Shown here: piece after piece, positions 1 through 64,000 of the stretch | Position numbering within the stretch: the stretch's first letter is position 1 | Layout: each line of letters starts with the position of its first letter | Virus record (IMG/VR): IMGVR_UViG_3300013005_004049 | Span: 1 to 64,000 of that record | Length of the DNA: 64,000 nt | Direction: 5' to 3' (one strand) | Source of the DNA: an uncultured virus (IMG/VR IMGVR_UViG_3300013005_004049) | Taxonomy: Duplodnaviria > Heunggongvirae > Uroviricota > Caudoviricetes | Notes under the pieces: model-generated | What the model was told of the DNA's origin: nothing | Database searches by the model: none | What the model saw: only the letters and a program-made list of their open reading frames with translations | Program-made: the position numbers and the translations under genes

Positions 1-2348
1 TTAAATACCCATCTGATGCTTGCCTGTGCTGTGGAGTGTGACACACCATTTTGATACTGCTGTACTACAGCAATACCACCCACAATGTTTTGTCGTGGAG
101 TAAAGTTGATTCCTGCTCTAACTGTGCTTAGGCTAGTATCTGTGTGACTGGCTTCTAGCATAAAATTCACAGCGTCTTTGATCACAGTGTCATAGCGCAA
201 GCCCAGTTCACTCACTGTGCGAGTACGATTAACACTGTCATATGACATGGCTGTGATAGCATCACCAGACTCTATCAGTGCATTGCGCTTGTTCTGTTCC
301 ACACGAATACCACCAAACGGCCTAAAGCCGCGCCAGTCTGGCGTATACAATCTGTTGCTGATCCAAGCATCTGCACCTGTGGTTTTACCAGAGTTTGAAT
401 AACCTAGGTCTGGCAACAGATGATAGTTGGTAAAACTGTTCTGAGCATAACCTACATCAGTTTTGAACAACCAATTGTTATGGTTGTACAGGCTGTAGAT
501 ACCCACATGGTCTTTGGTAAGTGATCCACCTGCATCTTGCCCTGACAGTGTGCCGCGCACATGATTGTATTGTAGACCCACTACCCAGTTGCCCTTGATC
601 TGTTTTTCGTGCCCAACACCAAGGCGACGGTTGGTTAACGAGTAGGTGTCGTTGGTGTTGGTTGTGCCACCTTCTGTAACTAGATACCACCAGCCTTTTT
701 CCTGACTACCAGCATTACGAGTTCTGCTGGTCAATCCTTCACCATTGCTGGTATGACGACTTAACACATCGCTGTCCAAGTTCATGTTCATACGATTGTT
801 AGCTGCCTCCAACTGACTGTATTGATCAATTCTAGTGTAATAGTTTTGATTGCTTGAAGTTGTTACAACTTCGTTGGTAGTAGTTACATTGGTTGTGACA
901 TCGTTACGCACAGTCACAGTTGTCACTGGAGTTCCGTCGGCGGTAGTAGTAGTACCATCACTCCAGGTTGTTACTGTTCTAGGAGTGGTAACTGTGGTCA
1001 CTGTTACAGGTGTTGTTTGAGTTGTAGTAGTGGTCACAGGTGTTGTGCTTACCACTGTGGTTGTACGCACCACTGCCAACTGTTTGTTATCAGCTGTGGC
1101 GTCACCGCGGTTATTGGCATGAGTAACTACCTCTACAGTGTTGCCACGCACAATAGTAGCACTTGTTACTGTGGTGCCTGGGGTTTCTGTTGTCACAACC
1201 TGCGAAGTACCAGGTGCGGTGCTGACCACAGTGGGGGTAGTATTCAAGCTAGATGTCGCTCCGGATGTGCCAGGATTGGCCACTGTACCATCGCCTGTGT
1301 CTGTGCTGGTTGTTGTGCTGGCGCTGTTGTAGTAATAGCTGACTTCAGATACTTGCACACTGTTACAATTTTCAGTTCCCAACCAACCACCACCGTAGGC
1401 CGCCATACAGTTTGTCATGTTAGGATATAAATCCAGAGCCTTGGTGCTGTCAAAGGTGATAAAGTAATAAACATAGGCATTGGTATTGGTAAAAGTGATA
1501 TCGCTAGATGCAGTGAAGCGACTGTCACTGAGAGTTATGGCTTGATTGTCAACAATAGTAGTCCAAGTCTTGCCATCATTGGAGCCAAACAAACTGAATT
1601 TGCTGGGATCTCTTGGAGCATAGTCGTTGGCAGTGGTTATAGTTAACTTTTCCAGCACACGACCTTGATCCAGCTTGATTGTAAAACCAGCACTGGCACG
1701 ATCAAAGTTCAGGTATTTTGTGCCTGAGTTGCCATCAATCACATTGGTAGCACCTTCTCCCGACGGACTGTTATTGCTAGTCGGAGTCACTTGTACCACA
1801 TTAGCACTGGTAATTGCTGTGTATGTTGGCGTGGTGCTGCCGCTACCGGCTGTTTGCCCTGCTGCCAATGGGGTGGTGCTGGCCCAGGTGTAACTGCTTA
1901 TATCACCGGCACTAACACTGGTGTCCATATTGGTAAAACTGGCACTGGCACCGTAATTGTAGCCCTCTGCTGTGGAAATTACATTTCCAAGCCATCCACT
2001 ACCAAGATAAAAGATAGCTCCACTTCCCAGTGCTGTTATCTGTCCTGTAGAGTGGATTATTCTATTCAGTGTGTTGTCACTGTTGTACAATCCCATACCA
2101 TGAGTGCCATCACCATTGTCAATGAATTTGAAATATTGACCAGCGGTGGCTGTGACAGTTTGGAAATTGGAATCATACGGTGCAATAAAATTTGAAGCGT
2201 TTAAGGTAGTTCCGCTCCAGTTGTATTGCACATCAAAGATTTGATTAATACTAAACGCACCATCTGTTACTGCGGCATTGGTGTTTGAAACCATGCCCAT
2301 GGCCAAGGCCATAGCGGCCACGAAGGCCATTACTTTTTTTATTATCAT
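1..2348 (-). CDS. Autotransporter-like outer-membrane adhesin: signal peptide, F5/8 type C (discoidin)-like domain, Thr-rich stalk, C-terminal beta-barrel; 3' end runs off the window
   Basis: Hand-translated; absent from the ORF track because there is no stop in the window. ATG 2348 after GGAG. MIIKKVMAFVAAMALAMG signal; NVIDGNSGTKYLNF...FSLFGSNDGKTWT discoidin-like segment; T/V-rich stalk; amphipathic strands ending ...QASIRWVF at the edge. Confidence 0.75.
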   Translation of the reverse strand, partial: MIIKKVMAFVAAMALAMGMVSNTNAAVTDGAFSINQIFDVQYNWSGTTLNASNFIAPYDSNFQTVTATAGQYFKFIDNGDGTHGMGLYNSDNTLNRIIHSTGQITALGSGAIFYLGSGWLGNVISTAEGYNYGASASFTNMDTSVSAGDISSYTWASTTPLAAGQTAGSGSTTPTYTAITSANVVQVTPTSNNSPSGEGATNVIDGNSGTKYLNFDRASAGFTIKLDQGRVLEKLTITTANDYAPRDPSKFSLFGSNDGKTWTTIVDNQAITLSDSRFTASSDITFTNTNAYVYYFITFDSTKALDLYPNMTNCMAAYGGGWLGTENCNSVQVSEVSYYYNSASTTTSTDTGDGTVANPGTSGATSSLNTTPTVVSTAPGTSQVVTTETPGTTVTSATIVRGNTVEVVTHANNRGDATADNKQLAVVRTTTVVSTTPVTTTTTQTTPVTVTTVTTPRTVTTWSDGTTTTADGTPVTTVTVRNDVTTNVTTTNEVVTTSSNQNYYTRIDQYSQLEAANNRMNMNLDSDVLSRHTSNGEGLTSRTRNAGSQEKGWWYLVTEGGTTNTNDTYSLTNRRLGVGHEKQIKGNWVVGLQYNHVRGTLSGQDAGGSLTKDHVGIYSLYNHNNWLFKTDVGYAQNSFTNYHLLPDLGYSNSGKTTGADAWISNRLYTPDWRGFRPFGGIRVEQNKRNALIESGDAITAMSYDSVNRTRTVSELGLRYDTVIKDAVNFMLEASHTDTSLSTVRAGINFTPRQNIVGGIAVVQQYQNGVSHSTAQASIRWVF

Positions 2349-2427
2349 TTTTTTCTCCAACTTTATTATTGTTATTGGTGTTGGTGCTAGTATTTAGGCC
2401 AAAATGGACAAACCAAAAAATACTGAG

Positions 2428-3531
2428 TTATTGCTGTGTTATAGTGAGTGAGCTGGTACTGCCTTTGTTGACATTTTGTATAATGGTCTGACCGTCTTGG
2501 TTCAAAGTAAATGTAGCATTTTTATTGGTATCAAAAGTAGCAGTGGCCGTGTGTACACCTGCTTTGTACAGTGTGACCTTGCTGGAATCTTCATTGAAAT
2601 AATACAACAGTCCCAGTGACTTGTTGGCGGCATAGCCAGGCAACACTGGTATATCTAGTTCGTTGCTCAACAACGAAGCATTTTGTCTGTCTAGTTCATT
2701 CAATTCATTGTAGGCCAATAAATCTGCGTCTAAGTCATTTCTATCCAAGGCTGTTTTTTCATCTAGCGCATTGACATCTAATTTTGAAAATTTCAGTAGG
2801 TCAATATCTAATTCATTGAAATCCAACAGTCCTTTTTCTTTTCTGGCTATGCCTGCTTGCTCTGCGTCTGTTATTTCTTTTGGCTTGCTGATGATCAACA
2901 TGTTGCTGATATTGGCTTGATCCAATCTTACCACCGTGGGCTCGGTAGGCGGTTGATAGGCACTGTTGACCATGGTGGCCTGATAAGGAACATCCAATAA
3001 CACAACTCCTGCTAGATTTCTGACTTCTATCACACCTGTAACACAACCGCCTTTGGGATCACAACTGGGCAGCAGCATCACAAGGCTGCGCCCTAGTTCA
3101 TCCACTGTCATGGAAAAATCAGTACCTCGTACGGCAATGGTAGCAGTGGGTGTTTTGATAGCTACCTGCTGGGGATTGTTTTTGGCTATCTGTCCCGAGG
3201 CATATCGTGCCGTACCCAAGGCCATGTTGATGGCCAACTTGCCTGATCCTTTCTTTGGATCATATACAAAATCATCTATGATCATTTTTGAATGTTCAGT
3301 GAGCTTGACTGTGGTTTTGTCTTCAAAGGTAAGTTCGGCCCGAGACTTGGCTGTGGAAATGGCGTCGTTCATTTCAACACCAGTATTCACAGCCGAGGGA
3401 ATACTTTTCTTGTTCCTCAGAATCTCTGTAGGACCAGTTTGTTCTGTTACTTTGCCAACTGCGGCAGCAGCTTCAATCGGACTGAGTAACAGTAACGTTG
3501 TTATTAGAACCGTTGCTGGTAATAACTGCAT
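2428..3531 (-). CDS. FecR-domain secreted protein
   Basis: Signal peptide from ATG 3531 (GGAG upstream); AELTFEDKTTVKLTEHS and IKTPTATIAVRGTDF are FecR-type motifs. Confidence 0.85.
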   Translation of the reverse strand: MQLLPATVLITTLLLLSPIEAAAAVGKVTEQTGPTEILRNKKSIPSAVNTGVEMNDAISTAKSRAELTFEDKTTVKLTEHSKMIIDDFVYDPKKGSGKLAINMALGTARYASGQIAKNNPQQVAIKTPTATIAVRGTDFSMTVDELGRSLVMLLPSCDPKGGCVTGVIEVRNLAGVVLLDVPYQATMVNSAYQPPTEPTVVRLDQANISNMLIISKPKEITDAEQAGIARKEKGLLDFNELDIDLLKFSKLDVNALDEKTALDRNDLDADLLAYNELNELDRQNASLLSNELDIPVLPGYAANKSLGLLYYFNEDSSKVTLYKAGVHTATATFDTNKNATFTLNQDGQTIIQNVNKGSTSSLTITQQ

Positions 3532-4144
3532 TTTTATTTGACACTCCACTCTGTACCAGTGTAACCGCATTTGGTGCACCGTTTGCTCCACTGCCCGATA
3601 CCGTAATTTCTCCTGAATGCAACCCCACACCAGATGCAGTGTGTGTTACATTGTTGTAGTTGCCGGTTATGGCTATGGTGCTTCTTGTTGTTCCTCCGCT
3701 GAGTGTTTGTACAGTGTTGTTATTATTACCAACTATTTCAGATCTAATGGTGTTTGCATTGCAGTTGGAAGCCAATGCTGTACCGCAGCCTACAGTTTGA
3801 TTATTGCCACTACCATCAGCAGATATAACCACAGTGGCTCCAGTGCCATTGGTTTCATTGTTTACCACTACAGAAACAGTGTTACTGGCGCCTATTTGCG
3901 TGATAGTCACGCTGTTAAGATCGCCTTTGATCAGTGCAGGATCATCTGTGTTGCCTGATCCGTCAACATTTCCATTCACAAGATTACCAGCTCCTGTTTG
4001 CGTGATTGATACTGTGGAATTATCTCCTATTTGCTCAATGTAGACATCATTGGCCCAACTGTTGGATAGCATCAGCCCTGACGCTGATAGCATGACCAAC
4101 AAACTTTTCCACAATCTACTTTTATTTTTTATTTTAGTTTTCAT
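3473..4144 (-). CDS. Curlin-like repeat protein (CsgA/CsgB-like)
   Basis: Signal peptide followed by repeated IxQxGxxNxxxxxQ units (IEQIGDNSTVSITQTGAGN, ITQIGASN, ITGNYNN); N/G/T/Q-rich; lies next to csgG/csgF. Confidence 0.7.
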   Translation of the reverse strand: MKTKIKNKSRLWKSLLVMLSASGLMLSNSWANDVYIEQIGDNSTVSITQTGAGNLVNGNVDGSGNTDDPALIKGDLNSVTITQIGASNTVSVVVNNETNGTGATVVISADGSGNNQTVGCGTALASNCNANTIRSEIVGNNNNTVQTLSGGTTRSTIAITGNYNNVTHTASGVGLHSGEITVSGSGANGAPNAVTLVQSGVSNKNAVITSNGSNNNVTVTQSD

Positions 4145-4174
4145 TTTAGCTCCAGATGCTTGTGCATCCATGTG

Positions 4175-4327
4175 TTACTTTCCCTTACTGCTCTGCTCCT
4201 TTGAAGGCGGTGCTCTCATCATTTTTGCTTCTTGCATGACTTTATCTCTCGCTGGGCTGCTCCGTTGCGGGGGCTGCGCTGGCATCTGACTGGGATGGCG
4301 CGACGGTTTGTGATTGAACCAACTCAT
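4175..4327 (-). CDS. Small Pro-rich hypothetical protein overlapping the csgG 3' end
   Basis: AAGGAG-N7-ATG at 4327 (MSWFNHKPSRHP...); fills the gap before the curlin-like gene. Confidence 0.5.
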   Translation of the reverse strand: MSWFNHKPSRHPSQMPAQPPQRSSPARDKVMQEAKMMRAPPSKEQSSKGK

Positions 4328-5141
4328 CTTTGTTCTCCTTAATTTGCGTTGTGCCACTGGCTGCAAGTTTTTTATATCTCCACAAGCCTTTCTTTTCGCC
4401 TGCTATGACCATGTCATGTACTGCTTGTTCTATGGCAACTCGCACAGCATAGGTAGTCGGTTCATTAAGAGCAGATCCATTTTCAAGCTCAAGGGCCTTG
4501 GTACCTGCGTCTACAAAACGCAACACACCCACATTGTGCTGAGTGCTATAGATAGTTTTGCTAACAGCATTGCTTATTAGAACTTCACCACTGTTAACAC
4601 TGATCAATCTGAGACTGATAACGATTTCATCCACACGGTATTGTTGGCTTCCACCAATGCCTAAAAATCTAGCACCGTTGCCGCCACTTCTTATGTTGCT
4701 GTCATACCCTATAATGCCACCTTCAATCAGCACTCCTGCCACAGTCATTGGTTTCAATGGCCTAGCATCTTTTCCTTCATATACTTCTCGTTGATTGCGT
4801 ATCAGCTGGCGCTCTTTGATCAGATTATCAAGCCCCACACGCTCTACCACTTTGAACCAGTTGTTGGCGTCTTGCAGTGATTTTATTAAAAACACTTCTG
4901 CGCCCTGAGTGACTGCTTTTGAAAACACAGCCAATCTGTCATTGGGTTTCATCTGCCCTGTTTTGTCCGCAAATCCATACACAGCTATGGTTATAGGTGG
5001 CCCATCCAAGTCAGGTAATTTTGTTACTAGATTTTCTTTTGGCAGTAGTGCAACAGGCTCTTCTTTGTTCAGGTCCATGTTTACATGAGCACATCCCGAG
5101 AGAGCTGTCGCAAGGATTGTGTATAGCAAGATGTGTTTCAT
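4242..5141 (-). CDS. csgG: Curli secretion channel lipoprotein CsgG
   Basis: Lipobox LSGC; IAVYGFADKTGQ, SKAVTQGA, WFKVVERVGLDNLIKERQLIR, EGGIIGYDSN, GIGGSQQYRVD. Confidence 0.92.
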   Translation of the reverse strand: MKHILLYTILATALSGCAHVNMDLNKEEPVALLPKENLVTKLPDLDGPPITIAVYGFADKTGQMKPNDRLAVFSKAVTQGAEVFLIKSLQDANNWFKVVERVGLDNLIKERQLIRNQREVYEGKDARPLKPMTVAGVLIEGGIIGYDSNIRSGGNGARFLGIGGSQQYRVDEIVISLRLISVNSGEVLISNAVSKTIYSTQHNVGVLRFVDAGTKALELENGSALNEPTTYAVRVAIEQAVHDMVIAGEKKGLWRYKKLAASGTTQIKENKDELVQSQTVAPSQSDASAAPATEQPSER

Positions 5142-5587
5142 TAAAATGCAAAGCTCGCTATTGGGACAATTATTTCTGTTCTGCCACCTGTAGCTTCAAT
5201 TATGGTCAAAGTTACATCGGTGCCAGTTTTAACCCAACTGATATTTGTACCTTGAAAGTCCATGCTACCGCTGTTGCCGCCACCTTCAGCAAACATTTGA
5301 TCAGCCAGCTGTTTGGATAATTGGGCGTAGATACGGGCTTCTACATTTACAAGAAATTTTGCAAGATTTGTTTGTTTTGCGGCTGCTTCTGCTTTGGCCA
5401 ATGCTGCGGCTGCTTCTGCTTTGATTTCTTTGGCTTTGTTTTCTTCCATCTGGAAGATGGAAAGTACATGTTGGCTGTAGCCGTTGCCCGGTATAAACGC
5501 AGGGCTTTGAAATTGATGCACCAGCTCGGTTGGACGAGCAACCGCTGATACAGTGACTAGCGCCACCACCAGCAGTAACCTTTTCAT
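5141..5587 (-). CDS. csgF: Curli assembly component CsgF-like
   Basis: Signal peptide, ELVHQFQSPAF..GNG, RIYAQLSKQLADQMF, TDVTLTIIEATGGRTEIIVP; coupled to csgG. Confidence 0.8.
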   Translation of the reverse strand: MKRLLLVVALVTVSAVARPTELVHQFQSPAFIPGNGYSQHVLSIFQMEENKAKEIKAEAAAALAKAEAAAKQTNLAKFLVNVEARIYAQLSKQLADQMFAEGGGNSGSMDFQGTNISWVKTGTDVTLTIIEATGGRTEIIVPIASFAF

Positions 5588-5696
5588 CTTCCCAGCTCCT
5601 TTTGATAATTCCGCAGGGCTTGTTGATGATTTTAATTGATAGAAACGCCCTTGTTATGTAAGTATTTACAACATCAAGAGCATCAATTCACTGGTG

Positions 5697-6038
5697 CTAT
5701 TTTGGTAAATTGGGCAGTATAAGTTTGGTTGACCCAGTGCTGATTATACGGTGCAGGATTTCACTGTAAAAACTGTCTAATTCGCCACTAAATTTTCCAA
5801 TCAAACTTTTACTTAATTCTGTGGCCCTTGCACAATCGTTATTTTTTACAGCCTGTATCAACTGCTCGTGTAGTGCTACATTAGATTCAAGTGATGCCAT
5901 TTCCATTACAATTTGCTCCACTGGCAACACACAAAAGGCAGGAACAAGGCCGTCAGGATGCGGCATACTGTCTAGCTCTAGCAAGGTATATCTTTTGCGT
6001 AATTCGTCGGCAACTGCTTGTGTAAGAACAATATGCAT
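5697..6038 (-). CDS. Hypothetical protein resembling the C-terminal part of class III adenylate cyclases
   Basis: YTLLELD...HEQLIQA...LIGKFSGELDSFYSEILHRI pattern; no catalytic core. Confidence 0.4.
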   Translation of the reverse strand: MHIVLTQAVADELRKRYTLLELDSMPHPDGLVPAFCVLPVEQIVMEMASLESNVALHEQLIQAVKNNDCARATELSKSLIGKFSGELDSFYSEILHRIISTGSTKLILPNLPK

Positions 6039-6039
6039 G

Positions 6040-6279
6040 TTACCACCGTTGACTTTGTTCTCTAAACGCTTCTAGTCTAGCTGCTTTATTACTTTCTGTT
6101 GCGGAACTCTGATTGCCGGTGTTTGCTAGCATGGCTGTTTGTACCACAGTTTGTTCAATGCTGTGTACTGTGTTCTTTAGTTCTTCTACATCGTCAAGTA
6201 TAAACTTGATTCTGGTATCCATGGCTTTGACAATACTAATCAGTTCGTCAACTTTGCTATCAGTTTCTTTTTCGTACAT
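6040..6279 (-). CDS. Hypothetical coiled-coil protein
   Basis: Tightly packed ORF with heptad pattern. Confidence 0.6.
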   Translation of the reverse strand: MYEKETDSKVDELISIVKAMDTRIKFILDDVEELKNTVHSIEQTVVQTAMLANTGNQSSATESNKAARLEAFREQSQRW

Positions 6280-6830
6280 TAGGCATGGGCCCTTTCTTTA
6301 GGGTTAACAACTTTTGCTTTTTTATATATTTCTTGAACACCAATAGCTTGATAATAACAATCCATAAGAGCATTGTGTGCTGCTCTGCGCGATTTATCTC
6401 TTGGGTCGCCGTGTACACCAAACAATGTACGACTGTCACGAATTTGCCAGAATTGCCATGGTGTGGGCTTGCCCAGCTGGCGATACAAGTTTTCTAAAAT
6501 AACAATATCAAACGCAGGCCCTTGACACCAAATACTGTCAACTCCTACTAGAAATCTGTTCAGACTGGAGGACAATGTTTCTAGACTCACTCTGTTTGAT
6601 TCGCCCATGGCTTCTTCAAAAACTTCAGATTCTTGTTTTCCCCACCAGTCAACAGTTTCTTGTTGTACATGACGGCCCAGGCTCAGTTGTTCGTCGACAT
6701 CAATGCGCAGATATAAACCTGCTTCTGCATCAACATCCTCCTCCCAGGGATTGAATTTCACAGCGCCAATGGTTAAGATCACGCTTTCTGGGCGTGTGCT
6801 CAGAGTTTCTAAATCAAGCATCACATCCAT
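6279..6830 (-). CDS. DEDDh 3'-5' exonuclease (Rv2179c/DUF5051-like)
   Basis: VMLDLETL, WCQGPAFD, RDSRTL, HNALMDC motifs. Confidence 0.88.
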   Translation of the reverse strand: MDVMLDLETLSTRPESVILTIGAVKFNPWEEDVDAEAGLYLRIDVDEQLSLGRHVQQETVDWWGKQESEVFEEAMGESNRVSLETLSSSLNRFLVGVDSIWCQGPAFDIVILENLYRQLGKPTPWQFWQIRDSRTLFGVHGDPRDKSRRAAHNALMDCYYQAIGVQEIYKKAKVVNPKERAHA

Positions 6831-7159
6831 TAGCCGTCTACCTCAAGTTTGATTTGCAAGGGAAATCCGTTGTTTCTTGCCAGCAGTGTGGTTTCTATAC
6901 CTTTTTGCTCGGCCAATTCAAAAGGATACACTGCTACAACACCACTGCCTTCTTCATGGATTTGAACAGTTTTGGCTTCGGCAGCTTCGGGTCCGTATTT
7001 GAATATATTTTTCAAGCATTCAACAATAAATTCCATGGTAGTAATTTCATCATTGACAAAAATTACTTTGAATAGTTTTGGCTCTTGAACATTCAACTTT
7101 GGATCATGTTTCAAAGCATTTTCTTGTCTGGGCTTGATAGCAGTGTCGGTTGGCATCAT
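6830..7159 (-). CDS. clpS: ATP-dependent Clp protease adaptor ClpS
   Basis: FKVIFVNDEITTMEFIV, IHEEGSGVV, ELAEQK, FPLQIKLE. Confidence 0.92.
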   Translation of the reverse strand: MMPTDTAIKPRQENALKHDPKLNVQEPKLFKVIFVNDEITTMEFIVECLKNIFKYGPEAAEAKTVQIHEEGSGVVAVYPFELAEQKGIETTLLARNNGFPLQIKLEVDG

Positions 7160-7168
7160 TTTCTTTCC

Positions 7169-7201
7169 AAAAGTAAAAGGCTACGAGTTGCCTCGTAGCC
7201 T
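7169..7201 (-). terminator. Rho-independent terminator after hsp20
   Basis: 10-bp stem AGGCTACGAG/CTCGTAGCCT (7178-7201), GCAA loop on minus strand, then T-rich tail. Confidence 0.75.
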
Positions 7202-7209
7202 ACATTATA

Positions 7210-7662
7210 TTACTTAGAGAAAGTAATTGCAACCTTCTTGGGTTTTTGTGTTTCCGGAACTTTGTGTTCCAGAGTCACAGTGAGAATGCCATTGGCCACA
7301 CCAGCACCTATCACTTCCACACTTTCATTTAGTGGAAACACTCGTTCAAAGTTACGAGTGGCCAGGCCGCGATGTAGATATTGCCAGGTTTCTTCACTGT
7401 CGCGCTTGCGTTCACCCCGAATGGTCAGCACACTCTGTCCATAAGTATTTGTCACAGTTTCAATGTCTAATTCATTTTCCAAAAAGCCAGCCACTGCCAT
7501 TTCGATAATGTATCTATTATCACCTGTGCGAATGATATTGTGCGGTGGGTAGTTTTCTTGTTTGCTCACTTGGAAAGAGCGTTGAATCTCTTCAAACAGT
7601 TGGTCAAAACCAACAAAACTGCGATGTAGGGTGGGTAGATCTAGAGTTACATAAGTGGTCAT
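7210..7662 (-). CDS. Small heat-shock protein Hsp20 (IbpA-like)
   Basis: VGFDQLF, NYPPHNI, IEMAVAGF, YLHRGLATRNFER, NGILTV; AAGGAG RBS, ATG 7662. Confidence 0.93.
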   Translation of the reverse strand: MTTYVTLDLPTLHRSFVGFDQLFEEIQRSFQVSKQENYPPHNIIRTGDNRYIIEMAVAGFLENELDIETVTNTYGQSVLTIRGERKRDSEETWQYLHRGLATRNFERVFPLNESVEVIGAGVANGILTVTLEHKVPETQKPKKVAITFSK

Positions 7663-7720
7663 TTTATTTTCTCCTTTAAGCAAAATATGACTTGTAAGAC
7701 CCCGTAGGCATCTTACATTT

Positions 7721-7751
7721 TATTTATACTACATAAAACTGCATAAGTCAA
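7721..7751 (-). promoter_or_regulatory. Overlapping sigma70-type (TTGACT-17-TATAAA) and T4-late (TATAAATA) promoter of hsp20
   Basis: TTGACT 7751-7746; TATAAATA 7728-7721. Confidence 0.65.
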
Positions 7752-7762
7752 GTATTTTGATA

Positions 7763-7999
7763 CTAATAACTTTTTGGAGGCAAAGCATCGCTGGCTAATT
7801 TTTTGAGCCAGCGTCTACGAGCTGCACTTTTGGCTTTTTTCCTGGCCGTAGTAGGTTTTTCATAAAATTCACGCTCGCGCAGTTCTTGCAGTAACCCGCT
7901 TTCGGTAACTTTCTTTTTGAATTTGCGCAGTGCTTTTTCCACTTGGTCGTTGACCACTTCTACTCGTAAACCAGACAATTGGTTAGACTTAAATCTCAT
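7763..7999 (-). CDS. rpsU: Ribosomal protein bS21
   Basis: VEKALRKFKKKV, LLQELREREFYEKPTTARKKAK; AGGAG RBS before ATG 7999. Confidence 0.93.
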   Translation of the reverse strand: MRFKSNQLSGLRVEVVNDQVEKALRKFKKKVTESGLLQELREREFYEKPTTARKKAKSAARRRWLKKLASDALPPKSY

Positions 8000-8006
8000 A
8001 ATTCTC

Positions 8007-9197
8007 CTATTGAGCAACAGTATTAATTATCATCGATTCATCAATGATTAAATCTTTAATGCCTTCTTTTTTCAGCTGAGTCATATTGAACAGCAAAGGC
8101 ATCATGGTTGTTTCTAAAACAGCTTTGAGTCCTCGAGCACCTATACCCATGGCATGAGCCTGTTGAGCAATAGCAAGTACTGCACTGTCATCAAACTGTA
8201 ATTCAATTCCGTCTGTTTGAAAAAAGAACTGCATCTGTGCCAGTAGACTATTTTTTGGTTCTAATAACACTCGCATTAGATCTTCTAAATTCAAACTATG
8301 CAATGGTACCGTGACTGGAAACCTTCCAACAAATTCTGGAATCATGCCATAGCGCATGAAATCTTCAGCTGTGGCGCTGTCTGTGTGATTGGTTGTTTGC
8401 AAGTTAGTAAACCCAATGCTGCTGCCGCGTAATCGTTTGGCAATAATACCATCAAGCCCGTCAAAGGCTCCGCCGGCCACAAACAATATATTACTTGTAT
8501 CAATTTCAACTGTTTCCAAAGCTGGATGCTTTTTATTTCCATTCATTGCAACACGACATTTTGTTCCTTCAACCATTTTAAGCAATGCCTGTTGTACACC
8601 TTCGCCCGACACATCTCTATGAAGACTAGCACTTTCACTTTTACGGCCAATTTTATCAATTTCATCAATAAACACAATGCCCTGCTCGCAGCGTTCTACA
8701 TCATTGTCTGCTTCAGATAGCAAACGGCCAACCAAGGTTTCCACATCCTCGCCAACATAGCCGGCTTGTGTGAGGCTGGTAGCATCTGCAATTACAAATG
8801 GCACATTCAAATATCGTGCAATTGTTTTGGCCAACAGAGTTTTGCCAGACCCAGTAGGACCATAAAATAACAGGTTACTTTTTTCAATTTCAATTTTAGG
8901 TTTGAAAAACACTCGTTTGTAGTGATTGACCACAGTAACGCACATGGCTATTTTGGCGGCGTCCTGCCCCACAATGTAGGTATCTAGAAATCGTTTGATT
9001 TTTACAGGATCAAGAGCTCGGCTGATTTTTTTATCAGACTTGATATTTTCAATGCGTTCTTTGTCAAGAATGTTGGCACACAGTTCAATGCATTCATTGC
9101 AAATTGCAGCTTCATTGGCCACAATCAGTTTGTCAACTTCACTGCGAGCCTTGCCGCAAAAATCGCAGCTCATGTGCTGCACTTGATTTTCAGCCAT
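8007..9197 (-). CDS. clpX: ClpX AAA+ unfoldase
   Basis: C4 zinc-binding domain (CDFCGK...CNEC), GPTGSGKT, GYVG pore loop, IDEIDK, RDVSGEGVQQALLK, IGF loop, GARGL. Confidence 0.95.
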   Translation of the reverse strand: MAENQVQHMSCDFCGKARSEVDKLIVANEAAICNECIELCANILDKERIENIKSDKKISRALDPVKIKRFLDTYIVGQDAAKIAMCVTVVNHYKRVFFKPKIEIEKSNLLFYGPTGSGKTLLAKTIARYLNVPFVIADATSLTQAGYVGEDVETLVGRLLSEADNDVERCEQGIVFIDEIDKIGRKSESASLHRDVSGEGVQQALLKMVEGTKCRVAMNGNKKHPALETVEIDTSNILFVAGGAFDGLDGIIAKRLRGSSIGFTNLQTTNHTDSATAEDFMRYGMIPEFVGRFPVTVPLHSLNLEDLMRVLLEPKNSLLAQMQFFFQTDGIELQFDDSAVLAIAQQAHAMGIGARGLKAVLETTMMPLLFNMTQLKKEGIKDLIIDESMIINTVAQ

Positions 9198-9552
9198 AAT
9201 TTTTGATAAAGAAGTCCATGGGTGACTCTATCTTTTGCTTGTTTGCCAAGAAAGACTTGTTTCCGTAGTAGTACACATTTGGTGCTTTGAGCAACTGTTT
9301 CTTTATGTGATCCACTGCGCTGTTTGCTGTGTTTAGAATAATTGTGTCAACACTGTTAATGGCCTGTACTAGCCAGATTTCATCCAACATGATGTCACTG
9401 TAGATGTAAACATTGAGATTCAAGGGTGCAGTTTTGCACCACAGAGCAAGGGTATCAATGTCATTCCAGTCTGCATCAATGATAAGCACTGACGGAAAGT
9501 CATCATCAACAAAGTCTGGTGGAGTTACAAAATTACTATAATGTTGTGTCAT
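9190..9552 (-). CDS. Hypothetical protein
   Basis: Packed ORF coupled to both neighbours. Confidence 0.6.
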   Translation of the reverse strand: MTQHYSNFVTPPDFVDDDFPSVLIIDADWNDIDTLALWCKTAPLNLNVYIYSDIMLDEIWLVQAINSVDTIILNTANSAVDHIKKQLLKAPNVYYYGNKSFLANKQKIESPMDFFIKNYG

Positions 9553-11476
9553 TGCGTTTGAGATGTTGTTCAATTTCATCTTTTTCAGTTTGACTTAGAT
9601 CATCCACATCAGTTTCACCTTTGCGAATGCTGTCAATCAAATGTTCGATATACGCTTGGTTGTAGGCCAATCTGTCATTGCCAGTTTTATCAATTTCAAT
9701 CCACTTGCTGTTGTTCCATTTGAACAGTCTGCTTGGCAAATAATCTACTCGTAGAAAAATGTCACCTTTTTGCGGACTGGCAGGAAATTCAATTCCAAAA
9801 TCTGCGTTCTCGTTGTGATCTGTGACTGGTGCTGTGTACTTGCTAAAATAGCGTTGTTCGTAACCTAGTTTTGGATCATAGTTTGTTTCTTCGCCTGCTA
9901 TGATTTGTTCTGGAGCAGGTGGCTCTGGGTCGGGCATTTGAACAACTATTTCTTCAGCCACTTCTTCCACCAGTACTGGAGGAGGCAGAGGAATCTGTGT
10001 CAATGCTGCATTTAATTTTTCGTTGCGTTCTTGTGCCAGTGCCACTGCTGCCTGCAAATCAGATTGCAAACTTTCAATGTATTGTTTTAACTGTGCCACT
10101 TCGGTGTCACTGTTGGTAAGCTGTATGCGCAGTTTGGCCGCTGTGTTATTGGCAGTGATTAGATCTTGTGCAAGTTGTGTTTTATCAGCAGTCAAGTCTT
10201 GATTGGTTGCTGTGGTAGCGTTTATGGCAATCTGCAGGTCGCTCTTGACCTGTTCGGCCTGTGCCAATTGAGCTTCAAGTTCTGCTCGGCGCTGTTCAGT
10301 TTCAGTGACTCTGGCCTCTACTTGCAAAAACTCTTGAGCAAGATTATCTAAAAATTCCTGTTGCTCGCGCACTTTGACTGCCAACTGTTCTTCAGATTCT
10401 GACACTGTTTTGGCTTGTTCTACCATGGCATCGACATCTATTGCAGAATCAATCTCAGCCAGTTTTTCATTGGCTTCTTGAGTCAGGCGTTCAGCTTCTT
10501 CTGCGTCCAGGGCCTTGGCAATCATCCGGCCGCGCCAGAAAAAGCGTTCAACTTCTTCAAGTTCTTTCTTCTCGCGTTCTTCCTCTGAAAGAGGATGTTC
10601 TTGTTCGGTTATTTCTGCTGGCTCTGGTGCCTGTACAGGACTTTTTTCTTTTGGTTCAAACACCGTGCGTTCAATTGGGCCTGGCCGGTCTTCTTCATCA
10701 TGTATCCAACCGCCGCGACCTTGCCTAGCCCATTCCAGTTGTTTGTTGCCTGCGAGAATGAGTGTGAGAGCCAACGGATCAAACACAATAACAATCAAGA
10801 TGATCACCCAGCGCACTGCGGCTTCCAGCATGTTCTGGCTGGCAGCATCTCCGTAGATCAGGGCCGCAATGTATTTGATAGGCCCAACTTCTGCCTCCAC
10901 TTTTCGGAATTCAGCTCGCAGTGGCGCGGCCTCTTGGCTAAGGGCAGTAATAGTTTTCTGTTCGGCCTGGATCTCAGACTGAAGTCTGACTCGTTCTTTC
11001 TGCTGTGAGCGACGGATTTGCACAGCCTTATCGGCACCTTTTTCATCACTGCTTCGGCCCATGACCTGGTCCACAGCTTCATCCATCTGTTTAAGAGCTT
11101 TACGATTGGCCTCAATATTGTCTTTGGAGATTTGAATTTTTTCATCATATATGGCAACCCGAGCCATGGCGTCACCTGACACTAGACTTTGGTCACCGTG
11201 TGCTTTGGAGAGGAATCCAAAGATGCCCATGCTTGTGAGTAGCATGAGGAATATGATAGCAGGAATGAGATACAGCTTGAATGCCATGCCGACCCGCTGC
11301 CAGTTGTTGTGCAACCAAACAGTTGCTACAATTTTACCTGCTTCTAGTGCACCGCCCATGATCATGACGGGAACAACTGCGGCTGCAAAAATGGCTGTGA
11401 GACCTACCACTGAATAGTAGGCAGCAATGGCTGAGATTAGTACAGCCACTATGAGAATTAGGTATCCAAAGATCAT
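9536..11476 (-). CDS. Membrane protein with N-terminal TM helices and long coiled coil
   Basis: About 3 N-terminal TM segments plus one at ~aa 225; E/Q/A-rich heptads; TAAATA just upstream. Confidence 0.7.
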   Translation of the reverse strand: MIFGYLILIVAVLISAIAAYYSVVGLTAIFAAAVVPVMIMGGALEAGKIVATVWLHNNWQRVGMAFKLYLIPAIIFLMLLTSMGIFGFLSKAHGDQSLVSGDAMARVAIYDEKIQISKDNIEANRKALKQMDEAVDQVMGRSSDEKGADKAVQIRRSQQKERVRLQSEIQAEQKTITALSQEAAPLRAEFRKVEAEVGPIKYIAALIYGDAASQNMLEAAVRWVIILIVIVFDPLALTLILAGNKQLEWARQGRGGWIHDEEDRPGPIERTVFEPKEKSPVQAPEPAEITEQEHPLSEEEREKKELEEVERFFWRGRMIAKALDAEEAERLTQEANEKLAEIDSAIDVDAMVEQAKTVSESEEQLAVKVREQQEFLDNLAQEFLQVEARVTETEQRRAELEAQLAQAEQVKSDLQIAINATTATNQDLTADKTQLAQDLITANNTAAKLRIQLTNSDTEVAQLKQYIESLQSDLQAAVALAQERNEKLNAALTQIPLPPPVLVEEVAEEIVVQMPDPEPPAPEQIIAGEETNYDPKLGYEQRYFSKYTAPVTDHNENADFGIEFPASPQKGDIFLRVDYLPSRLFKWNNSKWIEIDKTGNDRLAYNQAYIEHLIDSIRKGETDVDDLSQTEKDEIEQHLKRNDTTL

Positions 11477-11547
11477 ATGATATTTACCAAGGGTTTGGCA
11501 CTATATTACACGATTTATCAGGCTAGTGCAACTCAAACGGTAAATTA

Positions 11548-13011
11548 TCAAAACTCAATGGTGCGTATTTTTGTTGTGATTTGCCAATCAATGGTACTGG
11601 TGACTGCTGCGCCCGTGGGTGCTTCTAGTCGTAGCACCAGATCCTGGCTGCCGGCTGTGACATTAGCTTGAAGAAAAACCTTGCTGGCATTCACGGCGCC
11701 GGCTGGCCAATTGGTCGCATCTGAATTGTACGCAGTTTCCTGCAACACCTGATCCAACACAGTCCAATTGCCGGTGCTTGATGCATAGCTGATGGTGGCA
11801 ATCCATCTCTTGCGTAGGCGTTTGACCACTGGTGGATTTACCGCAGGATCTGTTACATAGACTCCTTGCACATGAAATTCCACATCTGATTGCTGATTGT
11901 TGGTGTAGGCCAGTGGAAAACCTCCCAGGGCTGAGTGATACGCAGTGAGACTGATGTTGGCTCTGTCACCGCCTGCAAAGCCGGCGTAAGTTTGAGTAAA
12001 TTTATGGGCCACAACCACTTCCCTGAAGGAGTCTAACTCTCCACCATATTCAGTCCACTGGGAAGTGATTGCTGGGCTGATTGTGTAGGTTCCGGTACTG
12101 CTGTCATTCATCACAGGGTCAAAAGATCGTCCAAGGCCTGTGGAAGAAATCCTTCCGGCCACGGACTGGTTATACCCGACGGTGGCTCCAAATGTACCTT
12201 GCGAATTGCTTCTAAGATTCAAAACCAGGGTGGTACTGCCGGATCTTGCTGTGTAATGAGTCATTTCAGTCTGCCCCACAACACCTGATCCAATTACCGA
12301 AATTCTTGCACGAGTACCTGCTGATCCGCCGCTGGCATCTTCTCCTGCAAAGTCTATGTTGCCATAAATCTCGCCACTGGTCACTGTGGTGTCAGGCGAA
12401 CGCACGAATTGTATGGTAGTTGTGTCCGTGCCAGTCATGATCAAATTGCCACTGGCATTGATGTTGCCTACAGAAATATTGCCTTCGCCTACAAAAACAT
12501 TACTGGCTATCACACCTCCATTGGCCAAGATATTGCCAGTGATATAATCAATATTTGATTGTATGGCTTGCACATTGCTGTAGGTGGCACTGATGTTGGC
12601 ATTGGCTGCACTGACATTGTTTTGTAAACTTATGATGTTGGCATTGGCCAAAGAGATGCTGATATTAGCGGCAGCTATGTTACTTTGTAAACTTGCAATG
12701 TTTAGGTTAGCTGCGGTTGTATTGGCATTGATGCTGGTGATAGTGGGATCAACAGGTAAGTAAGCAGCCACAACAACATTGCCATAACTGCCCGCCACAA
12801 TAATAGCAGATGTTAAGCCTGCGTCTACATAGGTTTTCATGCTGCTGTTTGCTGAAACAATGGCTGCATTGGCTGCATTGACATTGCCGATCATGTCGGT
12901 GGCAAAAGTGGCCAGGTTAAGTGCAGAGTTTCCAATGGCCAGTTGTCCATACACCGTGGTACTACCTATTACTCTCAAATTGCCTGCTACGCTGTAATCT
13001 TGTTGTGCCAT
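11548..13011 (-). CDS. Putative virion fibre/structural protein
   Basis: N/A/I/S-rich ANANI coiled repeats then G/T-rich beta region; downstream of a late TAAATA. Confidence 0.55.
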   Translation of the reverse strand: MAQQDYSVAGNLRVIGSTTVYGQLAIGNSALNLATFATDMIGNVNAANAAIVSANSSMKTYVDAGLTSAIIVAGSYGNVVVAAYLPVDPTITSINANTTAANLNIASLQSNIAAANISISLANANIISLQNNVSAANANISATYSNVQAIQSNIDYITGNILANGGVIASNVFVGEGNISVGNINASGNLIMTGTDTTTIQFVRSPDTTVTSGEIYGNIDFAGEDASGGSAGTRARISVIGSGVVGQTEMTHYTARSGSTTLVLNLRSNSQGTFGATVGYNQSVAGRISSTGLGRSFDPVMNDSSTGTYTISPAITSQWTEYGGELDSFREVVVAHKFTQTYAGFAGGDRANISLTAYHSALGGFPLAYTNNQQSDVEFHVQGVYVTDPAVNPPVVKRLRKRWIATISYASSTGNWTVLDQVLQETAYNSDATNWPAGAVNASKVFLQANVTAGSQDLVLRLEAPTGAAVTSTIDWQITTKIRTIEF

Positions 13012-13024
13012 TTTTGCAATCTGA

Positions 13025-13105
13025 TTAGTTCACTGTCACAGCAACATAACATCCTGCTGCCAAGGCTGTGAAACAAGTGTAGTCGAGGTGGAATGCAATA
13101 TTCAT
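13025..13105 (-). CDS. 26-aa hydrophobic peptide MNIAFHLDYTCFTALAAGCYVAVTVN
   Basis: Hand-translated; AGGA-N7-ATG directly after TAAATA 13129-13124. Confidence 0.4.
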   Translation of the reverse strand: MNIAFHLDYTCFTALAAGCYVAVTVN

Positions 13106-13129
13106 AATGTTGTCCTGTTTGGGTATTTA

Positions 13130-13786
13130 CTAAATTTTTTCGCCAATAAAAATGTGACTTTGTCTTTGTGATACCCAAGTATTGCTGTTAGTTGATCCGT
13201 AACCTGTGTTGATTGCTGAGCGTATACCCGCATCCAGTCCCGATGCATCATATACTACCAACACCGCAATGCGGTCACTGGCCACTGCACCCAACGCACT
13301 TGCTAGTGCGGCGCGGGCTCCTGGTGCTCCACCTGTATCCCATGTATCATACTGGGTAGGACCAGAAACGACATCACCGTATGAATCTAGCACTACCAAA
13401 GTATGTCCACGCAGGGCTGTATTTGCCACTGTAATATCGTTGACCACAATTCTGGCATTTTGATAACTGGGAACATCGTAGGTTGATGACTCGGCATAGA
13501 TCTTGTTACCACTCACATACTGTGTGGTTGATATTGCTACATTTGTGCCAAATGCTTCGTAGAATGTAAATGTGGATACTGTTTCAATCCACGGGCGTCC
13601 AACTACAAGTCCGCCTGCATTGGGATTGTTAATTATGGCATTGCTGTTAAACTGTGTGGGTAACAATGTCAAATCATAAGTTGCTCTAGGGTCGCCTACA
13701 GCGGCTCTGTTGGCAGCGGCCAGATCCAATTTGGCCTTTTGCCTAAGCTCTTTTGTTGCCAGTGTCGATATGCCGTTTGCAGCCAT
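13130..13786 (-). CDS. Virion-associated protein with an ILEI/PANDER-like C-terminal domain
   Basis: RGHTLVVLD...QYDTW...AVLVVYDA...HIFIG resembles ILEI; late promoter upstream. Confidence 0.5.
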   Translation of the reverse strand: MAANGISTLATKELRQKAKLDLAAANRAAVGDPRATYDLTLLPTQFNSNAIINNPNAGGLVVGRPWIETVSTFTFYEAFGTNVAISTTQYVSGNKIYAESSTYDVPSYQNARIVVNDITVANTALRGHTLVVLDSYGDVVSGPTQYDTWDTGGAPGARAALASALGAVASDRIAVLVVYDASGLDAGIRSAINTGYGSTNSNTWVSQRQSHIFIGEKI

Positions 13787-13818
13787 TATTTTATTCCCTG
13801 ATAAGAGTATTTATGGTG

Positions 13819-13847
13819 TTGACTGTTTGAACTGTTTATGTTATATT
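13819..13847 (+). promoter_or_regulatory. sigma70-type promoter TTGACT-17-TGnTATATT, leaderless
   Basis: ATG 13853 lies 5 nt after the -10; no RBS. Confidence 0.65.
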
Positions 13848-13852
13848 CAGGC

Positions 13853-14422
13853 ATGAACATCCAAACTTTGCCCACTCTGCTGGAATCAGCTGAAATCACC
13901 TGCCCAAGTTCGGGCAATCAACGAGCCTACGCTGATCTAATAGAAGAAAGTGCTTGTGCCATTGCGCAGAATCAATTTGCCGAACAGTATCGCAAGTCGC
14001 GTTCGGTCAAAAGCACCGAGGATTTTGCCTTGATTGAAAACGGGCGCACCATCTACATTGATGTAAAAACTCGTCAGCTGGGCACGGATCTAAACATGCC
14101 CAACATGATCAGTGTGGACAAGTTAAACAAACTGTTGGATGATGTTGACACAGAATTGTACTACTGGATGATTGACTATGAAGTGCGTGAGGATGGCTCT
14201 GCACAGGTCACGCATACCGAAATGCGAGCTGTATGGGACTTGCCCTGGTCGGCCCTGGCTATTCAAAACCTTGGGCTAGGGCAGTTGCAAATTGCCAATT
14301 GGTCTGCAATGAATCAACCCGGCTTGCCCAGGGCCGCATGGCATGCACAACTCAAACAGGAAATGCGGGCATTTTACACCCGTCAAGCTCAAAAGTTCCT
14401 GGATTTGGCCAGCAAAATCTAG
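13853..14422 (+). CDS. PD-(D/E)xK restriction-endonuclease-like nuclease
   Basis: TEDF...IYIDVKT catalytic-type motif, MPNMISVDKL, GLGQLQI. Confidence 0.55.
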   Translation: MNIQTLPTLLESAEITCPSSGNQRAYADLIEESACAIAQNQFAEQYRKSRSVKSTEDFALIENGRTIYIDVKTRQLGTDLNMPNMISVDKLNKLLDDVDTELYYWMIDYEVREDGSAQVTHTEMRAVWDLPWSALAIQNLGLGQLQIANWSAMNQPGLPRAAWHAQLKQEMRAFYTRQAQKFLDLASKI

Positions 14423-14527
14423 CACAAAAACTGTTGCAAAAAAGTAACACTTTTGTACTACTTTTAGCCCTGCAAAATCAACAGGTTAGTGGGCACTAAC
14501 TTAGCATTTTTGCAACAATTCAAACGG

Positions 14528-14556
14528 TTGACCGTTTTGGCCCGTTTTGCTATAAT
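14528..14556 (+). promoter_or_regulatory. Strong early sigma70-type promoter TTGACC-17-TGcTATAAT
   Basis: Near-consensus hexamers; ATG 14563 lies 6 nt after the -10. Confidence 0.8.
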
Positions 14557-14562
14557 AATGAC

Positions 14563-14889
14563 ATGAACTTACAAAAGCCCACTCGCAAAAGACGCCAGGA
14601 CACCAACCATGCTGTTTACTGTATTACCAATACAGTGACAGGTGCTCAGTACATTGGCATCACAGTATGCGGTGGCAATGTACGCAAGGCACTCAAAGTG
14701 CGCATCCAAAAACATGTTCGCCGCGCTGTTACAGAAAACAAAGATTGGGAATTGTGCAAGAGCATCCGTGAATACGGTACACTTGCACACACCTATGGAC
14801 TTGTTGAAATTGTGCGTGGCCGCAAGCCAGCTCATGCTCGTGAGCGCGAACTGATCCGTACTTACAACCCTCAACTCAACTCACACTAA
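14563..14889 (+). CDS. Stand-alone GIY-YIG nuclease domain protein
   Basis: VYCITNTVTGAQYIG...R...H...RERELI...PQLN. Confidence 0.75.
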   Translation: MNLQKPTRKRRQDTNHAVYCITNTVTGAQYIGITVCGGNVRKALKVRIQKHVRRAVTENKDWELCKSIREYGTLAHTYGLVEIVRGRKPAHARERELIRTYNPQLNSH

Positions 14890-14898
14890 GGAGGCAAT

Positions 14899-15132
14899 AT
14901 GATCACAATTGATCCACGAGCCATAGCAGAAAAGTTTATCCGCCACGGTGGTGCGTTTGATCGTGGCAGTGCAGACAGCTACTACCATCGTCCGGCCCGT
15001 CCGCATTACTTTGCAGGTGATACCTATGCAAGTGATCCTATCACTGCCGAGCCCGGCTCGCCTGAATACGAAGCCTACATGGCAGGCTATGAGTACAACG
15101 AAGCACACGGTGACAAAAAAGACTGGGGTTAA
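14899..15132 (+). CDS. Hypothetical phage protein
   Basis: AAGGAGG RBS; RHGGAFDRGSADSYY. Confidence 0.75.
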   Translation: MITIDPRAIAEKFIRHGGAFDRGSADSYYHRPARPHYFAGDTYASDPITAEPGSPEYEAYMAGYEYNEAHGDKKDWG

Positions 15133-15133
15133 C

Positions 15134-15334
15134 ATGTCCTACACTGTTTTCAAACACAATCAAGAATACGGCCCCCGCAAGGGGCTGGAAGGTCCGTTTC
15201 ATTTTGCCAATGGACGAGTGTTGTACTACGATGTCCGAGCAGGCGAGTACTAAGATCCCCGCACCGACTTTTATGTTGAGCGCGAGGAAGTGGACATGCT
15301 ACACTGCATGACTGTTGAACTACTAAGGGCTTGA
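15134..15334 (+). pseudogene. Small phage gene interrupted by an in-frame TAA (15251-15253)
   Basis: MSYTVF...RAGEY*DPRTDFYVEREEVDMLHCMTVELLRA; the frame continues to TGA 15334, 1 nt before the next ATG. Confidence 0.6.
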
Positions 15335-15335
15335 T

Positions 15336-15551
15336 ATGAACATTGAGATTCAAGGACTCACACCCAAACAAATGGCGCTGGCAGACATCATGTGGGCTAT
15401 CAGTAGCCGCGAAGGCGTGGAGAGCTTTATTAGCACACTGCCCCGATCGGATCAGCGTGACTGCCGTACCATAATTGAACTCATGCAATTGGCGTTCGCA
15501 GATGAGATCACGGATACCACAGAAGCACAAGAACTGCTATCACAGTTTTAA
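15336..15551 (+). CDS. Hypothetical protein
   Basis: Last ORF of the early island before the terminator. Confidence 0.7.
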   Translation: MNIEIQGLTPKQMALADIMWAISSREGVESFISTLPRSDQRDCRTIIELMQLAFADEITDTTEAQELLSQF

Positions 15552-15570
15552 CTGCACAACACAAAACAAC

Positions 15571-15594
15571 AAGCCCGCTTCGGCGGGCTTTTTT
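15571..15594 (+). terminator. Rho-independent terminator between convergent genes
   Basis: AAGCCCGC-TTCG-GCGGGCTTTTTT. Confidence 0.9.
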
Positions 15595-15598
15595 GTGA

Positions 15599-15838
15599 CT
15601 AGTGTATGGTGCCGTCTGTATCAAAGTCCAGCATGTTGATGTCTTTGATTCCTAATACCTTGAGAATCTTCTTTACCACTGGTGGGGGATTGAGATTGAA
15701 TTCGTTGGGCGTGAACATGTGTTTGAGTTCGCCGTCGGGCCCAATAATAAACCCGTAGTCGTTTTCGTCAGCAAGGTCTTCCAGTGCCTCAAGTTCTTCT
15801 ACTTCTACTTCTTGGTCTTTTTGAATTTTGTTGGTCAT
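15599..15838 (-). CDS. Small acidic hypothetical protein
   Basis: GGAGG RBS; TAAATA at 15870-15865. Confidence 0.65.
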   Translation of the reverse strand: MTNKIQKDQEVEVEELEALEDLADENDYGFIIGPDGELKHMFTPNEFNLNPPPVVKKILKVLGIKDINMLDFDTDGTIH

Positions 15839-16460
15839 GGTAGTCAGCCTCCAGCCGACACAAGTATTTACTAATCTGCTGCCTTAATTTTAACACAACA
15901 GATTGATCTGTGTCAAAAGCACTAGAGTACACACGCCACATCACTATGTTTTCAAGCTCAGGAGAATCAATGCTAAAGGTGCCATGCATGGCACTTAGTT
16001 CAGCAGCAATACTAAATCCATATGCTTCTATTTCTTCCCTAGTGCCTAGATATTCTTGCTCTTCTTTTTTGTGCGAACAATGTTCATGACTCGCATATTC
16101 ACGAATAGCACGATATTTTCTGCGCTTGGCCTGTTCTCGATGAACAAACTCATGACCCACACACTCAGCAACATCAAAACAAAGCCTACGCCACTGAGTC
16201 TGATCCAACACCAAGTGCTGTTGGTCTGGGTGATACAGTAGGTTCACCTCCACGCAAAGACCACGAGCTTGATCCTCATCTGGGTCGTAATTGCCACTCA
16301 CGCACACTTGTCCTGTTTCCACAAAACCGTGTCGTTGTGTGGTAACTTTTACCAATGGATTTTTTATCGACTGTCTAAAAACTGCTGTGAGTTGGCCAGG
16401 TGTGATTGACCCTTGATGTCTGGGTACTCTAGCTAGAGCATACATCAAGGGTACAAACAT
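15789..16460 (-). CDS. Putative zincin metallopeptidase
   Basis: GHEFVHREQ (HExxH) plus downstream EEIEAYG. Confidence 0.55.
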   Translation of the reverse strand: MFVPLMYALARVPRHQGSITPGQLTAVFRQSIKNPLVKVTTQRHGFVETGQVCVSGNYDPDEDQARGLCVEVNLLYHPDQQHLVLDQTQWRRLCFDVAECVGHEFVHREQAKRRKYRAIREYASHEHCSHKKEEQEYLGTREEIEAYGFSIAAELSAMHGTFSIDSPELENIVMWRVYSSAFDTDQSVVLKLRQQISKYLCRLEADYHDQQNSKRPRSRSRRT

Positions 16461-16461
16461 A

Positions 16462-16803
16462 TTATTTGAAGATCATTAACGCCATGAGCACTGCTTGAAT
16501 TGCAAACCCTAAACCAATGGTAATAATGTTCAGGCCATCTTTGAGAATGGTGGCTCTAGCAAACAGCAACAGCAAACCACCCCACATGAACAACACCATG
16601 TCCACGGGTGGCATGCGATCGCTCAGGCCTGCGGCTGTGGCAATCAAGGTGGGAATAGTTGCTAGGTGGATCAGTATGGCTGCAAACCAACCCAGTGTGT
16701 CTGCGCTTAATCGAGCAAAGTTTTCGCTGAACCAGCGTTGGATCCAGCTACGGAATCCGTCGTAGTCAATGTGACCTTGTTCATCTTTGATTTTGAAGTT
16801 CAT
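16462..16803 (-). CDS. Small multi-pass membrane protein
   Basis: 3 or more hydrophobic segments; directly downstream of the cell-wall hydrolase. Confidence 0.65.
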   Translation of the reverse strand: MNFKIKDEQGHIDYDGFRSWIQRWFSENFARLSADTLGWFAAILIHLATIPTLIATAAGLSDRMPPVDMVLFMWGGLLLLFARATILKDGLNIITIGLGFAIQAVLMALMIFK

Positions 16804-16819
16804 TTTTGTCCTCGGTTGA

Positions 16820-17407
16820 TTATCTTGCTTTGTTATCTGAATAAAAGATGTGACGTCCAATGGTGGCTATCTTTTCTTTACCCCATCTTGGACTCACATA
16901 GTCTGCATGATAGTACACAGCATCCTTGAGTCCGTCCAAACGGAATCCTTCCAACAGTACCTTTTTGGCCACTGCCATGCTTTCCTGATACGCGGCAGGA
17001 TTCACTGGTTTGCGAACTCCTGCGTTTTCACAGTACCAGCTGAACTGACAAATTACTTTGTCATAGATCACACTTTTCTGGAAAATTACTCCGCAAACAT
17101 CATCTGGCCATTTACCAGACTCCATGCGGTTGAGCGTGACCTGAGCCACTGCTACTTTACCTTCGAAGGGCTCATACCCTGCTTCGTAGTAAATGTTTTG
17201 TGCCAAGCATTTGAGTTCACGTTCGCGATCAGCAACTGTTACAAAAGTTGTTGGGTTGCTTGCAATCTGAGCTCGCAGATAATCCATCTTGGCCACGGTG
17301 ACTTTGGAAGCTACCATAAATGCAAGCACAAGGCCTGTCACTATAAATGCAAAACGGATCAATGCTCCTGTAAACACTCGAGGTGTTCCTTGGGCGAGAT
17401 TTTTCAT
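16820..17407 (-). CDS. SleB/CwlJ-family cell-wall hydrolase (Hydrolase_2) with N-terminal TM
   Basis: CLAQNIYYEA, KVAVAQVTLNR, VCGVIFQ, CQFSW, YYHADYVSPRW, IGRHIFY. Confidence 0.92.
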   Translation of the reverse strand: MKNLAQGTPRVFTGALIRFAFIVTGLVLAFMVASKVTVAKMDYLRAQIASNPTTFVTVADRERELKCLAQNIYYEAGYEPFEGKVAVAQVTLNRMESGKWPDDVCGVIFQKSVIYDKVICQFSWYCENAGVRKPVNPAAYQESMAVAKKVLLEGFRLDGLKDAVYYHADYVSPRWGKEKIATIGRHIFYSDNKAR

Positions 17408-17575
17408 ATATTTCTCCTTTCAATTCACGGATTGATAAATCCGTAGTTCTATTTACGGACTCAATTGTAGACTAATAATACACTATAAATCGGAAAGTGT
17501 CAAGGCTAACTACAAAGATCGAAAATAAACTACGCTGTTAACACCGTTCTAATGGGTTTTTATACCATTAACGGC

Positions 17576-19675
17576 TTATACAACTGTGCGTCTTGAGCGA
17601 CTTGCTTCATAGTATCCGGCCTGCAATTCAAAAAAGTGGCGCTGATATCCATAGTATGCATTGATAAAAATTAGATCCCTCGTTTGTTCTTCCGTGAGTC
17701 TATTGTTTACTGCATAGTTAGTGATTATGGTTTGTTGCTCAGTAGTGAGCCCAAAACCAAATTTTGCGCGGCGTTTTGCCGCTTCGTCTTCAATGTCAAC
17801 CTTGGGCATTTTAATTCCCAAAGTTTGAAGTGTTTGAGTGTTTCTTGCTTCTGCTTGCATGGCCAAAATAGCTTGCCCTCCTCGAGTGTTTGGATTGGCC
17901 ATAGTAGCAATAAGATTGTTAAATCCTGTGGCATCTGCCACAGCTTCAATGATATTGGTCACTAGTGATATCACAGCCTTTACACCGTTAGTGAAACTCC
18001 AAAAGCCTTCTTTGTTATCCTTTAAGGCCGTGAGCAATCCTGTGTTCATTCCAGCAGCGGCCGAAGATCCGCCGTCTGCTCCATTTGTTGCCGCAGTGCC
18101 AGCAATGGCTGTACCAATTGCCGTCGCAACTTGAGCAATGGTTTGAATAATAGAATAAACTGCGTAGCCCATGGCCACTGCGTTGGTAATTTCACTTACC
18201 AATTGCAGAGCACTTTCTAAAATGCCTTCTTCTGCATCTGCGCTGGCCTGTTGCACCACAGGGTCTGGTGAATTTTTCACTGCTTCCAGTGCAGCAATTA
18301 AATTTGCTTCCGCAATGGCGTTCAATGGGTCACCTGGATCATCATGCAGTTCGTAAAACTCCAATGCTACCAATAGAGCTTGCCCTTCAGCGGTGCTTTC
18401 GAGTCTGTCATTGGCTTCGCTAATTTTCTGATAAGCTTCGGTATGTGCAGCACCGCCGGCCGTGCCAATCAAATCAGTAAGAGTGGCTTCGCCAAACAAT
18501 CCACTGCCAGAGCTTAGATATGGTTTAAGAGCTGCCATATCACTTTCAAAGCTGGGGTTGTTGATTAATCCAATATCAGGTAAATCCAGTTGATCTAGAG
18601 TTTCAGCAATCAACTCCCAGGTCACGCGATTGGTGATTCCAAGGCTGGCAATTTGTCGACCAAAGTTTTCTAAATCACCGTAGGGTATGTTATCTAGTGC
18701 GCTCTGTGTCATCAATACATCTGGCCTACACAGATCAGCTGCGGTTTGACAGTTGCCAGGCTGCGCCAGTATTACACCCGTGCGTTCAATAATTACTTTT
18801 AACTCGTTGCCGGTAATGAGCTTGAGTGCTTCTTTTATGGCCACTGGACTGCTGTTGAACACTTCCTCATCGTTGTCAATGAATATGAACTCTTTTAACA
18901 AAGCTTCTCGCAAGCCTACATCTTCTGCAATACCCTGTTCACGCAAACTGTATATCAGTCCGCTTGGAGTTCCAATCCATTCTGGCAAATTTGGATCCCA
19001 GAGTGTGCCAAGATTTCTCATGGCTGCGGTAACTGTGCGCAACCCTGCGCGAATTTGTGCACCGCTGATGGAAATGCCAGATGCTGTGAGTCGTCTGCCC
19101 GCAATAGTATTGCCAGCAGCTGGGCCAAGTTGTGCAGTTACTCCGCCTGTGATCAAATCTGTAAATGTTTGGCAAGCTGTGAGCAATTGACTCACACTGC
19201 GCAGTGCACCAAACACCTCGGCTATGCCGCTACTGGTAAAACTGGCCTGTTCATAACTTCGTGCTCTCAGAGCTTGCTCAAGAAATCGTATGGGACTTTG
19301 CACCAAATCATTGGCTCTCTGTACTGCACTGCCCACAATGTCACTGGGATTTATGCCGGCTGCTTGAGCTGCTGACGAAATCACACCTAGCCCCACTGTG
19401 AGAGCAAACCCGCCTGCATTGTTTTTAATAGCGTTGGTTAGAACAACACTGGTGCTGGCTGCATTAACTATAGCTGTGAGTTTGCCACACACTCTGGTTA
19501 CACTTTGCAAACCACTGGCAACTGAACTGAAATCAGTTGGAGGGATAATTGCCAGTGGGTCAGTCAACAAAGCCAATAAACCCGTTGGCATCATGGGTGT
19601 GATATCGGGTCTATCTTTTCCTTCGGGATAAGGGGCCTTGCCCCGCGGTTGTTTACCAAAAGCTAAAAAACTCAT
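17576..19675 (-). CDS. Large Ala-rich hypothetical protein, probably virion structural
   Basis: 699-aa ORF; AGGA RBS; TAAGTA late-promoter variant at 19701-19696. Confidence 0.6.
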   Translation of the reverse strand: MSFLAFGKQPRGKAPYPEGKDRPDITPMMPTGLLALLTDPLAIIPPTDFSSVASGLQSVTRVCGKLTAIVNAASTSVVLTNAIKNNAGGFALTVGLGVISSAAQAAGINPSDIVGSAVQRANDLVQSPIRFLEQALRARSYEQASFTSSGIAEVFGALRSVSQLLTACQTFTDLITGGVTAQLGPAAGNTIAGRRLTASGISISGAQIRAGLRTVTAAMRNLGTLWDPNLPEWIGTPSGLIYSLREQGIAEDVGLREALLKEFIFIDNDEEVFNSSPVAIKEALKLITGNELKVIIERTGVILAQPGNCQTAADLCRPDVLMTQSALDNIPYGDLENFGRQIASLGITNRVTWELIAETLDQLDLPDIGLINNPSFESDMAALKPYLSSGSGLFGEATLTDLIGTAGGAAHTEAYQKISEANDRLESTAEGQALLVALEFYELHDDPGDPLNAIAEANLIAALEAVKNSPDPVVQQASADAEEGILESALQLVSEITNAVAMGYAVYSIIQTIAQVATAIGTAIAGTAATNGADGGSSAAAGMNTGLLTALKDNKEGFWSFTNGVKAVISLVTNIIEAVADATGFNNLIATMANPNTRGGQAILAMQAEARNTQTLQTLGIKMPKVDIEDEAAKRRAKFGFGLTTEQQTIITNYAVNNRLTEEQTRDLIFINAYYGYQRHFFELQAGYYEASRSRRTVV

Positions 19676-19722
19676 TGCTGTGTCCTATGTAACTATACTT
19701 ATCTGCCTGAACTCAGGTCAGA

Positions 19723-20043
19723 TTAAAGCCCGGTTACAATGCTGCCAGCAGTAACAGTTTTGATACCTGTGGTAACCTCTATGTAATGGTCGCGTATTTC
19801 TTTGGCTGTGCTGGAGTGCAGTAGCACATGGCTTTTACTAACAGTTACTTTGAAATCCGGCTGTGAAGTAAACAGGCTTGAAATTAGCATGATACCTTTT
19901 TGACTAGGAACCACAGTGCATGGGCGTTCTAGTCTATATTCTGCGCTGCCATCTTCAATTACTTTGGCCACAATTTCGTCGCCATTGATTAATTTCAACG
20001 AAGCAATATCACCTTCACTGTACTTGTTGTTTTCGATTAACAT
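19723..20043 (-). CDS. Hypothetical phage protein (Sm-like fold suspected)
   Basis: SLKLINGDEIVAKV...IRDHYIEVTTGI. Confidence 0.6.
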   Translation of the reverse strand: MLIENNKYSEGDIASLKLINGDEIVAKVIEDGSAEYRLERPCTVVPSQKGIMLISSLFTSQPDFKVTVSKSHVLLHSSTAKEIRDHYIEVTTGIKTVTAGSIVTGL

Positions 20044-20045
20044 TT

Positions 20046-20291
20046 TTATCCTTTGAGAGCTGCAAACCAAGAGTCGTCTTGACGACTCAATCCTTGATAA
20101 CCACCTTCAATCAAGAGTTTACCGTCTTGATATATTTGTGGCACTGTTCTGTGTCCTTCGCCAACAATAAACTGTTTGGCTGTGTCATCTTCGTCTATTT
20201 TTACTTCTTGATAATCAAGTCCTTTTAACTTTAGCAAGTTTTTGGCCTGCACACAAAAAGGACAATTGTTTTTTGAATACACTGTGATCAT
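20046..20291 (-). CDS. Glutaredoxin
   Basis: CPFC, TVPQI, GGY. Confidence 0.93.
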   Translation of the reverse strand: MITVYSKNNCPFCVQAKNLLKLKGLDYQEVKIDEDDTAKQFIVGEGHRTVPQIYQDGKLLIEGGYQGLSRQDDSWFAALKG

Positions 20292-20292
20292 T

Positions 20293-21417
20293 TTATAAGC
20301 TGAATCCTTTGAATGTATCGTTAGTGACATCTTGTTTTGTGCCACCAATCACATAAGTAGTTATCTCTGTTTCCTGGGGGGCAACTTGAACTTCTGCTCC
20401 AGCAATCCATTTTTGTGTCCACGGCAGTGGATTACTGCCAGTCTTGATATGGCACTTGAGACCCACGCTGTTCATGCGCTTGCAGGTCAGCCAATCAATA
20501 TAATCGCAGAGTAGTTGCTCATTGAGACCAATCATGCTGCCATCTTTGAACAAATACTTTGCCCAGTCTTTTTCTTGAGCAGCGGCTTGCAAAAACATGT
20601 CTTCGCATTCCTGCAAAGTTTCTTCCTTGATCTTGGCAAAGTCATGATCATCCTGCGGTAGTATTTTCAACAGAGTTTGTGTTGCACCCAGATGCACATT
20701 CTCATCGCGACAGATGAGTTTGATAATCTTGGCATTGCCTTCCATCTTCTTGAGTTCTGCAAATGCCCAGGAGCAGGCAAAACTCACATAAAATCTTATG
20801 CCTTCTAAGGCGTTTACAGAATTTATTGCCAACCATAACTTTTTCTTAAGATCATAAAGATCAATCTTGATTTCTTTACCGTTCACAGTATGAGTACCGG
20901 CTCCCAGTAGGTTGTAGTAGCTGCCGTACTCTATCACATCATCATAGTATTTGCTGATGTCTTTGGCACAATCCATGATAGGTTGTATTTCCATGAGCTC
21001 ATCAAAAATAATACTTGGGTCGCTGTAGACATTTCGTATGATGTGAGTATAACTGCGACTATGTACTGTTTCGTTAAAGGTCCAAGTGGCAATCCAAGTT
21101 TCTAATTCTGGTAAGCTGCACAACGGTCCAAATGCTGCACTGGGCGCACGACCTTGCACACTGTCTAGCAGAATCTGTCGTTTGAGATTGCTGGTAAAAA
21201 TATGTTGTTCAAATGGAGTTAGTTCTTTGAAATCCTTGCTGTCATGTCCCACATCAATTTCTTCAGGGCGCCAAAAAAAGCCAAGTTGTTTATCTGTTAG
21301 TTTATCAAATTGTCTATACTTGAGAGTATCAAATCGTTGGATGGTAACACCACCGTTGGGATCTAAAAAAGCCAAACTGTCCACATGGGACTTCTTATTA
21401 ATATTAAAAATTGACAC
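20293..21417 (-). CDS. nrdB: Class Ia ribonucleotide reductase beta subunit
   Basis: FFWRPEE, LLDSVQGR, ETVHSRSY, LEGIRFYVSFACSWAF, RDENVH, APQETEITTY. Confidence 0.97.
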   Translation of the reverse strand: MSIFNINKKSHVDSLAFLDPNGGVTIQRFDTLKYRQFDKLTDKQLGFFWRPEEIDVGHDSKDFKELTPFEQHIFTSNLKRQILLDSVQGRAPSAAFGPLCSLPELETWIATWTFNETVHSRSYTHIIRNVYSDPSIIFDELMEIQPIMDCAKDISKYYDDVIEYGSYYNLLGAGTHTVNGKEIKIDLYDLKKKLWLAINSVNALEGIRFYVSFACSWAFAELKKMEGNAKIIKLICRDENVHLGATQTLLKILPQDDHDFAKIKEETLQECEDMFLQAAAQEKDWAKYLFKDGSMIGLNEQLLCDYIDWLTCKRMNSVGLKCHIKTGSNPLPWTQKWIAGAEVQVAPQETEITTYVIGGTKQDVTNDTFKGFSL

Positions 21418-21427
21418 GGTGTTTTCC

Positions 21428-23728
21428 TTAAATTACACAGCTTTCGCAGTCTTCTTGTTCAATGGGAGCTAGTTGTTCTTCTTTTGCTGAAAGTTTATCT
21501 ACATCAATTTCGCCTTGGCCATCGTAGGTATTAAAATAGTATAGTTGTTTACCGCCGTACTTGTAAAACTGTACCACATGGCGCAGCATGTCGCTCATGG
21601 GAATTTTTTCATCATCGTAGAATTGTGGATTGTAACTGGTGTTGACACTGATGCCTTGATCAATGTATTTTTGTAACACTGCGCAAATGTTCATGTAACC
21701 TTCGGGGCTACGCTGATTCCACAGCAGTTCGTACTTGTTTTTTAATCTACGGTACTCTGGCACCACTTGTTTGAGAACGCCATCTTTGCTTTGTTTCACG
21801 CTAACATAACTGCGTGGCGGCTCAATGCCATTTGTGGCATTGCTGATTTGTGCGCTGGTTTCGGCTGGCATCAATGCCATTAGTGTGGCATTACGAATAC
21901 CAGTGGCAAGAATCTGCTCTCGCAGACTCTGCCACGGCATGCGCTCTTGGTGTGCTACCAGTTCATCTACTTCTTTCTTGCGTGTGTCAATTGGCAACAC
22001 ACCGTCAGCATATTTTAGATCTTGCCAACGAGTGCATGGACCTTGTTCGGCTGCTAGATCAGCTGATGCCTTGATTAAATAATAACTCCATGCTTCTGCA
22101 TATTCATCCACCAGAGGTAGTGCCTGGGGGTTTGAATAGCTGGAGTCATTCTTGGCCAGCCAATAGGCAAAGTTAATAATACCAATGCCTAGCGGACGAA
22201 ATTCTTGGGTTGCCAGTTCTGCTGCTAGTACAGGATACTGCTGATAACTTAACAATGCATCTAAACCACGAACTGCTAACCGACACATCTTTTCGAAGTC
22301 ATGTGGGCTTTTTACATTGCCCCAATTGATCGCTGATAGAGTACATAAAGCGATCCTACCATCTTCATCGTTGACATCGTTCAACGGTACAGTTGGCAAA
22401 TCGATTTCACAACAAAGGTTACTCATCTTGATAGGAGCACGGTCTGGCTTGAATGGACTATGCGTGTTAGCATGATCCACATTTTGTAGATACACACGAC
22501 CAGTGTCCTTGCGTTCCTGCATGAATTTACTAAACAACTCCGCTGCTTTGATTTTTTTCTTTCTAATCTTAGTATTGCGTTCAGCGGTTTCGTACAGTTC
22601 TTTGAAATGATCAGCATCCGTAAAAAATGCATCGTACATCTCTGGAACATCTTTTGGCGAAAACAATGTGATGTCTCCGCCTTGCAACAATCGCTCATAC
22701 ATCACACGATTGAACTGCACTCCGTAATCCATATGGCGCACACGATTGTCTTCGGTGCCTTTGTTGTTTTTCAGCACCAGCATGTCTTCAATTTCTAAAT
22801 GCCATATGGGATAATACAAGGTGGCTGCGCCATTGCGCACGCCGCCCTGACTGCAACTGCGAGTGGCTGCCTGGAACAATTTGAAGAAAGGAATCACACC
22901 AGTGTGATATGCATCTCCATTACGAATAGGGCTTCCCAGCGCACGAATACGACCTGCACCAATTCCAATGCCGGCTTTTTGGCTCACATACTTTACCACG
23001 GCGCTGGTTGTGGCATTGATGCTGTCTAGGCTATCGCCTGACTCAATGAGCACACAACTGGAAAACTGTTTCTGCGGGGTGCGTACACCTGCCATCACAG
23101 GCGTAGGCAAACTGATGTCATGATTGGAAATAGCATCGTAATAATCTCTAACCCAGCGCAGTCGTGTTTCTCGAGAATATGTTTGAAACAGTGTGGCAGC
23201 AATCAGCAGATATGCCACCTGCGGTGTTTCAAAAATTTCCTTGGTCACACGATTCTGTACTAGATATTTGCCACGCCATTGTTCCATGGCAGCATAGGTA
23301 AAGTTTTCATCGCGCTTGTGATCCATGTAGCTGTTCAAAGTGTTCCACTCGTCTGCGGAATAAGCGGCGAGAAGACCTTTATCATAAAATCCCGCCTCCA
23401 CATTTTTCTTCACCAAATCCAGCAGGGGCCATGGTTCATAGTCTCCGTAGACTTGTTTACGCAAATGGTACACTATCAGCCTGCCAGCCACATATTGATA
23501 GTTTGGTGTGTCTTCAGTGATAAGATCAGCTGCTGCTTTGATAAGCGTTTCTTGAATCTCTGATGTTTTAATTCCGTTGAAAAACTGAATATGACTCTTA
23601 ATTTCTACTTCACTGGCACTAACACCTGTTATGCCTTCTGTGGCCCAGAAAACCACCTGGTGTAGTTTTTCTAGATCCAATGGCATCTTGGCGCCGTTTC
23701 TTTTTGTAACTTGTATTTGTTGACTCAT
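21428..23728 (-). CDS. nrdA: Class Ia ribonucleotide reductase alpha subunit
   Basis: ATP cone (VTKRNG), QFSSCVLI, SNLCCEI, C-terminal CESCVI. Confidence 0.97.
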   Translation of the reverse strand: MSQQIQVTKRNGAKMPLDLEKLHQVVFWATEGITGVSASEVEIKSHIQFFNGIKTSEIQETLIKAAADLITEDTPNYQYVAGRLIVYHLRKQVYGDYEPWPLLDLVKKNVEAGFYDKGLLAAYSADEWNTLNSYMDHKRDENFTYAAMEQWRGKYLVQNRVTKEIFETPQVAYLLIAATLFQTYSRETRLRWVRDYYDAISNHDISLPTPVMAGVRTPQKQFSSCVLIESGDSLDSINATTSAVVKYVSQKAGIGIGAGRIRALGSPIRNGDAYHTGVIPFFKLFQAATRSCSQGGVRNGAATLYYPIWHLEIEDMLVLKNNKGTEDNRVRHMDYGVQFNRVMYERLLQGGDITLFSPKDVPEMYDAFFTDADHFKELYETAERNTKIRKKKIKAAELFSKFMQERKDTGRVYLQNVDHANTHSPFKPDRAPIKMSNLCCEIDLPTVPLNDVNDEDGRIALCTLSAINWGNVKSPHDFEKMCRLAVRGLDALLSYQQYPVLAAELATQEFRPLGIGIINFAYWLAKNDSSYSNPQALPLVDEYAEAWSYYLIKASADLAAEQGPCTRWQDLKYADGVLPIDTRKKEVDELVAHQERMPWQSLREQILATGIRNATLMALMPAETSAQISNATNGIEPPRSYVSVKQSKDGVLKQVVPEYRRLKNKYELLWNQRSPEGYMNICAVLQKYIDQGISVNTSYNPQFYDDEKIPMSDMLRHVVQFYKYGGKQLYYFNTYDGQGEIDVDKLSAKEEQLAPIEQEDCESCVI

Positions 23729-23742
23729 TGATTCCTCTGACT

Positions 23743-24189
23743 TCAATAACGATCCAGCCCTAAATCAGCACTGGAATATTTGATAATTTGTACTAAGCTC
23801 TCTGGTATTGATTTTTTATTTACAACCTCGCTGGATTCTAAATTAAGAACATATTTCCCATTGTTAATCCAAACTAAATTAAACTGGTGAAGTGTTCCGT
23901 GCTGACGATACACACGCACTTCTAAATCACAATTTTTATGATCACTTAGATGTAGAGTGTACACTATTGCTAGAGCTTTTGCAAGATCGCAGTAGTAATT
24001 CTCGGCAATTAAAGTCCACGGATCTGGCCAAGTATCTGGCCTGTCGTACTCAAGGTAAAAAGGAGTAAAGGGTGCTCTACTCCAGAATCTGGCCACATGT
24101 TCCAGCGCAGATTCAATGGACATTGAATCTATTTCTTTACGAAATCTTTTCCAATAGTCCAACCGTTCAGCTGGAGATAGTTTCCACAT
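23743..24189 (-). CDS. Hypothetical phage protein
   Basis: Packed ORF, WPDPWTLI..NYYCD; TAAGTA 5 nt upstream of ATG. Confidence 0.65.
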   Translation of the reverse strand: MWKLSPAERLDYWKRFRKEIDSMSIESALEHVARFWSRAPFTPFYLEYDRPDTWPDPWTLIAENYYCDLAKALAIVYTLHLSDHKNCDLEVRVYRQHGTLHQFNLVWINNGKYVLNLESSEVVNKKSIPESLVQIIKYSSADLGLDRY

Positions 24190-24203
24190 GAACTTACTTA
24201 TGT

Positions 24204-25820
24204 TTAGACAAACTTGGTTATTGAATATGTCAAGGTGCCAGAGCCGCTGCCGTCACTGGTGTATGCCAAGTTTGCCTGCGTGGCACTGATACTCATGACC
24301 TTGAAAGTTACTCCAGTAGGGCCCGGATACGAAAAATTACCCGCATCAGGATACTCAACATATTCGTCCATGTATTGCACATTGGTTCCTGCATGCACAA
24401 TGTCAATTTTGCCATGTCTATATGCACTGGCGCTGGGTCTCTGCAACCAATAGTGTACTGTGGCAGCACCATTGGTTCCGTCAAATACAATACCTGTGTT
24501 TGCATTAGTTTGACTTGCACTAATGGTCAGCACTCGTCCAGGTGCTTGATTGACCTTGCCGAGACTTATACCGGTGTTGGCATCAAAACTCATGCTCACA
24601 CTAGCTGCTGGTGTGCTTACCCGTGGTTGTACTGCATGATCTTTTTCGTCGCGAACAAAAACATCGCCTATGCTGTGATTGCCACTGCCACCAAATGTCA
24701 CCACTGGGTATGCGGCAGATCCTATGCCTGCATAGGCTGTGCCAACATCATCATAAAAGTTCATGCTGCTGATTACAGAAGTGTAAATGTTTGTATTAGC
24801 TGCTTGAACATTAATGGCTGATCTAGCAATGTCGTCAAAGGTACTGTTTATTACTTTGATATTTTTTGTTTCAACCACCGTGGCTGTGGTGTCAATTACC
24901 ACTGCCTGACTTAACTGTTTGAAACCGCAGCCAATGAATCTAATGTCTGTTCCATTAAGCACTGCACCTTGAGTGCAGTTGTTGAAATCACATTCAACAA
25001 AACTTACATTTCGTATAAAGCCAGAATTGCTCAATGGTCTTGCATAAACAGCATTCTGTAATGCAACATTGGCACTGTTGGGGCTGCTTTGACTGCCTTT
25101 GAACACCACTCGTATAAATTCAACTCGCTCAGTGGTATCTAGTCTTACAATATCTTGATTGACAAGATGTTCAAGAGTCATGTTTTCAATGTAAATATCT
25201 CGGGCCACTGTTGCACTACCAGTGCCGTAGTTTGCATCAATTTTGTTTTCGCTGTCTTTAAGTTGAACCAATGGATAAAGATTTGAACTCTGTCTAATTA
25301 TGGTTCTTCCTTTGCCCTCGCCTTGCAAGATAGCAAAGCTGGGCAATTTTAGGCTGGCGGTAATTAGATACACACCAGCCGGGAAATGAATAATTCTACG
25401 CAGTCTTGGTGTAGTCAGTGAGAAGTTACCAAAATACACTTCGTCAATGGCTCGTTGTATAGCTGCGGTATCATTGGTGTTACCGTCGCCCACAACACCG
25501 AAGTCGCGTACATTTACATAATCATCAACTTTTTGCTGTAGCGTACGAGTGATCGGTTGATCTGTGGTAGGACCAGTTCGACTGGTGTAACCAGACTGAC
25601 TGCCTCTAAATGTATAGGCATCACTGATGTTCAACAGATCTGAATACTGTGTGAGAATTTCTGTCACACCAGTCTCTGGTGCACCTTCAGCAATGGTTCC
25701 ATTGCCAATGTACAGCTGGCGTGTGTCAACAGCCCATCCTAACTCTGCGCTGGCCAGCTGTGGTAAATCCTGTTGCAGCCCTTTACGGTGCTGAATTCTT
25801 GATATCTGAATAACGGCCAT
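24204..25820 (-). CDS. Tail fibre/spike with pectate-lyase-like beta-helix
   Basis: N-terminal IQHRKG..LPQLASAELGWAVDTRQLYIGNG adaptor; VNVRDFGVVGDGNTNDTAAIQRAI, FPAGVY. Confidence 0.8.
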   Translation of the reverse strand: MAVIQISRIQHRKGLQQDLPQLASAELGWAVDTRQLYIGNGTIAEGAPETGVTEILTQYSDLLNISDAYTFRGSQSGYTSRTGPTTDQPITRTLQQKVDDYVNVRDFGVVGDGNTNDTAAIQRAIDEVYFGNFSLTTPRLRRIIHFPAGVYLITASLKLPSFAILQGEGKGRTIIRQSSNLYPLVQLKDSENKIDANYGTGSATVARDIYIENMTLEHLVNQDIVRLDTTERVEFIRVVFKGSQSSPNSANVALQNAVYARPLSNSGFIRNVSFVECDFNNCTQGAVLNGTDIRFIGCGFKQLSQAVVIDTTATVVETKNIKVINSTFDDIARSAINVQAANTNIYTSVISSMNFYDDVGTAYAGIGSAAYPVVTFGGSGNHSIGDVFVRDEKDHAVQPRVSTPAASVSMSFDANTGISLGKVNQAPGRVLTISASQTNANTGIVFDGTNGAATVHYWLQRPSASAYRHGKIDIVHAGTNVQYMDEYVEYPDAGNFSYPGPTGVTFKVMSISATQANLAYTSDGSGSGTLTYSITKFV

Positions 25821-25846
25821 TTGCTAAAAACCCCTGTATGGAGTAT

Positions 25847-26557
25847 TTAGCTCATCAGGTAGTATAGCTCAACTCGCTTGAGCCACTCTTCCTTCCAGTG
25901 TGCAAATTCAGTGCTTTCGATGGTAAATTCCTGGTATTCTGGGGTACTGTAGGTGCCATCTTCTAGCAGTTTTGGCTGTGCGCACATCAATATCACGCCA
26001 TCCTGTATGTTGGTACCGTGTGTTTCATTGTGTGCTTCTGCATAGGCTGCAAGCTGTAAAAAATAATCTCCAACCCATTCGCGTTTTTTAGGCCGGTTGG
26101 TCTGCTTGAAATCCATAATTGCAGGACGACCCTTCCACACACCCACACAGTCTGTGGTACCCGCATATAACCCACTATAATAAACAGGCACTTCTGACCC
26201 CCAGAATTCATCCACATGACACAGGCCTTTGAGGATAACTTCTGCTGCCATGAACCAACTGGGGTGTGCATAAGGATTGGTAGGCAAGGGTTTCATGTCA
26301 TCCTGCAGGATAAATGATTCCAAATAAGCATGCATACGAGTACCGCGATTGGCTGCTTCTGTGGTAATGGCTTGAGCACGTTCCACCCCCACACGGTTAC
26401 GCCATTCCTGAAGTTTCTGCTTGGCTTCCTCTGGCTTGGTGCGATCTAGAATAGTAGTAACACTGGGTACTTTGCTGCCATCAGGCAAGCAATAGTGTCT
26501 CTTGCCATCCACAGTTGTTCTGTTGATTGGCGTGTAGTCATATCGTTGAATTATCAT
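25847..26557 (-). CDS. PD-(D/E)xK exonuclease
   Basis: PSVTTIL, RGTRMH, YAGTTD, IMDFKQ, LQLAAYA. Confidence 0.88.
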   Translation of the reverse strand: MIIQRYDYTPINRTTVDGKRHYCLPDGSKVPSVTTILDRTKPEEAKQKLQEWRNRVGVERAQAITTEAANRGTRMHAYLESFILQDDMKPLPTNPYAHPSWFMAAEVILKGLCHVDEFWGSEVPVYYSGLYAGTTDCVGVWKGRPAIMDFKQTNRPKKREWVGDYFLQLAAYAEAHNETHGTNIQDGVILMCAQPKLLEDGTYSTPEYQEFTIESTEFAHWKEEWLKRVELYYLMS

Positions 26558-26884
26558 TTATATTCGAAAACTTTCCCCGCATCCGCATTCGCCTTTGGAA
26601 TTTGGATTGCGAAACTCGAACCCTTCATTGAGTCCTTGTCTTACATAGTCTACTTCTAGTCCACTGATGTACACATGGTCTTGACCATTTACCCATACCG
26701 TGGCACCATTGCTTTCATACTGGAACCAGTCACGAGTAACAGGCGCAGTGTCCATGTATTCTAACACATAAGCCAGGCCCGAGCAACCAGTGGTTTTTAC
26801 ACCAATGCGTATGCCCACTCCATGTCCTCGGCGTTCAATATGTGCAATAACTTTTTTAGCAGCTTGTTCAGTCAGTGTTATCAT
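26558..26884 (-). CDS. iscA: Fe-S cluster A-type carrier IscA
   Basis: ITLTEQAA, TTGCSGLAY, NPN..ECGCGESF. Confidence 0.95.
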   Translation of the reverse strand: MITLTEQAAKKVIAHIERRGHGVGIRIGVKTTGCSGLAYVLEYMDTAPVTRDWFQYESNGATVWVNGQDHVYISGLEVDYVRQGLNEGFEFRNPNSKGECGCGESFRI

Positions 26885-27345
26885 GTGTGCCAGATCTCAT
26901 CAAAACCTTCTTGTTCAGTGGGTTCTTCCCAGTCGCCCAGCATTTTTTCCAGCACTGAGTCAGGAATCTCTTTACCTGGTCTGCTGTCAAGGCGGCGTCG
27001 TAATTCCATTGGCTCCGGGGTAGGAAAAACTACAGCCACCATCTTGTAGTCAGGCAGCATGCGAAACTTTCTAGCACGGCTGGCTGTGGTAGTAGAAGTT
27101 TGATCCCAGATGATATCTTTTTCTTGTTCTCTAGCATCAATCACCTGAGCAGCCATGATGTTCACAGCCTTGGGCATGTACTCGTCAAATATTTCAGTAT
27201 AAGTTTTTCCCTGGCGGTCAGCTTCAATTTGCACCCAAACATCTGTTGACGCATAGGTACAATCTTTTGCCCAGTCTTGATTAGACACCCAGGTGCTTTT
27301 GCCCGAGCCAGGTACGCCTACTAGGATATATGCTGTTGGCATCAA
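26881..27345 (-). CDS. P-loop kinase (AAA_33, polynucleotide-kinase-like)
   Basis: GVPGSGKST, IIWDQT, EEPTEQEGFDEI. Confidence 0.8.
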   Translation of the reverse strand: MMPTAYILVGVPGSGKSTWVSNQDWAKDCTYASTDVWVQIEADRQGKTYTEIFDEYMPKAVNIMAAQVIDAREQEKDIIWDQTSTTTASRARKFRMLPDYKMVAVVFPTPEPMELRRRLDSRPGKEIPDSVLEKMLGDWEEPTEQEGFDEIWHT

Positions 27346-27713
27346 TGTTTGCTCTTGTAGTCAATTATGGCTGCTTGAATCGCGTCTTCAGCAAGAATTG
27401 AGCAATGTATTTTAACTGGGGGGAGTGCAAGATGTTCGGCGATCTCAGAATTCTTAATAGATCCTGCTTCTGCCAGCGTCTTACCTTTGACCCACTCCGT
27501 AACGAGTGATGAACTTGCAATGGCTGAGCCGCAGCCATAAGTCTTGAATTTTGCGTCCGTGATAATGCCATCTTGCACCTTGATTTGTAGTTTCATTACA
27601 TCACCACATGCAGGTGCTCCCACCATGCCTGTGCCTACTGTGTCGTCAATTTCTAATTTTCCTACGTTACGGGGGTTTTCGTAGTGATCTATAACTTTGT
27701 CTGAATATGCCAT
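27342..27713 (-). CDS. iscU: Fe-S scaffold IscU
   Basis: MAYSDKVIDHYENPRNVG, APACGDVM, YGCGSAIASSS, LPPVKIHCS. Confidence 0.96.
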   Translation of the reverse strand: MAYSDKVIDHYENPRNVGKLEIDDTVGTGMVGAPACGDVMKLQIKVQDGIITDAKFKTYGCGSAIASSSLVTEWVKGKTLAEAGSIKNSEIAEHLALPPVKIHCSILAEDAIQAAIIDYKSKH

Positions 27714-27714
27714 T

Positions 27715-28176
27715 TTATTGTGTGTTAGATGTATCGTAGGTCTTGGCAAAGATATCTGCTTTGACAGCACCATAATCACCAGGTCCATGTTTGACAATGT
27801 AGTCATTGCCTGTGGTGTAGTTTAGATTGCCCCAGCTGGTATGTAGTACACCGTCATGGTCAGCAAGTTTTGCTACCTTGAGTATTTTCTTAGGTGTGCA
27901 TTCACCGTCACCGAGATCGTCTTTGTATTCACGGAACTTTTCTGGTGTGATAGGATACTGTTCGCCTTTGGGGCCTGTCATGATATAATGACCCGTATCG
28001 TAGCTAACAGGACCTTCTAGTGTTTCCACTGTGCCAGGGGCTTGTGCTATTTGGTATTTTTCAACAGCAGGCTTTTTGAATGTTTCAAATGATCCTTTTT
28101 CAAACCAAGCATCATTGATTGCTGTTTCGGCTTCAACTATCATATTACTGTACTTTCGAAAAAATATTGAGTCCAT
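27715..28176 (-). CDS. PGDYG-motif family protein
   Basis: TLEGPV, GPKGEQYPI, HGPGDYG. Confidence 0.65.
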   Translation of the reverse strand: MDSIFFRKYSNMIVEAETAINDAWFEKGSFETFKKPAVEKYQIAQAPGTVETLEGPVSYDTGHYIMTGPKGEQYPITPEKFREYKDDLGDGECTPKKILKVAKLADHDGVLHTSWGNLNYTTGNDYIVKHGPGDYGAVKADIFAKTYDTSNTQ

Positions 28177-28228
28177 GTAAAAAACCCTACTGTTATTGTA
28201 AGGTATTTATTTGGCTATGTCAAGGATT

Positions 28229-28609
28229 TTAACTTCTATTAGAAGCAGCTCGTTTGGCCATTGCGTCAACAACTTTGGTAGGATCTTTGGCGTTGCCACT
28301 GTTCCCGGTGTCTTGCTCGCTCTCTGGGCTGGTACCGGGCTCATCTCCAAAGGGCTTGAAGCTGATGTTTTTTTCGTCTAGATTGGTAATGAGATTTTTG
28401 AATGCTGGCTTGCTCATCATGTTTTGCAGCAATTGGTAATTTAACACACGGCTGCCTGCCATGTTGTTTACCATGTTAATAAACCCCGCGGTGCTGTGCG
28501 GGGTTGTTAACTTTTTGTTATGGTCTCGGTTACGCAAAAACTCCAGCGTGGTCAATATCTGCGCAGTGAGTTGATCCGAGTCCTCACTCAAGAACTCGTG
28601 TATGCGCAT
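28229..28609 (-). CDS. Putative capsid-internal protein
   Basis: N-terminus MRIHEFLSE; part of the late cluster. Confidence 0.55.
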   Translation of the reverse strand: MRIHEFLSEDSDQLTAQILTTLEFLRNRDHNKKLTTPHSTAGFINMVNNMAGSRVLNYQLLQNMMSKPAFKNLITNLDEKNISFKPFGDEPGTSPESEQDTGNSGNAKDPTKVVDAMAKRAASNRS

Positions 28610-28611
28610 GA

Positions 28612-29304
28612 TTATCTCTTGCCGCGACCAAGTGTTTCGCCGCCGCCGGCAGCAGCATCGGTTGCAGCAAATTCATCTGGTGCTTCAATATCGCTGGCCA
28701 TGTCTGGTGCAGGAGGAGCTTCCATGCCAGGCATACCTGGAGTTCCCATGTCACCACCTGGCATGCCCATTGGGGCAGCTACCTGTTCACCAGCCAGTGT
28801 TCTAGCAGCACCGTCAGATGCTTCGCGAGCACCTTGCAGTGCTGTTACCAACTCTTGCAGGATAGGAGTCACTGTGCCTTTGAAAGCATCAGCTTGTGGT
28901 TGACCAATTTGGTCACGAATGGTGTCCAGCAGTGCAGGTAACTGTTCGTTTTGCATTTTGCTGATGTCTTCTAGCATGTCCTGGAAGCTGTCTACGATGT
29001 CCTTGGCAGCCAGAATTGCACCGCTTTTGGCAATTTCGCTTTCTGTGAGTGGACGATTTTCGTCAATCCAACGATTGAGTCCTTCGCGCACCATGAGCAT
29101 TTCCATGTACTTTGGATTCTTTTCTGCTGTGTGAACGCCAAAATTATACTTTAGACGGTTTAGGTTTTCTGTCAAACTGACGCTGAGCTCTCGAGCTTTG
29201 CGTAAATTCAGCTTGCTGTAATCAATGCGAAAACCAAAGCGATTTTCGTTGATTCTGTTAATCTTAAGAGATGAAGGTTTAGTTGCGAGTTCTTGCAGTT
29301 TCAT
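28612..29304 (-). CDS. Putative capsid-internal/scaffold-like protein
   Basis: MKLQEL start, LTES motif, acidic Pro/Gly/Met-rich tail; TAAATA 29336-29331. Confidence 0.55.
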   Translation of the reverse strand: MKLQELATKPSSLKINRINENRFGFRIDYSKLNLRKARELSVSLTENLNRLKYNFGVHTAEKNPKYMEMLMVREGLNRWIDENRPLTESEIAKSGAILAAKDIVDSFQDMLEDISKMQNEQLPALLDTIRDQIGQPQADAFKGTVTPILQELVTALQGAREASDGAARTLAGEQVAAPMGMPGGDMGTPGMPGMEAPPAPDMASDIEAPDEFAATDAAAGGGETLGRGKR

Positions 29305-29800
29305 GGTTTTTAGTTTCCCATACTTTAGAGTATTTAGCACTGTAGATTGTTTTTTGCATATTAGTTTTTAGATTTTCCAACCTTGGACGACTAATACTTA
29401 GCCTAGCTAAAAATAGGTCTTGTTTGAAAGCGTCATGACTACGCACTGCCTGTGCTAGTCCGTGTGTGTAATCTGTTACTTCTTGCAACATTTTTGTGAG
29501 AGCTACATCCATATGCACAAATTCTTGCGCTTTATGATACATGTTGCGGCTTTCGTACAAGCAAAACAACACAGCAGCAGGGGCTACAGAAAATGTGTGC
29601 AGCGTGATACCGTACTGATTTTTTACAATCCAGACACCGTGCTGTTTCTTGAGTACAAATTTACCAACACGATACAGATGTTTACCAACATCTACACATA
29701 CGAATTCACGGCTGTCTACTAGAGCTTGTAGTTCTTTTTGGGTCCAACGGTCCAACATTCTTGCGGCTACTTCTGTTATTACTTCAGCAGTTGCAGTCAT
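29279..29800 (-). CDS. Hypothetical protein
   Basis: Packed ORF; start uncertain. Confidence 0.55.
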   Translation of the reverse strand: MTATAEVITEVAARMLDRWTQKELQALVDSREFVCVDVGKHLYRVGKFVLKKQHGVWIVKNQYGITLHTFSVAPAAVLFCLYESRNMYHKAQEFVHMDVALTKMLQEVTDYTHGLAQAVRSHDAFKQDLFLARLSISRPRLENLKTNMQKTIYSAKYSKVWETKNHETARTRN

Positions 29801-29810
29801 AGTGACTTGT

Positions 29811-30038
29811 TTAGACAAACGTTGATTGTTCTGGGATTTTTTTGTAATAGGTAACTTGCCCATTTTGATTTTTCCTGTACAGCACATCCTTGACCACTAG
29901 GTTATTGGCCAGCACAATCTCGCGTTCGTTGAGATCCTGCCTGGACACGCTGCTGTTATCGTAGAATTTAGAAAGGAGGTCAGCTTCCTCATTTGTTACG
30001 GGCATGGACACGCCCTGTACGACCTCAATAATTTTCAT
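29811..30038 (-). CDS. Hypothetical protein
   Basis: MKIIEV start; coupled to the upstream gene. Confidence 0.65.
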   Translation of the reverse strand: MKIIEVVQGVSMPVTNEEADLLSKFYDNSSVSRQDLNEREIVLANNLVVKDVLYRKNQNGQVTYYKKIPEQSTFV

Positions 30039-30292
30039 TTGTTTATAAAATGCACTAGCACGGTTATAAGCCCAGTTATTAAAACACTGATCACAGCGGT
30101 GCCAATGGCTATCAATTGTTTGCTCTGGCGATCACCTGCGCCAGCCAAGGTTTGCTTGATATCAATGATATGAGTTTCAAGCTGTTCGACCTTTCTTTCC
30201 ACGGTCTCTAGTTTGGTTTCCAACTTTTCATACCTTTCCGCACACAGCTCGACGTGGGCTTCAAGGTTGGTTTTTTCAATATTTGTCGACAC
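30035..30292 (-). CDS. Coiled-coil protein with C-terminal TM helix (XhlA/holin-like architecture)
   Basis: GTG start after GGAG; LEAHVELCAERY, heptads, hydrophobic C-terminus. Confidence 0.6.
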   Translation of the reverse strand: MSTNIEKTNLEAHVELCAERYEKLETKLETVERKVEQLETHIIDIKQTLAGAGDRQSKQLIAIGTAVISVLITGLITVLVHFINK

Positions 30293-30377
30293 CGACTTGC
30301 TCCGTATGGTTAACGATGCTGTTGTTGAGCCTTGATATGAGCCTTAATAAATTGCCTGTAATTGCCAAAACATCAGG

Positions 30378-30815
30378 TTATGTATTTACACCAAATGACG
30401 CAGTCTTAAAATATATGTTTTTAATGGCGCCGTGAGTGTAAAACACAGGCAACATGAAACGAGCAGTTTCGCTGAGATAGGTAATCACTGGAACTTGATC
30501 AAAATCTAAGTGCAGTAGATGTGCAGGATCAACAGCATCACCGAACACACCTGCGTGATCCACGGTGAAAGCAAAGCTCCATACACGGTGTGTGCCAGAG
30601 TAAAACTCTCCAAATTCATATGCGTTTAATTCTACTTCGTCAACTCGCCAACTGGTTTCCAGAGGCTGAGTGCGGATACCTATGCACTGTAACACTGTTT
30701 CCCAGTTGCGCTGTTGATTGCGCGGCAGATCATGTTCAACTTCCGTGTGTACCACTCCTGTTGGAGTGATATCAACAAGAGTATAACCAATGAATGTTTT
30801 GTCGGGCGAGTACAT
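30378..30815 (-). CDS. Hypothetical late protein
   Basis: TLVDIT..RNQQRNWETVLQ; TAAATA 30829-30824. Confidence 0.65.
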   Translation of the reverse strand: MYSPDKTFIGYTLVDITPTGVVHTEVEHDLPRNQQRNWETVLQCIGIRTQPLETSWRVDEVELNAYEFGEFYSGTHRVWSFAFTVDHAGVFGDAVDPAHLLHLDFDQVPVITYLSETARFMLPVFYTHGAIKNIYFKTASFGVNT

Positions 30816-30834
30816 GATGCAAATATTTAGTCAC

Positions 30835-30859
30835 AAAAAAAGCACCTTGCGGTGCTTTT
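30835..30859 (-). terminator. Rho-independent terminator
   Basis: AAAAGCACC-GCAA-GGTGCTTTTTTT on the minus strand. Confidence 0.88.
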
Positions 30860-30878
30860 CTTGTCACGGTGAATGTGA

Positions 30879-31322
30879 TTATGGACGACGATAAGCAAAG
30901 TGTGTGTCAACAACTTCTGCGTTGGTTGCTGTAACTGCGCCTACGCTACCAATGTTACCAAGGGTACGAATAACAGTTTGCAATGCCGCATTGCTGGTCC
31001 AACCTGAACGCTCTACTAGAACTGTCATGCTAGCACCTAAAGCGCCGGCTGCTGTGCCAGTATTAGCTGGGTTCACTTGATATGCAAGAACAGAAGCATT
31101 GCTTGAAATTGTTTTCAACAATGTATCAACTGCGCCTGGTACGCCTGAACCGTTTGGTCCACCTAGCTCTGCTGCCAAGTTACCTACGATTTCAATATTG
31201 TAAACATTCAAAGGACCAGCAACACCTGTGCTGATAATTTTACTGTTTGCATTTCTTGTGGTGTCTCCACCAACGTTTTGCACGTTTTGTGCATCACCAT
31301 TTACTCTATTAAATACAGCCAT
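30879..31322 (-). CDS. Probable abundant virion structural protein
   Basis: Has its own late promoter (31372-31367), AGGAG RBS and terminator; A/G/N/T-rich. Confidence 0.6.
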   Translation of the reverse strand: MAVFNRVNGDAQNVQNVGGDTTRNANSKIISTGVAGPLNVYNIEIVGNLAAELGGPNGSGVPGAVDTLLKTISSNASVLAYQVNPANTGTAAGALGASMTVLVERSGWTSNAALQTVIRTLGNIGSVGAVTATNAEVVDTHFAYRRP

Positions 31323-31380
31323 TTTATTTCTCCTAATTTTAATGAGCGCAGTGCGCTACATGCAAATATTTATGATCTTG

Positions 31381-31947
31381 TTATAAATCTAGTTCGTTTG
31401 GTAACAGATCCACAATGTCCAATAACAGCGCATGACGCTGTAATTCTCTGCGTAGATTACTCGCTGCCATACGCTTTTCAAAACGATTGCTACGAGTCCA
31501 GTCCATTACCACTCTTCGTATGCCGGTAAGTGTGGAATCACTTATGCTCAAAGCATATTCTAGATTTAGAAAAAACTGCCGATCCAGGCTGGGTGCAGAA
31601 ATGCCCATGCGCAGTCTTTGCATATAACTATGTATCTGTAGCGACGGGGCATGCACATCAAAGTTTACCTCTATACGCTCTGCATAGTCATTTTGATTGC
31701 TCAACACAGTTACCAAATTTGCCACATCTGTGGCTCCATTGCGCATCTTGTCAAAGTCATTGAACTGTAAGGTTCTGTAAGCATACATTTGACTGCGTTG
31801 GTCATTAAACTGCCTTATGAACTCCAAGGACAACATGGCCACATACAGCACTCGGCCCAGTTCGTGGGCTTTTTGTCCACGCAAGCCTGCTAGTCCGCGA
31901 AACATGCGGCTTTCTTTTAGTTCGTCTAAGAATTCAAAACTAGACAT
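31381..31947 (-). CDS. Hypothetical protein, putative capsid-internal
   Basis: FEFLDELKES N-terminus. Confidence 0.55.
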   Translation of the reverse strand: MSSFEFLDELKESRMFRGLAGLRGQKAHELGRVLYVAMLSLEFIRQFNDQRSQMYAYRTLQFNDFDKMRNGATDVANLVTVLSNQNDYAERIEVNFDVHAPSLQIHSYMQRLRMGISAPSLDRQFFLNLEYALSISDSTLTGIRRVVMDWTRSNRFEKRMAASNLRRELQRHALLLDIVDLLPNELDL

Positions 31948-33085
31948 TTTTTGCAAAGTTAGCTCTACTGAAACCCAGTCGATCAATCAACTTGAACTTG
32001 TCAGCACCACCGCCTACCACATAGCCCTCGTGCCCTATATCGTTGCCAGTGTATGCTTGTACATCGCCACTGGCTTGTTGTGCATCAATTTGTTTTTTAA
32101 CTGACAACTTGAGGTTGTACAAGGCTACCCATATGGCAAACATGCCTGCTAGGCCTTGTGCTCCTTCTTTGTAGAGATATCCAGGTTGCTCTTCTGTGCC
32201 AAGCAATTTGGTACTGGCTGCTCCGCTGAGATTTTGGCCAAGGTATGCGTAGAATCCTTCCAGCATGTTATCAAAGTTGCCTGCGGAGATCTTGCTGGTA
32301 ATATACTTGCTGGCCAGTCCAATGATACCTTTGGCTTTGAGTCCTGCAAGACTGCTCATGAAGTTGGTCACAGCATCTGAGTATTGATCAATGATTTTTT
32401 GCACAGGTGCTGTGTCAGCTGCGGCTATTTTGACCTTGGGCACAGGCATTTCACCTGTGACAAACCAAATTGGATTACCGTCAGCTGGTAATCCGCCTAG
32501 CCCTTGCAACGGCTGGTCAGCTTCACCCACGCCAGGTATAAAACTGTGTACAGCAATACCTGCGATGCTGCTTTTGATTTTCTGTCCCACTGGACTATCT
32601 GCTTTCACACGATATGTGACTGTGTTGGGACGAAAAACATACATACCCTGTTGTGGTTGTAGCCGACCTGCATACAGCAAATCTCCAAAGTAAAAGCCAC
32701 GGAAATTGCCTGGTATGATAGATTCCAGTGCTGGCCACAGGGTGTCAATCTTGGCATGCAGGTCTCCGCGGTCAGCACCGCGATTCATGTCATATTGTTT
32801 GAATGCTTCTGGACTGGTAACACGGCCGCTGCCGTCCTTTTTTTCAAACATGTGCTTGTCTGTGACCATGAGCTCGCCGTCCACATTGCGTCCAAACACC
32901 AGGGCTGGAAATCCGTCCCACTTGATAGTGGTAAGTTCTTTGCCTGTGCTCATACTAGACAGAGCATTCATACTGCGGCTGGCACCTTCTATGCCATCAG
33001 TCCACACAGCATCTTCAGGATGTACAATGCCTTCCTTGATAAACACCGGTTCTGACGGTTTGTTAAATATTTCTGTAATCTTCAT
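31940..33085 (-). CDS. Ligase-like covalent nucleotidyltransferase (DUF6267-like)
   Basis: TIKWDG (motif I KxDG), YFGDLLY, HEGYVV, FKLIDR. Confidence 0.6.
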   Translation of the reverse strand: MKITEIFNKPSEPVFIKEGIVHPEDAVWTDGIEGASRSMNALSSMSTGKELTTIKWDGFPALVFGRNVDGELMVTDKHMFEKKDGSGRVTSPEAFKQYDMNRGADRGDLHAKIDTLWPALESIIPGNFRGFYFGDLLYAGRLQPQQGMYVFRPNTVTYRVKADSPVGQKIKSSIAGIAVHSFIPGVGEADQPLQGLGGLPADGNPIWFVTGEMPVPKVKIAAADTAPVQKIIDQYSDAVTNFMSSLAGLKAKGIIGLASKYITSKISAGNFDNMLEGFYAYLGQNLSGAASTKLLGTEEQPGYLYKEGAQGLAGMFAIWVALYNLKLSVKKQIDAQQASGDVQAYTGNDIGHEGYVVGGGADKFKLIDRLGFSRANFAKNV

Positions 33086-34209
33086 TTGAAGTAGCCTTGA
33101 ACTGTTTCCAGTCCTTGTAAAATTTTTTGTTTGTCGCTTTCAGCACGAGCAATAGCAGCAGGTGTTTGAGCTTTGTCACGCTTTTTGCCCTGCACATCAA
33201 CCATGGCTTTGTCTTGATAACGCTGCCAAAACTTATTTAAGAAATCATCAGCACCGGAAAAGTTCTTTAGATCTCCTTGCCCAAACATGTTGTTGGCCTC
33301 GGCACTGGCTGCAAATGCCTTGACACCGCGCACGAGAGTTTCTATGTTGACTTTTTCAATATTGACACCGCCATAGGTTTTCAATGCTGGCACAATTTTT
33401 GGTTTATCAATGCCCTGTTGCTTTGCTAGATAGCGAAAAGTATCTAGTATAAATGATGTAGGTTCAGTGGTTACTGTGACTGTTTCAGTGTCTTTTTGCT
33501 TGCTAAACGGCACACGCTCGCCGTCAATTACTTTTAGTTGCACGCCTGCATGTTGAATACTCATGTCCAACAGCTCGCCCAACACACTCCACATGTTGCC
33601 AGTAAGCAGTCCTTTCACACCGTGTTGTGGTGTTACTCTAGTGGCGCCCCAGGTGCTTAACTTTGGTTCGTGCCACATGAAATCAACTTGTACAAAAGCA
33701 TCCTTGCCAATGGCTATAATAGGGTGTCCTGGTTTACTTTCTGTGGACAACACATACGCAGGATTGGTTTCTTTTACAAACTCGTCGGCCAAGCGATTCC
33801 AAAAGCTAGTAAACTGTCCATAAGTTAATCCTTCCACCGGAGGCGCAATCATCTGTAGATCCACATCACCGTAGACTTTTTCTGGATCATTTTTGGCATC
33901 TTGAGCATGGTAAGCACTGCTACCAGTGGGGCGACCCATCTGCACAGGTCCTTGACCTTGTGGTTGCAACCAGGTGTTGAAATCTGTTACAAACTGTTGA
34001 ACCACTGCCAACGAGGATTTTACCACATTGGGTGTTATCACAGTGCCTTGAGTAGCTGTGGTATCCCACCCACCTTCTTGCACACTTTCTCCACCGTCGC
34101 CACCATCGCTGCTGTCGCCGTATGAGCCAAAGCCAGGAAACCAATAACCACTGTAGGCAAATTTAGATTTCTTGTGGCGTTTTTCGCTTACAAAGTCTTT
34201 AGATTTCAT
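33082..34209 (-). CDS. Pol-beta/PolX-like nucleotidyltransferase
   Basis: PTGSS...YGDVDL and VQVDF give a three-Asp catalytic set. Confidence 0.6.
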   Translation of the reverse strand: MKSKDFVSEKRHKKSKFAYSGYWFPGFGSYGDSSDGGDGGESVQEGGWDTTATQGTVITPNVVKSSLAVVQQFVTDFNTWLQPQGQGPVQMGRPTGSSAYHAQDAKNDPEKVYGDVDLQMIAPPVEGLTYGQFTSFWNRLADEFVKETNPAYVLSTESKPGHPIIAIGKDAFVQVDFMWHEPKLSTWGATRVTPQHGVKGLLTGNMWSVLGELLDMSIQHAGVQLKVIDGERVPFSKQKDTETVTVTTEPTSFILDTFRYLAKQQGIDKPKIVPALKTYGGVNIEKVNIETLVRGVKAFAASAEANNMFGQGDLKNFSGADDFLNKFWQRYQDKAMVDVQGKKRDKAQTPAAIARAESDKQKILQGLETVQGYFK

Positions 34210-34979
34210 TATCTCACCAGCAGAGTTTGCATGGCGCGAAACCAACTGGGAGATCCTTCTTCTAGTTTTTTAGGCAGCATGATGAGACCTTTAACCTCGT
34301 CTTCACGAGCTTGTGCCAATTTCTCATCTTGCATGGGATCATTTTCCAGTGCTCGCAGAATACTTTTCACACTGTTGAGATCATCGCCAGTGGCTCGAGG
34401 ATTGAGTAGAATCTTGGCCACGCTGTCTCTGTCTCTTGCTACCACAGTGTTATCGTCACGACGAAGTAGTTTAGCACCAAAGGCATCAAATTTCAAACCC
34501 AGTGCTTTGCCAATGCTGTTCATTAGAATAAAGATACTTTGTCCTTTGAATTCAGGATCATTGTAACTGCCTCGAGGCCCATGCTGGTGATAAGGTGCAA
34601 CTAAGGCAGCATCATTGATAACCATCACATCAACTTGAGCCATAGCGTCCTTGTAGGGCACGCCTATGTGTACATTGTTGCCCTTGGTCACACTGTCAAA
34701 ACCTTTGGCACGGAAAAAGTTTTCCAGTGCTTTTTTACCTGCTTTCACAGGTTCTTTTTCGTCTTGAGTTTGAAACAGTGCAACAACATCTTCTGCTTCA
34801 ATCATGACATCAATGTCGCCTGATTCTACTTTGTAGCCTGCACTGCCAATGTCTATTTGCATGCGTTTCACTAACGCAGGCGGCAATGCTGATCGTACTT
34901 CGTCAACCACTTTTGCAACATCTCTTTTGGCTACAGGAATGCTGTTGGGAATGGCGTTTCCGCCTTCGTGTAATTTCAT
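34209..34979 (-). CDS. Pol-beta/PolX-like nucleotidyltransferase
   Basis: IGSAG...SGDIDV and AQVDVM; KG..LMNSIGKALGLKF thumb-like segment. Confidence 0.7.
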   Translation of the reverse strand: MKLHEGGNAIPNSIPVAKRDVAKVVDEVRSALPPALVKRMQIDIGSAGYKVESGDIDVMIEAEDVVALFQTQDEKEPVKAGKKALENFFRAKGFDSVTKGNNVHIGVPYKDAMAQVDVMVINDAALVAPYHQHGPRGSYNDPEFKGQSIFILMNSIGKALGLKFDAFGAKLLRRDDNTVVARDRDSVAKILLNPRATGDDLNSVKSILRALENDPMQDEKLAQAREDEVKGLIMLPKKLEEGSPSWFRAMQTLLVR

Positions 34980-37798
34980 AGCTTTACTGCATCCAAAACA
35001 AAGTTTTCAAACTCTCGGGCCAACTTGGTGTCAGCTGATTCACGAATGTATTTGCCTCCATACGCCCGAGTTTGCTCGTTGGCCTGTGCCACACGCTGAT
35101 CAGCCTGTGTAGAGGCTCCAGGATTGTTGGATACCAATTCGCTTGGCCCTAGCTGTTTTTTTGGTACAGTATCTTGTGCGCCGCCTTTGCCTTTTGATCT
35201 TTTGCCTTTGGTGCGCTTGATGATTTCAGCTGGCTTTTCAGTGGTCTGGCCGGCAGAGGTGCCTCTAAATTGCTTTAGTTTTTCACGATAGACCGGTGGC
35301 GCAGCGCGAGACAACACACTCATTGCTGTGTCAATAATGGTTATAAGGTCATCGGCATACGCCATGCTAGTCATACGAGCCAACTGTGGTAGGATCATAT
35401 TGGTTGCACTAGCAATTTGACCATCACCTTGTGAACCACCTGTTGTAGTGCCACCCGGTGTACTGCCTTGCATTCCGCCTGAGGTTGTAGTGGTTGTTGT
35501 GCTACCACCTGCGCCTGCACCACCTGCTCCAGTGTCAGTACTACTCACGCCTGCAGACATGTCTGGTGCACCATTGGCAAAGAATCTCACATTGCCCCGA
35601 TCATCGCGATTGTATGGATCAATGGCGTCTGCTCCACCAGCTGCTCCACCAGCTGCTGCACCTGCTGCACCAGCTGCTGTTGCAGGAGCATCTAACTTAG
35701 GTGCTGGAAAATTAAGTTGTGTAAACAGTTGCTTGATAATCTCTGGTGGTACTTTTCTACCAACCAAGAACTTTGCCACTTCGTCGCTGTCTGTTGGTGA
35801 GTCTGCATCCTGCCAATGGCGTAATAAGCCATTTAGAGTTACCTTGGTAGTAGCTTCGCGCCATGAGTCTCCGGCCCAGTTGCCAAAACGCTTTAGGCCG
35901 CTTTCGATACCACGCATGAGCTTGCCGCCAAGTGGACCTTTGCCCTTGGTCTTGAACTTGCCTTCGGGATCAGCTGCCAAGTAAGGCATGGTGTTGCCTG
36001 CTGGAGCAGTTCCGGTGGCCAGCCCGCCTACATTGCCGCCTGTGAGTCCTGCCAATGGTCCAGCTGTGTTTGAAACATTGGTTGCGGATGTTCTGGCATT
36101 CTTTGCCATGGCTGCAGGATCATTGGCATTAGCAGGACGGCTGCGCACTGTACCGCCTTGTTGATCCTTTTGTAGATCAGCTGATGTTCTTTCTCCTCTA
36201 CCAGCCGCAAAAGAATCTACAGTACCTGGATCAGGTATGCCAGGTTCTGGCGTAGAGGCAGCGATGTCTGCTGCCGCGGCTGGGTTTGATTGTGCAAACT
36301 GTTGTGCTGTCATTTTTCCTTTAACAGGCGCAGGAGCAGCTCTACCAGCTTTTTCAGCAGCAGCTTTGGCGGCAGCATTTTGTGTAGCAGCCTGCGCGGC
36401 GCCAGCACGACCTGCGGCTTGCCCCATGGCATGACTGCGCTCACGGCCAATGTTGTAACGGCGTGCTTCGTCCATGGCAAATTCATGCAATCGTTCTAGA
36501 TTTGCAAACACTGTGCGAATGCCTGCTTCGTTCAATTGAACACTGCGTTTGTTGTCACGACCTAAACTTTCATTTAGTGCCCATTTACGAACTGTAGCCT
36601 GACGATCAACCAACATGCCAACAGGTGCAGTGATAATATCAAAGCCTTCTAGTATGTTACGACCTTTTTTGATCTTGACAGATTCTGTACGCACCATTCT
36701 GTTAGCAAAAGGGTCCTGTGCAGACGGCGTTGGAGTTTGAGCAGACGGAGCTGATGAGGCTGCTGTCTTGGCCTTGGCTGCGGCTGCATCAGCTGCTATT
36801 CTTTTAGCGGCCATGCCTTGGTCTGACCCCAACTGTCCTGCATCCATTTTGTTCTGGATGTTTTGAGCTGTCATGGCATTGTCGCCACTGTAAGGCCCTT
36901 TGTAGGCCGCAGCATCAATGTTCTTTGGCAATACAATTTGATCGCCGGGACTGAGAATATTAGGATTACCGCTAGGCCCAAACTTGCCAGGATTGAGCTT
37001 GGCCATAACATCTGGATCAACTTTGTACTTGGCACTAATGTCGCTGAGTGTGTCACCCTGTTTCACTGTGATAGTTTGTGTTTCGCCGCCAGGTGGTACC
37101 ACATTGTCTGGACCAGGTGGTACAACATTGTCAGGACCAGGTGGATTGGGCTTGAATGGGTTGTTAATATCGGGAATGTCAGTGTTGGCAATAACGTCGC
37201 CTGCTGCTGTTGCGGCCTTGACACCAAGAGCTGCGCCCACTGGCCGTGTGGCACGACCTGCTGCTGTGCTGAACTGTTCACCTTGCATCAAGCCATCAAT
37301 CATTTTGATTGCACCCAGGGCCAGCACAGGTGCTGCGCCGCTGGTAAGTAGACCAGTCAGCACCCCAGCTACACCCCAGAAAAACTTGCTGGTGGTAGGA
37401 TAACGCTGAGCAGTTTGTTTGTATGTGTCAAGAGCTCGCAGTACCCTGGAGCCTTCTGGGCTCTTGCCCATGCCCATGCTGGCTGCTTTTTTGAGTTCAT
37501 CAAACTTGGCATCAACACCTTGAACAACTGTGGTATCTTGCAGGGCTTTTCCCAGGCCTTTGATCTTGGCTCCTAGAGCTCCTGCTAGGTCGCCGGCCTT
37601 GCCCAGTATGTTACGATTTTTGTTACCGGCTGTCATTGCCTCTTCTGCACCCTTGAATAAATCGTGGATTTCGCTGCGATTGAGGGCCTTGCCTTCTGTG
37701 AGTTTATTAAGCTCACGCACCAATGCTACTGCTTCTTGGTATAGTGGGTGAGTCTGTATATCTAAATCGTTATTGTTTGTTAGGTGTTGAAGTTTCAC
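34976..37798 (-). CDS. 940-aa protein with TM segment, LysM domain and low-complexity tails; putative ejected virion protein
   Basis: FFWGVAGVLTGLLTSGAAPVLALG hydrophobic segment; TVKQGDTLSDISAKY...NILSPGDQIVLP is LysM. Confidence 0.7.
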   Translation of the reverse strand: MKLQHLTNNNDLDIQTHPLYQEAVALVRELNKLTEGKALNRSEIHDLFKGAEEAMTAGNKNRNILGKAGDLAGALGAKIKGLGKALQDTTVVQGVDAKFDELKKAASMGMGKSPEGSRVLRALDTYKQTAQRYPTTSKFFWGVAGVLTGLLTSGAAPVLALGAIKMIDGLMQGEQFSTAAGRATRPVGAALGVKAATAAGDVIANTDIPDINNPFKPNPPGPDNVVPPGPDNVVPPGGETQTITVKQGDTLSDISAKYKVDPDVMAKLNPGKFGPSGNPNILSPGDQIVLPKNIDAAAYKGPYSGDNAMTAQNIQNKMDAGQLGSDQGMAAKRIAADAAAAKAKTAASSAPSAQTPTPSAQDPFANRMVRTESVKIKKGRNILEGFDIITAPVGMLVDRQATVRKWALNESLGRDNKRSVQLNEAGIRTVFANLERLHEFAMDEARRYNIGRERSHAMGQAAGRAGAAQAATQNAAAKAAAEKAGRAAPAPVKGKMTAQQFAQSNPAAAADIAASTPEPGIPDPGTVDSFAAGRGERTSADLQKDQQGGTVRSRPANANDPAAMAKNARTSATNVSNTAGPLAGLTGGNVGGLATGTAPAGNTMPYLAADPEGKFKTKGKGPLGGKLMRGIESGLKRFGNWAGDSWREATTKVTLNGLLRHWQDADSPTDSDEVAKFLVGRKVPPEIIKQLFTQLNFPAPKLDAPATAAGAAGAAAGGAAGGADAIDPYNRDDRGNVRFFANGAPDMSAGVSSTDTGAGGAGAGGSTTTTTTSGGMQGSTPGGTTTGGSQGDGQIASATNMILPQLARMTSMAYADDLITIIDTAMSVLSRAAPPVYREKLKQFRGTSAGQTTEKPAEIIKRTKGKRSKGKGGAQDTVPKKQLGPSELVSNNPGASTQADQRVAQANEQTRAYGGKYIRESADTKLAREFENFVLDAVKL
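37089..37144. repeat. 24-bp coding tandem repeat (about 2.3 copies, PPGPDNVV)
   Basis: ccaggtggtac(c/a)acattgtc(t/a)gga repeated. Confidence 0.85.
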
Positions 37799-38036
37799 TG
37801 CGCATTCTCCGTATTCCCCTAATGAACTTGTTAGGGTCCTGCGCTCGAATGCTGTTCAACAGCCTGCGTTCTAGCTCAGAAGCCACTTCCTCATTATAGG
37901 ATTCTCTAATGGTATTAATAAGGTTAATGGCGCCTTGTATAACATGGTCAGCACGACTTTCCAGCACATTTTCTTTGTCCTTTTCGACAAAGTAGCTGTC
38001 TAGTTCTTCCAGTATACTACGGGTTTTTTTAAGCAC
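37770..38036 (-). CDS. Hypothetical late protein
   Basis: GTG start, GGAG RBS, TAAATA 38063-38058. Confidence 0.65.
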   Translation of the reverse strand: MLKKTRSILEELDSYFVEKDKENVLESRADHVIQGAINLINTIRESYNEEVASELERRLLNSIRAQDPNKFIRGIRRMRSETSTPNKQ

Positions 38037-38087
38037 CCCAAGACTCCATTTCTCTATTATTTATTGCAAGTGCGTTTAGAGTTTGGC

Positions 38088-39485
38088 TTATCTTGCCTGG
38101 GCTTTGATGCCAGCCAGCATGCTTTTTAACTTGTTTGAACCCAGTTCCGCTTGTGCTGAAGCAGTCGATTCAGCAGTGTCAGGCTCCACAGTGCTTTTGG
38201 TTTTGATTTGATTCATGATATTCAGTGCCTGTGGACGATGTGAATCCCCTTGTTGATCTTCGGGCAAGTCTGTGATACGCAAACTTTCCATATTGTATTC
38301 TAGATCAACCTTTTGGCCAACCCCACTGCTGCTACGAGTTTTCATTAACTGTATTTGATAGCGTCCGCGCTCTTTCATGGCTCTTGAAGTAAAGATACCA
38401 AACACATTATCTGCTGTGTTAATCTTACTGATACCACCAGAGATATGACTGTGGTCAAATTCAATTTCTTCCACAGCACTGCGATTCAACTGACTTGCAG
38501 TGATCAACAGTATGTTGAACTCTTTGGCCAAATTGCGTAGTTCTTCACTCACATACTTGTCTTTTACAAACAGATCGTTTGGTGATACCTTGGCACTCAC
38601 TGGCATGAGCAAGTCCAGATAGTCTACCATTATGTAGTCTGTTTTCATTCCGGTTTGCACTTGCAATTCTTTTAGATATGCACGAATGTCATTGATGTTG
38701 CTTTGTGCTGGCATGTATTTGATGCGCATTGCTCCGGCCTTTTTACCTACCAGCTTGATCTTCATTTCTACTGTGTCAATATCTTTGAAGATTTCACGAG
38801 TGCTCACATTGGCCAACATGCTATCTATGCGCATGGCACACAGGCCTTCACTGAGTTCTAGTGTTAGATACACACCATTGAGTCCTGCTAGTGACCAGTT
38901 ACACGCAATGTTTTGCATGAACAAGGATTTACCTGATCCAGACCCGCCTGCAAAGATGTTGAGTTCGCCTCGGTTCATGCCGCCAAACAGTTTCTTGTCC
39001 ATGGCAGGCCAGCCAGTACTGATTTGTCCGTTGCCTTCTCTGATGGCCATTAGTCGTCCACGAGGATCAGCAAAATAGTCAGTGCCCATGTCTTTGGTCA
39101 AACTAATCTGCACAGCATCTTTGATCAGTTTTTCCACAGGATTGAACTCGCCTTTTTCAATCAAATCTGCTGCTTTGAGGATGGCTCGTTCAAGTTCTTT
39201 TTGTTTGGTAAAACTTTCAAACTCTTCCATAAACCAATCAAAATGCCCGTCGCCTAGATCTGGAATGCTTCGTAGTTCAACCCCAGTGACTGCTCGCACC
39301 TGTTCTAATGTGGGTAGAGTTTTGTGTTTGTCTGAGTGTTCTTTGACAAACTTGGCCACACTTCTGAGACTGCGGTCAAAGTTTTCATCATTGTAGATGT
39401 TTTGCACACGCACAAAACTCTGTGCGTCATGCAGCATCATTTCAAGAAAGAGTTTTTGTATTTCTGTATTATATTCTTTAATCAT
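38088..39485 (-). CDS. DnaB-like (T4 gp41-type) replicative helicase
   Basis: STGW, GGSGSGKS, TLEL, VDYLDL, ASQLNR, KTR. Confidence 0.92.
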   Translation of the reverse strand: MIKEYNTEIQKLFLEMMLHDAQSFVRVQNIYNDENFDRSLRSVAKFVKEHSDKHKTLPTLEQVRAVTGVELRSIPDLGDGHFDWFMEEFESFTKQKELERAILKAADLIEKGEFNPVEKLIKDAVQISLTKDMGTDYFADPRGRLMAIREGNGQISTGWPAMDKKLFGGMNRGELNIFAGGSGSGKSLFMQNIACNWSLAGLNGVYLTLELSEGLCAMRIDSMLANVSTREIFKDIDTVEMKIKLVGKKAGAMRIKYMPAQSNINDIRAYLKELQVQTGMKTDYIMVDYLDLLMPVSAKVSPNDLFVKDKYVSEELRNLAKEFNILLITASQLNRSAVEEIEFDHSHISGGISKINTADNVFGIFTSRAMKERGRYQIQLMKTRSSSGVGQKVDLEYNMESLRITDLPEDQQGDSHRPQALNIMNQIKTKSTVEPDTAESTASAQAELGSNKLKSMLAGIKAQAR

Positions 39486-40348
39486 AATTGCCTACAAGTA
39501 TAACTGCAAACTGGCTGCGGATCAAATTGCATTTGCTCATCATACTGTCCCAACTGAGTCAACACTTGACTCAGCGTAGTGTTACTTATATTGTATGCTG
39601 CTGAGTCAGTGTGGAACTTGCTGCGATAATAGAATCTATGATCAGCTGCATAACAACATGGTGCGTATTGTCCACTTGCACTGATATAGTGTTGATTGCC
39701 CACAGAACACTTTGGTTGTATCAATCCTGCACCTCTATGCCATATTAAAGTTTGTGACTGCGGACGCAGAGGATCTGTTTCTGCAAAACGATTGCTGGGA
39801 TCTAGTTTTACATCGTGCATGCCTAGATCTTTGGCCATTTGTTGTATGGCAGGAATTTCGTGTTCATTGAAACTAAAAGGCACCACTTTCCACACAGCTC
39901 TAGCGTCAGAATTTGCAACTGACTGTATGCCTTGTGCAATGGTGCTCCAATCACTGTTCACACGATATTTTACACTACTGTCTGGCAAACCGTCGATACT
40001 AAATTCCACAATGTCAGCTGGTGTCAGCATGCCCACCCAGGACTCCCACCAGGCACGATCTCTGTAGCTGCCATTGGTAGTGAGTACAATACGGCCTTGA
40101 TTACTTTTTATAAACATTATCAAGTCACGCAGGTGTTCGTAGTAGATAGGATCTCCTGTGTTGCCGCAGATGCCCCAGGTAAGATTGGCAATGTCCACAT
40201 CCAAGAAACTTTTCAGTGCTGATAGATCAAGATCTTGATTGTGCCAGTTCTTTCTACCAAACTGCTGAATAAATTGAGTGCGTTCACAGGCAGAGCATGC
40301 TAACACACATCTGTTGGTGGGTTCTAAATGAAAGCCGGAGATTTTCAT
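39482..40348 (-). CDS. Radical SAM protein with SPASM/twitch-like C-terminus
   Basis: CVLACSAC (CxxxCxxC), GDP, TNG, FSIDG, PCC..CSYTC. Confidence 0.85.
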   Translation of the reverse strand: MKISGFHLEPTNRCVLACSACERTQFIQQFGRKNWHNQDLDLSALKSFLDVDIANLTWGICGNTGDPIYYEHLRDLIMFIKSNQGRIVLTTNGSYRDRAWWESWVGMLTPADIVEFSIDGLPDSSVKYRVNSDWSTIAQGIQSVANSDARAVWKVVPFSFNEHEIPAIQQMAKDLGMHDVKLDPSNRFAETDPLRPQSQTLIWHRGAGLIQPKCSVGNQHYISASGQYAPCCYAADHRFYYRSKFHTDSAAYNISNTTLSQVLTQLGQYDEQMQFDPQPVCSYTCRQL

Positions 40349-41436
40349 TGCTTGCTCTTTAGTTTAATTTTCACAGGATTTTTTTCTACTGCGTCAATGA
40401 TACTTTTGAGCACAAACAATTTGCCATACTTTTTAACTGCATCAGCCACATCCTTGCACTCGGGGTCTTCCCGCCAGATAGGAAAACTCACTGCCCAGCC
40501 ATATTCTATTGCACGGTTTACCAAAGCTTCTCCTGGCCACACTTCTTTACCACGCTTGTCCACATGACGATCAAAGTCAGGAACCACAATGATATCTCTG
40601 CCAAGATCTTCAATGATTTCTGCCTGTGTTTCGCTGATGTCATTGCTCAATGTAGCCACGCCGTCCACTGCCATGGCATCAAAGGGACCTTCAACCACCA
40701 ACACAAACTTGGCATTGGGTTGTTGCATGTTGGTATTGAAAACATAATTAGATTCGTAATTGCTGTGGTATTTTGGTTTCACATCAGGTGTCACTGCTCT
40801 AGCTGTGTAACCAATCAGTTGATCACGCCAGAAGAATGGTACAATCACACGCCGGTGTAGATTATAGCTGGTGTCCGCAGTGAGATAAAAGTCATACTTG
40901 TTTTGAATTCTTCGTTCATGCAAATACTCAGCTGCTTCTATCAACTGTTCGCCAGCAAGATTCAGTATCTGCGATTCTTGAACAAGTCCGTTTTTATCAT
41001 AGTCAACCTTGAGTCTAATCATAGTACATAGCTGTGCTATGCTTACACTTTCTTCAGGCAACGCACGAGGTTTGAAAGTGATGTCCACTGGTGGTGGCGC
41101 TGCATGGTCATCTGCAGGCATACTTTCTTTGAGTCGCAGAGCTTCCATGACCAGTCGTTGCACAGTGTTATCATCTGCGCCTAGCCATTTGAGTAGTTTA
41201 CGGAATTTGAATCCCAGTGGACGCCCTGGATAGAACCCTGTTTTGAATCCGCAGTTGAAGCAATGGTAACTCACACTTCCGTCGGCGTTGGGCAGCATTC
41301 CACCTCGTCCTCTGGTGTCAGCTGATTCGCCGTTGTGTGAGCAACACACAGCATTAAAACTAATCCAGCGAGAACTGTTCTTGCGCTTGGGCGGCAACAA
41401 GGACAATATTTCCTGCTGAACTAGATTATTATTCAT
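40345..41436 (-). CDS. DNA primase (zinc finger + TOPRIM, T4 gp61-type)
   Basis: CC..HCFNCG, YTAR, VEGPFDA, PDFD, KDVAD. Confidence 0.88.
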   Translation of the reverse strand: MNNNLVQQEILSLLPPKRKNSSRWISFNAVCCSHNGESADTRGRGGMLPNADGSVSYHCFNCGFKTGFYPGRPLGFKFRKLLKWLGADDNTVQRLVMEALRLKESMPADDHAAPPPVDITFKPRALPEESVSIAQLCTMIRLKVDYDKNGLVQESQILNLAGEQLIEAAEYLHERRIQNKYDFYLTADTSYNLHRRVIVPFFWRDQLIGYTARAVTPDVKPKYHSNYESNYVFNTNMQQPNAKFVLVVEGPFDAMAVDGVATLSNDISETQAEIIEDLGRDIIVVPDFDRHVDKRGKEVWPGEALVNRAIEYGWAVSFPIWREDPECKDVADAVKKYGKLFVLKSIIDAVEKNPVKIKLKSKQ

Positions 41437-41520
41437 CATGCAATTGTAACATCAGTGTAAAGAAAAATCAAACTCGTTTTTTTGGCGCTAAATAACTTGA
41501 GCCAAAAATTGGATTAAACA

Positions 41521-41895
41521 GTGGACGACCAGTTAAAAGAATTTATCAAAAAATATCCTTTTATAAGCTATGTGGTGTATGGTGGCAATGAATACATTGG
41601 CATTATACAAAATGTGGATGATATTCTAACCACCGTGTATGATTTTGGTAGCCTGCGCACAGAACAAGAAAAAGCATTGTTTCTTAATCTAGGCGACCAA
41701 TGGTGGTGGGAAAGCAATCGTACCATTCCTATCAATGTGTTTCTGAGGCAGGACTGGGTACCTTTTAGATACTCACTGAAAACCATGAACAGCCGTGATG
41801 TGGTAATCAAATTTGGCCCTTATATAAGTCTCAAAGAGATAGCCGCCAAGAAAACCAAACGCCGTTCAATTGTGTTGGTTCGCAAAACTGATTAG
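41521..41895 (+). CDS. Hypothetical late protein, divergent from primase
   Basis: TAAATA 41489-41494; WWWESNRTIPIN. Confidence 0.65.
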   Translation: MDDQLKEFIKKYPFISYVVYGGNEYIGIIQNVDDILTTVYDFGSLRTEQEKALFLNLGDQWWWESNRTIPINVFLRQDWVPFRYSLKTMNSRDVVIKFGPYISLKEIAAKKTKRRSIVLVRKTD

Positions 41896-42456
41896 ATTCA
41901 TATTCACCACAACCAAGTGCGCATAGGCAACTGCGTGACTTTTCTTGAAATAGTATGCACCGTCGTCGGGTCGTGTCCAAACATGTTTGGCAACTTCGCT
42001 CCAGGCCATGCCGGTTAGATTTCTTTTGGCAGGTCTAATCACACTCAAAAACATAGCCAACCTAGGAATAGTATCCACAGGTTCTGGCATACGCTTCAAC
42101 AAGTCCCAGTGATTGTTCACATGAATAAGTTGTTCAAAAAACGCCTTATCAGTGTTAAAACGCTGCCAGTTGGGGGTAGAATTCATTAATTCTACCAGGT
42201 GTGCTTCGTCTTGCACCTGACGGTACAAGTTTACATTGATAAAATCAAGTTTGAGATATCCACGATCTTCAGCCTGTTCATAATCTAGACTGGCCAGTCC
42301 TGTGAACGGATCTGCAGGAATCATGGTAGGATGCACACCTGTGTTGTGTGCAGACAGTGCATCGTTGCGACGCAAGCTGGCAGGTGTGTGTTTGATCAAT
42401 TGCAGTATTTGTTCGCGGTCTGCAAAGTCAATGTCAATATCTGATTGGAACTTCAT
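41866..42456 (-). CDS. Minimal DnaE (family C polymerase)-like protein
   Basis: SDIDIDF, HNTGV, GYLKLDFI, IRP, YFKKSHAVAYA, all in 196 aa. Confidence 0.8.
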   Translation of the reverse strand: MKFQSDIDIDFADREQILQLIKHTPASLRRNDALSAHNTGVHPTMIPADPFTGLASLDYEQAEDRGYLKLDFINVNLYRQVQDEAHLVELMNSTPNWQRFNTDKAFFEQLIHVNNHWDLLKRMPEPVDTIPRLAMFLSVIRPAKRNLTGMAWSEVAKHVWTRPDDGAYYFKKSHAVAYAHLVVVNMNLISFANQHN

Positions 42457-43154
42457 AGCCCTGCCTCCCCAAGTACATGTTTACACCACTCTGCGTCTGC
42501 CATGTAGTCTTGTAGCTTGCGATTCCAATAATCAGGATCAATCCAAGGCAGAACAACAGCCAAAAGACTTTGGTCAAGACTGCCAAGAAAATCAACGCCA
42601 CTAGCGCAATTAAACAATAGCCAAGGACTAATCCTACCGGTAGTAACATGGTGACAAACACGACTAGCATTAGCATAGCGAAAGTAATCACAAAACCCGT
42701 TTTTAAGATCTGGATGAGTGTCTGCATAGTTTTGCATTTCTTTTAGGCCGCGCTCAAGTGCGTCTTGCACATTCTCTTTGCGCAGATACTGCATGAGCCA
42801 TTCTTCATAGAAACTGTCCTTGCACCAATGATCCAATTTCTTGTTTTGCTTCAACAACCATTCCAGATAGTCTATGGAATTTATTGCACGAACACCAACC
42901 AGATGCCGGCCAAATTTAACAAATGCACCATAGTATGGACTGGTTACAAAATCCTCATAACTTTTTAGTCGAGCACTGCCCTGTGTGACTTCATAAAAGC
43001 GCAGATAAGAACGAAGTCCCAGTTGCACTCCTGCTTCTTTTTCCTGCTGCCAGCGTCTTTTTTGCTCGCAGAGATGTGCTGCAAGTGTAGACTCCTTGCG
43101 GAATTCTGTGTTGCAATACCGACATTTATAACTCTGCTTTGATTCGTTTGTCAT
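42453..43154 (-). CDS. Zinc-finger (CxxC...H.C) replication-module protein
   Basis: YKCRYCNTEFRKESTLAAHLC; GRISPW. Confidence 0.65.
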   Translation of the reverse strand: MTNESKQSYKCRYCNTEFRKESTLAAHLCEQKRRWQQEKEAGVQLGLRSYLRFYEVTQGSARLKSYEDFVTSPYYGAFVKFGRHLVGVRAINSIDYLEWLLKQNKKLDHWCKDSFYEEWLMQYLRKENVQDALERGLKEMQNYADTHPDLKNGFCDYFRYANASRVCHHVTTGRISPWLLFNCASGVDFLGSLDQSLLAVVLPWIDPDYWNRKLQDYMADAEWCKHVLGEAGL

Positions 43155-43593
43155 CCCAACCCAACTCCCGGGCTTTTTTGATAAGGTCTTGTTTGTTGTT
43201 GAGCTTGGCCATGAGTTCAATTTCATCTCTCTTGAGGTGTGGATACAATGCAGCAAGAAACTTCAGATGTTTGTTTTCATAACCTGAATTCTTTTTCTTG
43301 TTTGCAATCCACTGATGTTTGAATGTACCAATGCCTGGGCTCACTGCTGTGGCGCACAGCCATTGTAACTTAGGGTGTTTGGCTATGTCAAAAAAATTCT
43401 TGTTGAGATTTTGATTACAGCTCATCACATAGTAGGCTTGAATATTGCCAGCGGCCTGCACCTGACTGCTCCAACGCAGCATGAGATATGTGCTGAATTT
43501 TTTGCGTTCTTCGTCAGTGAGCTCGTCATAGAACAGAGTGTTCTTACGATCCAACTGTGCCATTTCGTTATTGATATTCAGTTTGTCGCTCAT
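43126..43593 (-). CDS. Putative clamp-loader small subunit (gp62-like)
   Basis: STYLMLRWSS..N..HPKLQW..KHQWI pattern and replication context. Confidence 0.45.
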   Translation of the reverse strand: MSDKLNINNEMAQLDRKNTLFYDELTDEERKKFSTYLMLRWSSQVQAAGNIQAYYVMSCNQNLNKNFFDIAKHPKLQWLCATAVSPGIGTFKHQWIANKKKNSGYENKHLKFLAALYPHLKRDEIELMAKLNNKQDLIKKARELGWDDKRIKAEL

Positions 43594-43805
43594 GTTTTAC
43601 TCAACCTATACACTATTTTAACACGATCAAGTGCATCTTGCAAGGCAGGATTATACGGTGCACGAAACATTGCGTCAATTATCTCTGGGAGATCATATAA
43701 ACTTTCGGCATGTACCATTTCTCTAAGATCTGGATTCTTGATCCATACTTCGTGTTCATCCTCACCGTGATGAATATTGATTGTGGTAAAATCTTTGATG
43801 ATCAT
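43590..43805 (-). CDS. Hypothetical protein
   Basis: Coupled ORF. Confidence 0.6.
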   Translation of the reverse strand: MIIKDFTTINIHHGEDEHEVWIKNPDLREMVHAESLYDLPEIIDAMFRAPYNPALQDALDRVKIVYRLSKT

Positions 43806-44149
43806 CAGTGATTCCGTTTGCCATCAAACACACAATTAAATATCAAATGCATTTCCCCGTCATTGATTACTCGATGAAATGCACCGTCTGGGATAAGAAC
43901 AATATCACCTGACTTTACATCAAAAGGTTCGTCTGTTTCGTTGCCCACAATCATTTTACCATAGCCCTGCACAAACAAGTATACTTCCTCTTGACCCGCA
44001 TGTCTATGACCTCTGGTGCTTTGTCCCCGGTAAAGTTTTGTCGAACTTAGCACCAGATTGTTCAATGTTTTGTTGTCTTTGAGCAAGTAGGTTTCGTTGT
44101 CTTTGACAACTTCGCCGCCCACATCATGAATGTTATATCTCAAGTTCAT
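43805..44149 (-). CDS. Cupin-domain protein
   Basis: GHRHAGQEEVY, GDIVLIPDGAFHRV. Confidence 0.88.
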   Translation of the reverse strand: MNLRYNIHDVGGEVVKDNETYLLKDNKTLNNLVLSSTKLYRGQSTRGHRHAGQEEVYLFVQGYGKMIVGNETDEPFDVKSGDIVLIPDGAFHRVINDGEMHLIFNCVFDGKRNH

Positions 44150-44691
44150 AGCAGTTCCTTGGCTTTGTCATCTATGTAGTATTGGCATCTTTGTTCAAGA
44201 TCAAAATTTGTAATGACAGCATGGTGCAAAGGTAATCTTGGCATTTGATCTCTAGGTCTGGCACTAGAGTGATTATGGAAAAATCCATGTCCAAAATAAA
44301 CCTTGGGCTGCGGCAGGCGTTGGGCCACTGAGTGTAATAACACATGATGCACATGTTTGTATTCGCCAATGGCATTATGAGTCAGTACTAGATCAAATTG
44401 CACTCCTGTGTCGATCAATTTACTCAACACTGCAACTTCATCATTTTGATTGCTCAACGGCACCTTGTCCTGAAAGCCCAAAAAACATGTGGTGATATTT
44501 TGCTGACGCCAGTAACTGGCAATCTCTTGTGCCCTGTCACTGTTTTCGTCGTAGGTAAGATACACAATGGTCCAATCCAGTTGTTTTTGTTCTAGCAAAA
44601 ATGCCTGAGCAAATATCACACAATCGTCAGGATGCGCCACAAGGCACAATCCTTTTTTACTTTTACCTTTGATCCAATTAAACATTACCAA
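44146..44691 (-). CDS. PIG-L/LmbE-like deacetylase
   Basis: VAHPDD, LTHN..GEYKHVHH. Confidence 0.7.
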   Translation of the reverse strand: MVMFNWIKGKSKKGLCLVAHPDDCVIFAQAFLLEQKQLDWTIVYLTYDENSDRAQEIASYWRQQNITTCFLGFQDKVPLSNQNDEVAVLSKLIDTGVQFDLVLTHNAIGEYKHVHHVLLHSVAQRLPQPKVYFGHGFFHNHSSARPRDQMPRLPLHHAVITNFDLEQRCQYYIDDKAKELL

Positions 44692-45185
44692 ACCTTTCCG
44701 TAATCAACTACCTCACACTGTCTGCTGATATCTTTAACAAAGTATGCGCACACAGGATTGTCTCCTGCTGTGAGTGGTACTGCAAGCAACTGCCCGGGCC
44801 TGAGCTTGGGGAAATACCACTTGGTGTCATGATATATATCTACAATTTCAATTGGAAAAAACTCTGGCTTAAAACTTTTTAGTGGATTGAATGTAAACAC
44901 GCTGAAGCCACGATCATTAATACTGGTCAATGGCACAACTTCTAGGTCACCGAAGTCATGTTCACCAATAAGCACTTGCCAATCCACTGGCATTTTGATT
45001 GTGTGTGGCCCAATACGCAGCACCAGAGCAGGGCTGTTGAAACTTTCTAAAAATATCAATGGTATGTAAAAGTAATCAGGGTCCTTAGGATTGCTGTTAT
45101 CAAATACACAAAATCTCAAATCCTCTACTTCGTCTGGAATTTCGTCCATCTCAAACGCTTGATTATCCAGCGTTAAAATTCTCAT
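44685..45185 (-). CDS. Hypothetical phage protein
   Basis: Packed ORF; no function recognised. Confidence 0.7.
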   Translation of the reverse strand: MRILTLDNQAFEMDEIPDEVEDLRFCVFDNSNPKDPDYFYIPLIFLESFNSPALVLRIGPHTIKMPVDWQVLIGEHDFGDLEVVPLTSINDRGFSVFTFNPLKSFKPEFFPIEIVDIYHDTKWYFPKLRPGQLLAVPLTAGDNPVCAYFVKDISRQCEVVDYGKVW

Positions 45186-45187
45186 AA

Positions 45188-45961
45188 TTATTTTCCTCTT
45201 CTTAAATCTTTATTGCAGGATACCTTGATCAAGAATCCTTCTCTAGGACTGTGCAACCTATACTGCTTCAATAACAAATTGTTTTTTTCAAGCCAAGCGC
45301 TCATCAATGCATATTCTGTAAACATGGCCTTGTGATTGATTTGCAACATCAGGAGCTGTGGAAACAGAGCGCCGCATTGTTGCTTTAGATATGTTATCAT
45401 GTTTTGCACTGAGTGTGTATGACAAGGACACACACTGGCTTCTCTAGTTCTTAGAGCAACTGTGTGTTCTGTAAAACGCAGTCCCATGAAATCATATGCA
45501 TGTTCATATTGACTACGATGATGCGAATTTGGGCCAAACCAAGCGTCTTGTGGATCATGTATAGGCAATGCTTGTAGCATACTCTGTCCTTGAGTATCAA
45601 CAAAATCATTGTATGCAAGATTACCAAAATAAAAATCCTTGCTGTCATTGATCACATACCATTCTGTTCTGATCAATTCAGCAGCAATAATCTTGAGTTG
45701 TTGTTGGCTTTGCCAATCATATGCACTCTGTTCTGGCCATATGCTGTTGCTCCACAGGTGTCGTATGGGTAGCATTGAAAATTGTTGCACTACAGATTCA
45801 AACTCAGGCAGATATCTGTAATGATCGTTGAATATCAACAGCACTTCTTCTAAATCATCTCTATTGCAGTGAGTCACCAGACTGCGAAGATAACGAGATA
45901 ACAACAACAGGTCTTTGCTGCAAGTAACCACCACAAAGGTTAACTTGTTGGCTATTGCCAT
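45188..45961 (-). CDS. Glycosyltransferase-like protein (DUF6492-like)
   Basis: WQSQQQLK, INDSKD, FTEYAL. Confidence 0.5.
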   Translation of the reverse strand: MAIANKLTFVVVTCSKDLLLLSRYLRSLVTHCNRDDLEEVLLIFNDHYRYLPEFESVVQQFSMLPIRHLWSNSIWPEQSAYDWQSQQQLKIIAAELIRTEWYVINDSKDFYFGNLAYNDFVDTQGQSMLQALPIHDPQDAWFGPNSHHRSQYEHAYDFMGLRFTEHTVALRTREASVCPCHTHSVQNMITYLKQQCGALFPQLLMLQINHKAMFTEYALMSAWLEKNNLLLKQYRLHSPREGFLIKVSCNKDLRRGK

Positions 45962-47406
45962 TCGGACTTCTCCACAGCAAATGGATAGTTGGCTTCTCTA
46001 TAGAACGCCTTGCGTTTGGTAAGGTGCCGTTTGGCAAATTTACAGGTACTGGTCAAATCCCAGATTTGTACAAAGTCTTTGTCTTCTGCTTTCCTAATAC
46101 CTCTTCCAATAGATTGTATAACCCTAACAAAGCTCTTTCCGGGTTCCACAAGAACCAAATTAAATATCCTAGGAATATTAATGCCCACAGCGGCCACACC
46201 ATAAGTCGCCACAATAACCTTGCCGTGTGCGGTAGCCACCTCATTGTACTCATCTTGACGATCTGTAGCTTTCGTTGCCCCCGATATGAATACTGCATCT
46301 TTGATCCTCTCAGTTAATGCTTGACCAGCTGCCACACGATCAACCAGGATGAGAGTGTTGCCGCTTTCGCGAATACCTTGTACCAGTTGAGCCATGTAGT
46401 CTAATCTACCAGCTGTCTCCAATAGGTATTTAAGTTCGCTTTGATAATTGTTGTACTCAACATGATCTGCAAGCTGAACAATGTTCACATGACATTGTGC
46501 TAGATGACCAGCTTCTTGCAGTGTTGCTGCTTTCAAACTGCCTACTACCTCACCAATGGCACACTTGATTGACATGAACTCATATTCTTCTTTGGGTATA
46601 GTTCCTGTAAGTCCCCAACGAATTGGAATGTGACTCATTACACCTGTCAGCAGAGTTTTCAGTGCATCTGCTTTGGCCATGTGTACTTCATCCACAATAA
46701 CACACACCACATCTTCCAGGAACTCGCCGATGGTAATGTCAGCTTCTTGGTTCTTGGTATTCTTGAGCAACACATTTAGGCTCTGCCAGGTACAAATAGT
46801 GTGCTGACGACCAAACTCTTTTCTATCTCCGTAGAACACACCTACATCTAACTGCATGTTGATATAATCAAGCTCTGTTTGTGTGACCAGACTCTTGTTG
46901 GGCACTATGACTATGGAGCGACCGTACTGACTCACTGCGTCACTGAGCGCGGCTGTGATCACTGTTTTGCCTGCACCAGTGGCCACTTCTTGTACACTTT
47001 GTGGATTCTCAAAAAAGCGATTGATAATTTCAGCCTGATAGTCTCTGAGACGCATGGGTTGGCCTACCATGGGGTGTCCCTTGGGCCAGGCAATATGACT
47101 GTAGCTGTCTTCAGTTATCTGCTTGAATTCAAAGTTGGTTTTATACTCTCTAGTATCATTGACTTCGATGTTGTAGCCTTGCTGACCCAGATAAGACAAT
47201 ATCTCTGGCAATAGATTGATGTAGGTGCTGCCGCCCAATTGGAAAAAACCCACCTTGCCATCCCACCGCCCTAGTCGCACTGCCGGCAGATATCTAGCCC
47301 CAGGAATTTCGTACTTGTACTTGTTGGCAAGCTCTCGCCTGTCTGAAAGTTCTAGTCCTTCGATCTTGACATTGACTTCGTCACGGATAATTAGTTTAGC
47401 AAACAT
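45952..47406 (-). CDS. uvsW: SF2 DNA helicase (UvsW-like)
   Basis: LRDYQ, ATGAGKT, DEVH, GLTGT, QSIGRGIR. Confidence 0.88.
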   Translation of the reverse strand: MFAKLIIRDEVNVKIEGLELSDRRELANKYKYEIPGARYLPAVRLGRWDGKVGFFQLGGSTYINLLPEILSYLGQQGYNIEVNDTREYKTNFEFKQITEDSYSHIAWPKGHPMVGQPMRLRDYQAEIINRFFENPQSVQEVATGAGKTVITAALSDAVSQYGRSIVIVPNKSLVTQTELDYINMQLDVGVFYGDRKEFGRQHTICTWQSLNVLLKNTKNQEADITIGEFLEDVVCVIVDEVHMAKADALKTLLTGVMSHIPIRWGLTGTIPKEEYEFMSIKCAIGEVVGSLKAATLQEAGHLAQCHVNIVQLADHVEYNNYQSELKYLLETAGRLDYMAQLVQGIRESGNTLILVDRVAAGQALTERIKDAVFISGATKATDRQDEYNEVATAHGKVIVATYGVAAVGINIPRIFNLVLVEPGKSFVRVIQSIGRGIRKAEDKDFVQIWDLTSTCKFAKRHLTKRKAFYREANYPFAVEKSEWQ

Positions 47407-47438
47407 GTTGTAATTTTAACACAAAAGCAACAGGCAAA

Positions 47439-48146
47439 TCAACCTGTTGCGCAGAGTTTTTCATAACTTTTCTCAATCAAATCTTTCATTTGTTTGTCAT
47501 GACTTTGATATATTGTGATGTGCAGTCTAGTGTAAGGAGTAGGGTTAACCACAGCATGCCTGCAGCCAACATTGATCATAAACGCTTTACCGTTTTCAAA
47601 TGGCACGATTCCTGCACCTTCAACTGCAAACTCACAGCCCTGTGGATGATCAATGGCAATGTTAATATTGTCTAGTCCATGACAATCATCTTTGTGCAAC
47701 CCTATCACTCCATTGGGCTCTAACCCCAACAGTCTAATCTTGTGAAACTGAGCATGCGGCCATTGTTCCTGTAGATATTTTACTGTGTTGGGCATGAGAG
47801 TCAGGGCCTGCGCTGTCCAATCATTGACACCCTGCACAGGACCATGATAGTCGCCTGGATCTTCTGCTCCACGACTGTAGATGCCAAGGTTGGTCCAGCC
47901 ATGACTGTCATGGCTGGTAATAGGCTGTGCCAGCATGTGAGGCATGGCAGCACGAGCTTCTTGCTGAATCATGTGCCAGGGTATTTCAATATCCAGTGGC
48001 AAGTAAGGCAACCCACTCTGCCAACATATCCAATCACTGTTGGCTTGATCCACGCGGGGCACCTGTAGAGAATCTGTTCTTACACTGCGCAGGAACGCCT
48101 GTGTTATTCCCGGCTGATGAGCAAACTCACTTACTTCTTTTCGCAT
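47439..48146 (-). CDS. Aspartyl/asparaginyl beta-hydroxylase-like 2OG-Fe(II) oxygenase
   Basis: LEPNGVIGLHKD, RHAVVN, RLH. Confidence 0.75.
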   Translation of the reverse strand: MRKEVSEFAHQPGITQAFLRSVRTDSLQVPRVDQANSDWICWQSGLPYLPLDIEIPWHMIQQEARAAMPHMLAQPITSHDSHGWTNLGIYSRGAEDPGDYHGPVQGVNDWTAQALTLMPNTVKYLQEQWPHAQFHKIRLLGLEPNGVIGLHKDDCHGLDNINIAIDHPQGCEFAVEGAGIVPFENGKAFMINVGCRHAVVNPTPYTRLHITIYQSHDKQMKDLIEKSYEKLCATG

Positions 48147-49279
48147 TATTTGCCTAACTTGTGATTTAGGTACACAATTTTTTCGCTGTTCTGTTGCATC
48201 ATTTGTTTTTCAATTCCCGGCAACATGCCCGAGTAACTGATCAATAAAGGTATGGTGTCATTGGTATTGATAGGCTTGTGGGTAAACAGCACCGGTGTGG
48301 TTATTTCTTTGATACTGTCTAGTTTTTTATTCAACAACAAAGTCACTTGATCCTGTCCCAGCTCTTGTGTTACCAACGCATGTTCGTTAGACAAACTAGG
48401 TGCATAGATTATCATGGGCAATCTATTTACCAGCTGAGCATAGCGTAGCAGGCGACTCAACTGATTTTGTGCGCCAGCTAATTCGTATTCTCTACGCAAC
48501 ATGAACACCACTAGATCAGGCCCTAGAGCACTGTCAAGTTCTGTAACCAAATCTTCATGCACAGTATAGCCTAGCACACTTGAAAGATCAACCAGCTGAT
48601 GCAGGTGTTCATCATCCAAACTCCATCCTTGTGCGTGAATGTAGTCTAACATACCAGGTGAAGCATTTGTTAGTTCCAGCCCCGACTCAGTCCTGCACAG
48701 TTGTATCTTGTACGGCTGTTGTTCTACTGCAATAATCTCTTCCAGGTACTGTTCAATTGGTTGGTCAATTTCAAAATTGTGCCCTTTGGCCCAGCTTACT
48801 GTGAAATTAATATTGTACTCGCTTACTGCAATGACCCAGACCTTGTTTTCTTTGTCAAAGTGTGCTGACCCTTGTCGTGCTTTCAACAGCTCGCGCAGTT
48901 GAGTGATCATATTGCTGTCGTATGGAAAACGAAGATAGATCTTGGAACCGTCGGACCAAATGCGTTTGCTACGATCAAGATAGCGCAAGGGCCTGCGATA
49001 TTTTGGATCAGTACAAGGCGTCACATCAATGCCCTTGCTGGCCAGTTGACGCTGATACTTGAGAATGATTTTCACAGCCAATTGGGCTTGCTTGTCCGTC
49101 ATAGCAGTGCCAGCGAGTGTGCTGGATGTCAAGTCATCCAAGAAGCTGGTATCGTATCTGGCAAGACTCACAATAGGACTGAATGCACCAAACAAGTAAC
49201 CAGAACTTATTTTGCCTGCCAAGTCTCGCTTGCCGGCCAGTACCTCAAGATAGTCTTCAACAAAATCATAGGTCTTCAT
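48146..49279 (-). CDS. Hypothetical protein (HARP-like segment)
   Basis: LRFPYD...HFDKENKVW; upstream of UvsW; leaderless sigma70 promoter. Confidence 0.55.
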   Translation of the reverse strand: MKTYDFVEDYLEVLAGKRDLAGKISSGYLFGAFSPIVSLARYDTSFLDDLTSSTLAGTAMTDKQAQLAVKIILKYQRQLASKGIDVTPCTDPKYRRPLRYLDRSKRIWSDGSKIYLRFPYDSNMITQLRELLKARQGSAHFDKENKVWVIAVSEYNINFTVSWAKGHNFEIDQPIEQYLEEIIAVEQQPYKIQLCRTESGLELTNASPGMLDYIHAQGWSLDDEHLHQLVDLSSVLGYTVHEDLVTELDSALGPDLVVFMLRREYELAGAQNQLSRLLRYAQLVNRLPMIIYAPSLSNEHALVTQELGQDQVTLLLNKKLDSIKEITTPVLFTHKPINTNDTIPLLISYSGMLPGIEKQMMQQNSEKIVYLNHKLGK

Positions 49280-49312
49280 GGTTGCAGTTTAACAGAGGCA
49301 GCATCAGAAGTC

Positions 49313-49342
49313 AAAAAAAAGCCCTACCATTTCTGGTAGGGC
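49313..49342 (-). terminator. Rho-independent terminator
   Basis: GCCCTACCA-GAAA-TGGTAGGGC then T8. Confidence 0.9.
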
Positions 49343-49409
49343 ATAAGGTAGATTGCGGAAAGGAGCTAACAAACCACAACCATCAAGCGAGACATTGCCC
49401 GCCTAATTC
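49313..49409 (-). ncRNA. Candidate three-hairpin 3'-UTR RNA with an anti-Shine-Dalgarno loop
   Basis: Stem GGTTGTGG/CCGCAATC closes the loop TTTGTTAGCTCCTTT; flanked by a second hairpin and the terminator. Confidence 0.45.
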
Positions 49410-50456
49410 TTAAGCCATCTTCATGCAAGTGGTTTGAGCCATTGCCTTCCAACGCATGGGGAAGCTCTTGTACAATTGAGCAACCTTGATTGCCATGCGC
49501 AAGCTCAACTCACGCAAGGACTTCTTGTTAGAATCCATAAACTCAATGATCTCATCTGAGCCAGCTTCGCTGATGTCCATGTCAGCAAACAACTCGCCAG
49601 TCTTGGCAATTTGCTTGATGCGCAGGATCTTGTCGCGTTCGGTGTCCAGAGTCAAGTCCAAGTAGTGGCAGCGTGATTGCAGTGCATCCAAGTGATCGCG
49701 CAGTTTTTGCGACTTCATCTTGTCAAACTTGAGGTTGGTAATAAAGATAACCGTACCGTTGAAGTTGAAACTGTCTGGAATGCCTTCTTCCTTGAGAATA
49801 CGGCTCTCACTCAACCATGAAATCTTGCGCTTCTTGCCAGAGTCCAAAGCACCTTTCAGCAAGTTCAAGCTCACATCATCCAACAGGATTGAGTCGCAGT
49901 CGTCAAACACAACCACGCAATTTTCGTCCGAGTACTTGTACAGAGTTTGGTACAAGCCAATGGGCGAAGCAGAACCTTTTACAATCTCGGCACGGAGTCG
50001 ATTGGAGCCCAACATCTGCATCATCTGCACTTTTTCAATCTCACGCTCAACACCATATGACTTACCAACACCAGGAGGGCCGCTGACAATCATGGCACGG
50101 ATTTCGCCGCCCACGCAAGCCTTGGTCATGTCTGTAAGAATCTCAAAACGCTCAGCGATCTCACCCATGCGCTCTTCGTCGGTTTTGCTGTCATTGATAG
50201 CGTCTTGCACATCTGCATCCACAGCCATCACAGCACCGTCAAACTCGTCGGCACCAACAAACTCGTAGTCGCTCATGCCTTCAACTTTGACACGGATTTC
50301 TTCTGGGAAGCCAGGAAACTTGCCACCGTTTTTTACAGTAACATAACCACCTTTGGCAGTTTGTTTGAATTGTTCTACCAGCTGGAACACTTTACCCGAC
50401 ACATCGTGAGCACGATAAGCGCCAGACTTAACACGAACGAAAGCAGATTTAGACAT
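49410..50456 (-). CDS. AAA+ ATPase, early gene
   Basis: GPPGVGKS, VVFDDCD, FITN, LQSR. Confidence 0.85.
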   Translation of the reverse strand: MSKSAFVRVKSGAYRAHDVSGKVFQLVEQFKQTAKGGYVTVKNGGKFPGFPEEIRVKVEGMSDYEFVGADEFDGAVMAVDADVQDAINDSKTDEERMGEIAERFEILTDMTKACVGGEIRAMIVSGPPGVGKSYGVEREIEKVQMMQMLGSNRLRAEIVKGSASPIGLYQTLYKYSDENCVVVFDDCDSILLDDVSLNLLKGALDSGKKRKISWLSESRILKEEGIPDSFNFNGTVIFITNLKFDKMKSQKLRDHLDALQSRCHYLDLTLDTERDKILRIKQIAKTGELFADMDISEAGSDEIIEFMDSNKKSLRELSLRMAIKVAQLYKSFPMRWKAMAQTTCMKMA

Positions 50457-50487
50457 ACAAGCTCCTTTTTTGTTTAACTATGACTCT

Positions 50488-50516
50488 AGTATAGCAAAAT
50501 GGGTATTATTGGTCAA
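50488..50516 (-). promoter_or_regulatory. Early sigma70-type promoter TTGACC-17-TGcTATACT
   Basis: Followed by an AAGGAG RBS. Confidence 0.8.
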
Positions 50517-50688
50517 CCGGCGCAAACATGCGGGCACCTTCTGCCATAAACACACTATAGGCTTCCATTGTTTTTTCACAGTAAAGCATCTTGCCGTGCT
50601 TTTGAATGTCTTGCAAAACTTCTAACAGTCCGATACCCATGAACTCTTGTTCTTTGTTGAGTTGGGCAATAGCTGTGCTAATTTGCAT
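50506..50688 (-). CDS. Small early hypothetical protein
   Basis: Has its own promoter and AAGGAG RBS. Confidence 0.7.
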   Translation of the reverse strand: MQISTAIAQLNKEQEFMGIGLLEVLQDIQKHGKMLYCEKTMEAYSVFMAEGARMFAPVDQ

Positions 50689-50718
50689 TTGGGGCTCCTT
50701 TTGTTTAACTTAGCCTAT

Positions 50719-50747
50719 AGTATAGCAAATGGGCCCATTTGAGTCAA
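50719..50747 (-). promoter_or_regulatory. Early sigma70-type promoter TTGACT-17-TGcTATACT
   Basis: Near-duplicate of the 50488-50516 promoter. Confidence 0.8.
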
Positions 50748-50800
50748 CCGGGCTAAAACCCGCACAAACACTAGGGTTTTTGTTGCAAAAAATGTAATAC

Positions 50801-51283
50801 TTAGGGCTTACTCTGCTGTTCTGTAGCACTAAGTTTACACAATAGCAAGAAGTGCTCGTATGCTTGTTTCACGCTTTCGTTGGTCAAGAGCTTTTGTGCT
50901 TCTTTGACCAAGGCCTGGCTACCTGCTTCTGCAGCCTCACGACAGCTGCCGCAGGTCATCATGTTGCGGTTGGGATCATCGGGATCCATAGTAGCTAGAA
51001 ACTGATCAAAGGCTGCTCGTTGTTCCAGCGTGATGCTTCTGGTAGCTGGCCGCAGTTCTGATGCCCTATGGATAGATTGTGAAATTTCATCCTCGCAATA
51101 GAGTGATGCTGCCAGTAATGGCACGATGTCTGGATCTACAGCATACCGGCGGCTGGTCATGCCGGGCCGTTTCACCGTCATGGTTGTGCCGTTGGGAATG
51201 TAATCAATCATTTCTTGATCGTACTCGCCAATTTCCACATATCGGCGGCCAACTTTTTTGTAAATTCCGGTAGGTTTTTTCAT
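50801..51283 (-). CDS. Hypothetical protein
   Basis: Coupled ORF; IYKKVGRRYV. Confidence 0.65.
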   Translation of the reverse strand: MKKPTGIYKKVGRRYVEIGEYDQEMIDYIPNGTTMTVKRPGMTSRRYAVDPDIVPLLAASLYCEDEISQSIHRASELRPATRSITLEQRAAFDQFLATMDPDDPNRNMMTCGSCREAAEAGSQALVKEAQKLLTNESVKQAYEHFLLLCKLSATEQQSKP

Positions 51284-52140
51284 CTAAACTGCTCCAACAA
51301 ATTTTTTAATCCAAACAACTTTGTGCGATCCATGCTCTGTGCCACATGCACAAATCGAGTGGGTCGCAGATACAAGGTTTTACAAATTTCATTATAACGC
51401 TGATTGTACAAATTCCACAAGTGATCCGGAGGCACACGATGTATGTGATGAAGTCCAATGTGCATGAGACTGGCCGGAATCATTTTGAACTGATTGAATA
51501 TGGTTATGCTGTCCTGCGGATTTTGTTGTCGGCTCCATCGTATGCCAATTCTATTCCACCACAGGTCCATGCCTTTGCTTAGACTCATGGCCACAGATTG
51601 TATGGCAGGATGATTGTAGTCAAACACAATGTCTCTTGCGGCTGTTAACCAAGCAGAATCCACATGCACTGGTATGTTTTTTTGCACACATTCGTCTAGA
51701 ATCTCCTGCATGCGTGGGTGTATGTCATAGTGTCCTGCAAAAGGCATGCTGATCAACAAGGGCCGGTCAGGCTCAAGATTGCCAGGTTGACTGGGCACCA
51801 GCCCTGGGTCAAGCCGCCAGTAGTAGGTGTAGTCATGTGCCAACACTTGTATGCCACGGGTCGTGTGCTGTTGCAAAAGATTGTCAATAAAATGGTTTAC
51901 CCCCATGCAGGCTTCAAATACAGGAAACGCATCCAGTCCAGTGATTTGGTTCAATGAGCTGGATCTAAACCAAGCAGGTGCATCACGCAACCAGGTGCGA
52001 TGTACTTCAATTGGATCAAGGTCTTGAATGCTGTACTGCCTGCGCACTTCGCAGAGCCAGGCCGAGCTGGCATTTACCGGAGAGCTCTGTGTGCGTTCAG
52101 CAAACAGATCTATCAGCTGGTTAGATGTGATACTGCCCAT
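51280..52140 (-). CDS. PLP-dependent transferase-like protein
   Basis: VHVDSAW, SLSKG (candidate PLP lysine), RIG. Confidence 0.6.
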   Translation of the reverse strand: MGSITSNQLIDLFAERTQSSPVNASSAWLCEVRRQYSIQDLDPIEVHRTWLRDAPAWFRSSSLNQITGLDAFPVFEACMGVNHFIDNLLQQHTTRGIQVLAHDYTYYWRLDPGLVPSQPGNLEPDRPLLISMPFAGHYDIHPRMQEILDECVQKNIPVHVDSAWLTAARDIVFDYNHPAIQSVAMSLSKGMDLWWNRIGIRWSRQQNPQDSITIFNQFKMIPASLMHIGLHHIHRVPPDHLWNLYNQRYNEICKTLYLRPTRFVHVAQSMDRTKLFGLKNLLEQFR

Positions 52141-52499
52141 AGTGTGATAGCTAGATAGGTAAGACTATGGGCCAGTTGATCTGCACCCAACCAGACCCAG
52201 AACTCATGATCTTGTATGGTCAGCCCGCGCCAGCGATTGATGTTCATTTTGAGCCAGTCAATATGATAGTGGAACAGTCCGTCTGCCAGTGCAGCAAACA
52301 CTGCAATAAAAGGATTGGTCATCCAACAGAGCACTGCCCAGGTCCCCACAATGTGCATGAGTGTGTGATGTACGCCACCCTCGGCACCGTAGATACCTTT
52401 TTGTTGTACCATGTAATCAAATTGTAGTACAAAATCTGCTATGAAATGCTTGGCAAACAGTAGTGCAAGTATGGCAATAGTTAATTGAGCTTCTGTCAT
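52113..52499 (-). CDS. DUF3307-like membrane protein
   Basis: KHFIADFVLQ, HH, HYHIDW, DQLAH. Confidence 0.75.
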   Translation of the reverse strand: MTEAQLTIAILALLFAKHFIADFVLQFDYMVQQKGIYGAEGGVHHTLMHIVGTWAVLCWMTNPFIAVFAALADGLFHYHIDWLKMNINRWRGLTIQDHEFWVWLGADQLAHSLTYLAITLWAVSHLTS

Positions 52500-52512
52500 G
52501 TTGATATTTAAC

Positions 52513-52716
52513 CTACCTAATCTGAAGCAGATTCATTTTACGCACAAGTTGAGCTTCAACTTGTCGCCAGAATCTATAGGCCCAGGTGTTGGGGTACACT
52601 TTGTCTATCACATGGCGCACACTGTCAAGTTTACGCCCAATGGTCTCAATTTCATCACCCACAATCACTGCTCCCCTAGTGAATTGAAATCTTGAAATGT
52701 TGCGAGGTCGGTACAT
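52513..52716 (-). CDS. Hypothetical protein
   Basis: Last ORF of the early operon. Confidence 0.55.
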   Translation of the reverse strand: MYRPRNISRFQFTRGAVIVGDEIETIGRKLDSVRHVIDKVYPNTWAYRFWRQVEAQLVRKMNLLQIR

Positions 52717-52718
52717 GG

Positions 52719-52895
52719 TCAACTGTTAATGGTAGCATAGGGATCATAATTTTCTGGCTGTGGAAAGGCAGCATCCCATTCAGCTGGGTCAATGTTTTCT
52801 ATGTCTTGCCAATCGTAATCCTTGTCTACTAGCACGCCATCGTCATCGTAAAAAGGATCTTCTATCAAACGACCATATCCGGGTTCGCTCATCAT
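52719..52895 (-). CDS. 58-aa highly acidic protein
   Basis: Hand-translated (MMSEPGYGRLIEDPFYDDDG...YDPYATINS); AGGAG RBS; below the ORF-track cutoff. Confidence 0.65.
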   Translation of the reverse strand: MMSEPGYGRLIEDPFYDDDGVLVDKDYDWQDIENIDPAEWDAAFPQPENYDPYATINS

Positions 52896-52901
52896 GCTCT
52901 C

Positions 52902-53228
52902 CTATAGTTTGGGAATATTGTAGTTCACACCCTGTGGGCTTGGACGCTTGCGAATGCCCAGCTTGCTCCAATCTTGTTCTAGCATGGCTAGATTCTTTTT
53001 GTCCTTTACCGTTGCACCTTCAATTTTGAGCGTGATAAAAGTTTTGTTGTATTTGGGTTCAAAAAATCTACCTGCATACACCAATTCCAACACCTGGCGC
53101 ATGCGTTCAGCTTGCACCTGTTGTGCAGAGCTGTAGTGTGTTTTGTTTGCACTAGAGCGCATGCGGGCATCACGGGCTGCCCACCATTTGTTAGACGCTT
53201 CTTCTGTGTTGATGAATTTTTCCTGCAT
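52902..53228 (-). CDS. Early hypothetical protein
   Basis: AGGAG RBS and upstream sigma70 promoter. Confidence 0.7.
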   Translation of the reverse strand: MQEKFINTEEASNKWWAARDARMRSSANKTHYSSAQQVQAERMRQVLELVYAGRFFEPKYNKTFITLKIEGATVKDKKNLAMLEQDWSKLGIRKRPSPQGVNYNIPKL

Positions 53229-53259
53229 AGCAAGCTCCTATTTTTTGTAGAGTTTATGC

Positions 53260-53288
53260 AGTATAAGAAAAAGCCCAATTGTTGTCAA
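53260..53288 (-). promoter_or_regulatory. Early sigma70-type promoter TTGACA-17-TATACT
   Basis: Near-consensus hexamers. Confidence 0.8.
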
Positions 53289-53313
53289 CCAAGCATTTGT
53301 TGCAATTTTGCTA

Positions 53314-54156
53314 TTACACTGTTTCTAGCATTTCTAGCAACTTGTGCCCATTTTTCAAATAGGGCAAATGATTATGAATCATCACACCCACTTGATTTTT
53401 GTGCTCTGGCTGATTGGCTTTGAGTTTTTGGATAGCCATCTGCAACAGATCTATGTGCTGTCTTTGCCATAGTGCATTGATAACATGATTCCATTTGTGT
53501 TCGTTCCAGTTGTTCCAGTCTAATCTTTCGCAATAGAATTCTGCTGTTTCTCTGCGTCCAAAGCCAAATATGTTCCAGATACCATGAATACCCATACTAT
53601 CATGATATTGACCTAGTTCATAGCTGAATCGCTGAGCCAATGGCGTTGGGGCAAATTTCATGCCATAACGACTTTCCAACAAGGGCCTGTGATCTTGCCC
53701 TAGACACTTGTCTTCGTTGATAAAACTGTATTTGGCCAACAGTTTGATTTCTGGATCCTGGCAGGCCTGTAGGAACGCAGCACTGCGCAAACTGAGTCCG
53801 CCGTTGCCAATGTTTTGACCTTCTGGTTCGTTGGGCCACGGAGCTCCAATATAGTCGTACTCTAAGAACTCTGGTAGCCAGCGATTGCTTTGATGTACCA
53901 TGCTGTCATATTGGATATACAAAGCATGTCCTTGTGTAACATGCTGAGCTACTCCTTTGAGCATGAGTTCATTGTATTGTCTAAAATTTCGCACTGGCTC
54001 ATGCGCAATAAATTTACTGCCAGGATAGAAATCCTGATCACTGATAACTATAACTTCTTTTACCGAGGGCAATAGTCTAAGTGTTGTGTCAAGAGCTCGC
54101 TTGGTAAGTTCATAATTAATGAACTCAATGGCCACTACGCTGATATCTAAAGTCAT
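53314..54156 (-). CDS. DUF5672-family glycosyltransferase-like protein
   Basis: QYDS, YDYIGAPW, GNGGLSLRS, NED. Confidence 0.8.
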   Translation of the reverse strand: MTLDISVVAIEFINYELTKRALDTTLRLLPSVKEVIVISDQDFYPGSKFIAHEPVRNFRQYNELMLKGVAQHVTQGHALYIQYDSMVHQSNRWLPEFLEYDYIGAPWPNEPEGQNIGNGGLSLRSAAFLQACQDPEIKLLAKYSFINEDKCLGQDHRPLLESRYGMKFAPTPLAQRFSYELGQYHDSMGIHGIWNIFGFGRRETAEFYCERLDWNNWNEHKWNHVINALWQRQHIDLLQMAIQKLKANQPEHKNQVGVMIHNHLPYLKNGHKLLEMLETV

Positions 54157-55016
54157 TTGAAAATTTGTAACACTTTATCTTTGTTAGGAAATTCTTCTTG
54201 AGACATCCATTCAATCATTTCTTCGCACACACTGCTTTGTTTGATCTTGTCTGCTTGAGTTTCCAATAGATCTAGATACCCAACTCCTGCCATACAAACC
54301 ACAGTGTGATGTGCTCTGTGAACTTCGTTCCAGGTATTTTCTGGTGCTCGTTGGATAAAATATTCAACGGTGTCTCTGGGCATGAACTGAACTATATTCC
54401 AAAATCCATGATGTGCCATGGCATCAAATCCATCTGGAGCAAGTTCAATAGAAAATTTATTAGCCACTGGTGCAGGTGCAAAAACCATGCCCTGACTTTC
54501 TAACCAAGGCCTATGCACAATAGCAATATAGTTGTCTTCTTGAACACCATGCTCACTGGTTGGATCTAATTGTATATGTGGTGCTTGCAGTGCTTGTAGT
54601 AGTCTACGACTGCGCAAACTAAATCCGCCGTTGCCAACATTCTCACCGTGAGGACGCCACGGCCAAACTGCACCAATGTAGTCATTTAACAAAAACCAAT
54701 CATGCCATCCATCACTTTTGTGAACCATGGCGTCCCATTGCTGAAATATCACATACTCAGTTTCAACATGTTCTAACATGCCTTTGAGCAGGAGATTGCA
54801 ATAGTTCAGCATATTGCCATGCGGAATTTTTACATGCTTGGAACCTGGTAGAAAATCTTTGTCACTGAATACCAGTGCATGCTTAAAAGGCACTCGACTC
54901 AGCGTTTCTTCCATGGCTCTTTTGGCCAAGTCATGATACATAGTTTCTATGGTCACAAGGGTAACATCATTCAAGGTACCACCTGATGGCCCAGATTTTG
55001 CATTGCTGATTGTCAT
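54153..55016 (-). CDS. DUF5672-family glycosyltransferase-like protein (tandem paralogue)
   Basis: QWDA, DYIGAVW, GNGGFSLRS, QED. Confidence 0.8.
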   Translation of the reverse strand: MTISNAKSGPSGGTLNDVTLVTIETMYHDLAKRAMEETLSRVPFKHALVFSDKDFLPGSKHVKIPHGNMLNYCNLLLKGMLEHVETEYVIFQQWDAMVHKSDGWHDWFLLNDYIGAVWPWRPHGENVGNGGFSLRSRRLLQALQAPHIQLDPTSEHGVQEDNYIAIVHRPWLESQGMVFAPAPVANKFSIELAPDGFDAMAHHGFWNIVQFMPRDTVEYFIQRAPENTWNEVHRAHHTVVCMAGVGYLDLLETQADKIKQSSVCEEMIEWMSQEEFPNKDKVLQIFK

Positions 55017-56248
55017 TGTATTTCTACTTTAGGAAAGTATTTGAGAAACTTGTCATTTGGATTCATTCGACGGCCAAGAATCTTCTTTTGAATGTCGTCA
55101 AAGTAATTCCAGGCCAGCGGAATAAACAGTATCTTGTCGCCGGGCTGATATTGATCCAAATGATCAATACTGACCACAGGTATGCTCATACCAGGCGAGT
55201 ACTTGCCCTGCTTGAGCTCATTGTCGTCAATGATAAAATCCAGTTTGATCTTGCTAAAATTTAGCAGAGTGTTGCCTTTGGCAGCAGCACCATACCCGCC
55301 GAGGATATAGCCCTTGCGTCTGTACAACTCAACAAATGTCTTTAGTTCATCAACCAAGCGTAGTGTATTAGCAGCCCAATGAGCGTAGGTATCGTCTGTG
55401 TACAACCCAATGGTATTTTCCATTGCAATAATGTTTTTCACACGCTCAGGACGAGGACGCTTGCTCAACACAAACACATAGCTGATGCCGTGGATGGGAG
55501 TTTTGATAGCGTCCACAAGATACAAACCGGATCGTTCGGCCAGAGCCTTCATGCTCTTGACATTGAAGAAACTGATGTGTTCGTGATAGATTGTGTCAAA
55601 TTCGTCATTTGGAACCATGTCAGCTTGACTGGTACTAACAAACATCAGGCTATTGCTATGCATAACATCTCGAACATTTTCCAGATAATTTACTAGATCA
55701 GGAATGTGTGCAAATGCATTTTGACTGGTTATGATATCTATTTTACCATTGGCAGCATGTACAACTTCTGTGGCAGTATCTTTGTTCCAGAAATCACACA
55801 CCACACGATGCCCGCTGCGTTGACTGACAGGAAACAAATTTTTAGCAGGGTCAACTCCGTAGGTTCTAAGGCCTTCGTCGATGAAAAAATTCAATTGACT
55901 GCCATCGTTACAGCCAATATCCAACACAGTTTCTGGATTATGACCGGCGTGTGAGCGATACAATTCCATGGCAAATTTAGCATACCAGTGCATGTAATGT
56001 AGATATGTTTTGCTGGTTCCACTCACATACAAATAATGCTCGTAGATCAGTTTAGGGTTCACTGCATGTGTGAGCTGTAGGTGATGGCAGTCTCGACACA
56101 TGTTCACAGCCAGCGGAAAATACGGCTCACTGTCGCCGGGCTCTTCCTTGAACGCATTGGCCAATGGCTGATCGTTTAAGTCCAGCATGAGCACTAGATT
56201 GTGTCCACCGCAGGCCAAACAAGAGTTTAATTGAGTAATATCATTCAT
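55013..56248 (-). CDS. NDP-hexose C-methyltransferase
   Basis: CLACG..QPLAN..CRDCHHLQL zinc domain, LDIGCNDG, FDTIYHEH, YGAAAKG. Confidence 0.88.
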   Translation of the reverse strand: MNDITQLNSCLACGGHNLVLMLDLNDQPLANAFKEEPGDSEPYFPLAVNMCRDCHHLQLTHAVNPKLIYEHYLYVSGTSKTYLHYMHWYAKFAMELYRSHAGHNPETVLDIGCNDGSQLNFFIDEGLRTYGVDPAKNLFPVSQRSGHRVVCDFWNKDTATEVVHAANGKIDIITSQNAFAHIPDLVNYLENVRDVMHSNSLMFVSTSQADMVPNDEFDTIYHEHISFFNVKSMKALAERSGLYLVDAIKTPIHGISYVFVLSKRPRPERVKNIIAMENTIGLYTDDTYAHWAANTLRLVDELKTFVELYRRKGYILGGYGAAAKGNTLLNFSKIKLDFIIDDNELKQGKYSPGMSIPVVSIDHLDQYQPGDKILFIPLAWNYFDDIQKKILGRRMNPNDKFLKYFPKVEIQ

Positions 56249-57167
56249 TGTCTAAGATCTTTTCTAGTGCGTTAAAGATTTTTTGATTGTCAAAACTTTT
56301 ACTACAGGCCCACTTAACTGCATTTTCGCAAACAAGTTCTCGCACCGGAGGTGTCTGTCTTGCATAACAACCTAAACATTCCACATCGCTGGTCACAACA
56401 GTAATATCTTTACCAAACTCACCGCTGCGTGTGGGCAGTATTTGCTCTGGCAACAGATGGCTGATCAATGCCACCATTGGTGTGCTAGTGGTGCCAGCAA
56501 TATGAAAAGGTCCACTGTCTGGTCCGACAAACGCACGAGCTTTGGAAATTAAATATTGAATTTCTCCAATACTTAATTGTTCAACCAGATCAATATAACG
56601 ATCTGGTTGTGGTGGCACACGAAAATCGTATTTGGCCCCAACTGCCACAACTTTCATGGTAGGATATTTTTCATGCAAGCGAGTGAACATTGAGCTCCAG
56701 ATTTCCAAATCAATGTTTTTGTTTTCCCAAGCCCAACGACGCATGTGTACCACAATGTAATCACTGTTGATTTCTTCAATCACTTGATCCACATTGGATT
56801 TTTCTTCATCTGTGGGAAATATCTCCGGAGAATGGTCAACTGCCAGGCCTTCTTGGCCAAATGCTCTGTACAAGTAACTGTCCACATAGTGACTGGTCAC
56901 TTGTTCTTCATAGGCATCATTGAGATTGACATACAAGTCCCAAGGATCTGCTTTTTGCATGTCGTCGGGTTTTACCACTTGACTCACATGAGGATTATTA
57001 TGCAATACATCAGGTTCTTCTGTAACCACTTGCAAAAAAGCATCAGGATGTCTACGACGCAGTTCTCGCAGCACAGGTGTGATCATGACTAGATCTCCAA
57101 GTGCTCTACGACGGTCAACCAGAATTCTAGTTTGGTGACCTCCTTTGTATTCTGTTTTAGCGTACAT
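56241..57167 (-). CDS. GT9 (heptosyltransferase-like) glycosyltransferase
   Basis: ALGDLVMITP, NNPH, FVGPDSGPFHIA. Confidence 0.85.
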   Translation of the reverse strand: MYAKTEYKGGHQTRILVDRRRALGDLVMITPVLRELRRRHPDAFLQVVTEEPDVLHNNPHVSQVVKPDDMQKADPWDLYVNLNDAYEEQVTSHYVDSYLYRAFGQEGLAVDHSPEIFPTDEEKSNVDQVIEEINSDYIVVHMRRWAWENKNIDLEIWSSMFTRLHEKYPTMKVVAVGAKYDFRVPPQPDRYIDLVEQLSIGEIQYLISKARAFVGPDSGPFHIAGTTSTPMVALISHLLPEQILPTRSGEFGKDITVVTSDVECLGCYARQTPPVRELVCENAVKWACSKSFDNQKIFNALEKILDNE

Positions 57168-57870
57168 ATTCGCTTTCTGGATAGTTGTTTTCAAAATGCC
57201 AACCCGGAGTTTGTTTGCCCGGAGTGTTGGCTATTTCAAACCAAGTTGGGTTAGCACTGCCAATCCAGGCTTCATGGTCGTAACGGAAATTACCGCCATC
57301 TAGCACTGCTCCGGTGAGCTTGCTAGGAGTGCCCCATGCATACTGCTCTGGAGAAGTTAGAGCAGTGAGTTTTTTGATATAACTGCTCTTGCTCCACCAA
57401 AAATTACCTGAACTGTGCAACCACGGTTGTTCAATGACATTGGTACCCACTAGGTCGTAGCCACTGTCTAGTTTTTCAACACAGGTACGCCAATTGTCAA
57501 TCATCCAGTATTCCATAAAGTTGCGCCAGTCTGTAACGCGGCCGTCGCCCAGCCTACTGAGTCCTTTAAGGTGGAAGTAGAATATATTGTACTCCTCATC
57601 AGCAGCATCACAGTTGCGCTTGACTAGATCCAGTGTAGGATATTCCCACAAATCTGTTCTGTTGCTGGTATGAATAAATTTTATATTTCTTTCATTGGCC
57701 AGCACATTCTGTGCATCAATAAAATTAAGCTCGTTGCCATTGGTGCACAAAAATACAGTTTCTGCTGTTTCTAACAACTCATGCTCGCTGAGTCTAGTCA
57801 ACTGCTCACTCATGAGTTCATGTGCTCCTGGCAAATCGTTTAGGTGCATAAAAATTTTAATCTTGTTCAT
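57157..57870 (-). CDS. Glycosyltransferase-like hypothetical protein
   Basis: EYPTL, YFHLKG, WRNFMEY, SGNFWW. Confidence 0.55.
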   Translation of the reverse strand: MNKIKIFMHLNDLPGAHELMSEQLTRLSEHELLETAETVFLCTNGNELNFIDAQNVLANERNIKFIHTSNRTDLWEYPTLDLVKRNCDAADEEYNIFYFHLKGLSRLGDGRVTDWRNFMEYWMIDNWRTCVEKLDSGYDLVGTNVIEQPWLHSSGNFWWSKSSYIKKLTALTSPEQYAWGTPSKLTGAVLDGGNFRYDHEAWIGSANPTWFEIANTPGKQTPGWHFENNYPESEYVR

Positions 57871-58661
57871 TTTAGTCCTTTATAAACACTTTCAGCTGTG
57901 GCCACTTGGCTACGCTTTTTAATAAGTTCCATGATTTCTGGATTATCTTTTTGATCTTCTCGAGGTACGAATAGTGCTTTGCCTCGATCGCTAGCATCCG
58001 CAGCTGGATCCGTGACATAGTAAACGGCAAGGCTTTGACGCATGACCCCTGCTGGACAAACAAGGTCCTTGGGTAAGCCATGCCACGAATATTGAGTCGT
58101 GTCAAAGAGCACTGCACGGTTGAATCGATTTTCAACTGTGGTGACCAACTCTTTGGCTCTTGCTGTTTCTGAATCATGACTCCATAACTCCAACCCACCT
58201 CCCCAGTCCGCACTCCAATCAGGTGTAATGTACACAATTAGATTGTAATGTCTTTCTAATTTTAACTTAGGATGTATGCTGTAGTCAAGATGTATATTCA
58301 ACTTTCCGGCCTGGGTATGAGCATGCCATCCGCCGCCGTGTAGTCCTACATCTGCCTTGACTTCTGTGTTGCCTGTGATTTTGCTCACTATGGTTTCGAA
58401 CGCTGTGCTGCACAGATAATGCAAAACAGAGTAAGTGGTAGCAGGAAACTTATCCCAATGATTACAGGCTTTTTTGTTTTCTATGGGATTGTTGTAGTGT
58501 GCATTCCAAACAGGGCTGTCATAATCTGGAAATTCTTTTACCAATTGCTGAACTGTTTCTTGTGTAAAGAAATTGTCCATGACAATATAATTAAACGGCT
58601 TGTTGGCAAGAAACTGTGTTTGTAGTGCTTGCCAATCTCGTTGAGTCAGAATATTATCCAT
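57867..58661 (-). CDS. 2OG-Fe(II) oxygenase
   Basis: LHGGG, IHLD, GGGLELW, FNRAVLF, SWHG, RQSLA. Confidence 0.88.
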   Translation of the reverse strand: MDNILTQRDWQALQTQFLANKPFNYIVMDNFFTQETVQQLVKEFPDYDSPVWNAHYNNPIENKKACNHWDKFPATTYSVLHYLCSTAFETIVSKITGNTEVKADVGLHGGGWHAHTQAGKLNIHLDYSIHPKLKLERHYNLIVYITPDWSADWGGGLELWSHDSETARAKELVTTVENRFNRAVLFDTTQYSWHGLPKDLVCPAGVMRQSLAVYYVTDPAADASDRGKALFVPREDQKDNPEIMELIKKRSQVATAESVYKGLK

Positions 58662-58668
58662 GCTTTCC

Positions 58669-59394
58669 TTAGTTCACAATTGGAATTCCATTTGGAGCGA
58701 TGTTTCCGTAAACACCCACTTGGTCAACTTCGTACACATGCTGTTTGGGAATAGCGTGGTATAGGCAGTGTTCAATGTCAGCATATCCGCCCATGCTCAT
58801 GCGTTGTTTCATGTAGTCGCGCCCGGTTTCGTACCAGGCAATCATGTCTGCATGCATGGCTTTGGGCCAGCTGAGTAATCTGCACATGTACTGCATGTTC
58901 AACCCAGTTACTTCAATTGGAAACTGACTGGCCACACTCTTGCCAATTACCACCTTGTCTTTTACTTGTGGTTGATTGTAAAAGTCAATGTCAAATTTCT
59001 CATTGAGCAGATATCTTCCACTCATTTTGAAAATTCTATCTTGATCATCAATTTCGCCAGCATCCTGTAGCGTTCTAAGACTGATAGGAAAAGTAGTTAG
59101 CTCGGTTAGATTCTTTACAACATCCCAATTGTTGTACCAACTTGGATTGTTGTAAATGTAGTTCACTTCGCTGTTGGTAGTGAAATCAATGTACAAATCA
59201 GCAGCGTCCATGAGTGCTGTTTCCACAGTTGAATGAACACCAGCGCCACTTACTTCATTGACTACAATTTTACAGCCCGGCACACGCTCGCGAAGGCATG
59301 CAATGGTATCCAGCGTCATGTCGCGACGCTGTTCCCAGGTATAGATACCAAAGCGAGTGTGTACTGCTGATGTTACAATAAAAGTTGTTTTCAT
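58669..59394 (-). CDS. Hypothetical protein of the glycan cluster
   Basis: FIVTS, FKMSGRY, DIEH. Confidence 0.6.
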   Translation of the reverse strand: MKTTFIVTSAVHTRFGIYTWEQRRDMTLDTIACLRERVPGCKIVVNEVSGAGVHSTVETALMDAADLYIDFTTNSEVNYIYNNPSWYNNWDVVKNLTELTTFPISLRTLQDAGEIDDQDRIFKMSGRYLLNEKFDIDFYNQPQVKDKVVIGKSVASQFPIEVTGLNMQYMCRLLSWPKAMHADMIAWYETGRDYMKQRMSMGGYADIEHCLYHAIPKQHVYEVDQVGVYGNIAPNGIPIVN

Positions 59395-60422
59395 TTGCGC
59401 AACCAACGATCGTTGATCAGGGTCCAGTCCACTACTTCTTTCACACGCTCAGACAGTTTGATCTTGGGAATCCATCCCAGACTTTCTAGTAGGCCACCGT
59501 CCAGTGCATAGCGCAGATCATGTCCCGGGCGTGAGCTGTGGAAATCAACCATTTCATACTTGAGCTCTTTGCCTTGTGCTCGTGCAATAATGTGTGCCAA
59601 CTCAAGGTTGTCAATTTCTTCTGGACCAACCAAGTTAAACTTGGGACACTTGGCACCGCCGTAGTCGCTTTCGTGCTTGTAGTTTTGCAGTTTTTCCAAA
59701 ACAAACATCAGGCCATCAGCCACATCTTTGGCATGAATGTAGTGCCGTGATCCTGCTTGTGTTTTGGTTGGGTCGCTGTGTACAGTAACCACTTCGCCAT
59801 CACGCACTTTTTGGATCACCATGGGAATGTATTTTTCCGGATGCTGGCGCTCGCCAAACACATTCATGGTATGTGTGACCACAATAGGCATCTTGTAGGT
59901 GTTTTCAAATGCCACACACAGTTCTTCTGCAGCCGCTTTACTCGCTGAATACGGATTGGTTGAATTGTACCGATCGTACTCTTTGTAGTTCACGCCAGGA
60001 GGTGCTGGACCAAACACTTCGTCAGTTGAGAAGTTGATAAATCGTTCTAGATTGGGCAGGGTTCTAGCCCACTGTAGCAGGTTAACTGTGCCTACCACAT
60101 TGTCCATAACAAACTCCATTGGGTACTCAATGGAACGATCCACATGTGACCCTGCGGCAAGATGCAGTACATAGTGAATGTCTCCAATCATGCCTGATGT
60201 GAGTGGACTAATTTCTGCTTTGAGATCATGGAACACTGGCTTGACCCGTTTACGAATTTCTGGTGCATGATCCTGCATCATGTCTGCCAGACGATTTAGG
60301 TTTCCACTGAAATCCAATCGATCCAGTGTGACTATGTTCCAGTCAGTTGTGCGTAGAATGCGATCAATAATATGATGCGCAATGAAACCGGCGCCGCCGG
60401 TTATGAGGACATTTTTACTCAA
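59391..60422 (-). CDS. rfbB: dTDP-glucose 4,6-dehydratase-like SDR
   Basis: TGGAGFIA, AAGSHVDRS, STDEV, YSASK, RPGHDLRY; probable TTG start after GGAG. Confidence 0.88.
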   Translation of the reverse strand: MSKNVLITGGAGFIAHHIIDRILRTTDWNIVTLDRLDFSGNLNRLADMMQDHAPEIRKRVKPVFHDLKAEISPLTSGMIGDIHYVLHLAAGSHVDRSIEYPMEFVMDNVVGTVNLLQWARTLPNLERFINFSTDEVFGPAPPGVNYKEYDRYNSTNPYSASKAAAEELCVAFENTYKMPIVVTHTMNVFGERQHPEKYIPMVIQKVRDGEVVTVHSDPTKTQAGSRHYIHAKDVADGLMFVLEKLQNYKHESDYGGAKCPKFNLVGPEEIDNLELAHIIARAQGKELKYEMVDFHSSRPGHDLRYALDGGLLESLGWIPKIKLSERVKEVVDWTLINDRWLRK

Positions 60423-60451
60423 TTTGATTCTCCAAAGATCATTGATGCTAT

Positions 60452-60524
60452 TATTTATAGTTGGCATTTTGAGCCAGTGTGTTTTTTAATACGCCTTGCT
60501 CTGTACTATTAAATATCGTATACT
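60452..60524. promoter_or_regulatory. Divergent promoters: late TATAAATA (minus, 60459-60452) and plus-strand TTGCTC-17-TATACT with embedded TAAATA
   Basis: Motifs read directly between rfbB and gmd. Confidence 0.6.
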
Positions 60525-60555
60525 CTACTATAGATTATTTTTCAATGGAGATCAA

Positions 60556-61578
60556 GTGAAAAAGGCACTCATCACAGGTATCACTGGCCAAGACGGCTCT
60601 TACCTAGCAGAACTACTGTTAGAAAAAGGCTACGAAGTTCATGGACTGGTGCGCCGCAATTCAAATTTTGAAATCATTCCCAACATACAACATATCCGTA
60701 ATCAAATAACTTTGCACTACGGTGATCTAACTGACAGTGGTAATCTTCGTAACATCATGCTGCGAGTACGCCCAGACGAAGTTTATAACTTGGCTGCACA
60801 GAGTCATGTGCATGTGAGTTTTGATGTGCCAGAGTTCACAGCTGAAACAAACGCAGTTGGTGTGCTCAACATGCTAGAAGCTGTGCGAGCACTACACGCA
60901 GAACAGCCTGTGCGCTTTTATCAGGCCAGCACCAGTGAGATGTTTGGCAAAGTTCAGGAAACTCCGCAGAAAGAAACCACACCGTTTTATCCAAGATCAC
61001 CGTATGGAGTGGCCAAGGTGTATGGCTACTGGATCACCATAAACTATCGTGAAAGCTACGGATTGCATGCCAGCAACGGCATACTGTTCAATCACGAAAG
61101 TCCTCGCCGAGGCGAAACTTTTGTAACTAGAAAAATCACCAAAGGCATCGCACAGATAGTTGCAGGCAAACAAAAAGAGTCCATTAAATTGGGCAATCTT
61201 GATGCTGTACGAGACTGGGGTCATGCTCGCGACTTTGTGGAAGGCATGTGGCTGATGCTGCAACAGGACCAGCCCGGAGACTATGTGTTGGCCACTGGCG
61301 AAGGATACACTGTGCGGGATTTTATCAACATGGCCATGGTAGCCAACAATATCAGTTTTGCCTGGTTTGGTAACGGCATCAATGAAAAAGCCATTGATTT
61401 GGTCACAGGCAAGGTGTTTATTGAAGTAGATGAAAAACTGTATCGTCCTGCAGAAGTAAGCGTGTTGTGCGGTGACAGCAGCAAGGCTCAGCAGCAGTTG
61501 GGGTGGTCAAGAAAATATGACATCGAAGGCCTAATCCGAGACATGGTAGCACATGATCGCGCAGAGGCAGGCCTATGA
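60556..61578 (+). CDS. gmd: GDP-mannose 4,6-dehydratase
   Basis: [46 protein letters not shown] start after GGAG. Confidence 0.96.
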
Positions 61579-62342
61579 AAGTAGTGATTGCCACTGGTGG
61601 CTTTGACCCCATACATTCAGGACACATTGCATATTTTGAAGCAGCAGCCGTACTAGGTGATATTCTATTGGTTGGATTGAACAGTGACGCATGGCTGCGC
61701 CGCAAAAAAGGGCGTGCATTCATGCCCTATGCAGAACGCAGTGCAATTATAAAGAACCTGCGCATGGTTCATCAGGTGTTGGAACTACAAGACGACGACG
61801 GGTCTGGTGCCGACGGCATCCGGCAAGCTCGTGCGCTGTACCCAGACGCAGAGATCGTGTTTGCCAATGGCGGTGACCGCAATGCCAGTAACATTCCCGA
61901 AATGGAAATTTTTGCCGATGATGCTAAATTGCATTTTGAATTCAGTGTGGGCGGTGACTGGAAACAAAACAGCAGTCGCTGGATCCTGGATGAGTGGAAG
62001 GCTCCTCGCACAGAAAAACCCTGGGGAGAATACCGACTGTTACACGACTATGGCCCAGAAGCCAAACTCAAAGAACTCACAGTTGATCCAGGCCAAAGCC
62101 TGAGCATGCAACGACATAGCAAGCGTTCGGAGTTCTGGTTTGTTGCAGAAGGGCAAGCAACAGTGTACACTCTTAATCGCAAAACAGATGCAGAACTAGT
62201 GGGTGTGTTTGGTAAACATCAACATATCTGGATCAGTCGAGGTGAATGGCACCAGTTGGCCAACGAAACTGATCAACCACTACAACTGGTAGAAATACAG
62301 TACGGCGAAGACTGTATTGAAGAAGATATTGAAAGGAAATAA
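61575..62342 (+). CDS. Cytidylyltransferase fused to a mannose-6-phosphate-isomerase-type cupin
   Basis: [46 protein letters not shown]. Confidence 0.85.
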
Positions 62343-63509
62343 ATGACTCAATTACGCTGGCCCTTGATGAAGAATGCTGTTACCTGGGGCGACAAATATC
62401 AAATGGTAAAATTCTTGCTCACTAGTGATCGCTACACCAATGGACCACGAGTGCGAGAGTTTGAAGCACAATGGGCAGACTGGGTTGGCAGCAAACACGC
62501 ACTCATGGTAAGTTCTGGTTCAACTGCCAATAGTTTGCTGGTCGCGGCTGTTAAAGAAAAACACGGATTAAAAGACGGCGACAAATGTCTAGTACCAGCT
62601 TGTACCTGGGTCACCAACATCAGTCCTGTGTTTCAACTGGGCTTCAATCCCATCTTCTGCGATGTTAATCTAAAGAATTTTAGTTTTGACTTAGAACACA
62701 TGAAAGCAATTGCAGCAAAGCATCCAGATATAAAACTAATTTTTGTAACTCACCTGCTTGGCTTTCCAGCCGACACTCGTGAGTACCAAAAAATATTTCC
62801 TAACGCTATTATAATTGATGATGTTTGCGAAAGTCACGGTTGTTTAGATGACGATGGCAATAGAGTTGGCGCTAATAGTGTTGCTGCTAGTTTTAGTTTT
62901 TACTTTGGTCATCACATGACCACTATAGAAGGTGGCATGGTAAACACCAATGACAGCGATTTGTACGAACTCATGCGTATGAAACGCAGTCACGGACTGG
63001 CTCGTGAAAGTGGTAATTTGAAAAAGTATGCTGATCAGTATCCAGAAATACACAGCCAATTTCTGTTTATGACAGATGGTTACAATTTCCGCAGCAGCGA
63101 TTTTAATGCTGTACTAGGCATGAGTCAACTCAAACGACTGGACAGTATGATTGAACAGCGCCGTAAAAACTTCGAACAGTTTGTGCATATCATGAATGCA
63201 CATCAAGACAAGTTTTATCCTGTGTACAATGACATTGGCAACAGCAACTTTGCGTTTCCTTTTATTTGTAAAGATCCTGCGTTGACCAAACGCATTAAAG
63301 AAACTTTTGAAAAAAATGGTGTAGAACATCGTCCTATTGTGGGCGGCAACTTGTTGCGTCAGCCGTTTCTTAAAGGTTACAAGTTCGGCGTGCCTAAGAA
63401 AAACAGCAATGTGGATTTGCTCAATGACAACGGTGTGTACATTGGCAACAGTCATTTTGTTGACGGGGAAGACATGGAATGGCTAGCAAACACTTTAGAA
63501 AGCATGTAA
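62343..63509 (+). CDS. DegT-family PLP enzyme, ColD/E1-type 3-dehydratase
   Basis: SSGSTAN, DVCES, SFYFGHHMTTIEGG with His at the Schiff-base Lys position. Confidence 0.85.
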   Translation: MTQLRWPLMKNAVTWGDKYQMVKFLLTSDRYTNGPRVREFEAQWADWVGSKHALMVSSGSTANSLLVAAVKEKHGLKDGDKCLVPACTWVTNISPVFQLGFNPIFCDVNLKNFSFDLEHMKAIAAKHPDIKLIFVTHLLGFPADTREYQKIFPNAIIIDDVCESHGCLDDDGNRVGANSVAASFSFYFGHHMTTIEGGMVNTNDSDLYELMRMKRSHGLARESGNLKKYADQYPEIHSQFLFMTDGYNFRSSDFNAVLGMSQLKRLDSMIEQRRKNFEQFVHIMNAHQDKFYPVYNDIGNSNFAFPFICKDPALTKRIKETFEKNGVEHRPIVGGNLLRQPFLKGYKFGVPKKNSNVDLLNDNGVYIGNSHFVDGEDMEWLANTLESM

Positions 63510-63916
63510 TGGAAAAAACCAATCAACTTATGGCACCTATTAGTGTGGGTGAACTCTACGACAAGATCAGTATTTTGGAAATCAAGCTCATGCATGTGGG
63601 CGACAATAGTGCCAAGCGAGTCAACATTGATACAGAACTGGTAGAACTCAAAGAGATTCGTCGCTGCCTTAAACTACCAGATAGTCTAAACAAACGAGCC
63701 GAGCTTGAATCCATTTACGAAGATCTAAAGAAAACCAACCTGGCCATATGGAAAATTGAAGACAATATCCGCAAATGCGAAAAAGATCAAAACTTCGATA
63801 TGACTTTTATTGCATTTGCCAGACAGATATATATTAACAACGACCTAAGAGCTGAAATCAAACGCAAGATAAATGAATTCATGCACAGTCATATCATTGA
63901 AGAAAAAATTTACTAA
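63509..63916 (+). CDS. DUF6165-like protein
   Basis: PISVGELYDKISILEIK, NDLRAEIKRKIN. Confidence 0.75.
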   Translation: MEKTNQLMAPISVGELYDKISILEIKLMHVGDNSAKRVNIDTELVELKEIRRCLKLPDSLNKRAELESIYEDLKKTNLAIWKIEDNIRKCEKDQNFDMTFIAFARQIYINNDLRAEIKRKINEFMHSHIIEEKIY

Positions 63917-64000
63917 TGAAAAAGATTTGCTTTTATAATCACTGGCACAACGGAGATGTTTTTAGTGGCAAAGGCTACATGCTAGACATCATGCAACAAC
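63916..64000 (+). CDS. Start of a glycosyltransferase-like gene (partial)
   Basis: MKKICFYNHWHNGDVF... runs off the window. Confidence 0.5.
   Translation, partial: MKKICFYNHWHNGDVFSGKGYMLDIMQQ

Follow-up and report, generated by a model that had tools for sequence, protein, structure and literature searches.

A split minimal DNA polymerase III alpha predicted from an uncultured phage and its possible role as a primer extender

How can a phage protein of 196 residues carry the motifs of an enzyme that has 1160 residues in Escherichia coli, and what could it do? This question is raised by a gene in a 64,000-nucleotide stretch of DNA (the window) from an uncultured Caudoviricetes virus (IMG/VR record IMGVR_UViG_3300013005_004049). 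The gene is an intact ORF on the minus strand, the plus strand there being interrupted by stops, and its ATG overlaps the stop codon of a zinc-finger gene (ATGA). A preliminary description of the locus, made from the sequence alone, had noted five DnaE motifs in DnaE order within this short ORF, with all three catalytic aspartates kept. All five were present, and D6, D8 and D71 map to DnaE D401, D403 and D555 (Table 1); the stretch FKKSHAVAYA corresponds to residues 170-179.

Table 1. Features of the locus, in window positions, with residue numbers of the 196-aa protein and their DnaE equivalents
Feature	Position	Strand	Remarks
DnaB-like replicative helicase	38088..39485	-	
DNA primase, zinc-binding and Toprim-type motifs (CCSHN, CFNC, VEGPFD, PDFD)	40345..41439	-	phrog_47, E 1.6e-31
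124-aa convergent gene, phrog_11637, overlaps 3' end of the C-half gene	41521..41895	+	most constant neighbour
C-half of split minimal Pol III alpha (P0001, 196 aa)	41866..42456	-	phrog_11778, E 4.7e-54, whole length
Helix-loop-helix Y168-Y178: Y168=Y754, F170=F756, K172=K758, H174=H760 (steric gate), Y178=Y764	41923..41955	-	alignment
IRPAK (IRP 140-142): R141/P142 = DnaE R639/P640, template contacts	42025..42039	-	profile alignment
GYLKLDF (66-72): K69/D71 = DnaE K553/D555	42241..42261	-	profile alignment
HNTGV (37-41) = DnaE HAGGV motif, start of small palm subdomain	42334..42348	-	profile alignment
DIDIDF (6-11): D6/D8/D10 = DnaE D401/D403/D405	42424..42441	-	profile alignment
233-aa protein, N-terminal C-x2-C...H-x-C zinc finger, phrog_11058	42453..43154	-	conserved cluster member
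GGAGG, Shine-Dalgarno-like, 7 nt before the C-half ATG, within the end of the zinc-finger gene	42464..42468	-	
155-aa conserved cluster protein, phrog_11758	43126..43593	-	
166-aa conserved cluster protein, phrog_11279	44685..45185	-	
UvsW-like helicase	45952..47406	-	

Standard searches did not recognize this protein. Pfam assigned no family to P0001 and no DnaE family to P0001 and 120 homologues, and PDB sequence searches gave no match. Because these searches were blind to the C-half, a dedicated DnaE profile was built from 17 sequences: E. coli DnaE, eight other DnaEs at least 50% identical to it and eight phage DnaEs. In profile-profile comparison, the C-half matched this profile with a score of 52.9 (P 87%, E 4e-6), against 18.1 for the reversed control and no more than 20.8 when the columns were shuffled (15 shuffles). 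After 89 distant representatives had been included in the C-half alignment, the match reached P 96% and E 2.4e-9. In addition, phrog_405, a DNA polymerase family of 1190 positions, was matched by 90 of 92 homologues at E<=1 (best 9.5e-11), and ESM Atlas features included PF17657 in 12% of the members of one close cluster and a DnaE-fragment cluster at 0.91.

Profile alignment placed the protein over about E. coli DnaE 397-420 plus 506-777, beginning near 397 and finishing near 777-780, with internal deletions of about 433-505, which takes away the thumb, and of about 643-740, which takes away most of the index finger. Judged from these alignments, the C-half is a minimal family C core without these two parts. 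The preliminary description had held that the gene was internally deleted rather than truncated and was maintained by selection; internal deletions and purifying selection were indeed observed, but the protein is also truncated at both ends.

Conservation of the predicted active site was nearly complete. Residues D6, D8, D10, H37, K69, D71, R141, P142, K144, F170, H174 and Y178 were invariant in all 178 distinct close homologues, and Y168 was kept in 177. A more distant set comprised the 89 near-full-length proteins among the 150 best 50%-representatives. Here D71 and K69 were kept in 89, D6 and D8 in 88, R141 and H174 in 87 and D10 in 86, while Y168 (61) and R145 (32) were more variable. The dN/dS ratio of the C-half had a median of 0.083 and a maximum of 0.46 in the 39 of 1830 pairs that were usable (0.05 < dS < 1.5; the pairs are not independent of each other); for the 18 pairs with dS below 0.8, it was 0.006-0.194. 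Neither loss of the aspartates nor relaxed selection, both of which had been named as arguments against an active enzyme, was found.

P0001 has the regions of D401/D403 and Y754-H760 but not the R362-G363-S364 motif. In a cryo-EM preprint on E. coli DnaE, these three elements are described as lying within 4 A of the incoming dGTP, and the R362A and K553A variants are cited as inactive and R390A as 27-fold weaker (10.64898/2026.06.29.735100). An N-half with the GRGS motif was absent from the C-half's own 72-kb contig (G000, 18% complete). A 168-kb contig (G001, 47% complete) agrees with the window at 99.98% identity over 12,588 bp and at 100% over 12,966 bp, and it encodes such an N-half (P0123, 170 aa, GVGRGSS) at 27,621-28,133, about 125 kb away from its own copy of P0001. 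Since R362-G363-S364 is encoded on a separate, distant gene, the C-half is half an active site.

The assignment of the N-half rests on profile-profile comparison, in which its residues 5-170 matched DnaE 235-393 (P 94.8, E 4.9e-8). Residues 1-82 alone had no significant match to the DnaE profile, and PDB sequence searches with the N-half returned only sub-threshold Pol III alpha matches (E 0.12-1.6). The presence of a matching N-half with a fixed cut bears on the possibility that the 196-aa protein, by itself or together with the zinc-finger protein, is an active nucleotidyltransferase. The presence of all three aspartates in a single ORF and the ATGA coupling to the zinc-finger gene would agree with such an activity. 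However, the protein has no GRGS motif, the R362A variant of the E. coli enzyme is reported to be inactive (10.64898/2026.06.29.735100), and direct adjacency to the zinc-finger gene was seen in only 38 of the 76 loci with room upstream, so that the coupling noted in the preliminary description is real here but not general. We regard independent activity as extremely improbable. The earlier phrase "minimal family C nucleotidyltransferase" is apt in that the C-half is a minimal family C core, but this core is not self-contained, the GRGS motif being on a separate gene.

The two halves cover DnaE in a complementary and non-overlapping manner (N-half 235-393, C-half 397-777), with the join at 393/397. 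Counted from the first residue of the GxGRGS motif, the stop followed after 35 residues in 78 of 81 distinct N-halves, and after 36 in the other three; the first aspartate of the C-half was residue 6 in 164 of the 178 homologues. The fixed N-half stop and fixed C-half start imply that the cut is fixed and leave no space for an intein. The cut at DnaE 393 coincides with a boundary described in the E. coli preprint, between a palm region (271-393) that is unchanging and a mobile part bearing D401/D403 (10.64898/2026.06.29.735100). Based on these sequence features, it is very probable that the C-half and the separate 170-aa N-half assemble as a heterodimer without splicing.

Several basic residues of DnaE have no clear equivalent in this arrangement. 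The position of R390 was acidic in all N-halves (E in 80 of 81, D in one), R396 coincides with the break between the halves, and the alignment places R709/R710/K714/K715 within a part that is deleted. As a consequence of these losses, nucleotide binding may be weak or may require a partner. K2 of the C-half was considered as a replacement for R396 and was rejected: it was K in 173 of 178 close homologues but in only 15 of 89 distant ones, 38 of which were gapped. The terminal K or R of the N-half, found at the position of N393 in 79 of 81 sequences, remains a candidate.

A fused form was also identified. The 375-aa protein P0286 was the sole GRGS-bearing protein among the best 150 of 516 profile matches; its residues 12-180 correspond to the N-half (P 99.7) and 189-372 to the C-half (P 100), separated by a junction of about 8 residues, and all catalytic residues are retained. 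This fusion supports the predicted pairing of the halves. P0286 is a cluster of one on a single 2,415-bp ENA contig, and could be a mis-assembly product. A metagenome scan revealed no relatives of P0286, and a word-based search that covered 377 candidates yielded no longer form, overlooking P0286 itself.

Occurrence of the two halves was similar. Of 50,697 phage records searched by tblastn, 96 contained the C-half and 95 the N-half; compared at the level of host-genus tallies, the two sets were nearly identical. The C-half was present at >=80% cover in 93 records, and its homologues in Atu_ph07, RaK2, GAP32, PA5oct/Paride and 121Q were 38-47% identical to it. Large contigs selected for the N-half contained one C-half in eight of ten cases, including all five complete ones; conversely, records selected for the C-half contained the N-half in four of five, the exception being 51% complete. 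The halves were never close: the other half was nearby in none of 81 C-half loci and none of 87 N-half loci, and in record coordinates the gap was about 33 kb in RaK2, 43 kb in Paride, 182 kb in Atu_ph07 and 224 kb in Phosso. The C-half family comprised at least 7973 clusters at 90% identity among the 8000 candidates scored, and a full-library profile search yielded 516 clusters at 50% identity (E<=0.001).

The C-half lies in a conserved cluster. The order UvsW, 166 aa, 155 aa, zinc finger, C-half, convergent 124 aa, primase and DnaB is kept up to RaK2, Paride and Phosso. Of the 36 C-half loci with 5.8 kb downstream, 35 contained primase and 32 contained DnaB. UvsW was found in 33 of 43 loci with 6 kb upstream; UvsX and SSB are located upstream in isolates. 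The 124-aa gene was present in all 74 loci with room for it. The primase is indeed downstream of the C-half, but the two are not side by side as had been described, since they are 427 bp apart with the convergent 124-aa gene between them. Of 87 N-half loci, 71 had a clamp-loader ATPase nearby, a count that does not include the short G001 locus.

The four ligands of the zinc finger in the 233-aa protein were invariant in 45 homologues, and residues 4-28 resemble eukaryotic C2H2 fingers, with no named match for the remaining 200 residues. The 124-aa protein contains an invariant WW-ESNR-type motif and has no family name or PDB match. Resemblances of the 233-aa protein to a T4 gp59-like helicase loader and of the 155-aa protein to a gp62-like clamp-loader subunit were considered but were unsupported on comparison.

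The window contains other features of interest. A 183-aa stand-alone exonuclease (6279-6830, minus strand; phrog_255, E 1.2e-49) is a possible proofreader, and RaK2 has a "DNA polymerase exonuclease subunit" directly upstream of uvsW. An intergenic element of about 65-100 bp at 50686-50786, with six look-alikes in G001 (74-98% identity), is possibly a phage promoter. A sugar-modifying and radical-SAM gene cluster occupies 55013-64000 and extends on the contig to 70357; it holds two nucleotide-sugar epimerases, a methyltransferase and a heptose kinase/adenylyltransferase-like gene. Another radical-SAM/SPASM gene (39482-40348) is located between primase and DnaB.

The search for a family B polymerase that the preliminary description had proposed was productive: full-length PolB was present in three of three isolates and in five of five complete metagenomic genomes. 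It was not found in G000 (18% complete) or G001 (47% complete). PHP pieces, whose presence elsewhere in the genome had also been considered, were not detected, and neither was HhH: the PHP and HHH_6 families occurred in none of five records (three complete isolates and two partial contigs), in searches that are weak for very diverged DnaE pieces, as the E. coli DnaE query missed both halves. The finger family was found in these records only over the C-half itself. An exception among relatives is the complete 337-kb phage G009, which has both halves and PolB and also carries an unsplit 557-aa DnaE without PHP (L270:2250-3923, minus strand) that matches DnaE 310-1059 (P 99.9). PolB matches in Paride (OR805295.1, 88906-92683) fall in two open frames of 825 and 379 aa, which suggests that this PolB gene is interrupted or split.

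These data also bear on the possibility that the halves are the core of a larger multi-gene replicase, with thumb, finger and OB parts provided by proteins like the 233-, 155-, 124- and 166-aa neighbours. All four neighbours are conserved, syntenic and under low dN/dS, and the core itself is without DNA-gripping parts. However, none of the four matched the DnaE profile (P below 1%), and the absence of PHP and HHH_6 from the five records, the restriction of the finger family there to the C-half and the full PolB in complete relatives all speak against such a replicase, which appears improbable. The earlier proposal of a catalytic subunit of a split replicase stands as to a multi-gene enzyme, but PolB is the simpler candidate for the replicase itself.

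If the two halves do form a heterodimer, the following mechanism can be envisaged. The N-half would supply R362-G363-S364, and the C-half the equivalents of D401, D403, K553, D555, R639/P640, Y754 and H760, so that the heterodimer would rebuild the palm and form a small DNA-templated polymerase. H174 (=H760) would give dNTP specificity, and R141/P142 (=R639/P640) together with Y168 (=Y754) would read the template. A template-independent nucleotidyltransferase, serving in end tailing, in a nucleotide signal or in counter-defence, would agree with the predicted Pol-beta-like fold and with the loss of the thumb and R390. On the other hand, the equivalents of R639/P640 and of the base-stacking Y754 are kept (178, 178 and 177 of 178), and both genes sit among replication genes, which makes template-independent synthesis by the heterodimer very improbable. 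As a templated polymerase, the heterodimer would be slow and distributive because the thumb, the clamp motif and R390 are lost. Its task would be to lengthen the RNA primers made by primase by short stretches of DNA, after which PolB would take over.

Primer extension was ranked first among possible functions because one gene has primase and helicase as neighbours while the other is found near the clamp loader, and because Bacillus subtilis DnaE does the same job. By this analogy, the two-gene core may work as a primer extender before PolB, a proposal for and against which we find the balance even. T4 passes primers directly to its family B polymerase, so that no need for an extender is evident, and UvsW, UvsX and SSB of the cluster fit recombination equally well, which counts against an extender. 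The same heterodimer could instead serve to fill short-patch gaps, to bypass lesions or, during recombination-dependent replication, to extend invading 3' ends. Besides the recombination genes (UvsW in the cluster, and UvsX and SSB upstream in isolates), the thumbless and clampless build would suit short gaps, and repair is named as one option by Iyer et al. 2021 (PMC7824862). However, the gene is an intact single copy in five of five complete metagenomic genomes and occurs in 93 records with dN/dS near 0.08, a pattern that suggests a core function more than an accessory one, and among annotated genes the closest linkage is with primase/DnaB and with the clamp loader. We therefore consider gap filling or recombination unlikely and prefer primer extension. 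The more specific proposal, that an intein-free two-chain family C core of about 370 residues, cut at the palm hinge, acts as a Pol alpha-like extender in a two-polymerase fork, is put forward tentatively.

The C-half gene family is widespread and has been known since 2021. In the literature searched, to which subscription papers were mostly outside scope, no bench test of a split mini-DnaE was found. If active, a two-chain core of a third of DnaE size would define the minimum family C polymerase, and would be an example of a phage that uses enzymes of families B and C together at the same fork. P0001 and P0123 provide a matched pair from one phage population, and P0286 is a candidate single-chain miniature family C polymerase that, if the primer-extender reading is true, is ready for the bench.

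A split minimal Pol III alpha of group 2.2 jumbo phages has been described from sequence (Iyer et al. 2021, Viruses 13:63, PMC7824862). As in the main text of that report, the system found here is a minimal catalytic core encoded by two distant genes, one for an NTP-binding N-unit and one for a Mg/template-binding C-unit; further Pol III domains were not detected, the context is that of a T4-like group 2.2 jumbo phage, and orthologues occur in Atu_ph07/RaK2-like phages. That text also places a family B polymerase in these phages, which here was seen in isolates and complete relatives but not in the partial contigs G000 and G001. On this sequence evidence, the window gene is the C-terminal unit of the system of Iyer et al., with no difference in kind. 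The cut at DnaE 393, the acidic R390 position, the operon split and the fused 375-aa form go beyond the main text of that paper (PMC7824862), although these details may already stand in its supplement.

Compared to E. coli DnaE, the phage halves share, across two chains, the order and identity of GRGS, D401/D403, K553/D555, R639/P640 and Y754/F756/H760/Y764. They amount to about 366 aa rather than 1160, lack PHP, the thumb, most of the index finger, HhH, the clamp-binding region and OB, and differ in the acidic R390 position and in the location of R396 at the cut. The GS motif occurs in the same chain as the aspartates only in P0286, unlike the arrangement in full DnaE. Cyanobacteria also make DnaE from two distant genes, by means of a split intein; unlike in that system, the N-half ends at 393 without an intein-length tail, and in the C-half D401 is preceded by about 5 residues. 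Among primer extenders, eukaryotic Pol alpha is an analogue. RNA primers in B. subtilis are extended by DnaE, which forms a complex with primase and helicase (PMC3664799). By analogy, the phage heterodimer would likewise work as a second polymerase, distributive and tied to primase and helicase, next to a processive replicase, but B. subtilis DnaE is a full-length single chain that hands off to PolC, whereas the role proposed for the phage enzyme is suggested by gene context.

What the first reader, a model, noticed from the sequence alone, without database searches (positions are those of the whole stretch)
49313..49409. Structured 3'-UTR RNA displaying an anti-Shine-Dalgarno loop complementary to phage RBSs
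Seen on the minus strand after the AAA gene stop: hairpin 1 (49404-49385); hairpin 2 with stem GGTTGTGG/CCGCAATC (two G-U pairs, which favours this strand) and the 15-nt loop TTTGTTAGCTCCTTT (49373-49359); then the terminator. AGCTCCTTT is the exact complement of AAAGGAGCT in the RBS of the same gene (50468-50460) and of csgF (5602-5594), with 7-8 nt matches to the RBSs of the genes at 50688 and 53228. On the plus strand the AAGGAG has no start codon at RBS distance. Established: sRNAs with C-rich loops repress translation by pairing with SD sequences. Inference: a 3'-UTR-derived sRNA or long-range cis switch that silences SD-led mRNAs while sparing leaderless replication genes.
Basis: partly seen in the sequence, partly recalled or inferred. 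Interest (0 to 1): 0.7.

Follow-up and report, generated by a model that had tools for sequence, protein, structure and literature searches.

The report
Phage 3'UTR loop pairing own ribosome site
A large uncultured lake phage carries, just before the terminator of an early gene cluster, a small RNA hairpin whose loop is complementary to the ribosome-binding site of the first main gene of that cluster, and the two sequences have changed together in related phages, which points to a self-silencing switch.

Summary
On the minus strand, three hairpins follow the AAA-ATPase gene: H1, H2 with the loop UUUGUUAGCUCCUUU, and an intrinsic terminator (MFE -40.8 kcal/mol, z -4.0). The loop is the exact complement of AAAGGAGCU in that gene's RBS.

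The element is conserved. 74 of the first 80 related viral loci carry an anti-SD module just before the operon terminator. It occurs once per genome. All 8 pairs of the H2 stem covary.

The anti-SD also changes together with the AAA gene's own SD and spacer across clades:
- AAAGGAGCU / AGCUCCUUU
- CAGGAGCUGA / UCAGCUCCUG
- GGAGCCAACCA / UGGUUGGCUCC
- GGAGUUAAA / UUUAACUCC

The 60 nt before the first terminator hold a complement of at least 7 nt in 92 of 94 distinct pairs. Permuted pairs never reached the observed mean (0 of 5000).

Best reading: a 3'UTR anti-SD that sequesters the operon's 5'-proximal SD, as in S. aureus icaR. Sequence cannot tell whether it acts in cis or as a 3'-derived sRNA.

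Broad silencing of SD-led mRNAs is not supported. The csgF match is not conserved. The leaderless layout of the next gene is conserved in 62 of 71 loci.

No RNA or functional data exist.

The parts
50488..50516 (-). Sigma-70-type promoter of the AAA gene (TTGACC, 17 nt, TATACT, TG before the -10)
   Evidence: (10 of 12 matches). The equivalent promoter is seen upstream of the AAA gene in most related loci. The TSS is inferred, not mapped.
50457..50481 (-). Predicted short A-rich 5'UTR of the AAA mRNA. It holds the target AAAGGAGCU (50468-50460), which is the SD plus 3 upstream A and 2 downstream nt.
   Evidence: Predicted weak self-structure (-4.4 kcal/mol). Duplex with the loop -12.9 kcal/mol against -7.9 with a recalled 16S-tail motif.
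49410..50456 (-). AAA-type ATPase gene (348 aa), phrog_1250, a homolog of the gene annotated nrdC.10 in Acinetobacter phage Acj9
   Evidence: phrog_1250, E 6.9e-85; PF00004, 23.0 bits, cut-off 21.2; 35% identity to the Acj9 nrdC.10 product.
49382..49407 (-). Hairpin H1, a clade-specific accessory hairpin
   Evidence: It is present and covaries in the 15 sequences of the window's subclade (10 pairs, 4 of them with compensatory changes). It is absent in the other clades. In the full-length MFE its 3' arm pairs with the SD region.
49351..49381 (-). Hairpin H2: 8-bp stem, 15-nt loop UUUGUUAGCUCCUUU (49373-49359), anti-SD core AGCUCCUUU (49367-49359)
   Evidence: CM hit of 44.8 bits, E 7.5e-10, the only strong hit in the window. 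Stem covariation in 8 of 8 pairs, 93.2% of cells paired against 53.0% in shuffles. The loop covaries with the AAA RBS.
49343..49350 (-). U-rich linker (UACCUUAU) between H2 and the terminator
   Evidence: The 7 nt before the terminator stem are U-rich across the 94 distinct modules (commonest UUUUACA, UUUACAA, CUUUUGG).
49313..49342 (-). Intrinsic terminator (9-bp stem with 6 G-C pairs, 4-nt loop, U8)
   Evidence: It is the only strong minus-strand terminator between 53260 and 49300. Transcripts from the promoters at 53288, 50747 and 50516 are therefore inferred to share this 3' end.
50694..50701 (-). Secondary site: AAAGGAGC in the RBS of the 60-aa gene (start 50688) behind its own promoter (50747-50719)
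   Evidence: Promoter-proximal upstream RBSs match their own module by 6.46 nt on average (123 sites) against 5.57 for other upstream RBSs.
53233..53239 (-). Secondary site: AGGAGCU in the RBS of the 108-aa gene (start 53228) behind the promoter at 53288-53260
49277..49314 (-). Promoter (TTGACT, 17 nt, TAAACT) overlapping the terminator's U-tract, with the ATG of the 377-aa gene 6 nt after the -10 hexamer. This is a leaderless layout. It is a neighbour of the element, not shown to be part of its mechanism.
   Evidence: The same layout (5-7 nt between -10 and ATG) is seen in 62 of 71 loci.

Best explanation
The element is a post-transcriptional feedback module at the 3' end of an early transcription unit of an uncultured freshwater jumbo phage. 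Host-type promoters produce nested early mRNAs. Each begins with a roughly 30-nt A-rich leader carrying a strong SD of the form GGAGC, and all end at one terminator. Just before that terminator the RNA displays an anti-SD, in this phage in the 15-nt loop of hairpin H2. The anti-SD base-pairs with the SD and neighbouring nucleotides of the AAA-ATPase gene, 9 bp here and up to 11 bp reaching the start codon in other clades. It pairs more weakly with the other promoter-proximal SDs of the same unit.

The anti-SD is made last. The SD is therefore free while the mRNA is being transcribed and translated, and can be sequestered once the 3' end exists. The pairing could occur within the same molecule (5'-3' closure, as in S. 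aureus icaR) or between molecules, or with a stable 3' fragment.

The expected result is a cap on AAA-ATPase synthesis per transcript, and possibly faster decay.

Shown here: the structure, its conservation, its single-copy status, stem covariation and anti-SD/SD co-variation. Inferred: the transcript ends, the pairing in vivo, the sign of the effect (repression) and its timing.
For: - Structure: the three hairpins fold with z -4.0. The RNAalifold consensus for the window's subclade has 26 pairs, 12 of them with compensatory changes.
- H2 stem: 24 distinct sequences, 93.2% of cells paired against 53.0% in shuffles; 8 of 8 pairs change on both sides; covariation score 1.044 against 0.299 (0 of 500 shuffles reach it); slid controls at most 0.381.
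- Conservation and position: the module is present in 74 of 80 loci of the first set (71, plus L045, L047 and L057). It always lies directly before a terminator, 16 to 2084 nt after the AAA stop, so it stays at the operon end when genes are inserted.
- Copy number: one copy in the window (44.8 bits, next best 14.3), one in the 168-kb contig and one in a complete 355-kb genome.
- Pairing partner: in 69 loci the loop holds 6-11 contiguous Watson-Crick nt against the AAA RBS.
- Compensatory types: AAAGGAGCU/AGCUCCUUU, AGGAGCUAG/CUAGCUCCU, CAGGAGCUGA/UCAGCUCCUG, GGAGCCAACCA/UGGUUGGCUCC; GGAGUUAAA/UUUAACUCC, CAGGAGCUAAC/GUUAGCUCCUG, GGAGCAA/UUGCUCC.
- Cross matrix: two clades match their own RBS by 10-12 nt and foreign RBSs by at most 7.
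- Unbiased test: the 60 nt before the first terminator hold at least 7 nt of complement in 92 of 94 distinct pairs (mean 8.9). Shuffled modules give a mean of 3.8, CDS segments reach 8 nt or more in 18 of 765, and permuted pairs average 7.40 with sd 0.15 (0 of 5000 reach the observed mean).
- Terminator control: 15 other sense-strand terminators in the same loci match by at most 6 nt.
- Target specificity: the AAA RBS matches by 8.6-9.2 nt on average, promoter-proximal upstream RBSs by 6.46, and RBSs between the AAA gene and the module by 4.87.
- Full-length folds: in 4 of 4 predicted mRNAs (1.1-1.5 kb) of clades where the anti-SD is single-stranded, the global MFE pairs the SD with the 3' anti-SD.
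- Loci without the module: the 4 loci that lack it despite at least 1.9 kb of downstream sequence have RBSs without GGAGC.
- Plausibility: icaR (PMC3868564, abstract read) and anti-SD-like 8-mers hundreds of nt downstream of the RBS in B. subtilis (PMC12697547, abstract read) repress by pairing with the RBS.
Against: - No expression or functional data exist. Contigs from four lake metatranscriptome runs cover only parts of the coding region, and none covers the hairpin.
- Within this genome the AAA RBS is not the energetically best duplex partner of the loop: -12.9 kcal/mol against -16.9 at the csgF RBS and -16.7 at a coding site. The window-wide mean is -7.3 with sd 2.2.
- In the window's own clade the pairing is not discriminating. 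Loops of that clade match RBSs of neighbouring clades as well as or better than their own.
- Many RBSs in that clade read GGAGCC against the loop AGCUCC, an uncompensated A-C mismatch.
- The conserved 5' half of the loop (UUUGUUA) has no partner in the own RBS.
- Pairing to a hairpin loop is a pseudoknot in cis and cannot be scored by the folding tools. The window's full-length MFE instead pairs the SD with the H1 3' arm.
- A 9-bp duplex must compete with 30S binding. The effect could be stabilisation rather than repression.
- TSS positions are assumed, not mapped.
Confidence: 0.6

Rival explanations
1. Trans-acting 3'UTR-derived small RNA. The hairpin, U-rich linker and terminator accumulate as a stable fragment, possibly bound by Hfq. 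This fragment represses a set of SD-led mRNAs, phage early mRNAs and perhaps host mRNAs, and acts as a timer that shuts off early translation. It overlaps with the best explanation and differs in the range of targets and the need for a processed RNA.
For: - Its layout resembles that of terminator-ending sRNAs: a seed in a loop, a U-rich linker, and a terminator with U6-U10.
- The module stays next to the terminator even when up to 2 kb of genes separate it from the AAA gene.
- Promoter-proximal RBSs of other early genes in the unit match better than other RBSs (6.46 against 4.9-5.6 nt).
- Sub-threshold Rfam similarity to sRNA families with CUCC motifs before a terminator: RF02278 at 23.6 bits and RF00519 at 17.8 bits.
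Against: - The anti-SD drifts together with one RBS, that of the AAA gene, across clades. This is expected for a dedicated partner and not for a hub with many targets.
- The csgF match is not conserved.
- Other GGAGCTAAC sites in two genomes lie inside ORFs.
- No RNA fragment has been observed.
- Hfq binding is only inferred, and the Hfq-module rule is recalled, not read here.
Confidence: 0.25
2. The 5'-3' pairing protects rather than represses. It closes the mRNA ends and shields the SD or the 5' end from an endonuclease, for example a RegB-like GGAG-cleaving enzyme or 5'-end-dependent decay, and so prolongs the mRNA's life. The B. subtilis hbs 5'/3'-UTR interaction is a precedent for a link to stability.
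For: The same covariation evidence applies, since it says nothing about the sign of the effect. The hbs precedent (PMC5737220) was seen only as a search listing with the start of its abstract.
Against: An SD inside a 9-11 bp helix that reaches the start codon in some clades should hinder 30S binding. No RegB-like gene was looked for. The closest studied cases of anti-SD/SD pairing repress (PMC3868564 and PMC12697547, abstracts).
Confidence: 0.1
3. A plain 3' stabiliser and terminator hairpin set whose CU-rich loop matches the SD by chance or by composition. Alternatively, a DNA-level inverted repeat flanking a gene cassette.
For: In the single genome the 9-mer match is only mildly unusual (3 of 100 shuffles reach 3 hits). 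Better duplex partners for the loop exist in the window.
Against: - Own pairs exceed permuted pairs in every one of 10000 and of 5000 permutations.
- Compensatory switches occur in several clades, including the core position (GGAGU/ACUCC).
- Other terminators lack the motif.
- G-U pairs in the stem point to RNA on this strand.
- The left repeat always sits at SD distance from the start codon.
Confidence: 0.05

Closest known systems
icaR mRNA 5'-3' UTR interaction, Staphylococcus aureus (PMC3868564, abstract read)
   Same: An anti-SD motif in the 3'UTR is complementary to the SD of the same mRNA. In icaR the pairing blocks the initiation complex and lowers protein output. Whether it acts in cis or in trans is likewise open for the element described here.
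   Different: No sequence relation. The icaR 3'UTR is long, its motif is UCCCCUG, and the duplex is an RNase III substrate. Here the 3'UTR is about 100 nt, the anti-SD sits in a hairpin loop (or single-stranded before a small hairpin) next to the terminator, the duplex is 7-11 bp, the host is a phage, and the pair has co-evolved across many clades. Nothing has been tested experimentally here.
Long-range anti-SD-like sequences in Bacillus subtilis mRNAs (PMC12697547, preprint, abstract read)
   Same: Pyrimidine-rich 8-mers hundreds of nt downstream pair with the RBS, inhibit initiation and promote decay. This shows that the distance of about 1 kb seen here is workable.
   Different: Those sequences are synthetic substitutions, and natural genes are reported to avoid them. 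Here the anti-SD is positively conserved and structurally displayed.
c4 antisense RNA of phages P1 and P7 (mentioned in review PMC12197685, passage read; details recalled)
   Same: A phage RNA from the same operon as its target. Loop-exposed sequences pair around a ribosome-binding site and block translation. Related phages differ by matched changes in loops and targets (that last point is recalled).
   Different: c4 lies upstream of its target, is a processed free RNA and serves immunity of a temperate phage. Here the module is at the 3' end of an early operon of a phage with lytic-type replication genes.
sRNAs with anti-SD or C/U-rich loops: Betaproteobacteria toxic sRNA RF02278, MmgR RF00519, 6C RNA (PMC6486639, listing only)
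   Same: A CUCC-type motif displayed before a Rho-independent terminator and thought to pair with SD regions.
   Different: Rfam scores are far below gathering (23.6 against 50, and 17.8 against 41), and the aligned part is mostly the terminator. Those are free-standing genes with many targets.
Phage T7 gene 1.1/1.2 mRNA, whose unprocessed 3' end pairs with the RBS unless RNase III cuts it (Saito and Richardson 1981; recalled, not found in the library)
   Same: A phage early mRNA in which a 3'-terminal sequence can pair with an upstream RBS and inhibit translation.
   Different: In T7 the pairing is relieved by RNase III processing. No such site has been identified here. The comparison rests on memory only.

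Membership tests
icaR-type 3'UTR/5'UTR SD-sequestering interaction (a functional class, not a homologous family) | The anti-SD motif lies in the 3'UTR of the same transcript as the SD it matches | tested here: met
   The anti-SD lies 43 nt after the AAA stop and before the only strong terminator of the unit. Transcript ends are inferred from the promoter and terminator scans, not mapped.
icaR-type 3'UTR/5'UTR SD-sequestering interaction (a functional class, not a homologous family) | Base complementarity to the own SD region, supported beyond chance | tested here: met
   9 nt here. At least 7 nt in 92 of 94 distinct pairs. 0 of 5000 permutations reach the observed mean. Compensatory types occur in several clades.
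icaR-type 3'UTR/5'UTR SD-sequestering interaction (a functional class, not a homologous family) | The pairing lowers translation initiation and/or creates an RNase substrate | not testable with these tools
   Needs reporters, toeprinting and RNase assays.
3'UTR-derived (processed) regulatory sRNA | A discrete stable RNA fragment from the 3' end of the mRNA | tested here: inconclusive
   Six lake metatranscriptome runs hold parts of the stretch. The contigs of four of them lie at 49401-50395 and 50694-50729, and none covers 49313-49400. Contigs cannot show ends or abundance.
3'UTR-derived (processed) regulatory sRNA | A conserved seed, and an intrinsic terminator with a U-tail preceded by a U-rich stretch | tested here: met
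   GCUCC is invariant in 40 distinct hairpins. T-runs of 6-10 and U-rich linkers are present in all 94 distinct modules.
3'UTR-derived (processed) regulatory sRNA | Several conserved trans targets | tested here: not met
   The csgF site is not conserved. Other GGAG RBSs match by 4.9-6.5 nt on average. Extra sites lie in coding regions. Host mRNAs could not be examined because the host is unknown.
Rfam RF02278 Betaproteobacteria toxic sRNA; RF00519 MmgR | Score at or above the family's gathering threshold | tested here: not met
   23.6 against 50 bits, and 17.8 against 41 bits. No family reaches gathering anywhere in the window.

The most novel reading that the evidence does not exclude
These bS21-encoding freshwater jumbo phages may run a programmed change of translation-initiation mode. 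A small class of SD-led early mRNAs carries its own anti-SD at the 3' end and closes itself into a silent 5'-3' loop, or is shut off by the accumulating 3' fragment. The genes that follow are transcribed as leaderless mRNAs that escape this control, and a phage ribosomal protein bS21 later retunes the host ribosome's anti-SD. The clade-specific anti-SD/SD pairs would then also work as specificity codes between co-infecting relatives, as with the P1/P7 c4 RNAs.
Probability: 0.12. Interest if true: 0.85.

Novelty: new variant of a known kind. Interest (0 to 1): 0.62.

Why it matters
Regulation of a bacterial mRNA by pairing between its own 3'UTR and its SD is known mainly from one well-studied case, icaR. 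Recent work suggests that long-range anti-SD pairing is generally selected against.

Here the same principle appears as a positively conserved, structurally displayed module in an early operon of a large group of uncultured lake jumbo phages, with natural compensatory variants in several clades. Those variants are the equivalent of a ready-made mutational series.

If confirmed, it would be, to my knowledge, the first such element in a double-stranded-DNA phage. My four searches found none, and most subscription papers are not in the library.

It would also give a simple, portable design for limiting protein output per transcript. Together with the leaderless neighbour gene and the phage bS21 gene, it would point to layered control of translation initiation during infection.

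Tried and rejected
- **Phage DNA collection.** blastn of 4 kb against the phage collection gave no match. The closest cultured relatives share under 60% protein identity.
- **Cultured phages with an AAA homolog.** Vibrio phage VAP7, Acinetobacter phage Acj9 and Pseudomonas phage PA5oct have no GGAGC-type RBS and no anti-SD module. No laboratory phage with the element was found among these three; the other 1304 records were not inspected.
- **RNA evidence.** Six lake-water metatranscriptome runs hold 6-23% of the sampled words. Contigs of four were laid, and they cover 49401-50395 in pieces plus 50694-50729. Nothing lies over H2 or the terminator. Contigs cannot show ends, strand or level, and DNA carry-over is not excluded, so this says nothing either way.
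- **Earlier notes of this scan.** None exist for this genome.
- **csgF as a second target.** Rejected.
- **Search for a partner of the conserved 5' half of the loop.** GGAGCTAAC occurs once more in each of two genomes, both times inside long ORFs in unrelated contexts.
- **First MAFFT alignment of all 40 hairpins (A1).** It was out of structural register on the 3' side and was not used for pair counts. An ungapped 31-column alignment of 24 distinct sequences of the main loop type was used instead. L007, whose loop is 2 nt longer, and the 15 hairpins of the other loop types were left out of that count.
- **Function of the 377-aa downstream gene.** No PHROG or Pfam hit. The Atlas returned only viral hypothetical clusters.
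- **Host.** Not determined. SD-like motifs precede 25-42 of 90 predicted genes against 3-5 at control positions. The promoters are of the canonical sigma-70 type. A paper on bS21 lake phages predicted to infect Bacteroidetes (PMC9723584; abstract and passages read) could not be linked to this clade.
- **T7 gene 1.2 precedent.** Not found in the library.
Full report
**Context**

The window is part of a 168-kb IMG/VR viral contig; L001 is identical to it. CheckV rates that contig 47% complete. A related complete genome with terminal repeats has 354,959 bp, so this is a jumbo phage.

The neighbourhood encodes a DnaB-like helicase, a primase, a UvsW-like helicase, ribonucleotide reductase and many sugar- or oxygenase-type enzymes.

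The gene before the finding (49410-50456, minus strand, 348 aa) is an AAA-type ATPase. It belongs to phrog_1250 (E 6.9e-85). It is 35% identical to the product annotated nrdC.10 in Acinetobacter phage Acj9. No cultured phage reaches 60% identity.

**The observation**

On the minus strand the 116 nt after the stop fold into H1, H2 and a terminator. The MFE is -40.8 kcal/mol, z is -4.00, and 0 of 200 shuffles do as well. The plus strand gives z -1.70.

- H2 has the stem GGUUGUGG/CCGCAAUC and the loop UUUGUUAGCUCCUUU.
- AAAGGAGCT occurs three times in the window: as the loop complement, at the AAA RBS (50460-50468) and at the RBS of the gene at 5141-5587. Shuffles give 0.5 on average, and 3 of 100 shuffles reach three.
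- The 8-nt and 7-nt matches at the genes starting at 50688 and 53228 are also there.

The description is therefore correct. Inside one genome it is only mildly unusual. The loop's predicted duplex with the AAA leader (-12.9 kcal/mol) is not the best in the window; the csgF RBS gives -16.9 and a coding site -16.7, against a window mean of -7.3 with sd 2.2.

**Conservation**

I fetched 80 loci around relatives of the AAA protein. A hairpin with GCTCC in the loop, a stem of at least 6 bp and a following T-run is present in 71 of the 80 within 900 nt of the stop. Three more loci (L045, L047, L057) have it at +934 to +936.

Of the remaining six loci:
- L013 and L074 are cut off, with 807 and 547 nt of downstream sequence.
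- L066, L068, L069 and L073 lack the module within 1.9-3.0 kb. Those four have RBSs without GGAGC.

A covariance model built from 24 distinct H2 sequences finds one strong hit in the window (44.8 bits, E 7.5e-10; the next best is 14.3 bits). It finds one in the 168-kb contig and one in the complete 355-kb genome. The element is single-copy and tied to this operon. Rfam has no family for it. Sub-threshold similarity to RF02278 and RF00519 is mostly terminator plus a CUCC motif.

**The stem is selected as RNA**

On an ungapped 31-column alignment of those 24 distinct sequences:
- 93.2% of 192 cells pair, against 53.0% in shuffles.
- All 8 pairs show changes on both sides.
- The covariation score is 1.044 against 0.299, and 0 of 500 shuffles reach it.
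- Slid controls reach at most 0.381.
- 24 cells are G-U or U-G pairs, which would be mismatches on the other strand.

RNAalifold on the 15 sequences of the window's subclade recovers H1, H2 and the terminator, with 26 pairs of which 12 have compensatory changes. H1 exists only in that subclade.

**The loop co-varies with the AAA gene's own RBS**

Printing the RBSs beside the loops showed matched types:

| RBS | Anti-SD | Loci |
|---|---|---|
| AAAGGAGCU | AGCUCCUUU | window clade |
| AGGAGCUAG | CUAGCUCCU | L054, L055 |
| AGGAGCUGAC or CAGGAGCUGA | GUCAGCUCCUG | L061-65, L075-77 |
| GGAGCCAACC(A) | (U)GGUUGGCUCC | L067, L070-72, L078-80 |

In 69 loci with both parts, the longest Watson-Crick complement is 6-11 nt. 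On the 40 distinct pairs the own mean is 8.475, against 7.75 (sd 0.13) for permuted pairs, and 0 of 10000 permutations reach it. In the cross matrix the two divergent clades match themselves by 10-12 nt and others by at most 7.

A second set of 80 loci added further types:
- GGAGUUAAA / UUUAACUCC, a switch at the otherwise constant core position
- CAGGAGCUAAC / GUUAGCUCCUG
- GGAGCAA / UUGCUCC
- CGGAGCCA / UGGCUCCG

That set also revealed a second architecture, in which the anti-SD is single-stranded just 5' of a small hairpin. In both architectures a U-rich linker and the terminator follow.

To remove selection bias I took the 60 nt before the first strong terminator after the AAA gene, without looking at the RBS:
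- 153 loci were analysed, and 135 have a terminator by my criterion. These give 94 distinct pairs.
- 92 of the 94 hold at least 7 nt of complement (mean 8.9).
- Shuffled modules give a mean of 3.8, and reach 8 nt or more in 35 of 1880.
- CDS segments reach 8 nt or more in 18 of 765.
- Permuted pairs average 7.40 (sd 0.15), and 0 of 5000 reach the own mean.
- The 15 other sense-strand terminators in the same loci match by at most 6 nt.

**Which RBS is the partner**

Among GGAG-led starts in the loci, mean complement lengths are as follows:

| RBS class | Mean complement (nt) | Sites |
|---|---|---|
| AAA gene | 8.6-9.2 | 94 |
| Promoter-proximal, upstream of the AAA gene | 6.46 | 123 |
| Other, upstream of the AAA gene | 5.57 | 94 |
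| Between the AAA gene and the module | 4.87 | 47 |
| After the terminator | 5.19 | 31 |

In each 7-kb locus I inspected, the AAA RBS is the best or tied-best site wherever any match of at least 8 nt was found; three of the 22 loci inspected (L029, L032, L051) showed only shorter matches.

In the window three promoters (53288, 50747, 50516) are each followed by a 30-31-nt leader with GGAGC. No strong terminator separates them from the terminator at 49342-49321. I infer that they give nested transcripts with a common 3' end.

The csgF match is not conserved. The ortholog in a related 349-kb genome, whose loop is of another type, has no SD at all.

**Folding of whole mRNAs**

For four clades with the single-stranded architecture, MFE folds of the predicted full-length mRNAs (1117-1479 nt, with the TSS assumed 30 nt upstream) pair the SD with the 3' anti-SD in 4 of 4 cases.

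In the window's clade, pairing to a hairpin loop is a pseudoknot and cannot be represented by these tools. The MFE there pairs the SD region with the 3' arm of H1. I treat that as a curiosity.

**Mechanism**

The simplest reading is SD sequestration by the 3'UTR anti-SD. It would act after the 3' end has been made, and so limit AAA-ATPase synthesis per transcript. It works like icaR (PMC3868564, abstract). It also fits the recent finding that anti-SD-like 8-mers far downstream pair with the RBS and repress (PMC12697547, abstract).

Cis and trans action cannot be told apart from sequence.
- Co-drift of the anti-SD with one RBS argues for a dedicated partner rather than a regulon.
- The fixed position next to the terminator, the U-rich linker and the U-tail would suit a stable 3' fragment.
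- The sign of the effect is inferred. A protective 5'-3' closure remains possible.

**What speaks against the reading**

- There is no RNA or functional evidence.
- Pairing in the window's own clade is not discriminating.
- Many RBSs of that clade carry an uncompensated C opposite the loop's A.
- The conserved 5' half of the loop has no partner in the own RBS.
- TSSs are assumed.

**Neighbouring features**

The terminator's U-tract overlaps the -35 hexamer of a promoter whose -10 hexamer lies 5-7 nt before the ATG of the next gene in 62 of 71 loci. This is a leaderless layout. That 377-aa gene has no recognisable family, so 'replication gene' is not shown.

Four of five related large genomes, including the window's contig outside the window, encode ribosomal protein bS21 above the Pfam cut-off.

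**Comparison and novelty**

The principle is known from icaR, from long-range anti-SD pairing, from the P1/P7 c4 RNA and from anti-SD-loop sRNAs. It meets the sequence-level criteria of the icaR-type class. It fails Rfam membership for the sRNA families it faintly resembles.

My literature searches found no description of such an element in a double-stranded-DNA phage. The library lacks most subscription journals, and the T7 gene 1.2 precedent is only recalled.

I rate it a new variant of a known kind, well supported as a conserved RNA with a defined pairing partner and untested as to effect.

Noticed in passing
window 49277-49314 (-); also 13819-13855 (+) and 14528-14565 (+): Leaderless-type layout: TTGACN, 17 nt, TAnnnT, then 5-7 nt, then the ATG of a real ORF. 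After the anti-SD terminator this layout is conserved in 62 of 71 related loci, sometimes in front of non-homologous genes. Two more cases lie on the plus strand of the window, one before a GIY-YIG homing-endonuclease-like gene.
   Followed up: partly
window 4242-5587 (-): The phage encodes the curli secretion components CsgG (PF03783, 182.5 bits) and CsgF (PF10614, 60.5 bits) side by side. A CsgF ortholog is present in 1 of 5 related large genomes searched.
   Followed up: partly
outside the window: G001:C1:119272-119424 (same contig), and G002, G006, G008: A ribosomal protein bS21 gene (PF01165, 59-72 bits, above the cut-off) is present in 4 of 5 related jumbo-phage genomes. This recalls the bS21-encoding lake phages of PMC9723584. 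Whether it is the same clade was not established.
   Followed up: partly
L083 (Pseudomonas phage PA5oct) 2814-2850: Directly after the stop of the PA5oct AAA homolog, a hairpin arm AUGCUACU is complementary to AGUAGCAU in that gene's own RBS spacer. The match is 8 nt; by my own rough estimate, not from any call, about 0.5 such matches would be expected by chance in the 2 kb searched. It may be coincidence.
   Followed up: no
window 49382-49407 (-) with 50457-50470 (-): In the MFE fold of the predicted full-length AAA mRNA, the SD region pairs with the 3' arm of H1 (CAAUGUCUCGCUU), an imperfect second anti-SD-like stretch.
   Followed up: no
window 49367-49373 (-), loop 5' half: UUUG(U/A)UA is invariant in the 24 distinct loops of the main type but has no partner in the own RBS. 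In L134 and L136 the same extension pairs with the spacer CUAAC. Other GGAGCTAAC sites in two genomes are inside ORFs.
   Followed up: yes
window 53314-60467 (-): A run of sugar- and modification-type genes: two DUF5672 proteins, a C-methyltransferase, a family-9 glycosyltransferase, a 2OG-Fe(II) oxygenase and an NAD-dependent epimerase/dehydratase. Further along there is an Asp/Arg beta-hydroxylase-like gene, a cupin, a PIG-L deacetylase-like gene and a radical-SAM-like gene among the replication genes.
   Followed up: no
window, all RBSs with GGAG: GGAG-led starts split into GGAGC (8, including the three promoter-proximal early genes and csgF) and GGAGA (7, at genes elsewhere in the window). 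GGAGG, the best match to the recalled 16S tail motif, occurs only twice in 72 kb.
   Followed up: no
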